The notes: generated by a model not told the origin, from the sequence alone. A stretch of DNA of 64,000 nt from Anaerolineae bacterium (GCA_024653325.1 JANLFX010000005.1:1-64000), one strand, 5' to 3'; counted from the first letter of the stretch, positions 1 to 64,000 are shown. Numbers and translations: made by a program.

Positions 1-175
1 GGGTGGGGATGGGTGAGGTAGTCACCACACGGCAAATCTAACAATGTCGAGGTAGCCATGCATCCCCAAAACCTATCAACGAATACGCAACGAATAAACA
101 AATCTCGCCGTTTTCATTCGTTTATTCGTTTTCCATTCGTTGACAGGGTTCGCACTGCCAAGTTGCCAACTCGTC

Positions 176-1621
176 CTACAGCGGCCCGTCAGGGCCAAGT
201 TCGTAGCGAAACACTTCCACTCGCGCGAAGGAAGCATGCTCGGTGCGCCGCCCGTGGCGGTCCAGCCAGGCTTTCACCATCTGCCGCTCATCCCACATCG
301 TCGCCTCAGAGTAACACAGCCATACGGTATCGTAGCCCCGGGTCTGCGCCCGCATCGCCGCGTCCAGCCAGGCCTCGGTAGTAGCCTCATTGGTGGGAAT
401 GCCGTCGGCGTAGGGAGAAGAGTCGCCGTAGTAATACTCGAAGGTGGGGCGGACGTAAGAGATGTGGAAGATGATCAATTCATCGGGATTACGGTGCTGG
501 CGGAGGTAGGTGGCGGCGGCGCGGAAATCGGATTTGATGATGGTGTGCGCCTGCCACCACAGTCCGCGCGCGTTGATGACCACGATGGCGATCAGGAGTA
601 TCGTCGCCAACAGGCGAGTCCGATGGCCGATTTTCATTACCCCCAGGGCAGCGAGCAGGTAAAGGGCCGGGGCAGTCCAAATGAGATAGCGATCAAGAAA
701 AAGGGGCATTTTCAGGGATATGAGATACACACTGATGATGGGAAAGAAGAACCACAGCAGGCAGGTGGCGGCGACACGCCAACCATCCTGGCGATGGTTC
801 TCCTCCAACAAAATTGCCCCGGCCAGCAGCAAGGCAAAGACGCTGATCGCCAGCCAGTTATACACTGGCCATAGCCCCTGGGCGAAAGCCAGCAACATGA
901 TGTTAAGCATTTGGGGCAGGGGAACGAACTTGTGGCCGGTGGCGAACCCCGAGAGCAGGGTGGGTATTTCCCACAGAGCCAGGGGCAGGTAGGGCAGGGT
1001 GAGGGCGGCCATGGCTGCCAGCCAGCTCCGCCAGCGCGCCTGGTAACGGGGCCACCAGATCACGAAGAGTAAAGCCTGTAAGGGCACGATAATCGCCGCC
1101 AGCACGTGGACGTACAGGCCCAGGCTGGTCACCAGCACGTGGCCCAGCCACAGCCAAAGCCTACCCCGCTCCAACGCCTGGGTGTACAGGTACATAGACA
1201 ACAGGATGAGCGCCAGGAGAAGGGCGTACATCTTGCCCTCCTGGCTGTACCACACCAGATACGGCGATAGGGTGATGAGTAAGGGGGCGAGGGTAGCGGG
1301 GAAAGGAGTGAACCAGCGGCGGCTCACCGCGTAGGTGAGGGGCACGGCCAGCACGCCCCAAAAGAGCGAAAAGAAACGTAGGGCGAACTCAGAATCGCCG
1401 GCCACGGTCAGCCAGGGACGGAGAAGCAGATAATACAGAGGACCGTTCCATCCGGCCCGCGTGAAGTTGGAAAGAAGAATGCTCAGGGGTTCACGGGCGA
1501 AACGGATGGCGTCCATCTCGTCGCGCCACAGGCTCTGGAAATCGAGGTGGTAAACGCGCACGAGGAAAGCCAGAAGCACGATGCCTAGGAGGATAACGCG
1601 GGTACCCGGCACACGCACCAC
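176..1621 (-). CDS. Membrane glycosyltransferase, PMT/ArnT-like (GT39/GT83 family)
   Basis: 481 aa polytopic membrane protein. N-terminal loop motif 'YHLDFQSLWRDEMDAIRFA' is typical of dolichyl-phosphate-mannose/ArnT-type glycosyltransferases. Many TM helices followed by a C-terminal soluble domain. Confidence 0.55.
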   Translation of the reverse strand: MVRVPGTRVILLGIVLLAFLVRVYHLDFQSLWRDEMDAIRFAREPLSILLSNFTRAGWNGPLYYLLLRPWLTVAGDSEFALRFFSLFWGVLAVPLTYAVSRRWFTPFPATLAPLLITLSPYLVWYSQEGKMYALLLALILLSMYLYTQALERGRLWLWLGHVLVTSLGLYVHVLAAIIVPLQALLFVIWWPRYQARWRSWLAAMAALTLPYLPLALWEIPTLLSGFATGHKFVPLPQMLNIMLLAFAQGLWPVYNWLAISVFALLLAGAILLEENHRQDGWRVAATCLLWFFFPIISVYLISLKMPLFLDRYLIWTAPALYLLAALGVMKIGHRTRLLATILLIAIVVINARGLWWQAHTIIKSDFRAAATYLRQHRNPDELIIFHISYVRPTFEYYYGDSSPYADGIPTNEATTEAWLDAAMRAQTRGYDTVWLCYSEATMWDERQMVKAWLDRHGRRTEHASFARVEVFRYELGPDGPL

Positions 1622-1631
1622 TTTCGCCCTA

Positions 1632-2033
1632 TCATCCCTTTCGCCGTTGCCAGATCAGCATCGTACCTGTGATGGCGGATACTATCAGCAGGCCAATACC
1701 GATCCACAAGAACAACCGAGCGGCTGGATGCGGAGTCACAGGTTCCTGCACCGGGGGGCCAACCGGTGTTGTGGAAACAGGGGTGGTAATGGTCAGCAGG
1801 GACTCCGGTGTGGGGATGAGATCGCCCAACGGTGAAGGTGGGGACTGAAAAGCGCTGGCGATGACCGGTCCGCCATTGCTCCAGACCAGGACAGCGATCA
1901 GCACGGCGATCAATCCCAGCGGCCACAAAGGGAGGGAGAGCCGCAGTTCATTTCTGAGCTTCTCGACCGCAAAAGGAAATTGCACAGACCTTCTCTTTCC
2001 ATTACTGCGAGACGAAAGGGTTGCCCCGCACAA
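1632..2033 (-). CDS. Small hypothetical membrane protein (2 predicted TM helices, Pro-rich middle)
   Basis: ORF lies between a glycosylase and a glycosyltransferase on the same strand. Hydrophobic stretches present; no recognisable motif. Confidence 0.3.
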   Translation of the reverse strand: MCGATLSSRSNGKRRSVQFPFAVEKLRNELRLSLPLWPLGLIAVLIAVLVWSNGGPVIASAFQSPPSPLGDLIPTPESLLTITTPVSTTPVGPPVQEPVTPHPAARLFLWIGIGLLIVSAITGTMLIWQRRKG

Positions 2034-2637
2034 AAAAGCGCCACGGCAAGGTTAGCGCAACCTCGTCCCCGCGCACCCCCACGCGGGGACCGGTTTCCAC
2101 TTCCTCATCATCCACCGGCAAATCGGGTTCGATAAAAAGCGGCCCGCCAGCGCAAAGATCCAGGCCGTTAAAATTGCGATCAATGGCCAACGCCTGGCAT
2201 AGCCTGGCCGGACCATTAGTGAGTTCGTGGTCGGGACGGCCCCGGCGCAGGCGACGCATGGTGGTCAGGCCCTCCACCGGCTCCAGGGCGCGGATGAGCA
2301 CTGCTGCCGGGAACCCCTCACTCTCCGTGACCACGTTCAGACAGTGGTGCATGCCGTAGATAAAGTACACATAAGCGTGACCCGGCGGGCCATACATCAC
2401 TGCATTGCGCGCCGTACGTCCGCAGGCGGCATGGCTGGCTCGATCTGTCTCACCGATGTAGGCTTCTACCTCGACGATACGCCCGCTGAGCCGCTCGCCC
2501 GCCAGCAGGCGAACCAGCCGTTGGCCCAGAAGCTCACGGGCGACGGTCAGCGTGTCACGGGTGTAGAACTCGCGGGGCAACACCGATGGCAATCCGGGTT
2601 GGCGACCCATCTTACGGCTCACCATCGCTCCCCTCAC
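2002..2637 (-). CDS. mpg: DNA-3-methyladenine glycosylase (MPG/AAG family)
   Basis: Motifs 'GRIVEVEAYIGETDRASHA...GHAYVYFIYGMHHCLNVV' match the Mpg family. True start is probably the internal Met. Confidence 0.7.
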   Translation of the reverse strand: MRGAMVSRKMGRQPGLPSVLPREFYTRDTLTVARELLGQRLVRLLAGERLSGRIVEVEAYIGETDRASHAACGRTARNAVMYGPPGHAYVYFIYGMHHCLNVVTESEGFPAAVLIRALEPVEGLTTMRRLRRGRPDHELTNGPARLCQALAIDRNFNGLDLCAGGPLFIEPDLPVDDEEVETGPRVGVRGDEVALTLPWRFFVRGNPFVSQ

Positions 2638-2639
2638 GA

Positions 2640-2674
2640 CAGGTGCAACGCACTTTAGAAGTGCGTTGCACCTG
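2640..2674. terminator. REP-like hairpin family B (stem GTGCGACGCAC / GTGCGTCGCAC), likely terminator of galT
   Basis: 14-bp near-perfect inverted repeat 'caggtgcaacgcac-tttagaa-gtgcgttgcacctg' immediately after the galT stop codon. The same hairpin recurs at 13228 and 57120. Confidence 0.5.
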
Positions 2675-2679
2675 TGTAC

Positions 2680-3705
2680 CTATACCTCCCGCAAATAGCG
2701 GGCTGCATCCTCGGGCGGCACCGGATTGATGTAGAAGCCCGTACCCCACTCGAACCCGGCGACGCGTGTCAGGCGGGGCATGATCTCGATGTGCCAGTGC
2801 CAATCCTGCTCCAGCGTGACCCAGTACCCGGGCCGCTTGGCCTGGGCCCGGGTGTTGGGCGCTACGTGGAACACGAAGTTGTAAGGGGGATCGTTGAGGC
2901 TTACTTTCAGACGGGTAAGCATGTCTTTCATAATCCGGGACAGGCTTTTGATCTGATCTTCTGAAATGTCGGCGAAGGTGTGATGGTGCGTCAGCGGGGC
3001 GATGAGCACCTCGAAGGGGAACCGCGAGGCGTATGGACAAAGGGCGATGAAGTCTTCGTTCCGAGCTATGACCCGCGAACCGTCTTTCAGTTCCTGGCGA
3101 ATGATGTCACAAAACAAGCACCGCTCCTTGCGCAGGTAATGCTCGCGGGCGGAGTCCAGTTCCATCGAGATAGTGCGCGGGGTGATGGGTGTGGCGATGA
3201 GTTGCGTGTGGGGGTGGGCCAGGGACGCGCCGGCCGTGACCCCATAGTTCTTGAATATCAGTACGTAACGGAAGCGCGGATCCCCCATCAGGTCATTCAA
3301 CCGGTGCTGGTAGGCGCGGATGACCAGTTCCAGGTGCTCCAGAGATTGGTCTGCCAGGTGCAGGTTGTGATCGGTAGTCTCAATGACCACCTCGTGAGCT
3401 CCTACCCCGTTCATTTTGTCGAAGATGCCCTCTCCTTCGCGGCACAGGTCACCCTCAATGCACAGGGCCGGGAATTTGTTGGAAACTACTCGGACGGTCC
3501 ACCCTGGTTGATTGGGCTGGGATCCATTGAGCCGGTAAGCAAAGACTTCTGGAGGGGTAGTGTGTTCATTGCCCTCGCAGAAGGGACAGAAGTTGCCATT
3601 AGGCGTTTCGTCCAGCGTTCCGGTGAAATCACTTGGGCGTTTCGCCCGTTCGGTAGCGATGATAACCCATCGTCGTTGAATAGGATCGTGTCGTAGTTCG
3701 GGCAT
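2680..3705 (-). CDS. galT: Galactose-1-phosphate uridylyltransferase
   Basis: Zn/Fe-site motifs 'CPFCEGNEH' and active-site 'HPHTQL', along with length, fit GalT class I. Confidence 0.8.
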   Translation of the reverse strand: MPELRHDPIQRRWVIIATERAKRPSDFTGTLDETPNGNFCPFCEGNEHTTPPEVFAYRLNGSQPNQPGWTVRVVSNKFPALCIEGDLCREGEGIFDKMNGVGAHEVVIETTDHNLHLADQSLEHLELVIRAYQHRLNDLMGDPRFRYVLIFKNYGVTAGASLAHPHTQLIATPITPRTISMELDSAREHYLRKERCLFCDIIRQELKDGSRVIARNEDFIALCPYASRFPFEVLIAPLTHHHTFADISEDQIKSLSRIMKDMLTRLKVSLNDPPYNFVFHVAPNTRAQAKRPGYWVTLEQDWHWHIEIMPRLTRVAGFEWGTGFYINPVPPEDAARYLREV

Positions 3706-3831
3706 GAATGGCTCCTGCGTTGTTGGTTTTTCGTGGTCCCTTTTCGTTCATAAGTGCGTCTTGCTCGGCGACCGCGTATGCAGGCAAATATACCACAACT
3801 CCTGATAAAGTGCAAACAACTCCAGACTCAG

Positions 3832-4005
3832 AGGCTGTCTAAAAATTCGGTTCGGCGACTAAAGTCACACCTGTAGGGCTTGCAGCCGAGCGTCCATCTG
3901 CATGGACGAGCTTCCGTCCGCGCAGGCGGACGGCCAGCCGGAGGCTCACTAGGCGTGATTTCTAATCGCCAGCCTAATTTTCAGGCATGCTCTCAACTTC
4001 GAAAG
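3832..4005. repeat. Dispersed ~170 bp repeat, copy A (inverted partner at 52520-52690)
   Basis: About 90% identity to the reverse complement of 52520-52690. Contains internal hairpin 'ccgtccgcgcaggcggacgg'. Intergenic. Confidence 0.65.
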
Positions 4006-4015
4006 TCCGGGATGC

Positions 4016-4690
4016 CTAGCGCGAAAGCAAGTACAAGATGAGAGCCGAGGAAAGGGGAACGGTGATGTTGTCAATATGCCAGGGAGAAGAGGCTTCAACC
4101 AGGCTGGTGACCAGAGCCACGAGGAAAGCCTGCAGCAGGCTGGACAGCAGGCCCAATGGGGGGAAACAAAGCAGGGCTAGAAAGGTGGTCAACCAACTGA
4201 AGAGGAACATCGTCAGGGAACCTTCCATGGAACGGGTGGTGCCCCAGAAATGATATTTATACTGGCCAAAGCGGTGACCGAGGATAGCCGCCATGGCGTC
4301 GCCCCAGGTCATCGGCATGAGGGCGGCTACAATGAGACCAGGATAGCGGTCCGGCCTGGTCATCCAAAAGAGCACGATGACCAGTGCAAACGAGATGGGG
4401 AAATAAACCGTGCCCAGATTGCCCCGCTCGCCCGTCTCCATCGCCTTAAAAGTCTCCCGGCGATAGGAAATGTAGTTGATGATCACAAAGCTGATGGGCG
4501 GGATGATGGCGAAATACCAGTGTTCAAAAAGGAGCACCGTGCCGATGGACCACATGCCCACGGCGATGTGGATAAACTTGCGGGTAAAGTCAGTGGAATA
4601 GTTTCGCCATCTGCGCAGGCCCTCGCCAGCGAAGATGGCGGCAAATACGTACACGTAGGAAATGGCTAAAGCCAGCCAGTCCGATTTCAT
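4016..4690 (-). CDS. CTP-dependent polyprenol/dolichol-kinase-like membrane protein (DUF92/CdsA superfamily)
   Basis: Polytopic membrane protein with C-terminal 'WGDAMAAILGHRFG' motif, which resembles the CTP-binding motif of Sec59/VTE5/CdsA-type enzymes. Confidence 0.45.
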   Translation of the reverse strand: MKSDWLALAISYVYVFAAIFAGEGLRRWRNYSTDFTRKFIHIAVGMWSIGTVLLFEHWYFAIIPPISFVIINYISYRRETFKAMETGERGNLGTVYFPISFALVIVLFWMTRPDRYPGLIVAALMPMTWGDAMAAILGHRFGQYKYHFWGTTRSMEGSLTMFLFSWLTTFLALLCFPPLGLLSSLLQAFLVALVTSLVEASSPWHIDNITVPLSSALILYLLSR

Positions 4691-4702
4691 CTCCTCACCC
4701 CC

Positions 4703-4750
4703 TCAGGTGACAGTCAATTGACAGTCACCTTTGAGGTGACTGTCACCTGA
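4703..4750. repeat. REP-like palindrome family A (AGGTGAC-N-GTCACCT units)
   Basis: Sequence 'tcaggtgacagtcaattgacagtcacctttgaggtgactgtcacctga' lies between psuG's 3' end and the membrane gene. Related copies at 23177, 24105 and 44685. Confidence 0.5.
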
Positions 4751-4755
4751 CCTAA

Positions 4756-5679
4756 TTAGGCGGCCAGCGCCCCGGCGATACGGGCAGCAATGGCCGCGTT
4801 GTTTTCCAAAAGGGCCACGTTGGCCTGCAGGCTGTCTCCCCCGGTAATTTCCGCGATGCGGGCCAGGAGGAACGGGGTGATGGCTTTACCCCGGATGCCC
4901 TGCTCTTCGGCGGCGGCCAGGGCCTGAGCGATGGCCATTTCCATCACCTCAGCGGGGAGCTCGGCCTCGGCGGGCACGGGGGCGACGATCAGCACCCCGC
5001 CACCCAGTCCCAGGTCCCAGCGGGCGCGGATAATCTCCGCTGCTGCCTGCGGGCTGTCTACCCGCGCGTCCACCGGCAGGCCGCTGGAGCGGGTATAAAA
5101 GGCCGGGAATTCATCGGTGCCGTAGCCGAGCACCGGCACACCCCAGGTCTCCAGCCACTCCAGGGTAAGCGGCAGGTCGAGGATGGATTTAGCCCCGGCG
5201 CAGACCACGGCCACCGGCGTGCGGGCCAGTTCCGGCAAATCGGCGGACACGTCGAAGGGCTGACCGCGATGGACCCCGCCGATGCCCCCGGTGGCGAAAA
5301 CTTTGATCCCCGCCTGAGCCGCGATCCACATCGTCGCTGCGACAGTCGTCGCCCCGTCGCCACCCTGGGCAACGACGATGGGCAGGTCGCGGCGGCTGAC
5401 CTTGCGGATATTTCCTCCTCGGGCCAGGCGTTCCAGCCCAGCATTATCCAGTCCTATCCTCAGCCGCCCGCCGAGCACAGCGATGGTCGCCGGGGTGGCT
5501 CCCTCGGCGCGGATCACCTCCTCCAGCCGGTGCGCGGTCTCCAGATTGGTGGGAAAGGGCAGGCCGTGGGCGATAAGGGTGGATTCCAGGGCAACCACGG
5601 GCCGGCCGGCTTTCAGGGCTTCCTCGACCTCTGCTTTCAGGACGAGCCAATCTTGCGCGGGCTTTTTGAGGAGTGTCAT
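4756..5679 (-). CDS. psuG: Pseudouridine-5'-phosphate glycosidase
   Basis: 'PVVALESTLIAHGLPFPTNLETA...VLGG' and the rest match the PsuG/IndA family. The ORF-track N-terminal extension to 5775 is unlikely; the internal Met abuts the upstream gene's stop. Confidence 0.75.
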   Translation of the reverse strand: MTLLKKPAQDWLVLKAEVEEALKAGRPVVALESTLIAHGLPFPTNLETAHRLEEVIRAEGATPATIAVLGGRLRIGLDNAGLERLARGGNIRKVSRRDLPIVVAQGGDGATTVAATMWIAAQAGIKVFATGGIGGVHRGQPFDVSADLPELARTPVAVVCAGAKSILDLPLTLEWLETWGVPVLGYGTDEFPAFYTRSSGLPVDARVDSPQAAAEIIRARWDLGLGGGVLIVAPVPAEAELPAEVMEMAIAQALAAAEEQGIRGKAITPFLLARIAEITGGDSLQANVALLENNAAIAARIAGALAA

Positions 5680-6878
5680 TAGCCCTCCACTTTTTGTAGC
5701 GCCGTCTCTTTGGGCGGTTTGACCTCGGTCAGCTTGGGCAACCCTTCTTCCCTTATCGAGAGGATATTTCCCCATTCATCGGCCACTACCTTCCACTTGC
5801 GCTCCTCGCGGACAGTGATGGTGTTTTTTCCATCCCCGGTCGGTTTGTATTCGGGATCACCGTAGTGGGCAAATAGAATTACCACACCGCTGGTCGGTCT
5901 GCGTTCCATCTCCAGCAAGCGTAACGGGGTTTTATCGCCCAGCTTGCGCTGCGCCGACTTGGTGATGACCCGCACCAGGCGGTCTTCGTGGGCGAAGACA
6001 GGTTCTGGCAACTGCATTGTGCCGTCCAGGTATGCTGCGTATTGTTGCGCGGCCCCCAAAGCAAAGGCAAGGGAAAAGAAGATAAATATGCCGCTGTACA
6101 TCAGGGAATTCAGCAGCCGGCTGTACCCTTCGTCTTTGTACGTGGCGATGAACACCAAAGCCAGCGCCAATGCGGCCACCAGGGCTGCGATCATGATCAA
6201 AATCGGAGAGGGTCGGAGACCTTTCTTCACCCGCCGGCCCCACGAGTAATCGCGTAACTTGCCTTTCAACGAATAAGAGAAAAACACTATCAGGCAGGAC
6301 AGGAAAACGGCTAAGACTGTGCTCACGCCGATGGAGATGTACGGGCCCAGGCTCCGGCGCGCGAACGGGGAGACCAGCGGGGCCAGGGCGAAAATGAGGG
6401 CCAGGACACCCGGAAAATTCAGGAAAAAACGCCGCAACCGGTCTCCACCGCCCTGGGCGGACAGAGCTCGCGCTCCGCTGTTATCCGCTCCGCAGAAGGG
6501 GCAGATGTTTTCTTTGTGGTAGGCGATTGTCCCCCCCGCCTTGCACACCGGACAGCGCGCGTTATCCAGGTTCCAATCGGCCCGTTCTGCCCCGCAGCGT
6601 GGGCAGATGCCCGATTTGATGAAATGGTCAGTGTTATCCGCCCCGCACTTCCGACAGAGCAGCCGCCCATCGGGCAGTTCCTGGTAGCTGATCACGGCCT
6701 CGGCTTTGCAGCCAGGTTGGGGACAGCGGGCCTTGAGCGCATTCTCCGGCTTGAGGTCCGCGCCACAGCGGGGGCACCGGTTGTGTTGGGCAAACCAGGC
6801 AGTGTTGTCGGTGCCGCAGTGGCGGCAATAGAAATGACCGGTCAGGTATTCCCGTTTGCAGGAAAGACAGGTGGGCAT
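5679..6878 (-). CDS. Membrane protein with four N-terminal double zinc-ribbon repeats and a C-terminal soluble domain
   Basis: Repeated C-x2-C...C-x2-C pairs ('CLSCK..CRHCG', 'CPRCG..CPQPGC', 'CRKCG..CPRCG', 'CPVCK..CPFCG') are followed by about 4 TM helices and a roughly 110 aa C-terminal domain. Lies directly downstream of an SPFH gene. Confidence 0.5.
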   Translation of the reverse strand: MPTCLSCKREYLTGHFYCRHCGTDNTAWFAQHNRCPRCGADLKPENALKARCPQPGCKAEAVISYQELPDGRLLCRKCGADNTDHFIKSGICPRCGAERADWNLDNARCPVCKAGGTIAYHKENICPFCGADNSGARALSAQGGGDRLRRFFLNFPGVLALIFALAPLVSPFARRSLGPYISIGVSTVLAVFLSCLIVFFSYSLKGKLRDYSWGRRVKKGLRPSPILIMIAALVAALALALVFIATYKDEGYSRLLNSLMYSGIFIFFSLAFALGAAQQYAAYLDGTMQLPEPVFAHEDRLVRVITKSAQRKLGDKTPLRLLEMERRPTSGVVILFAHYGDPEYKPTGDGKNTITVREERKWKVVADEWGNILSIREEGLPKLTEVKPPKETALQKVEG

Positions 6879-6946
6879 GGGTTGTTACCTCCGTGTGGCG
6901 GCGCTAAAGGGTACACTTTGGTCAGACGGCGGGCTGGAAGCCCGCT

Positions 6947-8530
6947 TTACTCTGATTTTTCCATGTGTTCCGTGATGTCGCGCAATTCCCCAGGGCCAAG
7001 CAAACCCTCTTTGCCCTCGCTGATGAACAGGGCTTTGGCCCCGGCACTCTTGGCCATTGCTTCCAGCGCCTCAATATAGCGGGTGGCGATCACATCATCG
7101 GCGACAACGTTGCGCGAGAGTTGCTCGAATGCGCGGATGAAACGAATACTCACCCCGTCGGGCATGCCGGTGAGTATGTTGACCATCCGCTCTATTTGAT
7201 CCACCATTTCCGCACTGGCTTTGCTCCTGATTCTCTCCAGTGCTCTGATAACTCGGACCCTGCTTTCACCTTCCGCCTCAGCTTCCTCCAACTTGATCTT
7301 GGTCTTCCATTCCGTCTCCCACACCGCCAGCATCTGCTGGCGGACCTCGTCGGGCATCTGGATCATCCGCAGGTCCACGCCCCCATATTTGACCCCCCAG
7401 TTGAGGCAGAGTTTCTCCAGGACCTCGTTGGCCCGTTTTTCAATTTGCTCGATAGTGCGCTGATTGGTCGGGAAAAAACCTTCCGGCGTGGGCGTGCCGG
7501 ACAAATCAAAAATCTGGTCGAGATCATAAGTGAGGATAATGTCGCGGATAATGGACTCGGAAGCGCCGGGGACGGTGCCCTGCCAGCCGAACTCGGTCAC
7601 GTTATACACCGCTTTGCGGATGGTGGCCTCGTAAACCGGATAGGGGTCCTTGCTGATCAGGGGAGAGAGGGCTTCGCCGTCGGGGGGGATGTGGCTTTCG
7701 GGGCGGGCATCCACGTCCTTTTTCGATTCGATCTGGAAGCTGACCCCCAGGGCCAGTTTCAGCGGCACCCGGTCACGGGTAAGGACGTTTTCCGCCTCGC
7801 GCAGCACCCACTGCGGTCGCAGGTCCACAATGGCTTTGAGCACCTCCGCGCGTTTGGTGATGACCACCCCCGGCCCAGCGATACGGCTGATTGTGCCCCC
7901 GCGCTCGAAAACCACGGCGTTTCCAGGGCGGATGATCACCTTGCCGGGCCCTCCCAGGAATTTCATCAGCCCTCCCACTTTCCCTTTGAGTTCCTTTCCG
8001 TCCACGATGGTAGCGGTGAGGTAATTTGAGGCGAAAATCAGGCTGAAAAGCAGGCGCAGGGCTTCACCTCTGCTGATTTTGAAAGGTTCCTGGTGCAATC
8101 CCAGGATATACTCAGAACTGACCCACATCACGGTCAGGAGAGGGAGGCCGAAAATAGCAATGGCCGCCGGGAAGGCCACGAGAAAAAAGCCCACGATCCA
8201 TTGCAAGGTGCCCTCGGTGATTTCGTCACCGAATTTTTGGTTGATGAGGTCTTTGACCGGCAGACTCAGCACCAGGGCCAGGCCGAGGATCAGAGAGATG
8301 GCAAACATGATGCGCTGGGCCTTTTCATTGGGGAAGGACCAGCCCAGGAAAATCAAGCTAAGCGCCAGGATAGGTGTACCCACCCAGCGGTTGTTGATGA
8401 TCATGCCGATGATGGTCAGTATCAGGCAGATGAGGGCTTTGAGAAAGAAAACCCGCGTCTTGGATACCTTTTCCTCTTTCGGCCCCTCCAGGCTCTCGAT
8501 TTCGTATGTCATCGCCAGCCTCCTCCACAC
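6947..8530 (-). CDS. SPFH/band-7 (stomatin/flotillin-like) membrane protein with long C-terminal coiled-coil region
   Basis: N-terminal TM helices, then core 'KVIIRPGNAVVFERGGTISRIAGPGVV...LTRDRVPLKLALGVSFQI', which matches the SPFH domain. Confidence 0.55.
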   Translation of the reverse strand: MWRRLAMTYEIESLEGPKEEKVSKTRVFFLKALICLILTIIGMIINNRWVGTPILALSLIFLGWSFPNEKAQRIMFAISLILGLALVLSLPVKDLINQKFGDEITEGTLQWIVGFFLVAFPAAIAIFGLPLLTVMWVSSEYILGLHQEPFKISRGEALRLLFSLIFASNYLTATIVDGKELKGKVGGLMKFLGGPGKVIIRPGNAVVFERGGTISRIAGPGVVITKRAEVLKAIVDLRPQWVLREAENVLTRDRVPLKLALGVSFQIESKKDVDARPESHIPPDGEALSPLISKDPYPVYEATIRKAVYNVTEFGWQGTVPGASESIIRDIILTYDLDQIFDLSGTPTPEGFFPTNQRTIEQIEKRANEVLEKLCLNWGVKYGGVDLRMIQMPDEVRQQMLAVWETEWKTKIKLEEAEAEGESRVRVIRALERIRSKASAEMVDQIERMVNILTGMPDGVSIRFIRAFEQLSRNVVADDVIATRYIEALEAMAKSAGAKALFISEGKEGLLGPGELRDITEHMEKSE

Positions 8531-8589
8531 TGTGCCGTGTGCGCCAAATCGTGTCTATACTATACCATAAATTGGTCTAAAAGGGAAGT

Positions 8590-8612
8590 GGGTCGGGTTG
8601 TCAACCCGACCC
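8590..8612. terminator. Perfect 11-bp-stem hairpin (gggtcgggttg t caacccgaccc), probable intrinsic terminator for the DUF2007 gene
   Basis: Perfect inverted repeat followed on the minus strand by a T-rich tract. Lies between convergent or serial genes. Confidence 0.4.
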
Positions 8613-8667
8613 ACGTGCCCCTTGGTTGTTTCGGACTGAGCACTCAGGGAAAACACTGACCATTGAG

Positions 8668-8967
8668 TCATTGTTCATTAGTCATTGACTCGTTGAAGCC
8701 TTCCGTGGCCTCGTCTTCCCACCCTTCCTCCGGCTCAGCGGCCAGCACCGCCTGGGCGTCTTCGGCCAACGCCTCGGGCACCATGACCCGCACCTCGCCC
8801 AGGCCGTCCACGGTGATGCCCAACACCGGGCCGGCGCTTTCGTAATCCAACAGGGCCGGTATGCCGGCACTTTCCAGTTTGCTTTTGATTAGCTCGGCCT
8901 GTAACAGCCCCTGAGTAGTGTATACTGTGGTCAGACCCGGGCGGTGAATTTTTCTGTGAAACAACAT
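8668..8967 (-). CDS. DUF2007-like small protein (putative signal-transducing, PII-like fold)
   Basis: 99 aa with an acidic C-terminus. Pattern 'TVYTTQGLLQAELIKSKLESAGIP' resembles the DUF2007 family. Confidence 0.4.
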   Translation of the reverse strand: MLFHRKIHRPGLTTVYTTQGLLQAELIKSKLESAGIPALLDYESAGPVLGITVDGLGEVRVMVPEALAEDAQAVLAAEPEEGWEDEATEGFNESMTNEQ

Positions 8968-9010
8968 GGGCTATCTCCGTGGTAAAATTGGAAGGTTGGA
9001 AAATCGGTTT

Positions 9011-9502
9011 TTAGGTACTCGTTTCAGTAACGTCGGCCACCTGCCCTCCGGTCACCTGTACCAGCATTTCGTAGCTGATGGGAAACAGGGCATTAGGCGC
9101 GCCAGCCGCAGCGTACAGGGTCTGAAAGCGATGCAGGCTGTCATCAATAATGGTACGCAGGGGTGGCTCGTGGCCCACTGGCGGCACCCCACCGATGGCA
9201 AATCCGGTCTTCTGGCGTACGGTGTCCGCGTCGGCGATCATCACCCGCCTGGCGCCGAGCAACGATTTGAGTTTGCCCGGGCTGGCCCGCCGGTCGCCGG
9301 CAACGAGGACCAGGATGGGTTGGTCGTCGGCCAGAAAGATGAGCGATTTGACGATGCTGCCCAGGGGCGCGTGCATGGCCTCTGCCGCTAACTGGGCAGT
9401 ACGGGTGCTCTCGCCCGCCAATTGCAGAACCTCGATGCCCAAACCTTTGTCTTTCAGGAAACGTCGCACTCGATCCACGGAACTCATTGGCGCATCCTCC
9501 AA
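9011..9502 (-). CDS. ybaK: YbaK/ProX-type aminoacyl-tRNA deacylase (Cys/Pro-tRNA editing)
   Basis: 'VKSLIFLADDQPILVLVAGDRRASPGKLKSLLG...GFAIGGVPPVGH' is the YbaK/EbsC family signature. Confidence 0.7.
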   Translation of the reverse strand: MEDAPMSSVDRVRRFLKDKGLGIEVLQLAGESTRTAQLAAEAMHAPLGSIVKSLIFLADDQPILVLVAGDRRASPGKLKSLLGARRVMIADADTVRQKTGFAIGGVPPVGHEPPLRTIIDDSLHRFQTLYAAAGAPNALFPISYEMLVQVTGGQVADVTETST

Positions 9503-11121
9503 CGGAAGAATTTGATCAGCTTCTCGCGCAACTCGTCGCTGCTGGCGTATTCAATGTACTCCATCCCCGCCAGATCGGTGGGCACTTGACTGCGTTTGTC
9601 CTTGACGATCACCGTCTCTTTACTCAGACCATAGGCCAGACCCAGCTCGAACAACACATTGGGATTCCAGTCCGAGATGTTGATCACGGCGTAGCGCGAG
9701 CTTTGAATGCCCTCGCACACTTTGCACATCACATCAATGTTGCTGATGGCGTCCGACGCTCGCCAGGGGTACAGGCCCACAGCTTCCAATGCCGGAATGA
9801 CTCCATACTTGTATGCATCGGCAAATTCGGGGCGGAAAGGCATGCCGATAAACACCTGATTCGGATCGAGCACGGGGTTCTTGGGACAGGTCGGGCTACC
9901 GGTTTTGAAGCAACGCATCTCCTCCTCCAGTACCAGCTCTCCGCTGGTGATAGGCGGCATTTCCAGGATCGGGGTTTCAAATCCGGTTGTTTCGGTGGGA
10001 TGAATCCAATGGCGGATGGCGCTCATCACCCCACGGCGCTCGGATTTCGGTTCGGTAGTCAATCTCAAGTAGGGTTCCAACACCTGGGCGTAGATGGGAT
10101 TGCGCACCTGGCAGTAGGTGTCCTCGCGGATGACGCCGATCATCTCAAGCTGGGAGATGATGGGATTGTTACGGCTGAAACGTACCTGGCGTCCCTGTTG
10201 GACGATTTCGCGCAGCAGGCTTTTAGCGTCCAGGTCCAGTTCCAGTTGGCGGATGATGTGGCTGAGGTTATCATCCCCCTGGAGCATCAATTCCACGGCA
10301 TCATCCACGTGGGCCGGAGTGAGTACCGGCAACGACTGGCGCTCCAGGATGACGCAGATACGTTGGGTCAGGTAAGGATGCCCTCTGGCCTGCTCGTAGA
10401 TGCGGTCAGCAAATTTGTCCTGAATCCTTGCTCCGGTATGCTCGAAGTTGCTCACCAGGCGGAACACGTCCTCGCGGCTGAAATCCTTGAGGTATATTTT
10501 TTCGCAGATGTTAAGCGGGGAGTTCAGCCCGAAGGTCAGCAGGTACAAGTCCACTGCCCCGCAGAACAGGAACAGGTATTTACGGAAAATCGGTTCGGTG
10601 CCTTTAGCGCTGTTGAACACCGCGCGGATAGTGTTAAAGAAGCTGTCTGACACCTCCGGAAGCAAAGCTCCCACCTCGTCCAGCATGACTATGATGCGCG
10701 GCGAGGGTGTGCGTTCGGCACTATCGCGCAGGAAGTGCAAGAAGTCCACCGGCCCTTTGATGATGGGACGCTCTTCAGGCCAACCTTCTCCTCCCCGACT
10801 GCGCAGCGCGTTGTGAATCTGCGTGCTGACATAGCCGTAACAGGCGGCCTCATCCTGGTTGCGCAGCACCGAAAGGTCAATGAGCACCACCGCAAAGTCG
10901 GCAGCCAGTAACTCAGCACGGGCATGGTAAAGCAATGTGGTTTTACCCGTCTGACGCGAGCTGAGGAGGGCGATGTAGTTAGAGATGGTGGTCTGGGTGG
11001 ACAGGCGTATGATCTCCCGCAGTTCTTCGCGTTCAACGGTAATCGCCCGGTCTCGTTCCGGGTCCAGAGGTCCCCGGGCTTTGAATACCCAATCTACTGT
11101 CAAGTCCCCCCCAATGCTCAC
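9484..11121 (-). CDS. P-loop NTPase (Orc1/Cdc6-like 'archaeal ATPase' fold) with C-terminal TIR/nucleoside-2-deoxyribosyltransferase-like (SLOG) domain
   Basis: Walker A 'SSRQTGKTTLL', Walker B 'IIVMLDEVGAL', sensor-like 'GHPYLTQ'. C-terminal ~145 aa 'QVFIGMPF...YAVINISDWNPNVLFELGLAYGL' has the TIR/NDT-type beta1 and catalytic-Glu motifs. GTG start with an AGGAG RBS, 1 nt after the upstream gene's stop. Confidence 0.6.
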   Translation of the reverse strand: MSIGGDLTVDWVFKARGPLDPERDRAITVEREELREIIRLSTQTTISNYIALLSSRQTGKTTLLYHARAELLAADFAVVLIDLSVLRNQDEAACYGYVSTQIHNALRSRGGEGWPEERPIIKGPVDFLHFLRDSAERTPSPRIIVMLDEVGALLPEVSDSFFNTIRAVFNSAKGTEPIFRKYLFLFCGAVDLYLLTFGLNSPLNICEKIYLKDFSREDVFRLVSNFEHTGARIQDKFADRIYEQARGHPYLTQRICVILERQSLPVLTPAHVDDAVELMLQGDDNLSHIIRQLELDLDAKSLLREIVQQGRQVRFSRNNPIISQLEMIGVIREDTYCQVRNPIYAQVLEPYLRLTTEPKSERRGVMSAIRHWIHPTETTGFETPILEMPPITSGELVLEEEMRCFKTGSPTCPKNPVLDPNQVFIGMPFRPEFADAYKYGVIPALEAVGLYPWRASDAISNIDVMCKVCEGIQSSRYAVINISDWNPNVLFELGLAYGLSKETVIVKDKRSQVPTDLAGMEYIEYASSDELREKLIKFFRWRMRQ

Positions 11122-11122
11122 A

Positions 11123-13156
11123 CTAAAGCTTTCTCCTCAGGCTATCCACCAGGGTCGGCATGTCCTGGCTGGCTTTGATAACCTGCGGGAATCCCTGGTT
11201 AGCGAACTCATAATACTGCCCATTCTTGCGAATGATGGAGTAAAGCACCAGGTCACGGATTGCTTCTTCCAGGTCTGCCTGAGGGACAGCGACTTCGGCC
11301 CTGGTGAGGAAAGTCTCGATGTCCGCCAGGGTGGAGGGCCCCTGGTCAATCATTAGCAGGGAGACGATTTTCTCCAGAGCCGTGGCGTTGCCCCAGGTGA
11401 CCTCGGTAAAGTACTCGCTGAATTGGCTGGAATTGCGCACCGCCTCCAGGTCGGCCATGGTGATCCGCCGCGCTCCCCGCCGATTGATCTGGATGATGAG
11501 CCTCTGGCAGATGTATTGCACGATGTTGGGATGGCAGGAGGAAAGGTCCATGATCTCCCGCACCAACGCTTCCTGGTCCTCCAGCATGATGCCCATAGCC
11601 TGCATGGGTTCCAGGATAATGCGACGGGCGGATTGTTCATCCAGGTAGCTGAGATGAATGGTGTCGCAGAAGTTGAACAAAGGTGAATCGGGAGCGTGCA
11701 GGCGGGTGTACAATATACGTTCGCCGCAGAAGACAAAACGACAGTACTGCTCCTGTGAGAGAGCACGGAACACGCGGAACAGTTTCTCCTGGGATAGCAG
11801 GTCGTAACTCAACAGGGCATCTATTTCGTCAAGGAGGATGATCACTGTCCCCCTGGCCCAATCGTTGTTCAGTTGGGTGATCAGGCGGCGGAATCCATCG
11901 GGCGAAAAGCTGGGCAATTCGACCTCCCACATGGATTGTACCGCCTCAAAGAAACCGTCATAGTCGGTCACGGCTTGGCAGTCCAGGTACAGGGGAAAGA
12001 AATCAGGGGTTTCGCTCAGCAGGCGGTAAACCTTGGCCAGGATGGAGGTCTTGCCGATTTTGCGCCCTCCGATGAGGGCGAAGCTGCAGTCTTTCACCTT
12101 GCGGGTTACGGTTTTCAGTTCGTTGTCGCGGCCAAAAAACATGTTTTCTGGGACAGGCCCCGAGGTCACGTATGGCGAGACGGCGTTCAGGTCTACCTGG
12201 CTCAGGATAATCTGAATCAGGCGTTGTTCGGGATCGCGGGCCATGATGATCTGCCGCAGGTCACTGCCGTCCAGCACGATTAAATCGTGGATCGCGCCGC
12301 GCACCAGGTATTTCAGGTTCTTACGTTTATCCAGTTGGGAGGGCCAGTCGTTCAGATCAATGAGCAGGGCGAAGTAGCTGGTCATGTTGAGGATGTTCAT
12401 CAGGCTGCGCACATCGCTGATGTCCTCGGGGCTGAACTCGCGCTTGCGCAGGAAGATGATGGGAAAACGAGGCGGGACACGCAGGCGCAGGGCGGGCGCT
12501 TTTACCACATAGCCGTGCAGGTCGCGATAAGTACGGGCATCCAGCATGGTGAAGCCCAGCATGTCACAAAGCAGGGAAGCCAGCATGGCGGCAATGGTCT
12601 GGAAAGTAGCCTCGCTTTCCACCGTCTCCCAGGCTGCTTTCCAGTTACGCAAGAAGGTTTTCATTCGTTTGGGGGAGGCCAGCTCGATGCGGGGCGGGTC
12701 CAGACGGAAAACCAGGTCGTCATCGGGGCGCTCTTCCACAAAGCGGCGCATCGCCTCGCTGCGTTCTTTGAGGGGAATATCCAGCAACATGTCTTCTTCC
12801 ACCCGGCCGTGTACCCACAGTGCCTGACGGATGGCGTTTTCCCAGGCTGCCCAGCGGGTTTCTTTGGAACTCCGCCATGAGGGGCTCTGTCGCCGCCGGC
12901 TCACAAGGATGATCAGGAGAAGTAAAATGGCGATAGAGACCAGGAGGAGAAGCGATACCGGCCAGGTAAGGAGGTCGGACAACGATGGGAAGAGAAACCC
13001 GTTTTCCAGTAGAAAACGGGTTTCCGAAATGAAAGCAGATGGCGCATCACTCTGTTGCCAGACGATGGTCTCTTGAGCGTGTAGTGGGATTGACCGGTGG
13101 GCCAGGGCTGATGCGACGTTAAGCGCCGCCGGTGCCAGGCAGGTTATCCCGGACAT
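11123..13156 (-). CDS. Membrane-anchored P-loop NTPase (STAND/Orc1-like), paralogous partner of the downstream ATPase
   Basis: N-terminal hydrophobic segment 'WPVSLLLLVSIAILLLLIILV', about 230 aa of unknown domain, then 'FFGRDNELKTV...IGGRKIGKTSIL' (Walker A) and 'VIILLDEIDALL' (Walker B), with a C-terminal winged-helix-like tail. Confidence 0.6.
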   Translation of the reverse strand: MSGITCLAPAALNVASALAHRSIPLHAQETIVWQQSDAPSAFISETRFLLENGFLFPSLSDLLTWPVSLLLLVSIAILLLLIILVSRRRQSPSWRSSKETRWAAWENAIRQALWVHGRVEEDMLLDIPLKERSEAMRRFVEERPDDDLVFRLDPPRIELASPKRMKTFLRNWKAAWETVESEATFQTIAAMLASLLCDMLGFTMLDARTYRDLHGYVVKAPALRLRVPPRFPIIFLRKREFSPEDISDVRSLMNILNMTSYFALLIDLNDWPSQLDKRKNLKYLVRGAIHDLIVLDGSDLRQIIMARDPEQRLIQIILSQVDLNAVSPYVTSGPVPENMFFGRDNELKTVTRKVKDCSFALIGGRKIGKTSILAKVYRLLSETPDFFPLYLDCQAVTDYDGFFEAVQSMWEVELPSFSPDGFRRLITQLNNDWARGTVIILLDEIDALLSYDLLSQEKLFRVFRALSQEQYCRFVFCGERILYTRLHAPDSPLFNFCDTIHLSYLDEQSARRIILEPMQAMGIMLEDQEALVREIMDLSSCHPNIVQYICQRLIIQINRRGARRITMADLEAVRNSSQFSEYFTEVTWGNATALEKIVSLLMIDQGPSTLADIETFLTRAEVAVPQADLEEAIRDLVLYSIIRKNGQYYEFANQGFPQVIKASQDMPTLVDSLRRKL

Positions 13157-13194
13157 GATTCATCCCCCCCAAGAAACAACGTGTTGCGATCATA

Positions 13195-13223
13195 ATTATA
13201 CAGAGAAAATCTCTTTATGTCAA
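13195..13223 (-). promoter_or_regulatory. Consensus sigma70-type promoter (TTGACA-N17-TATAAT) driving the two-ATPase operon
   Basis: Minus strand reads 'ttgacataaagagattttctctgtataat', about 35 nt upstream of the 13156 start codon. Confidence 0.5.
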
Positions 13224-13227
13224 AGAC

Positions 13228-13260
13228 AAGTGCGACGCACTTCTGGGATGCGTCGCACTT
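13228..13260. terminator. REP-like hairpin family B copy, likely terminator of the kinase gene
   Basis: 'aagtgcgacgca-cttctggga-tgcgtcgcactt' is a 12-bp perfect stem 17 nt after the kinase stop. Same core as the hairpins at 2640 and 57120. Confidence 0.5.
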
Positions 13261-13276
13261 ATCCCGTGACTTCAAA

Positions 13277-15454
13277 TCAATGGCACGATGGCGGTTCTGA
13301 CTCGCCGCCGGGTATGCTCCAACCGGCACCATTGGTTGCTGAGTTGCCATGCCCGTCCACCACGCGGATACGGAGGTCTATATAGCGCGCGCCGCAACGG
13401 GCGTGTATCTGGAACACCGTGCCCTGAGTAGAGCCCTCGTTCCAGTAAGTGGTATAATTTCCGTCCCCACCGGTCACCCGGACGTGGATGGTGGCTATCC
13501 AGTCTCCCGGGTAGTAGTCGGACTTTTGGGGCCGTTCCACGAATTCCCAGTACTGAATGGTGAGGGGTTCAAAGGTGGGCGCGGGTGTAGGTGTATCGGT
13601 CGCCGTCGGTGTGGGGGTCCTGGTTGGCGGGATGCGGGTATTGGTCGGTGTGGGGGTAGGTGTTGGCGTGTCCGTTGGGGTGGCGGTGGCAGTGGGCGTG
13701 TTGGTCGGCGTCGGTGTGTTCGTTGGCGTGGCTGTGTTCGTGGGGGTGGGGGTAATGGTCGGCGTCGGCGTGCGCGTCGCCCACACCAGGCCGCTTCCGG
13801 CAGCATTGGCGTTCCACTGCTCTTTTTCCTCGTCGGACATAGGTTGCGGGCCTTCCGGAGGTTGCCCCGGTATCAGCTCTAATTGTTGACCGGCCGCCAC
13901 TTCGATCTCCTGGCCCTCTGCGCTCACGTGGCCGGTCCCTTCGTCTACCGAAACCAGAGCCGAGCCATCGTTGGCCACAGCTACCCCGAAACGCCGGTCA
14001 CCCCACACTTTTGCCCCCGATTTGGTTTCCATGTACAACGCCGGGGTACCGGTTTCGGTCTCACTTTCGATTTCCTGCACCCAGACACGCCCGGTTTCCA
14101 GGATGAGGGCAATTTGGTTGTTGCCTTCCTCATCCTTCACTTGGTTTACGGTCAGGGTGCTGTTCGCTCCCACCCGCACTTTGCGCCCATCCAGCTCCAA
14201 TAGGGCTGTGGCTTCGTCACCGGTGCGCACTTGCCCGCCGGGATGGATTTTCATGCCCACGGCCGCTCCGCCCCAGGCGTCTTCGGCCCGCGAGCGGGCC
14301 TGGATGACTTCCTCGTTCATGAGGTCACTGACCACTATACTCATCTCTTGGGCCGTGGGAGTGCTGGGACGCAAGGTTGGCACGACTATCAAAGCCAGGG
14401 CGCCAAGAATGACCAGCAGGAGTATTACGCCACCAATGATGCCCCCGATAGCCAGAGGAGAGGTTCGTCGCGCTGCTGGAGCAGCCACCGGGGCATAAAC
14501 CGTTGCTCCGGCGGGTGGTGTCTCACCGATAACGGTGGCCCCCTCCTTTCCGGGAATTGGACCGACCACCGTGGTCGCCTCAGGCGGCAATGCCTCTATC
14601 ATACCCCGGCCTGCACAGGCATCAGCCAGGGCCTCAGCCATCTGAGTGGTGCTTTGGAAGCGATCCTCGGGACGCTTGGCCAGGGCTTTGAGGATGACCC
14701 GTTCCACGGCCTCTGGGATGTTGGGGTTGATGGCACTGGGTAGGGTAAGCGGGTCCTGCACGTGCTTGAAAATCACGGCCAGCGGGGTATCGGCACTGAA
14801 GGGGGTCTGACCGGTGAGCATTTCATACAAAACCACGCCCAGAGAGTAGATGTCACTGCGGTGGTCAATCTCCAGGCCCTGGCCTTGTTCTGGCGACATA
14901 TACTCAGGCGTGCCTACCACTCCGGTCATGGTGAAGCGAGTGCCCTCGACCATGCGCGCAATTCCGAAATCGGAGAGCACGGCCTCACCATCGGAGGTAA
15001 GAAGAATGTTGGCGGGCTTGACGTCACGGTGGACCATTCCCCGCTTATGGGCGTAATCCAAAGCGGAAGCGACAGCCTGAATAATCCGTTGCGTTTCTTC
15101 GAGGGACATGGTCTGACCGGCTTCTTTCAGTTCCCGTAGCCTGGCCTTGAGGGTCTGGCCGTCAATGAACTCCATGACCATGTAGTATATGTTGTTCTCG
15201 CTGCCGAAATCGTAGACCTGGACGATATGGCCGTGGCGCAATTTGGCCACTGACCGGGCCTCATGCTGGAAGCGGGCCAGGAATTGCTCATCCGTGGCGA
15301 CCATAGAATGCAGAATTTTGATTGCCACGTAGCGGTCCAGAGCGGGTTGATAGGCCTTATAGACTTCGGCCATGCCGCCTTTACCCAACTGAGCGACGAT
15401 GCGATATTGTCCTAGAGTTCTGCCGATCATGTCCATGTGTGCACCTCCATGCAT
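13277..15454 (-). CDS. Hanks-type Ser/Thr protein kinase with TM helix, FecR-like extracytoplasmic domain, Pro/Thr-rich linker and C-terminal beta-rich domain
   Basis: '[12 protein letters not shown]...VAIKIL', '[11 protein letters not shown]', 'DFGIA' and '[10 protein letters not shown]' place it in the Hanks kinase family. One TM helix; '[11 protein letters not shown]...LETGRVWV' is FecR-like. Confidence 0.8.
13560..13800. repeat. Low-complexity Pro/Thr-codon repeat (encodes the TPTPTNT... linker of the kinase)
   Basis: Direct repeats of ggtgt[a/g]gg[t/c]g on the plus strand; encodes (T-P-T-N/D/A)n. Confidence 0.6.
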
Positions 15455-15552
15455 TGAGGCTGCGATGCGGAAAATTTATCCATATTATAGCCGAGGATGG
15501 GGATTTTGTCCATCAAGATACACCTGTCCTCCCGTAGGCTCCGCTGGCAGGG

Positions 15553-16206
15553 TCAGGAGACCCCGCCGAACCCCTGGGTCTCCACGTCTGCGTAGACGCC
15601 GCGATACTCCGGAGGTAACATGGCGGCCAGGCGGCGCATCAACGCCTCAGTGTATTCCTCGAGCTGATGGCCGCGCAGCCGCTCCGGAAGCGTCCATTCC
15701 AGGGGCTTCCCTATCTCTATTCGGGCTTTGCCCCTTCGCAAGTGTCTGAGCGCATAACCGATTTTCTCCGTACCGGTGATGGCTACTGGCACGATGGTCG
15801 CCCCACTGCGGCTGGCCAGATACACCGCCCCTGTTTTTCCTTTCTGCAGCGTCCCTGTCTTGCTGCGCGTCCCTTCTGGAGCCAGTCCCAGACATCCACC
15901 TGCCCGCAGCACTTCCAGTGCTTTGCCCAGAGCCTCGCGATCTACTTCTCCACGGCGGATCCAGATAGCTCCCATTGAAGCCAGAAGGGGAGCAAAGATT
16001 AGGTGGTGGCGATACTTGCTGGCTGCCAGCACGGTGATGTGCCTGGGCACTGCCACCAGCAGCAAAGGGGAGTCGAACCAGCTCAGGTGGTTAGGGGCGA
16101 TGATACAGGGCCCTTCTCTGGGCACGTTTTCCCTGCCCACAATTTCGAGCCGGATCAGAATCCGGGCTAACAAGGCAACTATCCAACGCACTAAACGATA
16201 GTACAT
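15553..16206 (-). CDS. plsC: 1-acyl-sn-glycerol-3-phosphate acyltransferase
   Basis: HX4D motif 'NHLSWFD' and 'PEGTRS' motif. Confidence 0.7.
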   Translation of the reverse strand: MYYRLVRWIVALLARILIRLEIVGRENVPREGPCIIAPNHLSWFDSPLLLVAVPRHITVLAASKYRHHLIFAPLLASMGAIWIRRGEVDREALGKALEVLRAGGCLGLAPEGTRSKTGTLQKGKTGAVYLASRSGATIVPVAITGTEKIGYALRHLRRGKARIEIGKPLEWTLPERLRGHQLEEYTEALMRRLAAMLPPEYRGVYADVETQGFGGVS

Positions 16207-16376
16207 CCTCCTCTCTCCATCCCATTCAAATTATAGTCAGTACTACAGCGATAGTTCACTCTGAGCTCACCGCCGAGGCGCCGAGAACACAGAGGAATCT
16301 ATAAAAACCTCTGCGAACTCAGCGTCTCTGCGATACACAAGCATTATCCAGGGTTAAACCATTGTTTTACGTTCGA

Positions 16377-17354
16377 TTACTCGTGTTCACTCCGCCGGCC
16401 CTGCACCTGTACAGTATAACGGGCCACTTCGCCTCCCAGCGGCGTTATGGAATCCATGAATTCTGCACTGGCACCCGGGGCCAGCACGCTGGCCTGCACC
16501 TCGACCTCGCGCACGGCCACCACCCGGTCCCGGCTGTCGTAGGCAGTAATCACCACTTCGATGCCGGTGGCCCGTTCTTCCCCAAAGTTGCGCACCCGGC
16601 CACTGACCACGAACGACCGCCCCTGAACCTGTCCCTTGTGCTCAACCACGTCCAGGTCGCGGTAACGGCTACCCAGGTAAGTGCATGGTTCGGCACTGAG
16701 GGGAATCACCTGATAGGCAGCATAAGCAGTTGGCGGTTGGGCGAAAAGCACGGCGAAGGGCGACGTCCCACCGGCGGGGATGATGTCCAGGGCGGTAAAG
16801 GCCGTCGCTGTGGCCAGGACCCCGTTGTCAGAGCCGTACAACGATACCTGCACTTGCACAAATTCCACGTCCATCCCAGCCAGATTACGCACCTCACCCA
16901 GACACCACAGGCTGCCCACTGGCGTCTCATGGAAACCGAGGTTTTCGATGACCACAGGCAACGGTGTAGGCGTAGGCGTGGGCGGTGACTGTTCCTCCTC
17001 TTCCTCGCGGGGAATGATCAACTTCTGTCCTACCTGCAGACGGCGAGGGTCATATACCTCGTTGGCGTCCATCAACGTCTCGACCGCGATCCCAAACTGC
17101 TTGGCGATCCCGCTCAGCGTATCCCCTTGCTGCACGATGTAGATAATCGGCGTAGGGGTTAGGGTGGGACTGGGGGAAGGGGTCGGGGTAGCCGGGGCCG
17201 GTGTGGAAGTTGCCCGTGGAACAACGGTGTTCAGGTGCACGTCCGTCGTGGGCGGCAGTGGAGTCGGAGTGGGCAAAGTAATGACCTGGCCGCAGCCTAA
17301 TAGCAGGACGAACAGCCCGATGAGAATCCATTTTGTTTTCTGACGATGCATCAT
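16377..17354 (-). CDS. LysM-domain lipoprotein with Pro/Thr-rich linkers and C-terminal beta domain
   Basis: LysM motif 'YIVQQGDTLSGIAKQFGIAVETLMDANEV'. Signal/lipobox 'LLLGC'. PTPTP linkers. Confidence 0.65.
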   Translation of the reverse strand: MMHRQKTKWILIGLFVLLLGCGQVITLPTPTPLPPTTDVHLNTVVPRATSTPAPATPTPSPSPTLTPTPIIYIVQQGDTLSGIAKQFGIAVETLMDANEVYDPRRLQVGQKLIIPREEEEEQSPPTPTPTPLPVVIENLGFHETPVGSLWCLGEVRNLAGMDVEFVQVQVSLYGSDNGVLATATAFTALDIIPAGGTSPFAVLFAQPPTAYAAYQVIPLSAEPCTYLGSRYRDLDVVEHKGQVQGRSFVVSGRVRNFGEERATGIEVVITAYDSRDRVVAVREVEVQASVLAPGASAEFMDSITPLGGEVARYTVQVQGRRSEHE

Positions 17355-17488
17355 GCTCAGATTCGGCTCCCCTGGACGAACGGCCAGCTTTGATAAAGGC
17401 AATGTATCACCCAGGTAATATTTGCGCGGTGCGCTCAGATGGGTGCCGCGACATTACGCCGCCTTTTGATCATGGCTGGAAAGCCGCG

Positions 17489-17836
17489 TTACTGAATCTT
17501 GACCACTATCCGCGCATTTCCCCACAATTCCTCCAGATGATAATAGGCGCGCACTTCTGGGTGGAATAGGTGGATAATCACCCCGCCATAATCAATCACC
17601 ACCCATCCAGAGTTTGGCTCACCGTCCACGTGCAACGGGGAAGCCTGCAGCTCGCTTTTTACCTTCAGTTCAATCTCATCGGTGATAGCTTTGAGCTGGC
17701 GTTCACTATCTCCGCTGGCCAGGATAAAGTAATCGGCCAGGGTTGATATAGGGGTAATGTCTAACAGCAGAATGTCCGTGCCCTTTTTTTCGGCGATAAT
17801 GTCTATTGCTTTGTGGGCTAAATCCAGAGAATGCAG
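17489..17836 (-). CDS. rsfS: Ribosomal silencing factor RsfS (Iojap family); non-ATG start, absent from ORF track
   Basis: Minus-strand translation gives 'LHSLDLAHKAIDIIAEKKGTDILLLDITPISTLADYFILASGDSERQLKAI...VIDYGGVIIHLFHPEVRAYYHLEELWG', a classic RsfS sequence. AAGGAGGTG RBS 6 nt upstream of a CTG codon; no in-frame ATG. Confidence 0.55.
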   Translation of the reverse strand: MHSLDLAHKAIDIIAEKKGTDILLLDITPISTLADYFILASGDSERQLKAITDEIELKVKSELQASPLHVDGEPNSGWVVIDYGGVIIHLFHPEVRAYYHLEELWGNARIVVKIQ

Positions 17837-17882
17837 CGTTCCACCTCCTTTGGGATTCGGTCATTGTGTCATTGGGATTTGA

Positions 17883-19472
17883 TCACTGTCCTCGCAGTTT
17901 CGCCCTTTCCTGTCTGAGGGTCGGATCGGTTTCACGAAAAGTTCTGACCTGGTTGCCGCCATAGTGTTTGGCCATGTACATCGCGTCGTCGGCGGCATCA
18001 ATCAAACTCGAAGGGTCCTGCGCGTCATCAGGATAAGTGGCCACCCCCAGGCTGAAACGGACGCCGGGCAAACCATGGTTTTCCTGCAAGTCCAGGGTGA
18101 CCATGTCAGTTACCCAAATCAGCAGATCATTGGCAATCTGGATGGATTGGGTAGCGTTCACTCCAGGCAGGATGACCATGAACTCGTCGCCACCGTAACG
18201 GGCCACTAGCCCTTTCCATTCCTGGGTAGCTACTTCCAGGGATCGAGCAATGCTTTTCAGCACCTGATCACCTTTGGAGTGGCCATAGCTGTCGTTGAAG
18301 TTCTTGAATTTATCTACCTCAATCATGACCAACGAGACGGGTTGGCGCGTCGCCTGGGCCTCGCGCAAGGTCTGGCGCAGGCTGTCCTGAAAATAGCGGT
18401 GGTTGTACACATTGGTTAAACCATCCAGGTTGGCCATGCGTTGCACTTGATTGTGCAATTGCGCGTTTTCAATAGCCAGAACTGCCGACTTGGCTAAATT
18501 GGAAAGGACCTCTAAATCATTGGGCTCTATCCTGGCCCGGTCATCGCAATCAACGACCAGGACCCCCACTGGCCTTTGTTCTCCCTTCAGAGGGGCGGCG
18601 ATCTGTAACATCGGCCCCTGGGCCATCAGCGGTGAACCTTGTGAACCATCCACGATGAAAGGCCGGTTTTTTTCGATGATTGCTGCAAAAAGGTCCCTAT
18701 CGAAGTGCAACGGGGGTAGAGGAGAAAAGGTGTCCCGATAGCTGTGATAGCTCTCATAAGGGAGGTCTCCTGTTTTGCCGTCGGTGGTGAGGAGCAGCGC
18801 TGCGCGGCGGAAACCGAGGACCTTGGTCGGGACCTCGGCGATGTTCTGCAACGTGTTTCCCGATTGCAGGTCATACACTGCCCGTTCCAGTTCCTGCAAA
18901 ACTGCCAGTTCGGTGAGCTTTCGCTCCAGGTTCTCGGCGTGTTCCTGGCTGTCCTGAATATGTTCCAGTACCCGGCCCTTAAGAGCAAGGGATAGCGCGG
19001 CAGTGCTTATAATCAATCCCCAGGCGGGGATTATCTGCCCAATCACGTCGAAATCTTTGAACCAGAAAATGACCAGTCCACTGGTCAGCACGCCGGCTGT
19101 CGCTGCCACGAGGATGGTTTTCCAGGGGCCGAAACACAGTGCAGCGCCGGCTATGGCCAGCAGGTACAGAATGACATAGGTGGTAATCGGGCCACGCAAG
19201 CCGAGGATGATGGCCGTGATTAACACGCAATCCAGCACGGTAGTGGCACAACGGAACCAATCTGGCAGTTCACGATGTCGCCCGGAGAAATAACTCGTTG
19301 TAATGGTGAACAACACAGCAACGCCCCACGCTGCCCAGCCCATCATCTGCGTCGCCGGGTCGGGACTGGTGAGCAGGAACAGCGCCGCCAGGCCGATGAT
19401 GGCCCAGTGAGCCAGGTGCAGCTCATGCCAGAAAGCGATTGTTTGAAGAGCGGAGGTAGTTATTTTCGCCAC
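17883..19472 (-). CDS. Membrane-anchored GAF-GGDEF diguanylate cyclase
   Basis: N-terminal TM helices, then a GAF-like region. 'RYGGDEFMVIL' and 'DGLTNVYNHRYF' are GGDEF signatures. Confidence 0.8.
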   Translation of the reverse strand: MAKITTSALQTIAFWHELHLAHWAIIGLAALFLLTSPDPATQMMGWAAWGVAVLFTITTSYFSGRHRELPDWFRCATTVLDCVLITAIILGLRGPITTYVILYLLAIAGAALCFGPWKTILVAATAGVLTSGLVIFWFKDFDVIGQIIPAWGLIISTAALSLALKGRVLEHIQDSQEHAENLERKLTELAVLQELERAVYDLQSGNTLQNIAEVPTKVLGFRRAALLLTTDGKTGDLPYESYHSYRDTFSPLPPLHFDRDLFAAIIEKNRPFIVDGSQGSPLMAQGPMLQIAAPLKGEQRPVGVLVVDCDDRARIEPNDLEVLSNLAKSAVLAIENAQLHNQVQRMANLDGLTNVYNHRYFQDSLRQTLREAQATRQPVSLVMIEVDKFKNFNDSYGHSKGDQVLKSIARSLEVATQEWKGLVARYGGDEFMVILPGVNATQSIQIANDLLIWVTDMVTLDLQENHGLPGVRFSLGVATYPDDAQDPSSLIDAADDAMYMAKHYGGNQVRTFRETDPTLRQERAKLRGQ

Positions 19473-19852
19473 AGTAAGTATCCAAAAACCGTGCGGTTGA
19501 CCTATGCCATTTCGTGTGTATTCATTTTAGCACACTTGGTCAGATATTTCAACCCTTTGCTCTGGGAGAGATGCATTTCACTTTGGGGGCGAGTTGCTGC
19601 TGTGCCCTGGCCGCGGAGACCTCTCCCAGCCCCCCAGAATATGGTAGGCGCGGTTTCTTACCGCGCAACCCCGGTCACGACAGTGGGCCTGCGCGGTGCT
19701 GGGGGCCGTCGGCCGCGCTATGGAAAGCGCTATCCCAACTTCGCTCAGGGCGCAGCCCTTCGCTGGGCTCAGGGCGCAGCAGCGGTCGGCCGCTACGGGA
19801 CAAACCTGCCCCGAAACTGAAACGCACCCCTATGGGAGAGTGCATTTCAGAA

Positions 19853-19884
19853 CGGGTAGCCGACGGCACTGCCATCGGCTGCCC
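19853..19884. repeat. REP-like palindrome family C (GGGTAGCCGACGGCA-n-TGCCGTCGGCTACCC type), preceded by 'gcatttca' box
   Basis: 'gggtagccgacggcactgccatcggctgcccc' carries G·U-compatible mismatches. Related copies at 26515 and 43122. Confidence 0.5.
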
Positions 19885-19960
19885 CGTCCCGTTTCTCACC
19901 ACTCTTGACAGCGGAGGACCATTGTGCTATATTGAGCGCATAAACTTCGAGGTGGTCTGG

Positions 19961-23164
<3,204 letters not shown>

Positions 23165-23176
23165 ATGGCGAATCAG

Positions 23177-23195
23177 TCAGGTGACAGTCACCTGA
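23177..23195. repeat. REP-like palindrome family A copy (tcaggtgacagtcacctga)
   Basis: Perfect 19-bp palindrome between the SNF2 stop and the SWIM start. Confidence 0.5.
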
Positions 23196-23206
23196 GGGAG
23201 GGGTGA

Positions 23207-24112
23207 ATGGCTCGACGCCGGTATTATCGCGATGATTGGGGTTACTTTCCACCTTCGCGTCCCATTGAGGTAGAAGGCGGGATCAAGGCTAAAAGCCAGC
23301 GAGGGCAAATTGGCGAGACCTGGTGGGCCGGGCGCTGGATCCGCGCGCTAGAGACGATCATGGATCCGGCGCGCCTGAGACGGGGACGAAGCTACGCTCG
23401 CCAGGGCCAGGTGTTGGAGATAAACGAACAGGCGGGGATGATCACCGCCCGCGTGCAAGGTTCCCGCCGCACGCCCTACAAGGTGCGGATCGAGATCACG
23501 CCCCTTAATGATGCGGAATGGGACAAGGTCATTGAGGCCATGTCCGAGCAGGCCCTCTTCGCCGCCAAGCTTCTTGCCGGCGAGATGCCGCAGAATATCG
23601 AGGAGGCCTTCGCCACGGCAGGGGTGTTATTGTTTCCGGGGCGGTCGAAGGACCTGGTGACCTCGTGCTCCTGCCCGGACTGGGCCAATCCCTGCAAGCA
23701 CATCGCCGCCGTGTATTACCTGTTGGGCGAGCGGTTTGACGAGGACCCGTTCATGCTCTTTCGCCTGCGTGGGCGGACGAAAGAACAGATCATGGAGGCG
23801 CTGCGGGCCAGGCGTGCTGCCGGGGCCGCCGTGATCGCCGAACCGGCAGCCACCTATGAGCCGGAGCCGGCCTTTGCTGCTGAGGATGTGCCGTTGGAGA
23901 GCGCTCTCGATAATTACTGGGACGCGGGCGAGGGCCTGAACGACTTTCGAGTGATGATGACCCCGCCGCCCGTCGAGGCGGCATTGCTCAAAAGATTGGG
24001 TACGCCGCCGTTCTGGAAAGGGCCGCCGGATTTTCAGAGCACCTTGGGCACGGTTTACGCTGCTGTCACTGCCAGAGCGATGGAAGAGGCTTTCGGGGAG
24101 AGCCTCAGGTGA
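23207..24112 (+). CDS. SWIM zinc-finger protein, SNF2-helicase-associated
   Basis: SWIM signature 'CSCPDWANPCKHIAAVYY' (C-x-C-xn-C-x-H). Lies immediately downstream of the SNF2 gene. Confidence 0.7.
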   Translation: MARRRYYRDDWGYFPPSRPIEVEGGIKAKSQRGQIGETWWAGRWIRALETIMDPARLRRGRSYARQGQVLEINEQAGMITARVQGSRRTPYKVRIEITPLNDAEWDKVIEAMSEQALFAAKLLAGEMPQNIEEAFATAGVLLFPGRSKDLVTSCSCPDWANPCKHIAAVYYLLGERFDEDPFMLFRLRGRTKEQIMEALRARRAAGAAVIAEPAATYEPEPAFAAEDVPLESALDNYWDAGEGLNDFRVMMTPPPVEAALLKRLGTPPFWKGPPDFQSTLGTVYAAVTARAMEEAFGESLR

Positions 24113-24167
24113 CGGCCACCTCGAGGGTGACCGTCACCTGAAACAGGGGCGGGATTGCATCCCGCCC
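24105..24167. terminator. Composite bidirectional terminator: family A palindrome plus GC hairpin (gggcgggat-tgc-atcccgccc)
   Basis: Lies between the convergent SWIM (+) and SIMPL (-) genes. Two consecutive perfect inverted repeats. Confidence 0.45.
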
Positions 24168-24178
24168 TTGCTGTTACA

Positions 24179-24910
24179 TTACTTGATGATGTAGGTCACG
24201 CTGACCTGCAGACTGATCTGGATTTGTCCGCTGGAGACCGGCACCTCGCCGCCCCCCATTCTCACGGCAGCTTCCCTCATGACCGGGTAAACCGGACCTG
24301 ATATGTACTCGGTGATGTTCATCGGCACATCCAGGGTGACGCCGGCGGCCTTGGCCAGTTGCTCGGCGCGGACTTTGGCGTCGGCCATCGCTTTATCGCG
24401 GGCTTCGGCTTCCAGCTTGGCCGGATCATCCACACTGAAGCTCACACCGTAGATGTTGTTCGCCCCCGCTTTCACTGCCTCGCCTAACGCCTGTCCCACC
24501 TTGCTCAGGTCGCGGATGGTGACGGTTAAAGTGTTATCCGCCACGTAAGTGAACGTGTCTTTTGGCTGGCCGGTCTTCGGATCGTAGTCCTGCTGGGCAT
24601 ATACCGAGAAATTAGTGGTCTGGATGTCTTTCTCCTCAATGCCCAGTTCCTTGAGCGCAGCCATGATGGCGTGCATCTTGTCGGTGCTATTGTCCACTGC
24701 TTTGACCGGGTCCTGGTCGCGGACCTGCACGCCGATCTGGGCCGTGGCGATGTCCGGCGTGCCGTAGGCAACGCCATTGCCGTTCACGGTAATGGTATGC
24801 GGCTGGGGTTCCTCATTGTTCGCCGTGCTGGGAATCGCGCACCCGGCGAGAGCCAGCGCCCCAAGCAAGGCTACTAAAGATACGGATACGAAAATCATTT
24901 TGCGGTTCAT
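24179..24910 (-). CDS. SIMPL-domain (DUF541) secreted lipoprotein
   Basis: Signal peptide with lipobox 'LALAGC'. Motifs 'GVQVRDQDPVKAVDNSTDKMHAIMAAL' and 'EARDKAMADAKVRAEQLAKAAG' fit SIMPL/26-kDa periplasmic immunogenic protein. Confidence 0.6.
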   Translation of the reverse strand: MNRKMIFVSVSLVALLGALALAGCAIPSTANNEEPQPHTITVNGNGVAYGTPDIATAQIGVQVRDQDPVKAVDNSTDKMHAIMAALKELGIEEKDIQTTNFSVYAQQDYDPKTGQPKDTFTYVADNTLTVTIRDLSKVGQALGEAVKAGANNIYGVSFSVDDPAKLEAEARDKAMADAKVRAEQLAKAAGVTLDVPMNITEYISGPVYPVMREAAVRMGGGEVPVSSGQIQISLQVSVTYIIK

Positions 24911-24999
24911 TTTTATCCCTCCTGGTATGGTTGAAGTTTCATGATTATAGACGCTTCAACCCTCAGTTTGGTTCCCAGCCGCTTCATCCCCTCTTCCGA

Positions 25000-26379
25000 T
25001 CAAGGGTGATGCTGCTCTTGCGGGAACCCGGCCTGCTTGTTGAACCCATTCCAGGCCAGCGAGAACAACATTGGCGGGCGATGTTGCACCGGTACAGACG
25101 ACACAGCCTCTATCCAGCGAGCCGTGGCCTGGGCCGCCCGCTCGAAACACGAGGTGGTGAAGGCGGCTAACGGCGCGGCTCGTTCCCCCTTTTCCACCCC
25201 ACGGTATCTGGCATACATCTCCGCCGCCTCGCTCAGGAACGCCGCTTCCAGTGAATCCCGATCGTCACGGTACAGGGGCAGGCGGGTAGGATAGTCACGG
25301 ATCACCGCCCGATGCAGGCGCTCGTGAGTCCACCACAGCGATTGGGAGTCGTAGATGCCGGTCGGTTCGGGGCCCAGCTCAGGCAGTCCCGCCCCACCCA
25401 GGTACACTGGCTTGAAGATGCCGGTGCATGTGCCGGAAGTGCCGGTCAACCAGTAGGTCGGCAGATCGGGCGCCAGGTGGGCGACCATCGCTCCTGTGGA
25501 TTGGCTGGGCCGGGTCGGGCCGAAGCTGGCGTGCACGCAAAGCGTGTCCATCAACCAGCCTTGGCCCGGATTCCAGGCTGGATCGGCAATAGCCCGCGGA
25601 CCGTGGTCGCGCAGGGCGGCCATCATGGTTTCCACGGTGATGTGGCCCTTCTGCGCCTCCAGCAGGGCGGTCGAGCGACTCTGGCGAGCGTGGCAGCCAT
25701 CCAAACGGGTGTAAATAAAGTCGGAATAACAACGGGCAAAGTGGAATTCGTCCCTCGATTTGCACCAGCCTTTCTCGATGGCGTGTTCCACCAGCCCTGG
25801 CGAGGCCAGATCCCACTCACTGCCAATAGTCAAACCATTGGAAATGGTACGCACATCGCGCACCCGTTCGGCGGCCCAGAACTTGCCCGCCGTCTCCAAT
25901 ACCCAGGCCTCGTTGGGGTCGGCGATGATAAACGAGTTGTGGTAATAGGTCTTGTGGTGGAAGCCGCAGTTGCCGCCCTGGCCATAAGTGGTCAGCAGTT
26001 CAACGATGACGTCCAGGGCCTGGCGGGCCGTATCAGCCCGCTCCAGCGCCAGGCGGATGAAATCCATTCCGATCAGGCCAGGTCTCTTGTCGTAGGGTTC
26101 TTTGGTGAACACCGCCTCGTTGCCGATGGTTACACCGCATTCATTAGCTCCCATCTCGCAACCCCAAAGCCAGAAGGGCTTGGATAGCAACACCTCGTAG
26201 GTTTCCGGCACCTGCGGGATTTCGATGTAGGTGCATTTGACCGTGGCCCCGGCTTCGTGTCTGGCCCGTGGGATGTGGACCAGCACATGCGCCTCGTTTG
26301 GCTCGCGGTCGCTGTTCTTAGCCAAAATGACCGTGCCGTCGGCTGTAGCATTGCCTACTGCGACCAGGGTATCGCACAT
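25000..26379 (-). CDS. Ntn-hydrolase, C69-family dipeptidase-like (N-terminal Cys nucleophile)
   Basis: Protein begins 'MCDTLVAVGNATADGTVILAKNSDR', the C69/PepD-like N-terminal Cys pattern. The ORF-track N-terminal extension is rejected. Confidence 0.5.
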   Translation of the reverse strand: MCDTLVAVGNATADGTVILAKNSDREPNEAHVLVHIPRARHEAGATVKCTYIEIPQVPETYEVLLSKPFWLWGCEMGANECGVTIGNEAVFTKEPYDKRPGLIGMDFIRLALERADTARQALDVIVELLTTYGQGGNCGFHHKTYYHNSFIIADPNEAWVLETAGKFWAAERVRDVRTISNGLTIGSEWDLASPGLVEHAIEKGWCKSRDEFHFARCYSDFIYTRLDGCHARQSRSTALLEAQKGHITVETMMAALRDHGPRAIADPAWNPGQGWLMDTLCVHASFGPTRPSQSTGAMVAHLAPDLPTYWLTGTSGTCTGIFKPVYLGGAGLPELGPEPTGIYDSQSLWWTHERLHRAVIRDYPTRLPLYRDDRDSLEAAFLSEAAEMYARYRGVEKGERAAPLAAFTTSCFERAAQATARWIEAVSSVPVQHRPPMLFSLAWNGFNKQAGFPQEQHHP

Positions 26380-26488
26380 TTTTCTCACCTCACCAATTAT
26401 CAAGTGATTTTTAAGCAATCAGGCCAACTCTGGGAGGGCTTTGAAATTATAGCATAAAGCAGGCAGGAATTCAAAAGCTATATGCCAG

Positions 26489-26554
26489 GCGCATTTCACT
26501 TTGAGGCAGGATTGGGTAGACGATGGCAATGCCGTCGTCTACCCCCACTCGGCC
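26489..26554. repeat. REP-like family C copy with 'gcatttcac' box and palindrome gggtagacgatggcaatgccgtcgtctacccc
   Basis: Intergenic; the stem tolerates a T·G (wobble) mismatch. Confidence 0.5.
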
Positions 26555-26628
26555 CAGGTCTCCGCCTCCGCCGAGCATTGTGACGCGACCAGGGGACCAT
26601 GTCATAGCAGGTCCGGTTAGAAAAAGAC

Positions 26629-26695
26629 TTGACAAAATTAAGATTTTGATTTATGATATATATATGGGTTTCTTTCTTTACAGAAAGAAATAAAC
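26629..26695 (+). promoter_or_regulatory. Consensus promoter (TTGACA-N17-TATGAT) plus palindromic operator tttctttc-tttacag-aaagaaa upstream of the ROK regulator
   Basis: AT-rich island in a GC-rich genome. A perfect -35 element, 17-bp spacer and near-consensus -10 are immediately followed by an 8/8 inverted repeat. Confidence 0.45.
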
Positions 26696-26751
26696 CACCG
26701 ACCTGTCCCCGATTTCACTGATTACCCTTCCCTTCCGGTCTGCTTCAGGAA

Positions 26752-27978
26752 ATGGGCGGAACCATGAATTTGGTTGGCAATCCCTACTTGATGAAACAAC
26801 TAAATCGTTCCGCTATTCTGGGACTTCTTCGTGAACGCGGTCCTCTTTCCAGATCAGATGTTGCCAAAATTCTGAACCTCAGTCCACCTACTGTGACTCG
26901 TATCGTGAATCAGCTTATCGAGGAAGGTTTGTTGTGCGAGGGCGAAACAGCCGAGTCCGTGACCAAAATAGGTCGTCCACCCACTTTGCTGCACTTCAAT
27001 TTCTCGGCCTACATGGTGATAGGCGTGGATGTTGGTGGCACAAGGACGACCGGTGCCGTAGCTGACCTGCACGGTGACATCGTTTATCGGAGAACAATTC
27101 CTTCCATCCCTGATGGTGATCGGTCCCGCAGTTTGCCCTCTCTCTTGGATTTTTTGGGTGAGCTTTTGGAAGCTGCTCCTGTTCCACGCGAGAAGGTTCG
27201 TGGTATCGGCGTGGGGGTGCCTTCCGTTGTGCTAAGCCAAGATCACTCCGTGGCCTGGGCTCCCGCTTTCGGTTGGCGTAACGTGCCTCTCAAGAATCTG
27301 GTGGAAGATCGCTTCGGGATTGCCGCTTTTATCGAGAACGATGTCAATCTGGCCACACTGGGGGAGAGTCAGTTTGGCATTGGCCGTGGCGTTCAAAATC
27401 TGGTGTGTATTTTTGTCGGCACCGGGATCGGCGGTGGGCTGATTCTGAATGGCGAACTGTACCGAGGGCATGAGGGAGCTGCTGGTGAGGTAGGCTACAT
27501 GATTCCCCGGCCCGATTTTTTGCAGCACTCTTATGATGATGAGTTCGGGTGTCTGGAGAGTCTGGCTGCAGGTCCCGGCGTCGTGCGGCGAGCAAAAGAG
27601 GCCATCCAGGCCGGAACTCAGACCAGTCTTAGCATGGGCAACCCGAACGAGTTGACCGCCAAACAGGTCTTTCAAGCTGCCCGGGATGGGGATGCCCTGG
27701 CCCAGGAAATTGTGACTGAGACGGCGAATTATCTGGCTCAGGCAGTAGCCAACGTGGCCTGCACACTTAATCCGGAGATGATCATCTTAGGAGGAGCACT
27801 GACCCGCTCGAGTGATCTGCTTTTAGAGCCTATCAGGGAATGCGTACGTCGGGTGGTGCCGTTTGTGCCGGAAATTGTGCTTACCGAACTGGGTGACGAT
27901 GCCGTCCTTTATGGAGCCCTTGCCTTAGCTATACGCGCCACCCGTGAGCACATTTCCGTGCAGGGGAACGCTACCTAG
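26752..27978 (+). CDS. ROK-family transcriptional repressor (NagC/XylR-like; HTH + sugar-kinase fold)
   Basis: N-terminal wHTH 'LSRSDVAKILNLSPPTVTRIVNQLIEEGLL'. ROK glycine-rich 'IGVDVGGT', and the ROK Cys/His Zn motif region is present. Lower GC than its neighbours. Confidence 0.75.
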   Translation: MGGTMNLVGNPYLMKQLNRSAILGLLRERGPLSRSDVAKILNLSPPTVTRIVNQLIEEGLLCEGETAESVTKIGRPPTLLHFNFSAYMVIGVDVGGTRTTGAVADLHGDIVYRRTIPSIPDGDRSRSLPSLLDFLGELLEAAPVPREKVRGIGVGVPSVVLSQDHSVAWAPAFGWRNVPLKNLVEDRFGIAAFIENDVNLATLGESQFGIGRGVQNLVCIFVGTGIGGGLILNGELYRGHEGAAGEVGYMIPRPDFLQHSYDDEFGCLESLAAGPGVVRRAKEAIQAGTQTSLSMGNPNELTAKQVFQAARDGDALAQEIVTETANYLAQAVANVACTLNPEMIILGGALTRSSDLLLEPIRECVRRVVPFVPEIVLTELGDDAVLYGALALAIRATREHISVQGNAT

Positions 27979-28050
27979 AACAGTGCAAGTTAGTCAGGAC
28001 GGTTTTTGTGGTGCCATGGTCCGCAAGTTCATCTGGTGAAGGAGGGCCTG

Positions 28051-28758
28051 ATGATTCCCGTACTCAATGTGGAGACGCTCACCCTCGATCAACTGGCCAA
28101 GACAATTGACCACTCGCTGCTTAAACCGGAATTGACCGATGAAGACGTTATTGCCGGTTGTGAGTTGGCCAAACGGTATCATGTAGCCTCGGTATGCGTC
28201 AAACCCTGTCATGTGCCGCTGGCAGCCCGTATTCTGGCCGGTTCCGATGTCAAGGTCGGCACGGTGATCGGTTTTCCCCACGGTCACAGCACTACCGCGA
28301 CAAAGGAGTTCGAGGCGCGTGAGGCAGTGGCCAACGGCGCGGAGGAGCTGGATATGGTGATCAACATTGGAGCCCTCCGCTCTGGTCACGATGATTTGGT
28401 GCGCGATGACATTCGGGCGGTGGTGAAAGCTGCTGGCAGCAAGGCCATTGTCAAGGTTATCCTGGAGAACCATTACCTGACAGACCAGGAGAAGGTACGG
28501 GCTTGCCGTCTGGCGGAAGAAGCTGGTGCTCACTACGTCAAGACCTCTACGGGATTCGCCCCGACCGGGGCGACGATTCAAGACCTCAAACTCATGCGGG
28601 CTTCAGTCAGCCCTCATATCGGGGTCAAAGCGGCCCACGGTGTGCGCGACCTGGATACGGCCCTGGAGGTCATCGCCGTGGGTGTAACCCGTATCGGGGC
28701 CACACAAACAGAGCGCATTCTGGAGGATTTCAGGCAGCGTAAGCAGCGTGAAACGTAA
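28051..28758 (+). CDS. deoC: Deoxyribose-phosphate aldolase
   Basis: 'IDHSLLKPELTDEDV', 'VASVCVKP', 'VIGFPHG' and Schiff-base Lys region 'VKTSTGF' fit DeoC. AAGGAGG RBS before the chosen ATG. Confidence 0.75.
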   Translation: MIPVLNVETLTLDQLAKTIDHSLLKPELTDEDVIAGCELAKRYHVASVCVKPCHVPLAARILAGSDVKVGTVIGFPHGHSTTATKEFEAREAVANGAEELDMVINIGALRSGHDDLVRDDIRAVVKAAGSKAIVKVILENHYLTDQEKVRACRLAEEAGAHYVKTSTGFAPTGATIQDLKLMRASVSPHIGVKAAHGVRDLDTALEVIAVGVTRIGATQTERILEDFRQRKQRET

Positions 28759-28876
28759 GGCATAAATGCGGAGTCATGGCATGATATTTTGCTTCACGTT
28801 TTACGCTTCACGGTCGTTGCATTGTGCTTTGTTCCACCCCTGAAGGTGGACATTACATCAACGAGGAGGCAAACAC

Positions 28877-30028
28877 ATGGATGTGATCCGAGCAGCCGTC
28901 ATTGGGACGGGATTTATCGGTCCGGCGCACGTGGAGGCGTTACGCCGTCTGGGCATTGAGGTAGTGGGCATCGCCGGGTCCAGTCCGGAGCGGGCCCGGC
29001 CCAAGGCCGAGGCACTCAATATCCGCCAAGTCTACGCGGACTGGCGTGACCTGGTGGCCGATCCCTCGATCAATGTAGTCCACATTACTACCCCGAACTA
29101 CCTGCATTATCCCATGGCCAAAGCTGCTATTGAAGCCGGCAAGCATGTGGTCTGCGAGAAGCCACTGGCCATGAACTCTCAAGAATCCGCCGAGTTGCTG
29201 CAAATGGCCCAGCAGGCGGGCATTGTCCATGCGGTCAATTACAACATCCGCTTTTATCCCCTTTGTCAAGAAGCGCGGGCCCGCGCGGCCCGGGGTGACC
29301 TGGGCGAGGTGTATATCATCCGTGGCTCCTATCTCCAAGACTGGCTCCTCTACGAGACCGATTGGAACTGGCGGTTGGAGCCAGGGCTGGGCGGCAGTCT
29401 GCGTGCCGTGGCCGATATTGGCACTCACTGGCTGGACCTGACCAGCTTCATCACCGGTCTGCGCGTGCAAGCCGTCCTGGCCGACTTCCGCACTTTTATC
29501 CCCACTCGCAAAAAGCCCGCCAAACCCATTGATACCTTTGCCGGCAAGGAATTGAGACCGGAGGATTACATCGAGCAGCCCATCCACACCGAGGACTACG
29601 CCACCGTGCTCCTGGCCTACGAGGGTGGAGCCAGGGGGGTGATGACCGTCTCCCAGGTGTGCGCCGGACACAAGAATCGCCTGGCTTTTGAGATTGACGG
29701 GGCGAAATCGGCGATGGCCTGGGATTCCGAACGGCCTAATGAACTGTGGATCGGCCACCGCGATAGAGCCAATGAAGTGCTGATGAAAGACCCCTCATTG
29801 CTCACCCCTCAAGCGCGGGCCTTCGCCAGTTATCCCGGTGGTCATAACGAGGGCTTTCCCGATACTTTCAAGCAACTCTATCGCGCCGTGTATGGCTACA
29901 TCCGCGCCGGAGATCGCACCGCCCCACCCGATTTCCCGACGTTTGCTGACGGCCACGAAGAGATACTGCTTTGCGAAGCCATCGAGCGCAGCGCCCGCGA
30001 ACAAAAGTGGGTGGAGGTCGAGCGCTGA
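28877..30028 (+). CDS. Gfo/Idh/MocA-family NAD(P)-dependent oxidoreductase
   Basis: N-terminal Rossmann '[14 protein letters not shown]' and 'EKPLAMN' motif. Confidence 0.75.
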
Positions 30029-30079
30029 CCGATTTGCTGATTTGCCCGATTTGCTGATTTGCCCGATTTGCTGATTTTT
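30029..30079. repeat. Perfect 17-bp tandem repeat x3 (ccgatttgctgatttgc)
   Basis: Starts directly after the upstream stop codon and ends at the RBS of the next gene. Units 1 and 2 are identical; unit 3 differs only at its 3' end. Confidence 0.8.
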
Positions 30080-30094
30080 AAGGAGGGTATGACC

Positions 30095-31036
30095 ATGAAA
30101 ATCGGTTTGATGAGCGCCGCTTTCCCGAATTTGTCCCTGGAAGAACTGGCAACCTGGGCTGCGGAAAACGGGTTCCAGATGTTGGAATTGGCCTGCTGGC
30201 CAGCCGGTGAGGAAAAAGACCGCAAATACGGTGGCGTGGCCCATATAGACGTGGCAGCGCTGACTCCGGCCAAAGCCTCAGAAATCAACGGTATGCTGGC
30301 CGAGAAAGGGCTGGAAATCTCGTCTTTGGGCTACTATCCCAACGCTCTTCACCCCGACCCTGCCCACCGGGAGCACGTCATTGGCCACCTGAAGAAAGTT
30401 ATCCTCGGAGCCGAGATGCTTGGCGTGGGCATTGTGGGCACTTTTGTTGGCCGTGCCTGGAATCCTGAGCTCACCGGGCGCGATTGGCAAAAGGACCTGG
30501 ACTACAATTTCGCGGAGTTCATGAAAGTCTGGCCGGACCTGGTCAAATTTGCCGCCGACCACCACGTCAAGATCGCCATTGAAAACTGCCCCATGCTCTG
30601 GGCTGACACGTGGCCGGGTGGCTCTAACCTGCCTCACTCGCCTGCGCTGATCCGTCGCATGTTCGAGGCCGTGCCAGACGAGAATTTTGGTCTCAACTTC
30701 GACCCCTCACACCTGGTCTGGCAACAGATTGATTACATCCGCTTCGTCTATGATTTCGGGGATCGCATCTTCCACGTGCACGCCAAAGACATGGCTATAG
30801 ACGAGGAGATGTTCTACCAGGATGGTATCCTGGGTTGTGGCTTCCGCTGGCAGATACCTCGCCTGCCGGGACAGGGTCTGGTGGATTGGCAAGAACTGGT
30901 GGCGGCCCTCTACGATGTGGGATACGACTTTGTGCTCAGCATCGAGCATGAGGACCGGAACTGGGAAGGCTCAGAGGAACTGGTCAAGCGTGGATTCTTG
31001 CTGGCCAAGAAGACGCTGGAACTGTACGCGGGGTAA
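30095..31036 (+). CDS. Sugar phosphate isomerase/epimerase (xylose-isomerase-like TIM barrel)
   Basis: The pattern of conserved His/Asp/Glu metal ligands ('HVKIAIENCP', 'HVHAKD', 'SIEHED') fits the AP-endonuclease-2/IolE-like TIM family. Confidence 0.7.
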   Translation: MKIGLMSAAFPNLSLEELATWAAENGFQMLELACWPAGEEKDRKYGGVAHIDVAALTPAKASEINGMLAEKGLEISSLGYYPNALHPDPAHREHVIGHLKKVILGAEMLGVGIVGTFVGRAWNPELTGRDWQKDLDYNFAEFMKVWPDLVKFAADHHVKIAIENCPMLWADTWPGGSNLPHSPALIRRMFEAVPDENFGLNFDPSHLVWQQIDYIRFVYDFGDRIFHVHAKDMAIDEEMFYQDGILGCGFRWQIPRLPGQGLVDWQELVAALYDVGYDFVLSIEHEDRNWEGSEELVKRGFLLAKKTLELYAG

Positions 31037-31109
31037 CATCTGAAAAACATGCTGCGTGTTGCGTATTCCGTTACGCAACACGCAGCACGCGATACCTGTA
31101 GGAGGCATG

Positions 31110-32054
31110 ATGTCACAAGAGGCGATCGTCAGTCAAAGGGCAGGACCGGCCACGGCGGTGGAAGCGGCGGCGGGTCTCAGGGATATATGGTGGCGGCGAA
31201 TATTATTTGTGCCTACCATTGGACTGTTGATACTGTTGGCTATTGTTCCGCTCATCTTTTCCCTGGGGGTCAGCCTGTTTAACTATTCTCTCGGGAGCAG
31301 GGCAATTTGGGTTGGGCTGCGCAACTACATCAACCTGTTCACTGACCCCCAATTTTGGCTGGCCACCCGCATCACCGTGCAATTCACTGTCGTGGCAGTT
31401 TCCATAGAGGTGGTGCTGGGCATCTTATTCGGCTTTGTGATGAATCAGCGCTTCACCGGCATGAGTGTCATCCGGTTGATCGTTTTCCTGCCGATGATGC
31501 TCGCCCCTTTTGTGGTAGGATTATTCTGGCGGTTTATGTTTGACCAGACCTTTGGGATCGTTGATTATCTGCTGACCCAGCTTGGCCTGCCAGCCATCCC
31601 CTGGCTGATTCATCCGTTTTGGGCTCGGGTTGCGGTAGTGATTGTAGATGTATGGCAATGGACCCCCTTCGTGACGCTGCTGGTTTTGGCTGGCTTAGGG
31701 ACGGTGCCGACCGATTTGTTGGAGGCGGCCACCCTTGATCGCGCCTCAAACTGGATGAAGTTTCGCCAGATTTACTGGCCTTATCTGCGCTTTCCCCTGC
31801 TGCTGGCATTGCTTTTCCGCTCCATTGACACATTGAAGATGTTCGACTTGCCTTTCATCCTGACGGGTGGTGGACCAGGGAATTACACTTCCACCCTCTC
31901 TATCCTGGGCTATCGCCAGCAGATCATGTTTTTCAACGTGGGCATGGCAGCGGCCATCTCCTGGGTGGTGGTGATTATCATCAACATTGTGACCAACATC
32001 CTGGTGAGGTTGATCACTCCGGCCAAAGCTGAACAGGTTCATACCGGTCTGTAG
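31110..32054 (+). CDS. Carbohydrate ABC transporter permease (MalF/UgpA-type)
   Basis: Six TM helices and an EAA-like loop 'LEAATLDRASNWMKFRQIYWPYL'. Confidence 0.75.
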   Translation: MSQEAIVSQRAGPATAVEAAAGLRDIWWRRILFVPTIGLLILLAIVPLIFSLGVSLFNYSLGSRAIWVGLRNYINLFTDPQFWLATRITVQFTVVAVSIEVVLGILFGFVMNQRFTGMSVIRLIVFLPMMLAPFVVGLFWRFMFDQTFGIVDYLLTQLGLPAIPWLIHPFWARVAVVIVDVWQWTPFVTLLVLAGLGTVPTDLLEAATLDRASNWMKFRQIYWPYLRFPLLLALLFRSIDTLKMFDLPFILTGGGPGNYTSTLSILGYRQQIMFFNVGMAAAISWVVVIIINIVTNILVRLITPAKAEQVHTGL

Positions 32055-32061
32055 AGGTGGC

Positions 32062-32877
32062 ATGATGAAGATTCTCAAACGGATACTTGGCATAGGTCTC
32101 GCTTTGTTTGTAGCCGCCCTCTTTCTTTTCCCACTACTGTGGGTTGTTCTGGCCTCGTTCAAGACCAAGCTGGAACTCCTGGCCGTTCCACCGGTGTTCA
32201 TTTTCAAGCCGACTTTGCAAAATTACATCAACGCCTTTCGTTCGGACTTTCCCATGCAGGTTCGCAACAGTCTGATCATCGCCGCCAGCTCCACGGTGAT
32301 CTCGATAATCCTGGGTAGCCTGACGGCATACGGATTTTCGCGCTACTCGATCAAGAGCAGCGATTTCCTCCAGTTCTGGATCCTTAGCCTGCGGATGTTG
32401 CCGGCCATCGCCGTGGTAGTGCCTTTCTACCTGGTCTTCCGCGCTCTCAAATTGCTCGATACGCACATCGCCTTGATCCTGGTTTATTGTCTGACCAACA
32501 TCTCGTTCGCGGTGTGGGTGATGAAAGGGTTTTTCGACGAGATACCCCTGGAACTGGAAGAGGCAGCTATGCTCGATGGCTACTCGCCGCCGCAGGTGTT
32601 CCTGCGCGTAGCCTTGCCGCTGGCCCGGGCCGGCCTGGCCACGACGACCATTTTCTGCCTCATCCAATCCCTGAATGAGTTCTTGCTCGCCGTATCGTTG
32701 ACCACCCGGGTGGCGGAAACAGCTCCTGTGGGCCTGTCAAAGGTGCAGACGTTGATGGGGGTGGATTGGGGGCTTTTATCGGCAGCTTCCGTTATCTTCA
32801 TGATTCCAATTATCATTTTCACCATTATCGTTCGAAACGAGTTGGTCCGGGGCATGAGCTTCGGGCGCATGAAGTGA
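32062..32877 (+). CDS. Carbohydrate ABC transporter permease (MalG/UgpE-type)
   Basis: EAA loop 'LEEAAMLDGYSPPQVFLRVALPLA'. Confidence 0.8.
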   Translation: MMKILKRILGIGLALFVAALFLFPLLWVVLASFKTKLELLAVPPVFIFKPTLQNYINAFRSDFPMQVRNSLIIAASSTVISIILGSLTAYGFSRYSIKSSDFLQFWILSLRMLPAIAVVVPFYLVFRALKLLDTHIALILVYCLTNISFAVWVMKGFFDEIPLELEEAAMLDGYSPPQVFLRVALPLARAGLATTTIFCLIQSLNEFLLAVSLTTRVAETAPVGLSKVQTLMGVDWGLLSAASVIFMIPIIIFTIIVRNELVRGMSFGRMK

Positions 32878-32898
32878 GTTTGCATCGGGAGGATTTCT

Positions 32899-33999
32899 GT
32901 GGCGCGTCTTGAGCTGGAGCAACTGGATTGTTGGTATGGCAAGACCCACGCTGTGGATTGCATTAACCTGGTGGTGGAGGATGGGGAGCTGTGCGTGCTG
33001 CTGGGGCCTTCTGGCTGCGGTAAGACCTCGACCCTGCGGATGATCGCTGGCTTTGTCCAACCTGCTGGCGGAGAGATCTATCTGGATGGCCAGCCCATCA
33101 GTCACTTATATCCCGGGGATCGCAATATTGCCATGGTATTTCAGAGCTACGCCCTTTATCCCCACAAGACTGTCCGCGAGCATTTTGTGTTTCCCCTCAT
33201 CCCGGCCAAGATACCCGGACCGGAGATTGAAGAGCGGGTGAAAGAGATGGCGGACTTCCTGGACATGCACGACCTGCTGGATCGTTACCCCAGCGAGCTG
33301 AGCGCTGGTCAACAGCAACGTGTGGCCATTGGCCGGGCCCTGATCCGCCGTCCCCGGCTTTTCCTTTTGGATGAACCGCTGAACAACCTGGACGAGCATC
33401 TGCGGGTGGAGATGCGGGCCAACCTGCGCCGCATGCAGCAGGACCTGAAAATCACCACGGTCTACGTCACCCACGACCAGGTGGAAGCTCAGGCCCTGGG
33501 AGACAAAATCGTGGTGATGGACATGGGCCACATTCGGCAGATAGGATCGCCCCAAGAGGTATATCTGTATCCCAATGATTTATTTGTGGCCGGGTTCATC
33601 GGTACGCCGCCGATGAATTTCATTCCTTGTCGGCTGGAAAGAATGGAATCGCAGGTTGTGCTGCACAATTCGCATTTCTCCCTGCCGCTTCGAGGGAATC
33701 TTGTGGCACGCACCGCCTCGCTCCCCGATGGCCAGGAGTTGATCCTGGGCGTTCGTCCAGAGCACCTTCGTGTGAGGTCGCAACCCGCCGAGGGAACCAT
33801 GCCGGTAGAGATTTACGTGCTGGAGCCACAAAGTAACGAGCTCATCCTGGACTTGAAGCTGGGTGATTTGCTCATCAAAGCCCGAAATGACAAACGGGAA
33901 TTCGACTTCAGGCCCGAAGTAGGCCAGCAAGTATGGGTCGAGTTTTTGCAGGACTACGTGCACCTCTTTGATAAAGGAACGGAACAGCGGCTGGCTTAG
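32899..33999 (+). CDS. ABC transporter ATP-binding protein, MalK/UgpC-like (copy 1)
   Basis: Walker A 'GPSGCGKTST', signature 'LSAGQQQRVAIGRAL', Walker B 'LFLLDEPL' and a C-terminal TOBE-like regulatory domain. Confidence 0.8.
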   Translation: MARLELEQLDCWYGKTHAVDCINLVVEDGELCVLLGPSGCGKTSTLRMIAGFVQPAGGEIYLDGQPISHLYPGDRNIAMVFQSYALYPHKTVREHFVFPLIPAKIPGPEIEERVKEMADFLDMHDLLDRYPSELSAGQQQRVAIGRALIRRPRLFLLDEPLNNLDEHLRVEMRANLRRMQQDLKITTVYVTHDQVEAQALGDKIVVMDMGHIRQIGSPQEVYLYPNDLFVAGFIGTPPMNFIPCRLERMESQVVLHNSHFSLPLRGNLVARTASLPDGQELILGVRPEHLRVRSQPAEGTMPVEIYVLEPQSNELILDLKLGDLLIKARNDKREFDFRPEVGQQVWVEFLQDYVHLFDKGTEQRLA

Positions 34000-34049
34000 A
34001 AAATGTATCGCCATTCGCTATTCGCTATTCGGATTTACCGGAGGAGAAA

Positions 34050-35150
34050 GTGGCAGAGGTCAAGGTTGAGAATGTCTCGGTGCGGTTTGGCCGTAACCTG
34101 GTATTGAAAGAAGCCAGTTTTCAGGTGGCCGACGGTGAACTGTGCGTCATCGTCGGGCCGTCTGGGTGTGGAAAGACCGTCCTGCTCAGAACAGTGGCCG
34201 GATTGACCCGGCCATTGGAGGGGAACATTTATTTTGACGGTAAGCTGGTGAACGATGTGGCTCCCAGCCATCGCGATGTGGCCATGTGTTTCCAGACCTA
34301 TGCTCTTTATCCTTACATGACTGTGCGCCAAAACTGGGAGTTCCCGTTGCGGGCGGTCAATCTGGCTAAAGAGGAGATTCAACAACGAGTGGCCAAGGTC
34401 ATGGAATTGACCCACATGGAACCCTTGATGAACCGTTACCCCAGGGAACTTTCGGGTGGACAGCAACAGCGGGTGGCTCTGGGCCGGGCCCTGGTCCGTC
34501 GCCCTCGCGTCTTCCTGCTCGACGAGCCCTTCGGCAACCTGGATGCGAAATTGCGGGTCGAGTTGCGGGCTACGGTGAAAAGGCTGCAAATGGACCTGGG
34601 CATCACTACCCTGCACGTCACTCACGACCAGGTTGAGGCCCAGGCGATGGGCGACAAAATAGTCGTCATGGCTATGGGTACTGTTCAGCAGGTGGGCACG
34701 CCGGAGGAAATTTACGAGCAACCGGCCAACCTGTTCGTCGCCGGGTTCTTCGGCACACCCAGAATGAATTTCATCCCTTGCGAACTCAAACGCGATGGGG
34801 GACGGCTTTTCTTCGTCCATCCGGCTTTCACTTTACCGGTGCCCCCGCACCAGGTGGCTGCTGTGGAAGCGGGTATCAGTGACACGGGCCTCATTCTGGG
34901 CATTCGCCCGGAGAACGTGTCCATTTCTGCTTCACCGCAGCCCGATGCGATCCCGGTCGAGGTCTACGTGCTGGAACCGCAAAGCAATGAGCTTATTGTG
35001 GATCTGGCCTTCGGTGATATGATCCTGAAATCGCGTGCCGACCGGGACGAACTCGGGTTCGAGCCGAGGCTGAACCAGAAAGTTTACGCCAGGTTTGCCA
35101 GCGATTTCATTCACGTCTTTGACCGCGAATCTCAGCTACGGATCGCCTGA
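34050..35150 (+). CDS. ABC transporter ATP-binding protein, MalK/UgpC-like (copy 2)
   Basis: Walker A 'GPSGCGKTVL', signature 'LSGGQQQRVALGRAL', Walker B 'VFLLDEPF'. Paralogous to the upstream ATPase. Confidence 0.8.
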   Translation: MAEVKVENVSVRFGRNLVLKEASFQVADGELCVIVGPSGCGKTVLLRTVAGLTRPLEGNIYFDGKLVNDVAPSHRDVAMCFQTYALYPYMTVRQNWEFPLRAVNLAKEEIQQRVAKVMELTHMEPLMNRYPRELSGGQQQRVALGRALVRRPRVFLLDEPFGNLDAKLRVELRATVKRLQMDLGITTLHVTHDQVEAQAMGDKIVVMAMGTVQQVGTPEEIYEQPANLFVAGFFGTPRMNFIPCELKRDGGRLFFVHPAFTLPVPPHQVAAVEAGISDTGLILGIRPENVSISASPQPDAIPVEVYVLEPQSNELIVDLAFGDMILKSRADRDELGFEPRLNQKVYARFASDFIHVFDRESQLRIA

Positions 35151-35321
35151 CACCCCATCCTGTTCAGTTTTACAGGAGTTACATAGAGCAGCAACTGTTT
35201 ATTCTGGTCTGATGATGCACGAGGGAAAGGGGGGATGCCTATCGCTCAAAGGCCACTCGATTTGTGAAGTCAATGAAGGCGTATTTAATGAATCGGCGCT
35301 TTGAACAAGGAGGAGTTAGAA

Positions 35322-36863
35322 ATGCACACCAGGAGAATAGCTGCGTTTTCGGTTTTTGTGGTGTTGGCTATGGTGCTGGCGAGCTGCGCCACGCCGACGC
35401 CAGAGAAGATCATCGTCACCCAGCCCCCGGTCGAGGTGACTCGTATTGTGGCCGGCACACCGGAGACCATCGTCGTCACTGCCACACCTGCACCGGTGAA
35501 GGAAGAGGTCACCCTGCGTATCCTGAGCCTGGCCTGGCCGCAGACGCCGGTGGAGCAGGAACTCGCCAACAAGTACTTCACTCCTCAGACGGGCATAAAG
35601 GTGGAGATCACCGGTCCGCCCTACGAATTCGTCGAGTCGAAGGTGCGCGAGATCTGCGCCTCGCAGAGCTCCGAGTACGATCTCTTCGAGTACGACAGCC
35701 AGTGGTACGGTGGGGCCATCATGAACGGCTGCTTCGAACAGTTGGACCCATACTTCAAGAAGGACGGCCTTGACTATGACTCCACGTTTGTGCAGCCGTA
35801 TGCTACCTACAACGGCCGCTGGCCCGTGCCCGTCGGCGTGTTGACCGGCGAACTGGACTGGAAAGACTACACCGATGTGCCGCTCTACTTCATCCCCTGG
35901 ACCATCGGCACCATGATTCTCAGCTACCAGCCAGACCTGTTTGTGGAAGCCGGTATCGTGGACGCGGAGGGAAAGGCCAAACCACCGGACACCTGGGAAG
36001 AGTTTCTGGAAGACGCCAAGGCCCTCACCGTGGACGTGAATGGGAACAACTTGCGGGACAACCCCGACAAATTTGATCCCAAGAACGTGAAGCGCTACGG
36101 CCTGGGCTGGTATGCCTGCCGCATCAGCGACGGCGTCACCCAGCAATGGCTGCCTTTCCACGTCTCCTACGGGGCCAGGTTCTGGGATGAAAACACCTGG
36201 CAGGCGGAAGGCATCATCAACTCCCCCGAGGCGGTTCAGGGTTGCGAGATGTTCGCCCGCTTCTACAAGGAGGGTGTGGTAGATCCGGCCACGGCCACCT
36301 GGTTCGTGAGCGAGATTCTGGGTGCGGCCCAGACTGACAAGTTCGCCATGTCCTTCACCTGGGTCAGCTTCGCCGGTGCTTACGACGACCCCTCCGTCTC
36401 CCAGACCGCCGGCAAGTGGGCCTATGCTCCCTTCCCTGGCCACCAGTTGCCTGACGGCACCATCAGGCGCGCTGCCACCTACGGTTCCCAGGGTATGGGT
36501 ATCAACGCCTTCTCCAAGCAGAAGGAAGCCGCCTGGGAGTACATGAAGTGGTACATGTCGCCTGAGGTCCAGAAGATGCTGGTGGATGACAAGCGAGCCG
36601 GCTTCGCCTCCGCCCGCGTGGACCTGCTGGATTATCAGATGGTACCCGGCACCGCCAAGTGGGCCTCGCTGACCAGCATCATCGAGGGCTATGGCTTCGA
36701 CGTCTGGACCTACCCCGAGTACGCCCAGTTACTCGACATCCAGCAGAACTACATGAACCTGGCCTACATCGGGCAGATCGGGTGTAAAGAGGCCCTGGAC
36801 CAGATCGCCGTATTGCAGCAGCGCATCCTGGACACCAGCCCCAACAATCCCAAGAACAAGTAG
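35322..36863 (+). CDS. ABC transporter extracellular solute-binding lipoprotein (family 1, sugar)
   Basis: Lipobox 'LASCATPTP' with a Pro/Thr linker. Size and adjacency to the permeases support the call. AAGGAGG RBS before the chosen ATG. Confidence 0.7.
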   Translation: MHTRRIAAFSVFVVLAMVLASCATPTPEKIIVTQPPVEVTRIVAGTPETIVVTATPAPVKEEVTLRILSLAWPQTPVEQELANKYFTPQTGIKVEITGPPYEFVESKVREICASQSSEYDLFEYDSQWYGGAIMNGCFEQLDPYFKKDGLDYDSTFVQPYATYNGRWPVPVGVLTGELDWKDYTDVPLYFIPWTIGTMILSYQPDLFVEAGIVDAEGKAKPPDTWEEFLEDAKALTVDVNGNNLRDNPDKFDPKNVKRYGLGWYACRISDGVTQQWLPFHVSYGARFWDENTWQAEGIINSPEAVQGCEMFARFYKEGVVDPATATWFVSEILGAAQTDKFAMSFTWVSFAGAYDDPSVSQTAGKWAYAPFPGHQLPDGTIRRAATYGSQGMGINAFSKQKEAAWEYMKWYMSPEVQKMLVDDKRAGFASARVDLLDYQMVPGTAKWASLTSIIEGYGFDVWTYPEYAQLLDIQQNYMNLAYIGQIGCKEALDQIAVLQQRILDTSPNNPKNK

Positions 36864-36937
36864 CCTGTGTACAAAATTCGGGTAGACAGGGGATCACCCC
36901 TGTCTACCCTTCTCCCTTTCGCGAAAGGAGACTTCGA

Positions 36938-38041
36938 ATGGCTAACAAGGGCAAGGTCAAAGTCGGAATTATTGGCTCACAATTCGAAGCGGATATTCAT
37001 GCTGCCTCTTTTCAGATTATGCCGGAGGAAGCCGAGGTCGTGGCTGTGGCCTCGCCGACGCCCGGTCACCCCGAAGCATTGGCCAAGAAGTACGGTATTC
37101 CCCGCGTCTTCCATGACTACCGTGAGATGCTCAAAGAAAAAGACATCGAGATGGTCACCATTGCCGCGCCGAACTATCTGCACGCGCAGATGACCATTGA
37201 TATCGCCAAGGCCGGTAAGCACGTGGTCTGCGAAAAGCCGCTGTGCATGACGTTAGAAGAAGCCGATGAAATGATTGAAACCTGCAAAAAGCAGGGCGTG
37301 TTGCTCATGTATGCCGAGGAGCTATTCTTCACCCCCAAATACGTCAAAGCCAAAGAGATGGCCGCCCAGGGTGCTTTCGGCAAGGTGTACCTGGTGAAGC
37401 AGAGCGAGAAGCATTTCGGCCCCCATGCCCCCTGGTTCTGGGATGTGGAACGCTCCGGCGGCGGTGTTTTCATGGACATGGGCTGTCATGGCATCGCCTT
37501 CTGCTACTGGTTCCTGGATCGCCCGGCCATCAAGTCCGTTCTGTGCCAGATGGGCACTTACGTGCACGGCGAGATCACCAAAGGCGAGGACAACAGCATC
37601 TGCATCATCGAGTTCGAGAATGGCGCTGTCGGTCTGGTTGAAGATAGCTGGGCACGGCGCGGCGGCATGGACGACCGTATCGAGGTCTACGGTGAGGGGG
37701 GCGTGACCTACGCCAACCTGCACATGGGCAATGCCCTGCCCACGTACAGTGAATACGGCTACGGCTACGCTGTGGAAAAAGCCCCCAGCACCAAAGGCTG
37801 GAGCTATCCTGTCTTTGAAGAACTGTGGAATTACGGCTTCCCACAAGAGATGGCCCACTTTGCCCGTTGCGTGCGGGGCAAGGAGGAGCCCATTGCGACC
37901 GGCGAGGATGGCCGCGTGGTGCAGGAAGTGCTTTACGCCGGATACGAATCGGCGCGCACCGGTTGCAAGGTCCAACTGCCTTTCCGCCCCAAGGGGGTGA
38001 AGAGACCCATTGATTTGTGGTTCGCACCTCACGGGGGTTAA
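36938..38041 (+). CDS. Gfo/Idh/MocA-family oxidoreductase
   Basis: 'VGIIGSQFEADIHAASF...' Rossmann N-terminus and 'EKPLCMT' motif. Confidence 0.75.
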   Translation: MANKGKVKVGIIGSQFEADIHAASFQIMPEEAEVVAVASPTPGHPEALAKKYGIPRVFHDYREMLKEKDIEMVTIAAPNYLHAQMTIDIAKAGKHVVCEKPLCMTLEEADEMIETCKKQGVLLMYAEELFFTPKYVKAKEMAAQGAFGKVYLVKQSEKHFGPHAPWFWDVERSGGGVFMDMGCHGIAFCYWFLDRPAIKSVLCQMGTYVHGEITKGEDNSICIIEFENGAVGLVEDSWARRGGMDDRIEVYGEGGVTYANLHMGNALPTYSEYGYGYAVEKAPSTKGWSYPVFEELWNYGFPQEMAHFARCVRGKEEPIATGEDGRVVQEVLYAGYESARTGCKVQLPFRPKGVKRPIDLWFAPHGG

Positions 38042-38044
38042 CCA

Positions 38045-39472
38045 ATGCTCAATCCATGGGCAGTGCTGACTCAGCATGACATCGAATCTATCCACCACAC
38101 CTCCCTTGCTATCCTGCGCGATGTAGGGGTGAGTCTGCCCAATCAAGAGGTCCTGGAGGCCCTGGCCGGAGCCGGCGCTGACGTGGACTTCAACCACCAG
38201 GTCGCCCGCATCCCTGAGCGCCTGGTGGTTGACTCTGTCGAACGGGCAGGCAAACAGTACATCCTCTATGGCCGTGATCCCAACCGTACCGCTCGCTTCG
38301 GCTATGGTGATTTCGTCCTGGTCTCCAGCCCGGGCCAGTTTGCCTGGGTGGATGAGGATGGCGGCCCGCGCCGACAGCCCACCCAGGAGGACGCGCGCGC
38401 CGGTATTCTTGTCAGTGACGCACTGGAGCACATTGACATCGTCGGGGCCATGGGCATGCCCCTGGACATCCCCGCCGAGTACCGCGACGTGTGGATGGCT
38501 GCCGAATTGGTCAAAAACTCGACCAAGCCCACCCACGTGTGGGTGGCGAACGGCAGGTCGCTGGAGTACATCCTGCGCATCTACGAGGCGGTGAGCGGCG
38601 GCCGCCAGGCTCACCGCCAACGCCCGATGATCGCCGCCTTTATCGAACCTATCAGCCCACTCCGCTTCCCCGAGACCGGGCTCGAAATTCTCATCACCTG
38701 TGCCCGCTATGGCTTGCCTATCGCCTTCGGGCCCATGGTCCAGGCCGGGGCTACAGGTCCGGCTACCCTGGCCGGTACGTTAGCCCTGGAGAATGCGGAG
38801 ATACTGGCCGGAATCGTTCTGGCCCAACTTTTCGGGCCGGGTGTGCCGGTGTGCTACGGCGGCATACCGCACATCATGGACATGCGCTCCTCGCAGATCA
38901 GCTTCGGTGCGCCGGAGCAGGGGTTGATGGCCGTGGCCATGACCCAGATAGCGCGCTATTATGGGCTACCGGTGTACATCAACGTCGGTCTTTCCGACAG
39001 CAAACGGGTGGATATTCAATCCGGCCTGGAACGGGGGATGACCTTGCTGATGGGGGCCCTGGCTGGGGCCGACACCTTTGGGCACATGGGTATCCTGGGC
39101 GCTGACCAGGCCGCCAGTCTGGAGCAGCTCATCGTGGACAATGAGATGGCTGCTTACATCAAACGTATCCTGCGGGGATTCGAGGTCAATGAGGATACTC
39201 TGGCCCTGGATGTGATCCGCAAGGTAGGCATCGGGGGCAACTTCTTGGGAGAAGCACACACTCGCCAGCATTTCCGGCAAGAGCTATGGTTCCCCACCAC
39301 CTTCGACCGGCGGCGCTGGGATGAGTGGTGGGCCGCCGGGGCCAGGTCCATGGCCGATTGGGCGCACGAGCGCAAAACGCAGATTCTGGCCGAACACCGT
39401 CCGCCGTCATTAACACTGGAACTGACCCGCGAGCTTGACGACATCGTCGCTGCTGCCCGGCGTGAAAGGTGA
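38045..39472 (+). CDS. MttB-superfamily (trimethylamine methyltransferase-like, non-Pyl) methyltransferase
   Basis: N-terminus 'LTQHDIESIHHTSLAILRDVGV' and overall ~475 aa TIM-barrel pattern match the MttB family. No in-frame amber codon seen. Confidence 0.55.
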   Translation: MLNPWAVLTQHDIESIHHTSLAILRDVGVSLPNQEVLEALAGAGADVDFNHQVARIPERLVVDSVERAGKQYILYGRDPNRTARFGYGDFVLVSSPGQFAWVDEDGGPRRQPTQEDARAGILVSDALEHIDIVGAMGMPLDIPAEYRDVWMAAELVKNSTKPTHVWVANGRSLEYILRIYEAVSGGRQAHRQRPMIAAFIEPISPLRFPETGLEILITCARYGLPIAFGPMVQAGATGPATLAGTLALENAEILAGIVLAQLFGPGVPVCYGGIPHIMDMRSSQISFGAPEQGLMAVAMTQIARYYGLPVYINVGLSDSKRVDIQSGLERGMTLLMGALAGADTFGHMGILGADQAASLEQLIVDNEMAAYIKRILRGFEVNEDTLALDVIRKVGIGGNFLGEAHTRQHFRQELWFPTTFDRRRWDEWWAAGARSMADWAHERKTQILAEHRPPSLTLELTRELDDIVAAARRER

Positions 39473-39592
39473 GCAGTTAATGGGCCGTGGGGGGACTCAC
39501 GCTCCTGGCCGGTCTCTCGACTGACCAGGGGGCACGGTCGGGAGACCGCGCCCAGCAATTTATCAATTCGATATAATCGGGGGCGTTTTTTT

Positions 39593-40579
39593 ATGACTCA
39601 ACCAGTTCACTTTATTGGAGTGGACCTGGGCGGGACGACAATCACTGGTGGAGCGGTTAATGTCGTGTCTGGCCAGGTCCTCGGTCGCCAACAAATTCCC
39701 ACGCTGGCCAAAGAAGGCCACGATGCGGTCATGGCCCGCATGGTGGATTTAGTCCACACCATCATAGCCGATGCTGCCCTGAGCAAAGAGGACATCGGGG
39801 GTATCGGGGTGGGCCTGCCAGGCGTGTTGGACATGGAACGGGGCATAACCCTGTTTCTACCGAACTTACCCGGCGCCTGGCGCAACGTTCCACTGAAAGC
39901 AACCATGGAGGCTGGTACCGGGCTTCCCACCTACATGCTCAACGATGTGCGCTCTTTCACTCTGGGCGAGAAGACCTTCGGCGCCGGGCGTGAGGTGCAT
40001 ACCATGTTCGGCCTGGCCATCGGCACGGGCATTGGCGGAGGAATGGTGATCAACGGGCAATTGCACCTGGGCCTTGATGGAACGGCTGGAGAGGTAGGGC
40101 ATCAGATTATTGACCCGTATGGCCCGCCCTGTGGGTGCGGCAGTCACGGTTGTTTGGAAGCCTTCGCCAGTGGTCCGGCCATCACTGCCATGGCCCTCAA
40201 AGCTATCACCCAGGGCCTGACTACCAAAATCGCCGAGATGGTTGATTACGATCTGAATAAGGTCACGCCGGAGATCGTTTGCCGCGCAGCCCAGGCCGGA
40301 GACCCTATCGCTATAGACATCTACGAGCGGGCCGGTTTCTACATCGGCGTGGGGGTGGCCAATCTGATCACCATCATCAGCCCGCAGATGGTAGTGATCG
40401 GCGGTGGGGTGGCCCAGGCCGGCGAGCTGCTCTTCGCCCCTATCCGCCGCACGGTGCAGGAGCGCGTCCACGTTACACCGTTGGAAAAAGTGCAAATCGT
40501 GCCCGCCCAACTAGGCACCAGTGCCGGTTTGATCGGGGCGGCGGTGTGGGCCTCCTTACAAACAGCGCTAGGGAAGTAA
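39593..40579 (+). CDS. ROK-family sugar kinase (no HTH)
   Basis: 'IGVDLGGTTI', 'GIGGGMVINGQ' and Zn motif 'CGCGSHGCLE' fit the ROK glucokinase-like family. Confidence 0.7.
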   Translation: MTQPVHFIGVDLGGTTITGGAVNVVSGQVLGRQQIPTLAKEGHDAVMARMVDLVHTIIADAALSKEDIGGIGVGLPGVLDMERGITLFLPNLPGAWRNVPLKATMEAGTGLPTYMLNDVRSFTLGEKTFGAGREVHTMFGLAIGTGIGGGMVINGQLHLGLDGTAGEVGHQIIDPYGPPCGCGSHGCLEAFASGPAITAMALKAITQGLTTKIAEMVDYDLNKVTPEIVCRAAQAGDPIAIDIYERAGFYIGVGVANLITIISPQMVVIGGGVAQAGELLFAPIRRTVQERVHVTPLEKVQIVPAQLGTSAGLIGAAVWASLQTALGK

Positions 40580-40586
40580 CCAGGTC

Positions 40587-41711
40587 ATGGACCATCGCGA
40601 GCGCGTGCTGGCTGCCGTCAACCATCATGAGCCGGACCGGGTGCCAACGGCCTTGTGGGGCAGCGCCTATGGGCTCACCGATCCCTTGTATTTCGACCTC
40701 CTGAAACACCTGGGTCTGGGTGATCCGGTACCACCGTTCCGGCAGCGGCATGGCCACACGGTGAACTACTACGATGATCGGGTGCTGGATGCCCTCGATA
40801 CCGACGTGCGCCATGTCTGGCTGGGCTTTACCGATCTGGGGGGGCCGCCCCAGGGAGGGGGGCTGGATGCCTGGGGTGTGGGCTGGCAGCAGACTGGCAT
40901 CTACCTGGGACCGACCTCTCATCCGCTGGAAGCGGCGAGCATCGAAGACCTGGAGACCTATCCGTGGCCGGAGGTAGAGTCTCTCGTTCGCCGCGACGAG
41001 CTGCGTCAGCGGGCCAAATATCTGAGAGAAAAAACGGATTACGCCGTAGTCGGACGGGCTGCTGATTCCTATGGCTTGCTGGAGCGCGCTTCCCAGCTAC
41101 GCCGGATGGACAGGTTCATGGTGGACCTGGCCCTGGACGAAGCTTTTGCCACCGCGCTGATCAGCAAAATAGCGGACGTGCTGTACCGATTACTGGAGAT
41201 ATACCTGGACACGGCCGGCCCATACCTGGACATCATGGAACTGCCTGGCGACGACTACGCCGCCCAGAACCCGCTCATCTCTCCACGCATGTTCGATAAG
41301 TTGTTCAAGGAGCAGTGGCGCAGACTGATTCACCTGATTAAAGAAGCCGCGCCTCATTGCCGGGTCCTTTTCCACTCCGACGGGCGCATGGAGCCTTTCC
41401 TGGGATCGTTAACCGACATCGGGGTGGACATCTTTCACTGTTTGGAACCCCTGCCCGGGGTGGACATGGCTCAGATCAAACGCGATTATGGGGATAGGCT
41501 TTGTTTCTGGGGGGCTATAGACATTAAGCAGGCGTTGCAAGGTGACGAGGCGCAAGTGGAGGCGGAGGTGCGAGAGCGCATCAGAGCATTGGCCCCGGGT
41601 GGGGGCTATGTCTTGGCTCCGGCCAATCACCTCCAGCCGGATGTTCCTGCGAAAAACGTCGTCGCTCTTTTCCAGGCTGCTCACAGGTACGGAGTATATC
41701 CGCTCGTGTGA
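40587..41711 (+). CDS. Uroporphyrinogen-decarboxylase (URO-D) family protein, MtaA/MtbA-like methyltransferase fold
   Basis: 'RVLAAVNHHEPDRVPTALWGS' N-terminus and C-terminal 'GYVLAPANHLQPDVP' are typical of URO-D-like methylcobamide methyltransferases. Confidence 0.6.
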   Translation: MDHRERVLAAVNHHEPDRVPTALWGSAYGLTDPLYFDLLKHLGLGDPVPPFRQRHGHTVNYYDDRVLDALDTDVRHVWLGFTDLGGPPQGGGLDAWGVGWQQTGIYLGPTSHPLEAASIEDLETYPWPEVESLVRRDELRQRAKYLREKTDYAVVGRAADSYGLLERASQLRRMDRFMVDLALDEAFATALISKIADVLYRLLEIYLDTAGPYLDIMELPGDDYAAQNPLISPRMFDKLFKEQWRRLIHLIKEAAPHCRVLFHSDGRMEPFLGSLTDIGVDIFHCLEPLPGVDMAQIKRDYGDRLCFWGAIDIKQALQGDEAQVEAEVRERIRALAPGGGYVLAPANHLQPDVPAKNVVALFQAAHRYGVYPLV

Positions 41712-41894
41712 AAGGTTCTAACTGAGGTCTGGCGAATTTAGAGGCGTCCACATCTTGGGATTAGCGACGGGGGAAAGCACAAGATGTGGGAGTTCATAGT
41801 AGCGGCTTCAGCCGCTTTTCACCATCCTGGACGGCTGAAGCCCTCACTACGACAAAAAAACGCCGATGTCCAAGTTCTAATTTAACGAGGAGGT

Positions 41895-43097
41895 TTGAAG
41901 ATGCACAAAATAACCATGTTAGGTACGGGTTTGATCGGCTTGTTTTACACGATGACATTGAACAAACGGCGCGGCGGTGACCGGGTGCACGTCGTGTATT
42001 CGCCGACGGAAAAACACGTCCAAAGTTTTGCCCAGGACTGGGGCATCCCCAAATGGACCACCAACATGGCGGAAGCCATCAACGACCCGGAAACGGATGT
42101 GGTGGTGGTTGGGCTGCCGAATTTCGTGCACAAAGAGGCGGTTATCATGGCCGCCGAAGCAGGTAAAGCCGTGTTGTGTACCAAACCGCTGGGCCGAAAC
42201 GCGGCTGAGGCCAAAGCCATGCTTGACGCAGTGGAAAAGGCGGGGGTTTTTCACGGCTACCTCGAAGACCTGGTCTACACTCCTAAGATGCTGAAATCCC
42301 TGCAGTTCGTCAAAAACGGAGCGCTGGGCAGGATATTATGGGTTCGCTCGCGGGAAACGCATGGCGGTCCGCACGGTGCCTGGTTCTGGGACCCGCAGTT
42401 GGCAGGCGGCGGGGCCATTGTGGACATGGGCTGCCACTGCATCGAAATTGCCCGCAATTTTATAGGCAAAGATAACCGGCCTGTGGAGGTCATGTGCTGG
42501 GCCGATACCCTGGTCCACCCCATTGAAAGCGAGGATCATGGCATTGGCCTGATCAGGTTTGAGAGTGGGGCCGTCGGCCAGTTCGAGGTGAGCTGGGCCT
42601 TCAGAGGTGGGATGGACCTGCGGGACGAAGTCGCGGGCACCGAAGGGACCATCTGGGTTGACCACTTCCTCAGAACCGGATTCGAGGTGTTTACCGCCGC
42701 TGGCCGGAAAGGGTACGTCTCCGAGAAGGCCGAGGGTGAAACTGGCTGGCTCTTCCCCGTGGGCGATGAGGTCCACGAACTGGGGTATCCACACATGTTC
42801 GACGATATGTTGAACGCACTGGATAGCAACCAGGAACCGATGGAGACTTTTTATGATGGCTACGTGGTGAATGCGATCATGGATGCCTGTTATCGCTCGG
42901 CTCAATCGAAACGCTGGGAGCCGGTGGAGCTCGAGGTGTGGCGGGGAAAACCTCAACCGGTCGAGAAGAAGGCTCCCGTGGAGTACGAGGGTCAGTACAT
43001 CGTCATTAAGGAAGAACACATGCCAGACGGCAAGACGAAATTGTTGCTCAAGGACAAGGCGACCAATAGGATCATCGAAAAGGTCGTGTCGAAATAG
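41895..43097 (+). CDS. Gfo/Idh/MocA-family oxidoreductase
   Basis: '[13 protein letters not shown]' and 'TKPLGRN' motifs. Confidence 0.75.
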
Positions 43098-43110
43098 CTG
43101 AACAACGTTT

Positions 43111-43162
43111 GTTTGTCTATCGGATAGCCGACGGCACTGCCGTCGGCTATCCGTTTGTCTAT
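43111..43162. repeat. REP family C palindrome (ggatagccgacggcactgccgtcggctatcc) flanked by perfect 10-bp direct repeat gtttgtctat
   Basis: A 31-bp perfect palindrome sits between two identical 10-mers, which looks like a target-site duplication. Confidence 0.55.
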
Positions 43163-43236
43163 GGTTGGGGATGTGCTATAATACACACCGTGCTCGCCCG
43201 ACGTATACGGGTCCCATTTCATCGCTGGAGGTCTAC

Positions 43237-44631
43237 ATGATTGCACCGTCTCATCGGTTATCGTCATCCAGGCACACGACCAGGATGTGGTTATTTGTCC
43301 TGCTAATTCTCCTTGTTATCGTCAGTGGATGCACACAGGCTGCCACACCCTCTCCTGCGCCTGCTGCCACCGCCTGCCCAACGGATACTTTCACGCCAGT
43401 TCCTTCGCCTACGGCCACACCTTCACCAACTCATACCGCGACACCACGGCCCACTGTCACTCCTACCCTGACGCTTGCCCTGAGCAAGGTCGAAGGGCCA
43501 ACGCCAGTCCTCTCACCGACCTCGACACCCACTGCCACTGCCGGATCCACGGCCAGTGTGGCCCAGTCAAGTGCTACTGCGGATGGGACCGCTTCATCCA
43601 CTTCACCGCCCGGATCGGAACTCACCGGCGGGGGACTGGGCGGCCTGACCCCACCAACCGCGGCTGGCACTTATGGGCAGGTGCCCCTGGTGGCTATGGG
43701 GTCCGATGTTTGCCCGCTCACTGGGCTTAAGGTGGATCAGGCCAGGTTGGAACGTCGCCCGCTGGCGGTGAAAATCTCCAACGCGCCGGCCGTTGTCCGT
43801 CCCCAGGCTGGATTGAGCTTCGCTGATGTGGTCTTCGAGCACTATGCCGAAGGTAACCTGACCCGGTTCACCGCCGTTTTCCTGAGCAAAGACTGCGATA
43901 AAATTGGCTCCATCCGCAGTGCGCGGCTGATTGACCTGGAGATCCCGGCCATGTTCAAGTCCATGTTCGCCTATTCCGGGTCCAGCACCGGGGTGAAGGA
44001 AGAAATCCGCAACTCTGATTTCTTCGACCGGGTGATCTCGCCGGACTTCGGCCACGACAGTGCCTTCAAGCGCATTCCGGCCCCCGGCAAAGCTTTTGAG
44101 CACACCCTGTTCAGCGACACGGCCGCGTTATGGAAAGTGACGGACGAGCGCGGTTTGAACGGGCGGCAGGACCTTTCCGGGTGGACCTTCTCCGCCGAAC
44201 CCCCGGCAGGTGGCACGCCGGTTACCCAACTGCAAATCGTGTACTCCTCAGGATATGCGGACGCTGAATATTCTTATGATGCCAGTGCCGGCGGCTATCG
44301 CCGGGCGGTGCTGGGTGTACCCCATCGGGACGAACTCACCGGGCAGCAGCTCGTGGCCAACAACGTCATCGTCGTATACGCCCCTCACGTCGAATCTGCC
44401 ATATTGGAAGATACCCATTACGGCGGTCACTACTCCATCCAGATTCAAATCTGGGGTGAAGGTCTGGCACGTATCTTCCGTGACGGGCAGATGTACGATG
44501 TGCGTTGGTTGCGCCCTGGTCGCCACGACCTCATCCGCTTTGTGGATGCTTTCGGGCAGGCTTTTCCTTTCAAACCGGGCAACGTCTGGATTCAGGTCGT
44601 GCCGTTGGGGTTCAACATCGCCGTGAAGTGA
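43237..44631 (+). CDS. DUF3048-like secreted lipoprotein (YerB-like) with Pro/Thr linker
   Basis: Lipobox 'IVSGC' and a long PT/ST linker. Core 'VKISNAPAVVRPQAGLSFADVVFEHYAEGNLTRFTAVF' resembles DUF3048. Confidence 0.45.
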   Translation: MIAPSHRLSSSRHTTRMWLFVLLILLVIVSGCTQAATPSPAPAATACPTDTFTPVPSPTATPSPTHTATPRPTVTPTLTLALSKVEGPTPVLSPTSTPTATAGSTASVAQSSATADGTASSTSPPGSELTGGGLGGLTPPTAAGTYGQVPLVAMGSDVCPLTGLKVDQARLERRPLAVKISNAPAVVRPQAGLSFADVVFEHYAEGNLTRFTAVFLSKDCDKIGSIRSARLIDLEIPAMFKSMFAYSGSSTGVKEEIRNSDFFDRVISPDFGHDSAFKRIPAPGKAFEHTLFSDTAALWKVTDERGLNGRQDLSGWTFSAEPPAGGTPVTQLQIVYSSGYADAEYSYDASAGGYRRAVLGVPHRDELTGQQLVANNVIVVYAPHVESAILEDTHYGGHYSIQIQIWGEGLARIFRDGQMYDVRWLRPGRHDLIRFVDAFGQAFPFKPGNVWIQVVPLGFNIAVK

Positions 44632-44684
44632 AGTAGCGGCGGGGCTTGCCCCCGCTGAAACGTCGCCCGCCAGGCAACGCTACG

Positions 44685-44725
44685 CATCAGGTGACAGCCA
44701 CCTCGGAGGTGACTGTCACCTGATG
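44685..44725. repeat. REP-like palindrome family A copy (catcaggtgacagccacctcggaggtgactgtcacctgatg)
   Basis: 41-bp near-perfect palindrome downstream of the DUF3048 gene. Additional GC hairpins flank it at 44644-44662 and 44733-44755. Confidence 0.5.
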
Positions 44726-44910
44726 CGAAGGACCGCACCGCTGTGAACAGGCGGTGCTGGGTGACTTTCTGCAGTGGAAAACCTGAGCAGCCCCGGCTCT
44801 ATAGACCTCCGAGGTTTCCAAAAACCTCGAGGTCTGCGCTGGACGTGAACCTTTTTCGCCTTCTGCGAGTGCATATTGTAAACCCTCCATTTTGACCCGA
44901 AGGAGCTGTC

Positions 44911-45849
44911 ATGATACAGGAAACCGTCGCCCGTGTGACCGAGAACGTGAAACGAGTAATCGTCGGTAAGGACGAAGTGATCGAATTGGCGATGATCGCC
45001 TTACTCTGCGAGGGGCACGTGCTCATCGAGGATGTACCTGGTATTGGCAAGACCACCCTGGCCAAAGCTTTGGCTCGCTCGCTGGATTGCACTTTCCAGC
45101 GCATCCAGTTTACTCCCGACCTGCTGCCGTCGGACGTGACTGGCATTTACTTTTTCAATCAGAAAGCTCAGGAATTTCAGTTCAGGCCTGGCCCGGTGAT
45201 GAGCCAGATATTGCTGGCTGATGAGATCAACCGGGCTACACCCCGCACCCAAAGTGCCCTGCTGGAAGCCATGCAGGAGCGGCAGATAACCGTAGATGGC
45301 GAGACCAAGCCTTTGCCCCGTCCTTTCCTGGTCCTCGCTACCCAGAATCCCATCGAACTGGAGGGCACTTTCCCGCTGCCGGAGGCGCAGGTGGACCGGT
45401 TTCTGCTCAAGATCAAGATCGGGTATCCTACCGAAGAGGAGGAGAATCGCATCCTGTTGCGCTTTGAACAGGAAGATCCCCTGGCGGATTTGCAGCCGGT
45501 AGCGACTGCCAGGGAGTTACTGGATTTGCAGGCCGAGGTGCGCCGCGTCCACGTGGAACGATCGGTACGTGAGTATCTGGTGCGCGTGGTGCGCGCCACC
45601 CGCGAACACCCCTCGGTGGACCTGGGGGTCAGTCCGCGAGGCACTTTGTCCCTATACAAAACCGCCCAGGCCCTGGCCGCTATCCGTGGCCGCGACTACG
45701 TCATCCCGGACGACATCAAAGAACTGGCTCCTTACGTGCTGACCCACCGCATCCTTATCAGCCCCCAGACCCGCCTGCGGGGCCGCACTCCGGAGGAAGT
45801 GGTCATGGAAGTGATTAACGAAGTACCGGTGCCGGTGGAGAAACTGTAG
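44911..45849 (+). CDS. MoxR-family AAA+ ATPase
   Basis: '[21 protein letters not shown]' Walker A, '[23 protein letters not shown]' Walker B/sensor, and length ~312 aa. Confidence 0.85.
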
Positions 45850-45852
45850 CGG

Positions 45853-47238
45853 ATGATCTCGGAAAAGGATTTTCTCAGCCGCAAAGAGGCTCTGCGCCGC
45901 CCCAGGGAGTACGAACCCCTCACCGATCAGCGGCGTGAGGGGCGCCGGACGTTGGGCATGTTCAACGATACCTGGATAGCCCTGACCCTGTTCATCATCG
46001 TCCTGGGGTTGGTGGCTCACCAGGAAGGGCTGCTGGTGATCGCCGCGCTCTTGCTCACCGTGCTGCCGGTCGCTTGGTTGTGGAACCGCTATGCCCTCAG
46101 CGGGGTGCAGTATGAACGAACCCTTAGCGAGAAGCGGGCTTTCATCGGTGAGACGGTAGAGCTTACCGTGCGCATTGCCAACCGTAAACTCTTGCCTCTC
46201 AGTTGGCTGCAGGTGGAGGATGATTTTCCCACCGCCATTCCCCTGGAGAAAGACGAGCTAGAACCTTCTTCCCAACCGGAGCGAGGCTATCTGTGCAATC
46301 TGCTGGCCATGCGCTGGTATGAGCGGGTGAGCCGGCGTTATCTCCTGCGCTGTGAACAGCGTGGCTACTTTCAGCTAGGGCCTGCCCACCTGCAATCGGG
46401 TGACATTTTCGGCCTGTTCTCCACCAAAGCTACTGCTCCTCACCTGGATTGGCTGATCATCTATCCCCGCGTATTGCCCATCGAAGGGCTGGAATTGCCC
46501 CCCAAGGACCCCTTCGGGGAGGTTAAGGCTCAGCAGCGCATGTTCGAGGACCCCAGTCGCACCATCGGTGTACGCGATTATCAGCCACAAGATAGCTTCC
46601 GCCACATTCACTGGAAGGCTACCGCCCGCCGGCAGGCGTTGCAGTCCAAAGTCTACGAGCCCAGTGCTTCCCACAACCTGGTGATTTTCCTCAACGTGGC
46701 CATGTTCGCCAAACACTGGGAAGGCACGCGCCCGGCCCTGCTGGAGCGCACGATCAGCACCGCTGCTTCCATCGCCAGCTATGGAATCGAGCACCGCTAC
46801 ACCGTGGGCCTGGTAGCCAACGGCAGCCTGCCCCGCTCTGACCAGCCGATCAAAGTATTGCCCAGCCGCAATCCCCGCCAATTAACCCGCATCCTGGAGA
46901 TGCTGGCCGCCGTGCACCCTCTGGCCCCCGTTTCTTTCGAACGCCTGCTCACTGCCGAGAGCCCTAAATTGCCCTGGGGAGCTACGTTGGTTATAGTTAC
47001 AGCAGTGACAACTGAAACGCTGATGATCACCCTGCTGCGGCTGCGTGAGGCTGGCCGCCGTTTGGTCCTCATCTCCCTGGCCGATGATCCGCCTGCGCAG
47101 GTACTGGAGGGTATTGTGAGCTACCACCTGCCTCCGCCACCTCGCCGACGAGGGCCCATCGCTCCCACCGAGGAGACCTTGAGGTTTCGACTTTGCGAGG
47201 CCCAGGCTGACGAAAAAATACGCGAGGAAAATCGCTAG
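45853..47238 (+). CDS. DUF58-domain protein (MoxR-associated, vWA-like)
   Basis: 'VRDYQPQDSFRHIHWKATAR' is the DUF58 hallmark. Two N-terminal TM helices. Confidence 0.7.
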   Translation: MISEKDFLSRKEALRRPREYEPLTDQRREGRRTLGMFNDTWIALTLFIIVLGLVAHQEGLLVIAALLLTVLPVAWLWNRYALSGVQYERTLSEKRAFIGETVELTVRIANRKLLPLSWLQVEDDFPTAIPLEKDELEPSSQPERGYLCNLLAMRWYERVSRRYLLRCEQRGYFQLGPAHLQSGDIFGLFSTKATAPHLDWLIIYPRVLPIEGLELPPKDPFGEVKAQQRMFEDPSRTIGVRDYQPQDSFRHIHWKATARRQALQSKVYEPSASHNLVIFLNVAMFAKHWEGTRPALLERTISTAASIASYGIEHRYTVGLVANGSLPRSDQPIKVLPSRNPRQLTRILEMLAAVHPLAPVSFERLLTAESPKLPWGATLVIVTAVTTETLMITLLRLREAGRRLVLISLADDPPAQVLEGIVSYHLPPPPRRRGPIAPTEETLRFRLCEAQADEKIREENR

Positions 47239-47239
47239 G

Positions 47240-48691
47240 ATGAACGAGCACGGTCTGCTCTCGCGCCTGGATTGGCGCCGTGAATTCCTGCAACTTATGG
47301 TCCTGGCTATGGAGGTCTGTTGGTTATACCCCTGGGTCGCCCTGCTGGATCAATGGCTGACCGGCCAGGCGCGGTTTACCTCCCCGTTTGAGCTGTTTGT
47401 TCTGTTGGTGGGATTACTGTGGGCCAGCCGGCTATTGCAACAACTGCCCGTCGGGCTGGGTGTGCAGCAGACTCTCCTGATCCCCATCGTCCTGCTCAGT
47501 GCGCTGGTGCTTATCAAAGTTCATCTGTATCCCGGGTATCCCTGGTTCGACGTCGGTTGGCTCGCCGCTATCGGTCAAAGCCTGTCTCGCATGTCCAGCG
47601 AGATACCCGCTGAGGTGGAGGCCATTGTCGTGGTCGGGTATTGCTGGTGGCGAGCGCTGAATTTGAGCCAGAAAACTTTGGACGCGGGCACGGTCGGCTT
47701 TTACTTTCGGGTCGGCGTGGCGGGGCTGGTGTGGTATCTGCTGCTCACCATTTTCGGGCCGACCGCCGATGTAACCCGCCTGGCGTTCGCTTTCTTTTTC
47801 TTCGGACTGATAGCCATGGCCCTGGCGCGCGCCCTGGAAGTGGATATTGTCCATGAGGGCAGGCGTTCGCCTTTCAGCGGCCCCTGGCTGAGCATCGTCC
47901 TGGGGGCGGTGGTGGGCACGCTGGTTATCGCCGCGTTGATGGCCGTTATCCTTTCCCGCCAGACGGCAACGGCCATCGGGATCTGGCTGCGCCCGATCAC
48001 CGACGCCCTGGGTACGGTGCTTTACTACCTCTTCATGGTCATCGCCTACCTCTTGCAACCGCTGATCAATGCCTTGACTTCCATCTTCAGCGCGGCGCTG
48101 CGCGAGATGTTCGGATCGGAAGAGCCGATCATTCAGCCCGCTCAGCCGCCAAACCTGGCAGATTTGCAGAAGGCTGAATCCCCCTGGTGGCTGGGTTTGT
48201 GCAATTGGGCGGCGTTGGTTTTTCTGTTGGCCATTGGCCTGCTCATCGTTGTCACCACGTTACGCCGCTGGCAGGAGAAACGCCAGGCCGCGGGCGACTT
48301 AACCCGCGAGTCTGTCTGGTCTGCTGAGGAGTTTGGGGAGGGATTGCGGGCCGCGTGGCGCCAGGGCTGGGGTAAAGTTGGTGACCTGGCCGGTCTGGTG
48401 CGAATCTATGGGGTGGGGCGCAAGCTGTACTCAGCCATTTCCGTGCGCAAAATCTATGCCAGCCTGGTAGACCTGGCCACAGAAAAAGGGTTTCCGCGCC
48501 CGCAGGCGGCAACGCCATACGAATATCTGCCCACCTTACGCCGCGCTTTTCCCCAGCACGGACAGGAGGTTGGCTCCATCACCGAAGCCTATGTCCAGGT
48601 GCATTATGGGGAGGTGCCGACCAGCGAGGGGGCTCTGGTCTATCTCCAGGGTTGCTGGGAGCGGATACAAAACACAAGTGGGGCAGGTTAG
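47240..48691 (+). CDS. Polytopic membrane protein with C-terminal DUF4129-like domain (MoxR/DUF58 partner)
   Basis: About 9 TM helices. C-terminal 'TPYEYLPTLRRAFPQHGQEVGSITEAYVQVHYG' resembles DUF4129. Confidence 0.5.
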   Translation: MNEHGLLSRLDWRREFLQLMVLAMEVCWLYPWVALLDQWLTGQARFTSPFELFVLLVGLLWASRLLQQLPVGLGVQQTLLIPIVLLSALVLIKVHLYPGYPWFDVGWLAAIGQSLSRMSSEIPAEVEAIVVVGYCWWRALNLSQKTLDAGTVGFYFRVGVAGLVWYLLLTIFGPTADVTRLAFAFFFFGLIAMALARALEVDIVHEGRRSPFSGPWLSIVLGAVVGTLVIAALMAVILSRQTATAIGIWLRPITDALGTVLYYLFMVIAYLLQPLINALTSIFSAALREMFGSEEPIIQPAQPPNLADLQKAESPWWLGLCNWAALVFLLAIGLLIVVTTLRRWQEKRQAAGDLTRESVWSAEEFGEGLRAAWRQGWGKVGDLAGLVRIYGVGRKLYSAISVRKIYASLVDLATEKGFPRPQAATPYEYLPTLRRAFPQHGQEVGSITEAYVQVHYGEVPTSEGALVYLQGCWERIQNTSGAG

Positions 48692-48755
48692 AAACCTGCC
48701 CCACGCTGCCCTACAGCATCCCATCTTGTAGGACGAGCTTAGGCCTGTCCTACAT

Positions 48756-50453
48756 TTACGCCAGATAATCGCGCAGTTTACGGCTGCGCAGGGGATGGCG
48801 CAACTTGCGCAGGGCCTTGGCCTCGATTTGGCGGATGCGCTCGCGGGTGACCCCCATTTCCTGTCCCACTTCCTCCAGAGTGTGGAACTGACCATCCACC
48901 AGACCATAGCGCATTTCCAGCACCTTTCGCTCCCGCATGCTAAGCTGGCCCAGAACACTTTGAATTTGCTCCCGCAAGAGCTGCTGAGAGGCGGCGTCCA
49001 CCGGCCCCGGCATAGACTCATCCTCGATGAAATCCCCCAGCAGGCTATCCTCTTCCGTACCCACCGGTGTTTCCAGGGACACAGGTTCCTGGGCGATGCG
49101 GATGATGCGCCGGACCTTGGCTGCCGCCCGGCGCAAACGTCGTTTGAGCAAGGGGTTTAGGGGCTGGCCCGTGGCCATGGCCATTTCCACGGCTATTTCG
49201 TCCTCCTCGGAAAGCATGCCCATCTCCAGGGCAATCTCTTCTGCCGATGGTTCGTGTCCCAGCTCCTGTACCAGGCGGCGTTGCACGCGAGCCAGCCGGT
49301 TGATAGTTTCCACCATGTGTACCGGGATGCGGATAGTGCGCGATTGATCGGCAATAGCCCGGCTGATGGCCTGGCGAATCCACCACGTGGCGTAGGTTGA
49401 GAACTTGTAGCCTTTGGTGTAATCGAACTTCTCCACCGCTCGCAGCAGCCCAATGTTGCCCTCTTGAATCAGGTCTAAAAAGGAAATGCCTCGCCCCATA
49501 TAACGCTTGGCCACGCTGACCACTAACCGTAAGTTGGCCCGGATCAGGTCTTGCTTGGCCTTCTCAGCGCTCGATGAGACCTGTTCTAATTTGGCGGTGA
49601 TCTCCTCTTCGATCACCATGTTTTTCAAGAAAGCATTAGGCGGGGGAAGTTTTTGTGTTCTATTATGGTAATCCAATAAATGGCGCAGGGAGGAATCTGG
49701 CATCAGATAGAGGTTCATGTAGGCGCCAAACAATTGAGTGGTCAGACGGCGGGTTTCTTCGTCGTCATCTCCATCTCCTCCAGCTTGAGTGTCCAGCAGC
49801 AGGAGGCGCAGGTAAGAGCGCTGGGAATTGACAAGCCCGCTGGAAAGGTGCAGGGAATCCTTGATCATAGCCGATAGATCAAGAGAATCCGAAAACCTTT
49901 TTCGGAACAGGGGCTTCAGGTTCTCCCAGTGTTGGGTAAACAACTTGAACACTTCTCCCATGGTTTCTCTGCCGGTGGGAGGACGCTTCAACTTTTGACT
50001 CAGTCTGGCTTGCAAATCTTTGATGTATTCCTGGGCGGTAACTTTCATTGCCAGCCACATTTCTTCTTCCGGTTCTAACAGGGGCACCCGGCCAATTTCT
50101 CGCAAGTACATGCGTACCGGGTCATTGGCCAATTCTGCACCGCCCAGGTCTGTAATTTCGCCCAGGTGCTCGTCTTCGAGCTCTATCTCTTCTAGTTCCT
50201 GCAAAGGAGGTGCACCTTCACCTTCCTCCTCGTCACCGGCGAGGTCTTCTGGTTCCTCCCTGTCTATTACCTCGATGTTTAATTCCTCCAGACGTTGATA
50301 GAAGGCGTCTAAGGTCTCCTCATCGGCGTCGGGAAAGGCGGCCAGGATGTCCTCCTGGTAGAGGAATCTTTGCTCTAAGCCTTTCGCCAGCAGCGTAGCC
50401 TGTTCTGGGTTGTGGTCCGGCAATCCGGCCATGGCTGTTCCTCCACCTGCCAT
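48756..50453 (-). CDS. rpoD: RNA polymerase sigma factor RpoD (sigma-70, primary)
   Basis: Region 2.4 '[39 protein letters not shown]', region 4.2 '[20 protein letters not shown]', acidic N-terminus. Confidence 0.9.
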
Positions 50454-52354
50454 TATGTAGTGCCTACCTGTCGCCGCAAAGTGGAGCGCGTAGCCAAGGC
50501 CTGATGGATGCGCCGCAGAGCCAAAGTGTAAGTACGCATAATCTCACCGTATTCCTCAGCCCTAACATCTTCACCGCTCATCGTCTCCTCAGATAAAAAG
50601 CGTAGTTCCTGGATCAAAGACCGCAGCCGTTGTTGGCGTATTCTCAATGCGACAGCTACCAGGTCGAATGTAGCCTGATCATCGTCCAGCACGGGTTCGC
50701 TGGCAGGTCCCTGTAGCAATGCATCGAATCGGGGAAATAGTGCCGGGTCCAGCTCGTCGCGCAAAGTTTTGATGTCCACTTGGTCGGTGCTCGCCCTGGC
50801 CATCAGGGCCTCGAAAATGGCTCGGTTCTCGCTATGAGCGAATTCATCCCCACGCAGGGGCTCCTCTTGCATGTCCAATAACATCTGCTTCAGGCGATTG
50901 ATCAGATAAGGCCGGCGTAGTAACACCGACAGGCAATGTTCCTCCGCCCCAAAAGAGAGTGGTGCAGGCGTTGCCGGCGCTTCCTCTGGGGGCGTCGCCG
51001 GTTGCCGGCGGGGCTGGCGACCGGCGAGGTCGCGCCATAACACCTCCTCGTTGACGCGGATCAGCCGGGCCAGTTTCTGTATGTAATGGGTTTGTTCCAC
51101 CCGGTCGCCTATTTCGCGGATAATTTCCATCAGCCGATGGCGGGCTTCTGCCTTTCCCTTGGCAGTGGTCAGGTCCAGATCAGCGGTGACCACTTGAAAA
51201 TAATAATCCACTACTGGCAGAGCCTGGCTCACCAGTTGCGTCCACTGTTCTGGACTTTCGCGGATCACATCGTCGGGGTCTTTGCCCGGCGGCAGGGTGA
51301 TGATGCTGATGTTGGCGTCCAGGCGGCTTTCGTAACGGATCAGGCCACGGGGCGTTGGCACCGGCACGATCTCGCGGTCCAAAGTCTCGCGGGCCACGGC
51401 CAGTCCGCGCAGGGTGGCCTGATCCCCGGCGGCATCGGCATCCAGGGCCAGGGCAAAGTTTTTGGTCAGCCGCTTGAGGAGCCTGAGTTGTTCCTCGGTC
51501 AGAGCGGTGCCCATCGAGGCGACCACGTTGCCAATGCCTGCCTGATGGGCCTGGAGCACATCCATGTAGCCCTCGACGATCACCGCCAGGCCCTGCGCGC
51601 GAATGGCTCCCTTGGCCATGTCCAGGCCGAAGAGCACACTGGATTTGTCGAACAGCGGTGTCTGGGGGGAGTTAATGTACTTGGGCACGCCCTCCGGATC
51701 GAGAGTACGTCCGCCAAAGCCGATCACCTGTCCATGTATGTCGCGGATGGGGATCGTGAGCCGCCCGCGGAAGCGGTCATAAGTACCGCTGCCGTCCTCT
51801 CGCTCAATAATCAACCCCGCCGCCAGCAGGTCTTCTTGCCGATAGCCGCGCATCCGTAGGTGATCGCTCAGGGCCTGCCAGTTATCCAGCGCGTATCCAA
51901 GCTGGAAGCGTTCAATGGTCTGTTGATTAATCCCTCGATGGGCCAGATAATTGCGGGCGATTTCGCCCTGGTCTGCGCTCAGCAACAGGTTGTGGAAGTA
52001 CTGAGCGGCGGCGGCGTTTATCTCCAACAGTCGCTGTTTGAGCTGCTCCTCAGCGGTTCGTTTTTCACTGGGTGGTTCCAAAGTGACTCCGGCGCGTTGA
52101 GCCAGGAGGCGTAAGGCCTCAGGGAAATCCAGATTCTCTCGTTTTTGGATGAAAGTGAAAATATCCCCGCCCGTGGCACAGGCCCCAAAGCAGTGCCAGG
52201 TCTGAGTTTCGGGGAAAACGACGAAAGAAGGGGTTTTTTCGGTGTGGAATGGGCAGAGAGCGGTGAAGTTGCGCCCCGATTTGCGCAGGGGCACATATCC
52301 CGAAATCAATTCCACTATATCCACTCGAGCTTTAATTTCGTCTACTACACTCAT
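50453..52354 (-). CDS. dnaG: DNA primase
   Basis: Zn-ribbon '[11 protein letters not shown]...CFGC', TOPRIM 'VIVEGYMDV' and its position upstream of rpoD. Confidence 0.85.
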
Positions 52355-52519
52355 CGGAATGACCCATTGCTTTTGCACTTGGCGACCCAGTTCAAGTACC
52401 CAGAATTATACATGCAAGGGGCATTTTGGTCAATCAGACGTATTCGTGGTAAAATGGCTGGCGAAGCTCTGCCTCAAACTGACAAGTTTATCTCACGCAA
52501 AGGCGCAAAGGGCGCAGAG

Positions 52520-52690
52520 CTCTCTGAGAGCGTGTCTGAAAATTAGGCTGGCGATTAGAAATCGCGCCTGGTGAGCCTCCGGCTGGCCGTCTACCCGCGC
52601 GGACGGAAGCGAGTCCATGAAGATGGACGCTCGGCTGCAAGCTCTACAGGCGTGACTTTAGTCGCCGAGCCGAATTTTTAGACGGCCTCT
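52520..52690. repeat. Dispersed ~170 bp repeat, copy B (inverted relative to copy A at 3832-4005)
   Basis: The reverse complement aligns with 3832-4005 at about 90% identity across the whole length. Confidence 0.65.
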
Positions 52691-52710
52691 TACTTTAGTG
52701 GGGAGGTTCT

Positions 52711-53922
52711 ATGGTATCCAGTTCACTACCGTTCAATAAATCCGATTTCAGACAGCAATTGGAAGCAGAATTGGTCGGGAATATTCTGCCCTTCTGGATG
52801 ACCCATGTCGTGGATGAGGTCAATGGTGGCTTTTATGGGGCTGTGGACAATGACCTGCGGGTTCACAATGAGGTGCCACGCTCGGCAATTTTGTGCGCCC
52901 GCATTCTCTGGACCTACGCTACGGCCTATCGGATATTGGGTGTGGAGCAGTACTTATCGCTGGCCCGCCGGGCCTACGACTATCTCACCAACGTTTTTGG
53001 GGATCAGGAATATGGCGGCCTGTACTGGGCAGTGGATTATAAGGGCTCCCCGGTCTTTGACCGTAAGCACCACTATGCTCAGGCCTTTGGGATTTACGCT
53101 TTGAGTGAGTATTATCGGGCTACGCAGGAACCGCAGAGCTTGATGCTGGCGCAAACGCTGTTTCGCTTGTTAGAAAAGTATGCTTATGATGCGGTCTATC
53201 AAGGCTATATTGAGGGCCGCAGCCGTGCATGGGAGACCTTGACGGATATGCGCCTGAGCGACAGAGAGCCTAATTGCCGTAAATCCATGAACACCATGTT
53301 ACACATCTTAGAAGCGTATTCCAACTTGTTGCGGGTGTGGGACGATGCACATCTCAAAGCTCAACACAGGGCTTTGCTGACGGTCTTCCTGCAGCATATT
53401 CTTGACCAGCAGACCGGCCATTTTAAGCTCTTTTTCGACGATCAGTGGCGTTCACTTTCCGAGAACGTATCCTTTGGGCATGACATCGAAGGCAGTTGGC
53501 TGCTATGGGAAGCCGCTGAGCTGCAGGGTGACCCGCCACTATCGGCGCAAGCTCGAGAGTCCGCGATCAGCATGGCGGCAGCCGTGTATCGGGAGGGATT
53601 GGACGAGGATGGCAGCCTGTTCTACGAAAGTGGTCCACAGGGTCTGGTGGATACCAGCAAGGCCTGGTGGGCCCAGGCTGAGGCGGTAGTTGGCTTTTAT
53701 AACGCGTACCAGCTTTCAGGTCAGGAGCATTTTGCGCAGGCCGCCTATCGGTGCTGGACCTATATTCAGGCTAAAATGGTGGATCGTCATCATGGGGATT
53801 GGTTTAAACGACTACATCGGGATGGTACGCCGGATCATACTAGCTATAAGGCTGGTCCCTGGGAATGTCCCTATCACCACAGCCGGGCTTGCTTCGAAAT
53901 GTTGGCCCGTCTGAGCGATTGA
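52711..53922 (+). CDS. N-acylglucosamine 2-epimerase (AGE) family epimerase/isomerase (cellobiose-2-epimerase / mannose-isomerase-like)
   Basis: (alpha/alpha)6-barrel family pattern 'ILPFWMTHVVDEVNGGFYGAVDND...', with conserved His/Glu positions. Lower GC than its surroundings. Confidence 0.65.
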   Translation: MVSSSLPFNKSDFRQQLEAELVGNILPFWMTHVVDEVNGGFYGAVDNDLRVHNEVPRSAILCARILWTYATAYRILGVEQYLSLARRAYDYLTNVFGDQEYGGLYWAVDYKGSPVFDRKHHYAQAFGIYALSEYYRATQEPQSLMLAQTLFRLLEKYAYDAVYQGYIEGRSRAWETLTDMRLSDREPNCRKSMNTMLHILEAYSNLLRVWDDAHLKAQHRALLTVFLQHILDQQTGHFKLFFDDQWRSLSENVSFGHDIEGSWLLWEAAELQGDPPLSAQARESAISMAAAVYREGLDEDGSLFYESGPQGLVDTSKAWWAQAEAVVGFYNAYQLSGQEHFAQAAYRCWTYIQAKMVDRHHGDWFKRLHRDGTPDHTSYKAGPWECPYHHSRACFEMLARLSD

Positions 53923-53979
53923 GATTGCTACCCTCCCGCTGGCTTCGCCGTTGAGCCGGCGGGAGGGTGTGTTATGCTC

Positions 53980-54750
53980 TCACGCCGGGCTGGTAAATCT
54001 CTGCTCCACCCACTGTTGAGCCGTGCGCGCCCGGCGACATTCCGGACAGAGTGCCCACTGTTCCTCGATTTCGGGGAACATCTCACCGAGGAAGGCCATT
54101 GGTTCAGGGGCGAAGAGTTTACCACATTGGGGACACTTGTGCAGCTCTACTGTGGTGTGCCAAGTATGCAGGATGCGTTTATTGCCCCGGTCCTCTATTT
54201 TGATCGCTTTAGTGGGGCAGATTTCGGCACACGCCCCACAGCCAATGCAGGTGGCGGCTTGTATGTCGAAGGGAGTGCCCACCCGGCGCTCCATGCCCCG
54301 CCCAATGAAACCGATAGCCGCCGCACCTATGGCCTCACGGCAAACGCGCACGCACAGACCGCAAAGTACGCATAGCTCCTCGGCGCGCTCCGGTGGGGGA
54401 GTGCCGAAACGGGAAGCAGTGACCCCCTCTTGGGCAGCCATCTCCTGTATCACCTCGGATTGTGGACAACGGCTCAGCAGGAACTCCAGAGCCAGGCGAC
54501 GAGCACTTACCGCTTCCGGCGAGTTGGTCTCGACCGCCAGCCCCTCTTCTACCGGGTAAGCGCAGGAAGCGACAAGGGCATGGCGCGGTGCAGCGATGGA
54601 CACCATGCACAACCGGCATGCACCATAAGGGGCCAATCCTTCGTGGAAGCAGAGCGTGGGCAACTCCACTCCGGCGGCGCGCACTGCCTGCAGGATGGTT
54701 GTGCCCTCGGGCACGGTCACAGGCTGTTCGTTCACGGTAAGATTTATCAT
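53980..54750 (-). CDS. HoxU/NuoG-N-terminal-like iron-sulfur protein ([2Fe-2S] + [4Fe-4S] clusters)
   Basis: 'CFHEGLAPYGACRLCMVSI' 2Fe-2S motif, His-containing cluster motif, and C-terminal 'CIGCGACAEICPTKA' ferredoxin motif in about 256 aa. Confidence 0.6.
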   Translation of the reverse strand: MINLTVNEQPVTVPEGTTILQAVRAAGVELPTLCFHEGLAPYGACRLCMVSIAAPRHALVASCAYPVEEGLAVETNSPEAVSARRLALEFLLSRCPQSEVIQEMAAQEGVTASRFGTPPPERAEELCVLCGLCVRVCREAIGAAAIGFIGRGMERRVGTPFDIQAATCIGCGACAEICPTKAIKIEDRGNKRILHTWHTTVELHKCPQCGKLFAPEPMAFLGEMFPEIEEQWALCPECRRARTAQQWVEQRFTSPA

Positions 54751-54754
54751 TGCC

Positions 54755-56638
54755 TCACCTCACGATCTCGATGGCCCCTACCGGGCATACGTCATAACAG
54801 ATGCGGCAACGGGTGCATAGCTCCGGGTTGATGGTGTGCGGCTTTTTCTTCTCCCCGCTGATAGCTCCTGCAGGGCACTCACGGCGGCACAGACCGCAGC
54901 CATTGCACAGATCTGGTACGATGGCGAGTCGGATCAGCGCGCGGCAGACGCCCGCCGGGCAGCGTTTCTCCTCCACATGGGCTTCGTACTCATCGTGGAA
55001 GTAGCGCAATGTAGAAAGCACCGGGTTAGGGGCTGTCTGACCCAACCCGCACAACGAGGCCATCTTGACCCACCTAGCTACTTCTTCCAGCAGATCCAGG
55101 TCCTCTGGTGTCCCCTTACCTTCGACAATGCGGGTGAGGATCTCGTACATATAGTGGGTACCCTCGCGGCAGGGCGTGCATTTGCCACACGATTCGGCCA
55201 TGGTAAAACCGATGAAATAGCGGGCCACATCCACCATGCAGGTGTTCTCGTCCATGACCACCATGCCGCCAGAACCCATGATGGAACCGGCCTGGGTCAG
55301 GGTCTCGTAGCTGATGGGCAGGTCAAACAGGCGGGCCGGCAGGCAGCCGCCGGAAGGGCCACCGGTCTGCACCGCTTTCACCGCTTTGCCATTTAATCCC
55401 CCGCCGCCGATGCCCTCGATCATTTCTCGCAGGGTCAGGCCCAGCGGTACTTCCACCAGGCCGGTATTGGCTACCCGGCCCACCAGGGAAAAGACCACCG
55501 TGCCTGCATTGTTCTCCGTACCGATGGCGGCGTACCACCCGGCCCCCCGATTGATGATCACCGGCACGGTGGCCAGGGTCTTGACGTTGTTGATGACGGT
55601 GGGCTTACCCCACAGCCCACTGATCGCCGGAAAGGGCGGTTTGGGGCGGGGCTCGCCCAATCCGCCCTCGATGGACGAGATGAGGGCTGTCTCTTCCCCG
55701 CAGACGAAGGCCCCCGCCCCGCGCACGATAGTGATGTTGAAATCGAAGCCGGACTCGAGGATGTTTTCCCCCAGCAGCCCCAGCTCCTGGGCGCGGGCGA
55801 CGGCCTGGGTGACACGTTCGACAGCCAGCGGGTACTCGTCGCGCACGTAGATGTATCCCTCATGCGCGCCGATGGCGTATCCGGCGATAGTCAAGCCCTC
55901 GATGACACTGTGGGGATCGCTTTCCAACACGGTGCGGTCCATGTACGCGCCCGGATCGCCCTCATCGCCGTTGCAGATGACATATTTGGGTTGTCCGGGA
56001 GCATCGTGGCAGACCTGCCACTTGCGCCCGGTGGGGAAACCGGCTCCGCCTCGCCCGCGCAACCCGGCGCGCAATACTTCGTCAATCACCTGTTCCGGGG
56101 TGAGGTCCAGCAAAGCGTGGGCCATGGCTTCATAGCCTCCTTGCGCGATGTATTCCTCGATGCTGGTGGGGTCAATCAAGCCACAGTTGCGCAGGATAAT
56201 CTTGCGCTGACGGGCATAGAAAGGCAGTTCGTTGAGGCGGGGTAAACCTCCCGCAGGTTTGGAACCTGCGGGAGGTTCCTTTTCTTCCGGGATGATGGCC
56301 AGCGCGCCTTCTGTCGGTAGGTTACCCTCGGCCAGGGCGGCGATCAGCTCGCGGGCCCGGTCGGCGGTCATGCGGGCATAGAGGACGCGATCCCGGCCTG
56401 GCATCCGTACCTCGACCAGTGGTTCTTGCTGGCAATAGCCCAGGCAGCCAGTGGCGACGAGCATGAGGTCCAGCTCTCGTTGCAAGGCTTCGTCGCGCAG
56501 GGTATCGTACACGGCAGCAGCTCCCGTGGCCAGACCACAGGTGGCCATCCCCACGCTAACCTTCAGTCGGGAGGGATAAAGAGTGGATAGGCCCTTGGCG
56601 CGCAACGTCTCTAAATCGGAACGGCTACATACCTTCAT
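54755..56638 (-). CDS. NuoF/HoxF/HydB-like NAD(P)H-binding flavoprotein subunit (FMN, [4Fe-4S], N-terminal Trx-like [2Fe-2S], C-terminal 2x[4Fe-4S])
   Basis: NADH/FMN site 'GRGGAGFPTGRKW', 'SLCGLGQTAPNPVLS', and C-terminal 'CNGCGLCRRECP...CTRCRICYDVCP'. Confidence 0.7.
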   Translation of the reverse strand: MKVCSRSDLETLRAKGLSTLYPSRLKVSVGMATCGLATGAAAVYDTLRDEALQRELDLMLVATGCLGYCQQEPLVEVRMPGRDRVLYARMTADRARELIAALAEGNLPTEGALAIIPEEKEPPAGSKPAGGLPRLNELPFYARQRKIILRNCGLIDPTSIEEYIAQGGYEAMAHALLDLTPEQVIDEVLRAGLRGRGGAGFPTGRKWQVCHDAPGQPKYVICNGDEGDPGAYMDRTVLESDPHSVIEGLTIAGYAIGAHEGYIYVRDEYPLAVERVTQAVARAQELGLLGENILESGFDFNITIVRGAGAFVCGEETALISSIEGGLGEPRPKPPFPAISGLWGKPTVINNVKTLATVPVIINRGAGWYAAIGTENNAGTVVFSLVGRVANTGLVEVPLGLTLREMIEGIGGGGLNGKAVKAVQTGGPSGGCLPARLFDLPISYETLTQAGSIMGSGGMVVMDENTCMVDVARYFIGFTMAESCGKCTPCREGTHYMYEILTRIVEGKGTPEDLDLLEEVARWVKMASLCGLGQTAPNPVLSTLRYFHDEYEAHVEEKRCPAGVCRALIRLAIVPDLCNGCGLCRRECPAGAISGEKKKPHTINPELCTRCRICYDVCPVGAIEIVR

Positions 56639-57104
56639 CGCTCACGCCTCCTGCCTCTTGCTCCCGGTACTTTCTCAGAATGCGCGGCAGCAGGTCAGCT
56701 CTAAGGCGGCCGTAGGTATCGCCGTCCACGCGCATCACCGGGGACATGCTGCATGAACCGACGCAGTGCACTGTTTCGACGGTGAAAGCGCGGTCGTCCG
56801 TTGTCTCTCCTGGCCTCACTCCCAGGGTAGATTCCAGTTTTTCCAGCAGTTTCTCACCGCCGCGGATGTAACAGGCTGTGCCCAGGCAGACGTGGATGGT
56901 GTGACGGCCTCGGGGCTGGAAGCTGAAGGCGGCGTAGAAAGTAGCCGCGCTGTACACCTGGCTCAGGGGCACACCCAGCTCTTCGGCTGCCCGGCGTAGT
57001 TCCTCTTCGGGCAGATAGCCGTACTCAGCGTTGATGGCGTGTAACCTGGCCAGCAACGCGCCCCCGGCCGGGGGTGGTGGTTGAGGAATAAGTGGCATGG
57101 TCAC
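56625..57104 (-). CDS. NuoE/HoxE/HydC-like thioredoxin-fold [2Fe-2S] subunit
   Basis: 'CLGTACYIRGGEKLL...CVGSCSMSPVMRVD' is the NuoE Cys pattern. Overlaps the nuoF-like gene by 14 bp. Confidence 0.7.
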   Translation of the reverse strand: MTMPLIPQPPPPAGGALLARLHAINAEYGYLPEEELRRAAEELGVPLSQVYSAATFYAAFSFQPRGRHTIHVCLGTACYIRGGEKLLEKLESTLGVRPGETTDDRAFTVETVHCVGSCSMSPVMRVDGDTYGRLRADLLPRILRKYREQEAGGVSDEGM

Positions 57105-57119
57105 CTCCGATAGGGGATA

Positions 57120-57154
57120 CAGGTGCGACGCACTTCCGAAGTGCGTCGCACCTG
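57120..57154. terminator. REP-like hairpin family B copy between cooS and the nuoE-like gene
   Basis: 'caggtgcgacgcac-ttccgaa-gtgcgtcgcacctg' starts 9 nt after the cooS stop. Confidence 0.5.
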
Positions 57155-57162
57155 TTCACGTG

Positions 57163-59043
57163 CTAAATCCCCAACGCCGCTCGCTTCTCCATGATGTGGT
57201 CAACCATCAGTTGCGCGGCCTTGAAGGGATCGGGTTCGACGGCGAACTTAGCGCCCACGACGCCCTCGGCACCCTCGGTCAGTAGCTTGGTCACCTCGGG
57301 GCCACCCAGCACTGGCGGCACAGTGCCCAACACGGTGAAGATGCCCGAGGACACCACGTAAGCGCCGATGCTGACCGCCTTTTCGCTCATCCATTCTGGG
57401 GCCGCGCCGGCCACCGGCAAATCGCTGATGTCCACCCCCAGGGCGTTGGCGATGGCCGAGCAGGCCACCAGGATGCGGCTAATGTCCACGCAGGAGCCCA
57501 TGTGTAGCACCGGCGGGATGCCCAGGGCCTTGCACACACCCTTTAACCCCTCGCCGGCCAGGTCTGCCGCTTCCGGCAGGAGCAACCCGGCCTTGGCGGC
57601 GGCGATGGCGTTGCAGCCCGTGGTCACCACCAGCACGTCTTGTTTGATCAACTCCTTAAGCATATTTATGTGGCCATAATCGTGCTGAATCTTGGGGTTG
57701 TTGCAACCGACCACCCCGGCGATGCCCTTGATCGCGCCCGACTTGACTGCTTCCAACAGCGGGTTGAGGGTACCGCCCAACGCACTGACGATAGCCTCCA
57801 CGCTGAACCCGACCATGCATTCGCTCTTTTCTTTGGGGATGCGTACTTGGCCGGGTTTGCGGAAGCGGTAATTCTCCACGGCGGTGCGCACGATTTCTTT
57901 GGCGATTTCGTAAGCCCGCTCTTCGTGGAACTCGATGTGGGTCGCACCGGGGAACTTGGCCTTGGGCGAGGTAGAGATGAGTTTGGTGTGGAAACAGCCT
58001 GCTACGGTTCCCAGGGCAGGCATGATGCATTGCACATCCACGATCATCGCCTCGACCGCGCCGGTGGTGATGGCCAGCTCCTGTTGCAAGAAGTTGCCCG
58101 CCGGGGGAATGCCGTGGCGCATGAGCACCTCGTTGCCAGTACAGCACATACCGGTCACGTTGATGCCTTTAGCCCCGTATTTCTTGGCCAGGGCCAGCAT
58201 CTCGGGATCTTGTGCGGCGGCGACAATCATCTCCGAGAGGGTGGGTTCATGGCCGTGGACGATGATGTTCACCTGGTCTTCCTTGAGCACGCCCAGGTTG
58301 GCCTCTGATTTGATGGGCTTGGGCGTGCCAAATAGCACGTCAGAAAGTTCGGTAGCGATCATGGAGCCGCCCCAACCGTCGGCGATGGATGCTTTGAGCC
58401 CCTGCAGGATCAAATTCACGGGGTCGTTGTCCACGCCAATGTGGGTGCGATGCATGATCTCCACAATCTCGCGGTCAATGCCGCGCGGGTCAATGCCCAG
58501 CGATTGCCACCGGGCGACGCGCTTCTGCGGCGCGCGGCGGGTGAACTGAATGGGACCTTCCTGTTTGCCGAATTCAGCGTAGATGGCGCGGGCCAGGTCC
58601 AGAGCGATTTGCTCTTTGCTCCGTCCCTCAGTCTCGATACCGTACTCTGCGGCCAGGGCTTTGAGCTTGGCTTCGTCCTTGATTTCGTAGCCACCGCCCT
58701 TGCCCTCGGCGGTGAGCAGCAGGGTGTGGGCGATGTCCCGCCCGTGATCGGAGTGAGCGGCAGCACCGGCGGCGATCATGCGCAGCAAATTGCGAGCGAC
58801 AATAATATCCGCTGTGGCTCCGCAGATGCCTTTCTTGGGGCCTTCTTCCTCAAAGGGACTGATGCGGCAGGGCCCCATGTTACAATTGCGGCAGCAGACC
58901 CCCAGCTCGCCGAAGCCACATTGGGGCAACATGGCTTCGTAGCGATCCCACGCTGTTTCGATGCCTAGCTCTTCGGCCCGGGCCAGCATCTCGTGAGTGG
59001 CGGGATCAATGCTTCGGCTCAAAATCTTCTCACTGTACGCCAT
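57163..59043 (-). CDS. cooS: Anaerobic Ni-dependent carbon monoxide dehydrogenase catalytic subunit
   Basis: N-terminal B/D-cluster motif 'CGFGELGVCCRNCNMGPCRI' and C-cluster Cys/His pattern. 626 aa. AGGAGGTG RBS. Confidence 0.8.
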   Translation of the reverse strand: MAYSEKILSRSIDPATHEMLARAEELGIETAWDRYEAMLPQCGFGELGVCCRNCNMGPCRISPFEEEGPKKGICGATADIIVARNLLRMIAAGAAAHSDHGRDIAHTLLLTAEGKGGGYEIKDEAKLKALAAEYGIETEGRSKEQIALDLARAIYAEFGKQEGPIQFTRRAPQKRVARWQSLGIDPRGIDREIVEIMHRTHIGVDNDPVNLILQGLKASIADGWGGSMIATELSDVLFGTPKPIKSEANLGVLKEDQVNIIVHGHEPTLSEMIVAAAQDPEMLALAKKYGAKGINVTGMCCTGNEVLMRHGIPPAGNFLQQELAITTGAVEAMIVDVQCIMPALGTVAGCFHTKLISTSPKAKFPGATHIEFHEERAYEIAKEIVRTAVENYRFRKPGQVRIPKEKSECMVGFSVEAIVSALGGTLNPLLEAVKSGAIKGIAGVVGCNNPKIQHDYGHINMLKELIKQDVLVVTTGCNAIAAAKAGLLLPEAADLAGEGLKGVCKALGIPPVLHMGSCVDISRILVACSAIANALGVDISDLPVAGAAPEWMSEKAVSIGAYVVSSGIFTVLGTVPPVLGGPEVTKLLTEGAEGVVGAKFAVEPDPFKAAQLMVDHIMEKRAALGI

Positions 59044-59070
59044 GGGAAATCACCTCCTCATGATTTCGGA

Positions 59071-59619
59071 TCATTGGCTGGCTAACTGTTTCTGACTTTC
59101 TAATGCGCCCAGGAATTGTTTAGCGGCGGTGAGAGTGGCTTGACGAATGACTTCAGTGGGATACTTCAGGGTGAGGGCTTTGGTGGGGCAGGCTTCCACG
59201 CAGGCCGGACCGCCGGGCCGGTCCACGCACAAGTCACACTTGAAAGCGGCTCTCTTTTCACGACCGGCCACCTCGGTGGTGGCGACGTGGACCGCACCGA
59301 AGGGGCAGACCATCGTGCATAACCGACAGGCGATGCACAGCCGCTGGTCCACCGCCGTGTAGGTCTCGGTGCGATAGGTCGCGCCGGTAGGGCAGACTCG
59401 CACGCAGGGTGCGTCCTCGCATTGGCGACACTGGGTGGAGAGTTTTACACTGTTCACCTGGACCACCCAATTACGGCGGTGCAACCTCTCGCCAGCCAGT
59501 ACAGCACCGATGATGGTGCCCGCTGTGGTGTGAGCCGCTGCGCAGGCCAGCTCGCAAGTGTGACAGCCCACGCAACGCTCTGGATTGACCAGAATGAATG
59601 GGCCTTCCAGCTTCTTCAT
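59071..59619 (-). CDS. cooF: CooF-like 4x[4Fe-4S] ferredoxin
   Basis: Multiple CxxCxxCxxxCP motifs ('CVGCHTCELAC', 'CRQCEDAPCVRVCP', 'CIACRLCTMVCP', 'CDLCVDRPGGPACVEACP'). Lies immediately upstream of cooS. Confidence 0.65.
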   Translation of the reverse strand: MKKLEGPFILVNPERCVGCHTCELACAAAHTTAGTIIGAVLAGERLHRRNWVVQVNSVKLSTQCRQCEDAPCVRVCPTGATYRTETYTAVDQRLCIACRLCTMVCPFGAVHVATTEVAGREKRAAFKCDLCVDRPGGPACVEACPTKALTLKYPTEVIRQATLTAAKQFLGALESQKQLASQ

Positions 59620-59990
59620 AGCGTTTTTTCACCTCCTTTCCGTGCAAGCATTGGGGACTGGACCTGTTTTTCAGTGGTTTAGCACTACGCTTCCTCGGAA
59701 ATAAGCCGCCTCACACAAAGGCGCAAGGCACGCCAAGGTATGAACTGGAAGAGAGTTCTTATTTCTCTGCGTGCTAGCGCCTCGGCGGTGAAAACTTGAT
59801 TCAATTGTCAAAGAATGTGGTTTGTGAAGATGGCTGGTGGCGACTGGTCTCGAGCTGAGGAGAGGATAGTAGCAGAAGTCGGGGTTGCCTGATAATACCA
59901 CAAAATTGCGCCAGAATCAACTAAAACTGGCTAAGGAATATTTTAAACCCTTTGTGTCCTTCGTGTCCTTTGTGGTTTTCGAACAAGTTC

Positions 59991-60923
59991 TCAGCCCAGG
60001 TGTGAGCCCAGGAATTCCTGCTGGCCGCGCAGAAAGTCGGCAATGGACATGGCCCGTTTACCGGCAAGTTGCACCTCGAAAAGCAGCAATGCACCCTCGC
60101 CAGTAGTCACCGCCGTTCCCTCAGGCAAGGTGATTACCTGTCCCGGCGGCTGGGCCCCGTGCCACTCCACCAGTGCAGCGCGCAACACTTTAAGCCGCTG
60201 GCCTTGCCACATCGTATAGGCTCCCGGCCAGGGGTTATAGGCTCGCACCTGCCGTGACAACTGCCCAGCCGGGCGCGTCCAGTCCAGCCACCCCTCTTCC
60301 TTGCGCAGCGGCCTGCACATCGTGGCCTGGCTATGATCCTGCGGGCGCGGCTGAATCTCCCCGGCCAGCCAACGGGGCAGGGTTTGTATCAATAAATCGG
60401 CGCCCAGAACAGCCAACCGTTCGGTCAACGAGCCGGCTGTATCGGCAGGGTCAATGGACAAGGGAGTCTGAGCCAGAATGGGACCGGTGTCCATGCCCTC
60501 GTCCAGGAGCATGATCGTCACCCCGGTCTCTTTATCGCCGGCCAAGATGGCTGCCGGGATAGGGGCTGCCCCCCGCCAACGGGGAAGCAGTGAAGCGTGG
60601 ACGTTCAGACAGCCCTTGGGCGGTATGGCCAGCACATCCGGCCTGAGTATTTGCCCAAACGCAGCGATCACGATTAGCGTGGGTGACAGAGCGCGCAGTT
60701 TCTCCACGGCCTGGGGATTGCGCAGCGTTGCCGGTTGCCAGACCGGCAATCCCCGGGCCAGGGCGGCTTCTTTCACGGGGGAGGCGACCAGTTTGCGCCC
60801 CCGGCCAGCCGGACGGTCTGGTTGGGTAACCACGCAGACCAGTTCATAACTGGCTTGAGTGGCCAGCGCCTCCAGGGTAGGCACGGCAAAGCGGGGCGTA
60901 CCCATAAACACAATGCGTTCCAT
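59991..60923 (-). CDS. fmt: Methionyl-tRNA formyltransferase
   Basis: 'RIVFMGTPRFAVPTLEAL' and 'NVHASLLPRWRGAAPI' motifs. Confidence 0.85.
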   Translation of the reverse strand: MERIVFMGTPRFAVPTLEALATQASYELVCVVTQPDRPAGRGRKLVASPVKEAALARGLPVWQPATLRNPQAVEKLRALSPTLIVIAAFGQILRPDVLAIPPKGCLNVHASLLPRWRGAAPIPAAILAGDKETGVTIMLLDEGMDTGPILAQTPLSIDPADTAGSLTERLAVLGADLLIQTLPRWLAGEIQPRPQDHSQATMCRPLRKEEGWLDWTRPAGQLSRQVRAYNPWPGAYTMWQGQRLKVLRAALVEWHGAQPPGQVITLPEGTAVTTGEGALLLFEVQLAGKRAMSIADFLRGQQEFLGSHLG

Positions 60924-60944
60924 TTGCCGTTTCTCCTCCTTAAC

Positions 60945-62285
60945 TCACTTCCTATGCTTTGAAGCTCTGATCACGAATACCCCTCCGGCCAGAACCAATG
61001 CGACCAGTCCCACAGTCGCCGGGACCGCCATGATCGGGCAGGCCCCTGCCACCGAGTCCGGTGACGAATTGGTCACCGTCGGGAGCGGGGTAGCCACAGG
61101 TGAAGCAGGCGTGGGCAAGGGGGTATGTGTCGCTGTCGTAGTGGCAGTCGCCGTGGGCGTCGGAGTAGCGGTCGGTGAAGGGGTGAACGTGGCTGTTGAA
61201 GTGGCCGTCGGCGACGGGGTAACGGTGGGTGAAGGGGTGAGCGTGGCCGTAGATGGGAGAGTAGCAGTGGGCGTTGCCACAGGCGTCGGAGTTGGGTTAA
61301 TCTCCTCAGAAGCAATAGCAGATTTGTAACGAGCCGACTCCTGGGCGGTGATGTCCAGGTATAAATTGCCGTAGCTGACGCTGGGTTCAATCATCGTCCC
61401 CTCTACCCATTCGTTGAAGCTGGTGATGATAACCAGGTCGGGTGAGCTGGTAATGGCGGCCTGCCAGGTCTGGCGATAATATTCCCCGTTCCGCCGGTCG
61501 TAGCGATAGGTATGTGCCCGACCGGGAGCTTTGGTATCGTCGTAGCCGGGCATTACCGTAGCCACCCACAGTTTGCGCGTGGCGTGGGTGGCGTTGTACT
61601 CGCGAACGCGCTCGCCCCAACGCGATAGAGTATAACTTACGTCCGATGGTGGATCCCAGGTGATGTTATACAGGTGCAGTCCGTCGAACACTGCCAGATA
61701 ATCCAGGTCCACCCCCTCGGCAATCCACAAACTATTGTGACCAGGATCCACCTTAGCGCGGATGGCCTGCCATGTCTCCACGGAAAAGCGCCCTTGCCGC
61801 CAGAAAAAGATCAGGGGCTTGCCCCCGTAGCGCAAGAAGGCTGGGTGTTGAGCGTGGACGGTCAATACGTGCCGCAGCGCTGCGCTGACGTCACCGGCGC
61901 CGTGCAGAAAGGGCGAGGCCCCCAGGTCAACGTCTACGGTTGCCCGCAGGCCCTTGGCCTGAGCCACGTCCAGCAGGGTGCGAAAATTGGTCTCGGTTTG
62001 ATTGTTCTCCTCCTGAGGGCCATACCAGGAAACGACGAAAGCGTCAATCCCCGCCGCTCGCGCCTGATCCACGTGGCGTTCGATGGTCTCCCGATCACGG
62101 GAGTTGTAGCTTATAATGGGCAAATCGGGGACTTTATCCGTCGTCCACTGGCCAGTGTCGTACCAGGTGTAATAGAAGGCCAGCACCAATCGCTGATCCT
62201 GCGCCGAGGCCGGTCGTACAACGATCAGAGACGATAAGATTACCGCCAGACAGCGGGCTATCAGGTTGCGTCTAAGATGCATCAA
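60945..62285 (-). CDS. Secreted TIM-barrel glycoside hydrolase-like protein (GH99/GH71-like guess) with Pro/Thr linker and C-terminal TM anchor
   Basis: Signal peptide. 'LVLAFYYTWYDTGQW...DAFVVSWYGP' pattern. PT-rich linker and C-terminal hydrophobic tail 'LVALVLAGGVFVI'. The family assignment is tentative. Confidence 0.4.
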   Translation of the reverse strand: MMHLRRNLIARCLAVILSSLIVVRPASAQDQRLVLAFYYTWYDTGQWTTDKVPDLPIISYNSRDRETIERHVDQARAAGIDAFVVSWYGPQEENNQTETNFRTLLDVAQAKGLRATVDVDLGASPFLHGAGDVSAALRHVLTVHAQHPAFLRYGGKPLIFFWRQGRFSVETWQAIRAKVDPGHNSLWIAEGVDLDYLAVFDGLHLYNITWDPPSDVSYTLSRWGERVREYNATHATRKLWVATVMPGYDDTKAPGRAHTYRYDRRNGEYYRQTWQAAITSSPDLVIITSFNEWVEGTMIEPSVSYGNLYLDITAQESARYKSAIASEEINPTPTPVATPTATLPSTATLTPSPTVTPSPTATSTATFTPSPTATPTPTATATTTATHTPLPTPASPVATPLPTVTNSSPDSVAGACPIMAVPATVGLVALVLAGGVFVIRASKHRK

Positions 62286-62408
62286 AGCCTCCGTTCTCGT
62301 TGTTGGTTGCTGGTTCCGATAGCTCGCTAACTCATAGCCTCAATCGGAGTAAGCTGTGGTATAATAGAAAGCAAAAGTGCCGTCCCTCACCAAGAAACGA
62401 AGGGAGAA

Positions 62409-63056
62409 ATGCAGATGGATGAAAAAAGAATACCCACCTTGATCCTGCGCATCTTGTTTAACCTGGTAGATGAGATGATGGGGCATCACAGCCTGGTCAT
62501 GCTTCTCCGACAGGCTGGATTAGAGCAATATAACAATGCCCTACCCCCCCTCGACGAATCTCCGTCTATTACTGTTCCAGAATACTCTTGCCTCCTGGCC
62601 CACATCTACGAGATATTCGGCGCCCGAGGAGCAAAACCCTTGTTTCTGCGGGGCGGGAGAATAGCGGCCGCCGAGTTGCGCAAGCACCATCCCACCCGGT
62701 TTGCCGTAGCCGGCACGGCCCTCAAACTCCTGCCTACTACCAAACGGATGCAGATTGTTCTGGAGCAATTGTGCAAGGAGGGCGAGGAAATCTATGGCAC
62801 CCCCCATCACCTGGAAGAAAAGGATAGCTATTTTGACCTCGTTATGACCTCGTGTCCTTATTGTGCTGAAATTATGAGGCAGGCCGTGGCTACAGGAAGG
62901 CCAGTGATCCGGCCTGTATGCCACATCCCCGTGGCGGTCGTTGATGAGATGATGCAATGGGCTACCGGCGAACCCCATGCCGTAGAGGAAGTGGAATGTA
63001 TAGCCCTTGGCGCGGAAGCCTGCCGCTTCCGGGTGAGCAAACAAGCTGCTCCCTGA
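62409..63056 (+). CDS. Hypothetical Cys-rich protein, possible V4R (4-vinyl reductase-like) domain
   Basis: C-terminal 'CPYCAE...CHIP...CIALGAEAC' cysteine pattern is reminiscent of V4R. Weak. Confidence 0.3.
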   Translation: MQMDEKRIPTLILRILFNLVDEMMGHHSLVMLLRQAGLEQYNNALPPLDESPSITVPEYSCLLAHIYEIFGARGAKPLFLRGGRIAAAELRKHHPTRFAVAGTALKLLPTTKRMQIVLEQLCKEGEEIYGTPHHLEEKDSYFDLVMTSCPYCAEIMRQAVATGRPVIRPVCHIPVAVVDEMMQWATGEPHAVEEVECIALGAEACRFRVSKQAAP

Positions 63057-63062
63057 AACGTC

Positions 63063-64000
63063 TCACCATACCCGGCACACCAACCCTTTGAGGTATTGGG
63101 ATTCCGGAAATGATAACAATGCCGGGTGATCCACACCCTGGGACAGGCGCTCAATGATTTGCACGTCTCGTCCCGCGTCCACACTGGCCCCAAAGACAAT
63201 CTTCTGGAACAGGTCAGCGCTGATCGCTCCGGAGCAGGAGAAAGTGACAAGCGCGCCCCCTGGTCGCACAAGCTGTAAGGCCAGCAGATTGATGTCCTTG
63301 TAACCACGGGCGGCCCGTTCCACCTGGGACTGAGTGTGAGCGAATTTGGGCGGATCAAGAATGACCACATCAAAGGAGCGCCCCTGGTCACGATAGTAGC
63401 GCAGTATCTGGAACACGTCACCCTGAACGAATTCGTCGTCGCGGGCGGCAAAGCCGTTAAGGGCCATGTTCCGCTTCGCCAGGTCCAGCGCCTCGGCAGA
63501 GCTATCTATGTTGGTAATGTGCTCTGCACCGGCGGCAGCGGCGTACACGGCGAACCCGCCGGTGTAAGCAAAAGCGTTGAGCACAGTATGGCCCGGACAA
63601 TAAACCTGTACACGGCGCCGGTTCTCCCGCTGGTCAAGATAAAAGCCTGTCTTCTGACCCCGCTTGATGTCTACCCAGAAGTGGAGCCCGTTTTCCGTGA
63701 TTTGCAACAGGTCAGGAGGCTCCTCACCCCACAGACAACCTTCCTGGGAAAGCAGGCCCTCTTTGGCTCGCATCTCCTCATCGCAGCGCTCGTAGATCCC
63801 GCGGGGCTGGACCAGTTCCGCCAGGAGGGACACAATCTCTCGTTTGCGGACGTCCATCCCCAGGGTGAGGAACTGCACAACAAGAATATCGTCGTAGCGG
63901 TCCACGACCAGGCCGGGTAGCAGGTCCGCCTCAGCGTTGACTAGACGATAGGCGGTAGTCCCCGGATCGTCGGTCAGTACTTTGCGTGCGGCGATGGCCC
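63063..64000 (-). CDS. rlmI: 23S rRNA m5C methyltransferase RlmI/RlmK-like, class I SAM MTase (5' end of the gene lies beyond the window edge)
   Basis: 'DLLPGLVVDRYDDILVVQ' (PUA-linker), 'NAFAYTGGFAVYAA' SAM motif and 'VVILDPPKFA'. The reading frame stays open to position 64000. Confidence 0.65.
   Translation of the reverse strand, partial: AIAARKVLTDDPGTTAYRLVNAEADLLPGLVVDRYDDILVVQFLTLGMDVRKREIVSLLAELVQPRGIYERCDEEMRAKEGLLSQEGCLWGEEPPDLLQITENGLHFWVDIKRGQKTGFYLDQRENRRRVQVYCPGHTVLNAFAYTGGFAVYAAAAGAEHITNIDSSAEALDLAKRNMALNGFAARDDEFVQGDVFQILRYYRDQGRSFDVVILDPPKFAHTQSQVERAARGYKDINLLALQLVRPGGALVTFSCSGAISADLFQKIVFGASVDAGRDVQIIERLSQGVDHPALLSFPESQYLKGLVCRVW

Follow-up and report, generated by a model that had tools for sequence, protein, structure and literature searches.

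Codh-Bfu enzymes, proposed bifurcating enzymes with CO as third substrate, were predicted by Schut et al. 2022 (PMC9304861) in Acetohalobium arabaticum and Clostridium cellulovorans, and the CodhABCSF of Sporomusa silvacetica has been predicted to be built like WorABCSL (Feng et al. 2025, PMC12318220). The class is a bioinformatic prediction whose members have never been purified (Feng et al. 2025, PMC12318220). The published examples comprise four sequences, all from Firmicutes, with bfuB on one side of the CODH genes and bfuA on the other, and with six proposed subunits (A–F) (PMC9304861). The closest solved architecture to the locus described here is WorABCSL of Acetomicrobium mobile (PDB 9MQX), a tungsten aldehyde oxidoreductase-Bfu. 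The same logic is seen in CooS-CooF-FNOR clusters such as those of Geobacter sulfurreducens and clostridia, where a clade E CooS and CooF are followed by a pyridine-nucleotide module; FNOR, an FAD-dependent NAD(P) oxidoreductase, is a single Pyr_redox_2 flavoprotein without a ferredoxin branch, unlike BfuCBA.

We found the parts of Codh-Bfu/CodhABCSF, namely a BfuABC core, a Ni-CODH, a CooF polyferredoxin and a BfuA with zinc finger and C-terminal helix, in a minus-strand cluster within the window, the whole 64-kb stretch of Anaerolineae DNA that was analysed. The reaction that we propose likewise matches, and among solved structures the nearest relative of the window BfuB is A. mobile NiFe-HydB, itself a member of BfuB clade 49 together with the Firmicute Codh-Bfu. 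Set against the published enzymes as described, the gene order differs (cooF-cooS-bfuC-bfuB-bfuA, five genes) and the hosts are Chloroflexota (Anaerolineae) and Desulfobacterota. We regard the cassette as a published enzyme type in new phyla with a different gene order; the concept itself is not new. The features of the locus are as follows.

59892..59969, minus strand: two sigma-70-like promoter candidates from a consensus scan, in the 370-bp fmt-cooF intergenic region
59071..59619, minus strand: cooF, 182-aa polyferredoxin, HydN/HycB-like, four [4Fe-4S] clusters (Pfam Fer4_11 and related families)
57163..59043, minus strand: cooS, 626 aa, Ni,Fe CO dehydrogenase catalytic subunit (TIGR01702)
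57119..57155, minus strand: REP-like perfect hairpin, an 18-nt inverted repeat in the 58-bp cooS/bfuC spacer, with no T-run/U-tract
56625..57104, minus strand: bfuC, 159 aa, NuoE/HoxE/HydC-like, [2Fe-2S] cluster C1 (PF01257)
54755..56638, minus strand: bfuB, 627 aa, HydB/NuoF-like, FMN and NAD(P)H site (Pfam)
53980..54750, minus strand: bfuA, 256 aa, Fer2_4 and 4Fe-4S domains, WorA-type adaptor, weakly HoxU/NuoG-N-like
53931..53967: hairpin CCCTCCCGC...GCGGGAGGG in the bfuA/epimerase gap, read off the sequence, with no T-run
52711..53922, plus strand: GlcNAc/cellobiose 2-epimerase family gene, the next gene, convergent with bfuA

The minus-strand order given by the original prediction (CooF, CooS, then NuoE-, NuoF/HydB- and HoxU-like proteins) was recovered as open reading frames at exactly these coordinates, and the strand switch to an epimerase was likewise seen. 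The bfuC and bfuB genes overlap, and 4 nt separate bfuB from bfuA. The operon probably ends at the hairpin at 53931..53967. On the other side, 59892..59969 is the likely promoter region as judged from consensus matches; the number of candidates upstream of cooF was not above that in shuffled sequence, and comparison of the upstream regions of relatives found no conservation. Pfam scans of 47 ORFs in the window (10 first and 37 more, roughly 140 aa or longer) detected no hydrogenase, formate dehydrogenase, CooC/CbiA-type NTPase, ACS, CooA or RcoM, which bears out the earlier claim that hydrogenase, FDH, cooA/rcoM and cooC/acs genes are missing from the window. Gene calls in five related contigs (L001, L002, L004, L007 and L008) contained no hydrogenase genes, and a CooC-type gene, for the Ni-insertion machinery, was found neither in the window nor in these contigs.

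The CooS protein scored 768 bits against TIGR01702 (cutoff 478), and its best solved relative was the Thermococcus AM4 CODH (6t7j, 866 bits). The motifs HGHEP, GMCCTGNE, VDVQC, VGCNNP, TTGCN, MGSCVD and PEWMSEKA were identical to those of the active 6t7j enzyme and invariant in 22/22 cassette sequences, as were the D-, B- and C-cluster ligands C42, C50, C51, C54, C59, C74, H265, C300/301, C339, C447, C477 and C518, together with K555 and H97. The protein carries the features by which Ni,Fe CODHs are recognised: an HMM score above cutoff, the C-, B- and D-cluster ligands, and the catalytic Lys and His. Best hits, read with Inoue 2019, put CooS close to the Thermococcus AM4 enzyme and, putatively, to clade E. 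CooF contains 16 Cys in four 4Fe-4S motifs, all kept in 20/20 cassette homologues, and a conserved C-terminal tail (ARQFLEALESQ). Its best solved relatives were HycB4/HycB3 of HDCR, HycB of FHL and WorS (9mqx_E), and it is most likely an internal wire between CooS and BfuA. The suggestion that ferredoxin is coupled through CooF needs correcting on this point: CooF would act within the chain as a HycB3/4- and WorS-like wire. By analogy with solved Bfu enzymes, free ferredoxin would dock on the C-terminal domain of BfuB.

From its domains and ligands, the set previously described as NuoE/NuoF/HoxU-like is a BfuABC-type core. The closest solved kin of the three proteins were subunits of enzymes proven to bifurcate: NiFe-HydABCSL (7t2r), NfnABC (9n5u), HydABC (7q4v/8a6t/7p5h) and WorABCSL (9mqx). 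BfuC, whose likelier start is the ATG at 57098 behind GGAGGTG, was closest to the HydC/BfuC of bifurcating enzymes (7t2r_C, 8a6t_C, 7q4v_C), and its C1 ligands C73, C78, C114 and C118 were kept in 22/22. BfuB has the domain set by which Schut et al. 2022 define BfuB (PF01512 (Nuo51 FMN), PF10531 (SLBB), PF10589 (NADH_4Fe-4S) and PF00037/PF14697), with the B1 cluster, B2-site residues, two [4Fe-4S] clusters near the C-terminus (B3 and B4) and a thioredoxin-like domain at the N-terminus. Its best solved relative was 7t2r_B (747 bits), and all top matches were bifurcating BfuB proteins. Eight C-terminal Cys (C578, C581, C584, C588, C608, C611, C614 and C618) aligned with B3/B4 of 7t2r_B and were kept in 19–21 of 22 sequences; the three B2-site residues mapped (H554, C560 and C565), belonging to a Zn or cluster site in the four-helix domain, were conserved. 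The N-terminal domain has three Cys (C34, C65 and C69) against the canonical four of a [2Fe-2S] B5 cluster, a pattern common to the NfnB proteins 9n5u_B, 8oh5_B and 9bov_B, while 7t2r_B has CxxxxC instead. The JGI gene call starts BfuB 30 codons later, giving 597 aa.

BfuA and BfuC show the characters in the Schut 2022 definition, with 2Fe-2S and 4Fe-4S domains, C1 ligands and clustered genes. The best solved relative of BfuA was WorA (9mqx_A, E = 2.9e-49, residues 3–245 against 6–240), and the two proteins (256 aa and 247 aa) align end to end. BfuA carries A1 [2Fe-2S] and A2 and A4 [4Fe-4S] clusters and lacks both A3 and A5; the four Cys at the A5 position form a predicted Cys4 zinc finger, which is the WorA-type arrangement. 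Where HydA has HxxxCxxCxxxxxC there is a single Cys (C95), as in WorA. C206, C209, C235 and C238 aligned with the zinc-finger Cys of WorA and were kept in 20/20, as were all 16 cluster and zinc-finger Cys. The tail RTA(R/Q)QW(I/V)EQ is conserved, and an AF2 model placed a helix at 236–253 with low confidence (pLDDT 56). A tail motif, [TS][AS]x[QKR][FWY][LIVM], occurred in 16/20 CooF and 13/20 BfuA proteins compared with 1/224 background ORF tails, mirroring the C-terminal helix mimicry between WorS and WorA seen in the structure. BfuB, BfuC and CooF have their respective homologues in WorB, WorC and WorS. The catalytic subunits differ, tungstopterin WorL in one case and the Ni-CODH CooS in the other. 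It is for Wor alone that the 1:3 ABC:SL stoichiometry and the nanowire have been demonstrated. Since CooS usually forms a homodimer, a complex built on it must have another geometry than WorABCSL.

These features did not agree with the earlier description of the module as Hox-like. HoxEFU and complex I NuoEFG belong to the same superfamilies, but the NCBIfam HoxE, NuoF and HoxU matches all fell below their equivalog cutoffs. HoxF and NuoF lack the extra N-terminal domain of BfuB and its C-terminal two-cluster (2x[4Fe-4S]) domain. The HoxU label was also replaced, the protein being a WorA-type adaptor with a C-terminal zinc finger and without the N5-type cluster; the window encodes neither HoxYH nor another catalytic partner of that kind. 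A HoxEFU diaphorase of an [NiFe]-hydrogenase was rejected on the scores (HoxE 146 bits, cutoff 224; HoxU 109, cutoff 333) and because no HoxY or HoxH was found in the window or the five related contigs.

The five-gene cassette recurs with unrelated flanks in those five contigs. Of the 80 GTDB loci whose CooS is closest, 19 carried it through bfuB and 2 more were cut by contig ends; in all, the genomes of at least 21 GTDB species have it, from Anaerolineae (Chloroflexota) and Desulfobacteraceae (Desulfobacterota), on MAG contigs that include ones of 710 kb and 818 kb. The synteny search proposed earlier thus found the same order in many genomes, and since it recurs amid unrelated flanks the adjacency is not a matter of chance. 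Two further loci (L038 and L049) have the order cooS-cooF'-bfuCBA. In the CooS phylogeny the Bfu-linked proteins form one clade, within which a Chloroflexota sister subclade with cooS-cooF' is nested. At L033, the sole sister locus whose downstream genes were scanned, an FAD/NAD(P) oxidoreductase (FNOR-like) comes next, which suggests a slot after CooS/CooF that is filled by a pyridine-nucleotide module. The CooF that goes with FNOR is of another subtype, with only about 40% identity and its gene on the downstream side of cooS. All predicted metal ligands were kept in 19–22 of 22 cassette sequences, and the divergence of CooS and of BfuB from the window proteins co-varied (r = 0.85, n = 21).

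The original prediction had also noted a REP-like hairpin between cooS and the nuoE-like gene and considered co-transcription uncertain on that account. The hairpin is real. Related palindromes lie at about 2640–2676 and 13227–13262, giving three family copies in the window, all between co-directional minus-strand genes, and the copies differ by compensatory changes (GCGAC/GTCGC against GCAAC/GTTGC). The 13-mer core, with up to two mismatches, matched 12 times against 1.8 expected, which together with the related palindromes justifies the term REP-like. Co-transcription is likelier than that doubt allowed: a consensus scan found no promoter-like site within the spacer, relatives carry long hairpins of different sequence in the same place, and in five relatives the spacer is 13 nt or shorter. 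Because the relatives' spacers are so variable or so short, co-transcription is likely. The element at 57119–57155 may be an mRNA stabiliser or processing element, or a partial attenuator.

Based on these genomic data, we consider it probable that a single operon of five genes encodes a soluble CooS-CooF-BfuABC enzyme with five subunits, which passes electrons from CO to NAD(P)+ and probably to ferredoxin by bifurcation. A predicted CO:NAD(P)+ oxidoreductase, possibly flavin-based and with ferredoxin, is the best-supported reading of the sequences, in agreement with the published predictions; the term confurcation was not retained, since in the CO-oxidising direction the process is bifurcation. 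The sequences themselves show the gene content, the homologies, the kept metal ligands and synteny, and the exchange of partner modules; from these we infer complex formation, electron route, bifurcation, nucleotide choice and physiological direction as follows. The Ni,Fe C-cluster of CooS would oxidise CO, and the B and D clusters would relay the electrons to the four [4Fe-4S] clusters in CooF. From there they would reach A4 of BfuA and then, by way of A2 and A1, cluster B1 and the FMN in BfuB. NAD(P)+ would be reduced at the FMN, and by analogy with solved Bfu enzymes a second path from C1 to B3/B4 would reduce ferredoxin simultaneously. The predicted net reaction is CO + H2O + NAD+ + Fd(ox) -> CO2 + NADH + Fd(red). 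A C-terminal helix buttressed by the zinc finger probably clamps BfuA to CooF, CooF having a putative C-terminal helix with the same motif. Bifurcation would pay at trace CO: each tenfold fall in CO raises the CO2/CO couple by about 30 mV, to about −360 mV at sub-ppm CO, a value between NAD and ferredoxin. Points that count against this reading include the hairpin dividing cooFS from bfuCBA, the lack of a cooC in the window and the five related contigs, the three-Cys N-terminus of BfuB, the low confidence of the BfuA model, and the ability of CO to reduce both acceptors without coupling.

A single complex could also work without bifurcation, with BfuABC as a plain diaphorase and the C-terminal clusters of BfuB idle or serving as an alternative exit. 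Since CO (E0' = −520 mV) is able to reduce ferredoxin as well as NAD+ directly, thermodynamics does not demand bifurcation (Schut et al. 2022, PMC9304861), and CO is strong enough to reduce NAD+ uncoupled. In the sister subclade a simple FAD/NAD(P) oxidoreductase takes the place of BfuCBA, as scanned at L033. One cassette protein (L013), among the exceptions to B3/B4 Cys conservation, has the ferredoxin-type C-terminal domain of BfuB swapped for a GltD-like NADPH/FAD domain, so the ferredoxin branch is dispensable or exchangeable; the B5 site is, moreover, incomplete. We nevertheless consider this reading possible but doubtful. The eight B3/B4 Cys, the C1 ligands and the B2-site residues were kept in 19–22 of 22 sequences, which would be unexpected if they were idle; characterised non-bifurcating homologues all lack B2–B5 (Schut 2022, PMC9304861), and the close solved relatives are all bifurcating enzymes. 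Operation of the same complex in reverse, by confurcation from NADH and reduced ferredoxin to make CO from CO2 for C1 assimilation or redox balancing, is unlikely. Both Ni-CODH and Bfu enzymes are reversible, the cassette is present in Desulfobacteraceae, and many Desulfobacteraceae use the Wood-Ljungdahl pathway. According to the discussion in Inoue 2019, a C. autoethanogenum CODH beside CooF and FNOR has been suggested as a CO2 reducer. However, no acs, cdh or other CO-consuming gene was found in the window or the cassette loci, where free CO would have no evident sink, and CooS is closest to the CO-oxidising clade E enzymes of Thermococcus.

The bifurcating complex was further weighed against two independent neighbouring enzymes, in which CooFS would be a ferredoxin-reducing CODH and BfuCBA would either work with a hydrogenase or FDH from another part of the genome or form an NADH:ferredoxin module of its own. 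The strong REP-like hairpin divides the halves, the genome scope here is the 64-kb window, and one locus (L006) has a BfuCBA set with 74% BfuB identity that adjoins other redox genes, without CooS. Even so, this arrangement is very improbable: gene calls in the five related contigs revealed no hydrogenase or FDH gene, adjacency and order persist in at least 21 species of two phyla amid unrelated flanks, five loci have the very short cooS-bfuC spacers, and CooS and BfuB diverge together. BfuA itself has no catalytic domain, and its predicted partner-recruiting zinc finger and helix carry the motif that matches the CooF tail. The genomes also record the exchange of partners at this point, for at L028 the BfuA-like adaptor alone is kept beside CooF and CooS and is followed by a Pyr_redox_2 protein.

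Reading the ORFs of the window revealed five closely packed genes on the minus strand, 59619-53980, exactly where the original prediction had placed a cooF-cooS pair followed by NuoE-, NuoF- and HoxU-like genes, with the strand then switching to an epimerase gene. The last three genes of the cassette are referred to here as bfuC, bfuB and bfuA.

The five ORFs of the cassette (window 59619-53980), in gene order
ORF 1 (cooF), minus strand, 182 aa: four-cluster polyferredoxin of the CooF/HydN/HycB kind
ORF 2 (cooS), minus strand, 626 aa: anaerobic CO dehydrogenase catalytic subunit (TIGR01702, 768 bits, cutoff 478)
ORF 3 (bfuC), minus strand, 159 aa: NuoE/HoxE-like protein
ORF 4 (bfuB), minus strand, 627 aa: Nuo51 FMN, SLBB and NADH_4Fe-4S domains
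ORF 5 (bfuA), minus strand, 256 aa: 2Fe-2S domain and two 4Fe-4S motifs; HoxU/NuoG N-terminus matches below cutoff only

In addition to its core domains, BfuB carries some 150 N-terminal residues and a pair of 4Fe-4S motifs at its C-terminus. A GGAGG-type ribosome-binding site precedes every gene of the cassette, bfuC and bfuB share 14 nt, and a gap of 4 nt separates bfuB from bfuA. Upstream, fmt lies on the same strand as cooF across a 370-bp gap with two weak promoter-like sites; downstream, a hairpin stands between bfuA and a convergent gene of the GlcNAc/cellobiose 2-epimerase family. As had been claimed, no hydrogenase, formate dehydrogenase, CooC, ACS, CooA or RcoM was found in Pfam scans of the 47 ORFs across the window. 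The nearest GTDB locus is from an Anaerolineae MAG (CooS identity 97%), and a protein deposited from an Anaerolineae MAG, on a JGI metagenome contig with neighbours identical in kind to those of the window, is 100% identical to the 256-aa BfuA. Gene callers split on the start of bfuB (window 56549-56638; position 3380 of the related locus L089) between a 627-aa form, with an ATG and the 14-nt overlap with bfuC, and a 597-aa form from the internal Met31; the start of solved homologues at the strand matching residues 25-30 speaks for the longer form or for one starting close by.

In CooS, the D-, B- and C-cluster ligand motifs and catalytic Lys/His positions are complete and invariant among relatives. 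Of the solved structures, CooS comes nearest to that of the active Thermococcus sp. AM4 CODH (6t7j, 866 bits), followed by the enzymes of D. vulgaris, C. autoethanogenum and C. hydrogenoformans IV. Best hits point to clade E of the scheme of Inoue et al. 2019, a clade that takes in CooS neighbouring hydrogenases or FAD/NAD(P) oxidoreductases (FNOR).

We found that the top solved-structure matches of BfuA, BfuB and BfuC all came from BfuABC (HydABC-type) enzymes for which electron bifurcation is proven. The best match of BfuB was HydB of the Acetomicrobium mobile NiFe-HydABCSL complex (7t2r_B, 747 bits), followed by NfnB, several HydB chains and WorB, whereas the non-bifurcating NuoF and FdsB reached about half that score with alignments confined to the core; the NuoE-like BfuC showed a similar pattern. 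The protein first described as HoxU-like aligned from end to end with WorA (E = 2.9e-49), a 247-aa protein that acts as adaptor in the A. mobile tungsten aldehyde oxidoreductase complex WorABCSL (PDB 9MQX). According to the structure paper, WorA lacks cluster A3, has a Cys4 zinc finger at the site where other BfuA proteins bind A5, and recruits the polyferredoxin WorS through a C-terminal helix, so that electrons pass along S4-A4-A2-A1 to the BfuBC core. Like WorA, the window BfuA has a single Cys at the position of the His/Cys3 A3 motif, two full CxxCxxCxxxC motifs and four aligned zinc-finger Cys. This case rests on alignment because the AlphaFold2 model of BfuA (34-sequence alignment) was too poor for a fold search (pLDDT 56, pTM 0.43; it has a helix at 236-253). 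CooF is homologous to WorS and to the filament-forming HycB3 and HycB4 subunits of HDCR. A Hox-type or complex I assignment was rejected, as NCBIfam equivalog scores for HoxE, HoxU and NuoF were all below cutoff and the partner genes are absent.

The cassette was then compared with its relatives. Five independent contigs with BfuB homologues of 72-90% identity kept the five-gene order, and the flanking genes differed in all of them. For a broader view, GTDB was surveyed at one genome per species with an alignment of six CooS as the query, and the 80 closest CooS loci were classified by tblastn with the five window proteins. Among these 80, cooF-cooS-bfuC-bfuB occurred in 19 loci, most of which also had bfuA, and 2 further loci reached the contig edge after bfuC. 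Two others, from Dehalococcoidales (L038) and Anaerolineae (L049), had the order cooS-cooF'-bfuC-bfuB-bfuA, cooF' being a different CooF subtype (~40% identity), and one, from Desulfobacca (L028), had cooF-cooS-bfuA and then a Pyr_redox_2 gene. Loci with cooS followed by the ~40%-identity subtype and no Bfu genes comprised all Methanosarcinales, many Desulfobacterales and some Chloroflexota. The carriers include Anaerolineae and Desulfobacteraceae/'delta' MAGs, some with contigs of 116-818 kb. In a neighbour-joining tree the Bfu-linked CooS formed a single clade with both phyla intermixed, and CooS and BfuB identities to the window co-varied (r = 0.85, n = 21), meaning that the cassette travels and diverges as one unit. 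Every predicted metal ligand was kept in 19-22 of the 22 cassette sequences.

Conserved predicted ligands of the cassette proteins
CooF: 16 Cys
CooS: cluster ligands
BfuC: 4 Cys
BfuB: B1, B3 and B4 ligands
BfuA: A1, A2 and A4 ligands and the zinc-finger Cys

The 58-bp spacer between cooS and bfuC contains a perfect 18-nt inverted repeat (57119-57155) with no U-tract behind it. Related palindromes lie at ~2640-2676 and ~13227-13262, the copies are perfect or near-perfect, share the core AGGTGCGACGCAC and differ by compensatory changes, and all three sit between co-directional minus-strand genes; the hairpin therefore merits the label REP-like that it had been given. It had also been taken to make co-transcription uncertain. 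The hairpin is real, but we consider it likely that cooFS and bfuCBA are transcribed together, because the spacer is just 4-13 nt in five loci (L007, L010, L029, L032 and L048) and a consensus scan found no promoter-like site in that of the window. An intrinsic terminator was rejected, since a T-run is absent and the terminator scan made no call.

Two explanations for such hairpins were weighed. They may be REP insertions tolerated in the sole permissive spacer. They may equally be selected, giving cooFS message in excess over bfuCBA. The core AGGTGCGACGCAC recurs in the cooS-bfuC spacers of L002, L012, L016 and L022. In relatives, nearly all cooS-bfuC spacers of at least 50 nt held a long near-perfect hairpin, of several unrelated sequence types, with folding energies 2-12 sd below shuffled controls (L018, whose spacer is mostly masked N, being uninformative). 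In three loci the spacer contains a short motif in tandem copies, (GTGATGC)n or (TGGTAGN)n, folding back on itself as a very long hairpin (L009, the same locus as L001, 3150-3250; L015, the same as L004, 8879-9020; L023, 2572-2660); the type of element differs between species and its position is constant. A riboswitch or known RNA at the cassette was rejected, as nothing came up in an Rfam E-value scan covering 53500-60500 but two sRNA matches, both below threshold (26-28 bits against cutoffs of 42-77). The 140 nt upstream of 21 cassette loci shared no motif beyond the GGAGGTG ribosome-binding site, and a CooA or RcoM site could not be proposed.

From these comparisons we infer complex formation, an electron route, bifurcation, a nucleotide specificity and a direction for the window enzyme. 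CO would be oxidised on CooS and its electrons would pass via CooF into BfuA (A4-A2-A1) and onward to B1 and the FMN of BfuB, where NAD(P)+ would be reduced while the C1-B3/B4 branch reduces ferredoxin. The original prediction of a CO:NAD(P)+ oxidoreductase, possibly electron-confurcating with ferredoxin through CooF, is supported, with three corrections: they concern what CooF does, which way the reaction runs and what the HoxU-like subunit is. For bifurcation from so strong a donor as CO (E0' = -520 mV), the proposed rationale is that of Schut et al. 2022 (PMC9304861): once CO is very scarce, its effective potential climbs to a value lying between those of NAD and ferredoxin; by our arithmetic the shift is ~+30 mV per tenfold drop in CO. 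Four points were counted against bifurcation: thermodynamics do not demand it; the N-terminal domain of BfuB has three Cys, not four, a pattern it has in common with solved NfnB 9n5u and 9bov_B; natural variants occur that lack the ferredoxin-type domain; and cooC was not found nearby.

The C-terminal tails of CooF and BfuA suggested how the two may be coupled. WorS subunits of WorABCSL have a groove that takes up the C-terminal helix of WorS, and the C-terminal helix of WorA, which mimics it, binds in that groove too. The tail consensus is ..TARQFLEALESQ.. in CooF and ..RTARQWIEQ.. in BfuA, and the common motif [TS][AS]x[QKR][FWY][LIVM] occurred within the 40 C-terminal residues of 16/20 CooF and 13/20 BfuA sequences, as against 1/224 background ORF tails of the window; the sequences without it had near variants such as AAKQFL. 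At the level of sequence, this favours physical coupling. Since both proteins have the putative C-terminal 'TARQ[FW][LI]E' helix, CooF might further polymerise, the resulting short iron-sulfur nanowire linking several CooS dimers to one BfuABC bifurcating 'plug' in the manner of WorABCSL, and the recurrent hairpin between cooFS and bfuCBA might set a surplus of CooFS by transcript stabilisation or attenuation. We regard the conjunction of polymer, hairpin-set surplus and trace-CO scavenging as improbable. If it were true, Anaerolineae and Desulfobacteraceae would have a dedicated trace-CO enzyme yielding NADH and reduced ferredoxin where an ordinary CODH cannot reduce ferredoxin. Cited beside the scavenging proposal are the haem-copper oxidase genes COX1, COX3, COX4 and CtaG, which lie less than 8 kb from the cassette (16685-21911) on the 710-kb contig L008; at least some cassette hosts may respire oxygen.

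Natural variants bear on the mechanism. A small Chloroflexota subclade inside the Bfu-linked CooS clade has the order cooS-cooF', and in L033, its sole member with downstream genes scanned, a Pyr_redox_2/Rubredoxin_C flavoprotein follows. This is the published CooS-CooF-FNOR arrangement, which is thought to deliver CO electrons to NAD(P)+ (Inoue 2019), so at least in L033 the slot behind CooS/CooF appears to be filled by a simple pyridine-nucleotide reductase instead of BfuCBA. BfuB of L013 (4253-7432) lacks the C-terminal 2x[4Fe-4S] domain, where ferredoxin is proposed to bind, and has in its place a GltD/NfnB-like Fer4_20 plus Pyr_redox_2 unit, which hints at an NADP(H) branch replacing ferredoxin; six similar proteins of ~1090 aa (P0100, P0105, P0106, P0111, P0117 and P0120) are 73-78% identical to the window BfuB. 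L028 (2003-6782, a Desulfobacca MAG) lacks bfuC and bfuB: its cooF-cooS is directly followed by a WorA-like bfuA (263 aa) and, after a 580-bp gap, by a 310-aa Pyr_redox_2 (TrxB/FNR-like) gene, which looks like a minimal, adaptor-only version. Conversely, a bfuC-bfuB-bfuA set of 74% identity stands without cooS on the Desulfobacteraceae contig L006 (4213-16599), followed by a transposase fragment, a CooF/WorS-like polyferredoxin, an Oxidored_FMN/Pyr_redox_2 enzyme, ETF alpha and beta and a CCG-domain Fe-S protein. L006 may hold another third-substrate module on the common Bfu core, fitting the 'plug' idea of one core with various catalytic modules.

The class to which the window enzyme belongs is not new; it has been predicted and is uncharacterised. 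Schut et al. 2022 (PMC9304861), who defined the Bfu family, predicted 'Codh-Bfu' from four Firmicute sequences. There the CODH genes are flanked by bfuB and bfuA, and in the authors' account the type is confined to Firmicutes. Feng et al. 2025 (PMC12318220) named a hypothetical CodhABCSF in Sporomusa silvacetica, predicted a WorABCSL-like build with a WorA-type zinc finger and helix, and stressed that the enzyme has never been purified. In Inoue et al. 2019, NuoE/F/G-like COGs in the neighbourhood of Ni-CODH genes appear solely as part of the Wood-Ljungdahl context group. Our literature searches found no paper on this cassette in Chloroflexota or Desulfobacterota, and we therefore regard the window as an addition to the predicted class, differing from published Codh-Bfu in gene order (cooF-cooS-bfuC-bfuB-bfuA), broader phylogenetic range and informative natural variants. 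By this survey the four published Firmicute sequences greatly understate the range of the class: uncultured Anaerolineae and Desulfobacteraceae commonly carry a compact, strongly conserved version of five genes, which offers many candidates for expression and cryo-EM. Among its variants and relatives are a GltD-like domain in place of the ferredoxin-binding one, a BfuA adaptor without BfuB or BfuC, and a sister clade in which a simple FAD/NAD(P) oxidoreductase replaces BfuCBA. If bifurcation is true, it would account for the way in which anaerobes and microaerobes could gain energy from CO at very low levels, and the 'nanowire plus bifurcating plug' design would reach beyond tungsten enzymes.

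Several further features were observed. A GAF-HisKA_3 histidine kinase and a REC-GerE response regulator, absent from the window, lie directly upstream of the Bfu-type cassette in L002 (4767-6561) and of the FNOR-type cooS cluster in L033 (4591-6386); with the domain architecture of DosS/DosR, the pair is a possible gas or redox sensor. Within the window, an MTTB-family (trimethylamine methyltransferase-like) gene (38045-39472) and a URO-D/MtaA-like gene (40587-41711) sit inside a sugar ABC transporter/ROK/GFO/IDH/MocA cluster (28877-43097), and could belong to an unusually placed system for quaternary amines or methyl transfer. Two adjoining large ATPase genes at 9484-13156, one with AAA_35 and a C-terminal CAP12/Pycsar-type TIR-like stretch and the other with AAA_22, may serve in anti-phage defence; one of the REP-like hairpins comes after them. 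A gene for a 1216-aa SNF2/DUF3670 helicase, followed by one for a SWIM zinc-finger protein, occupies 19514-24112.
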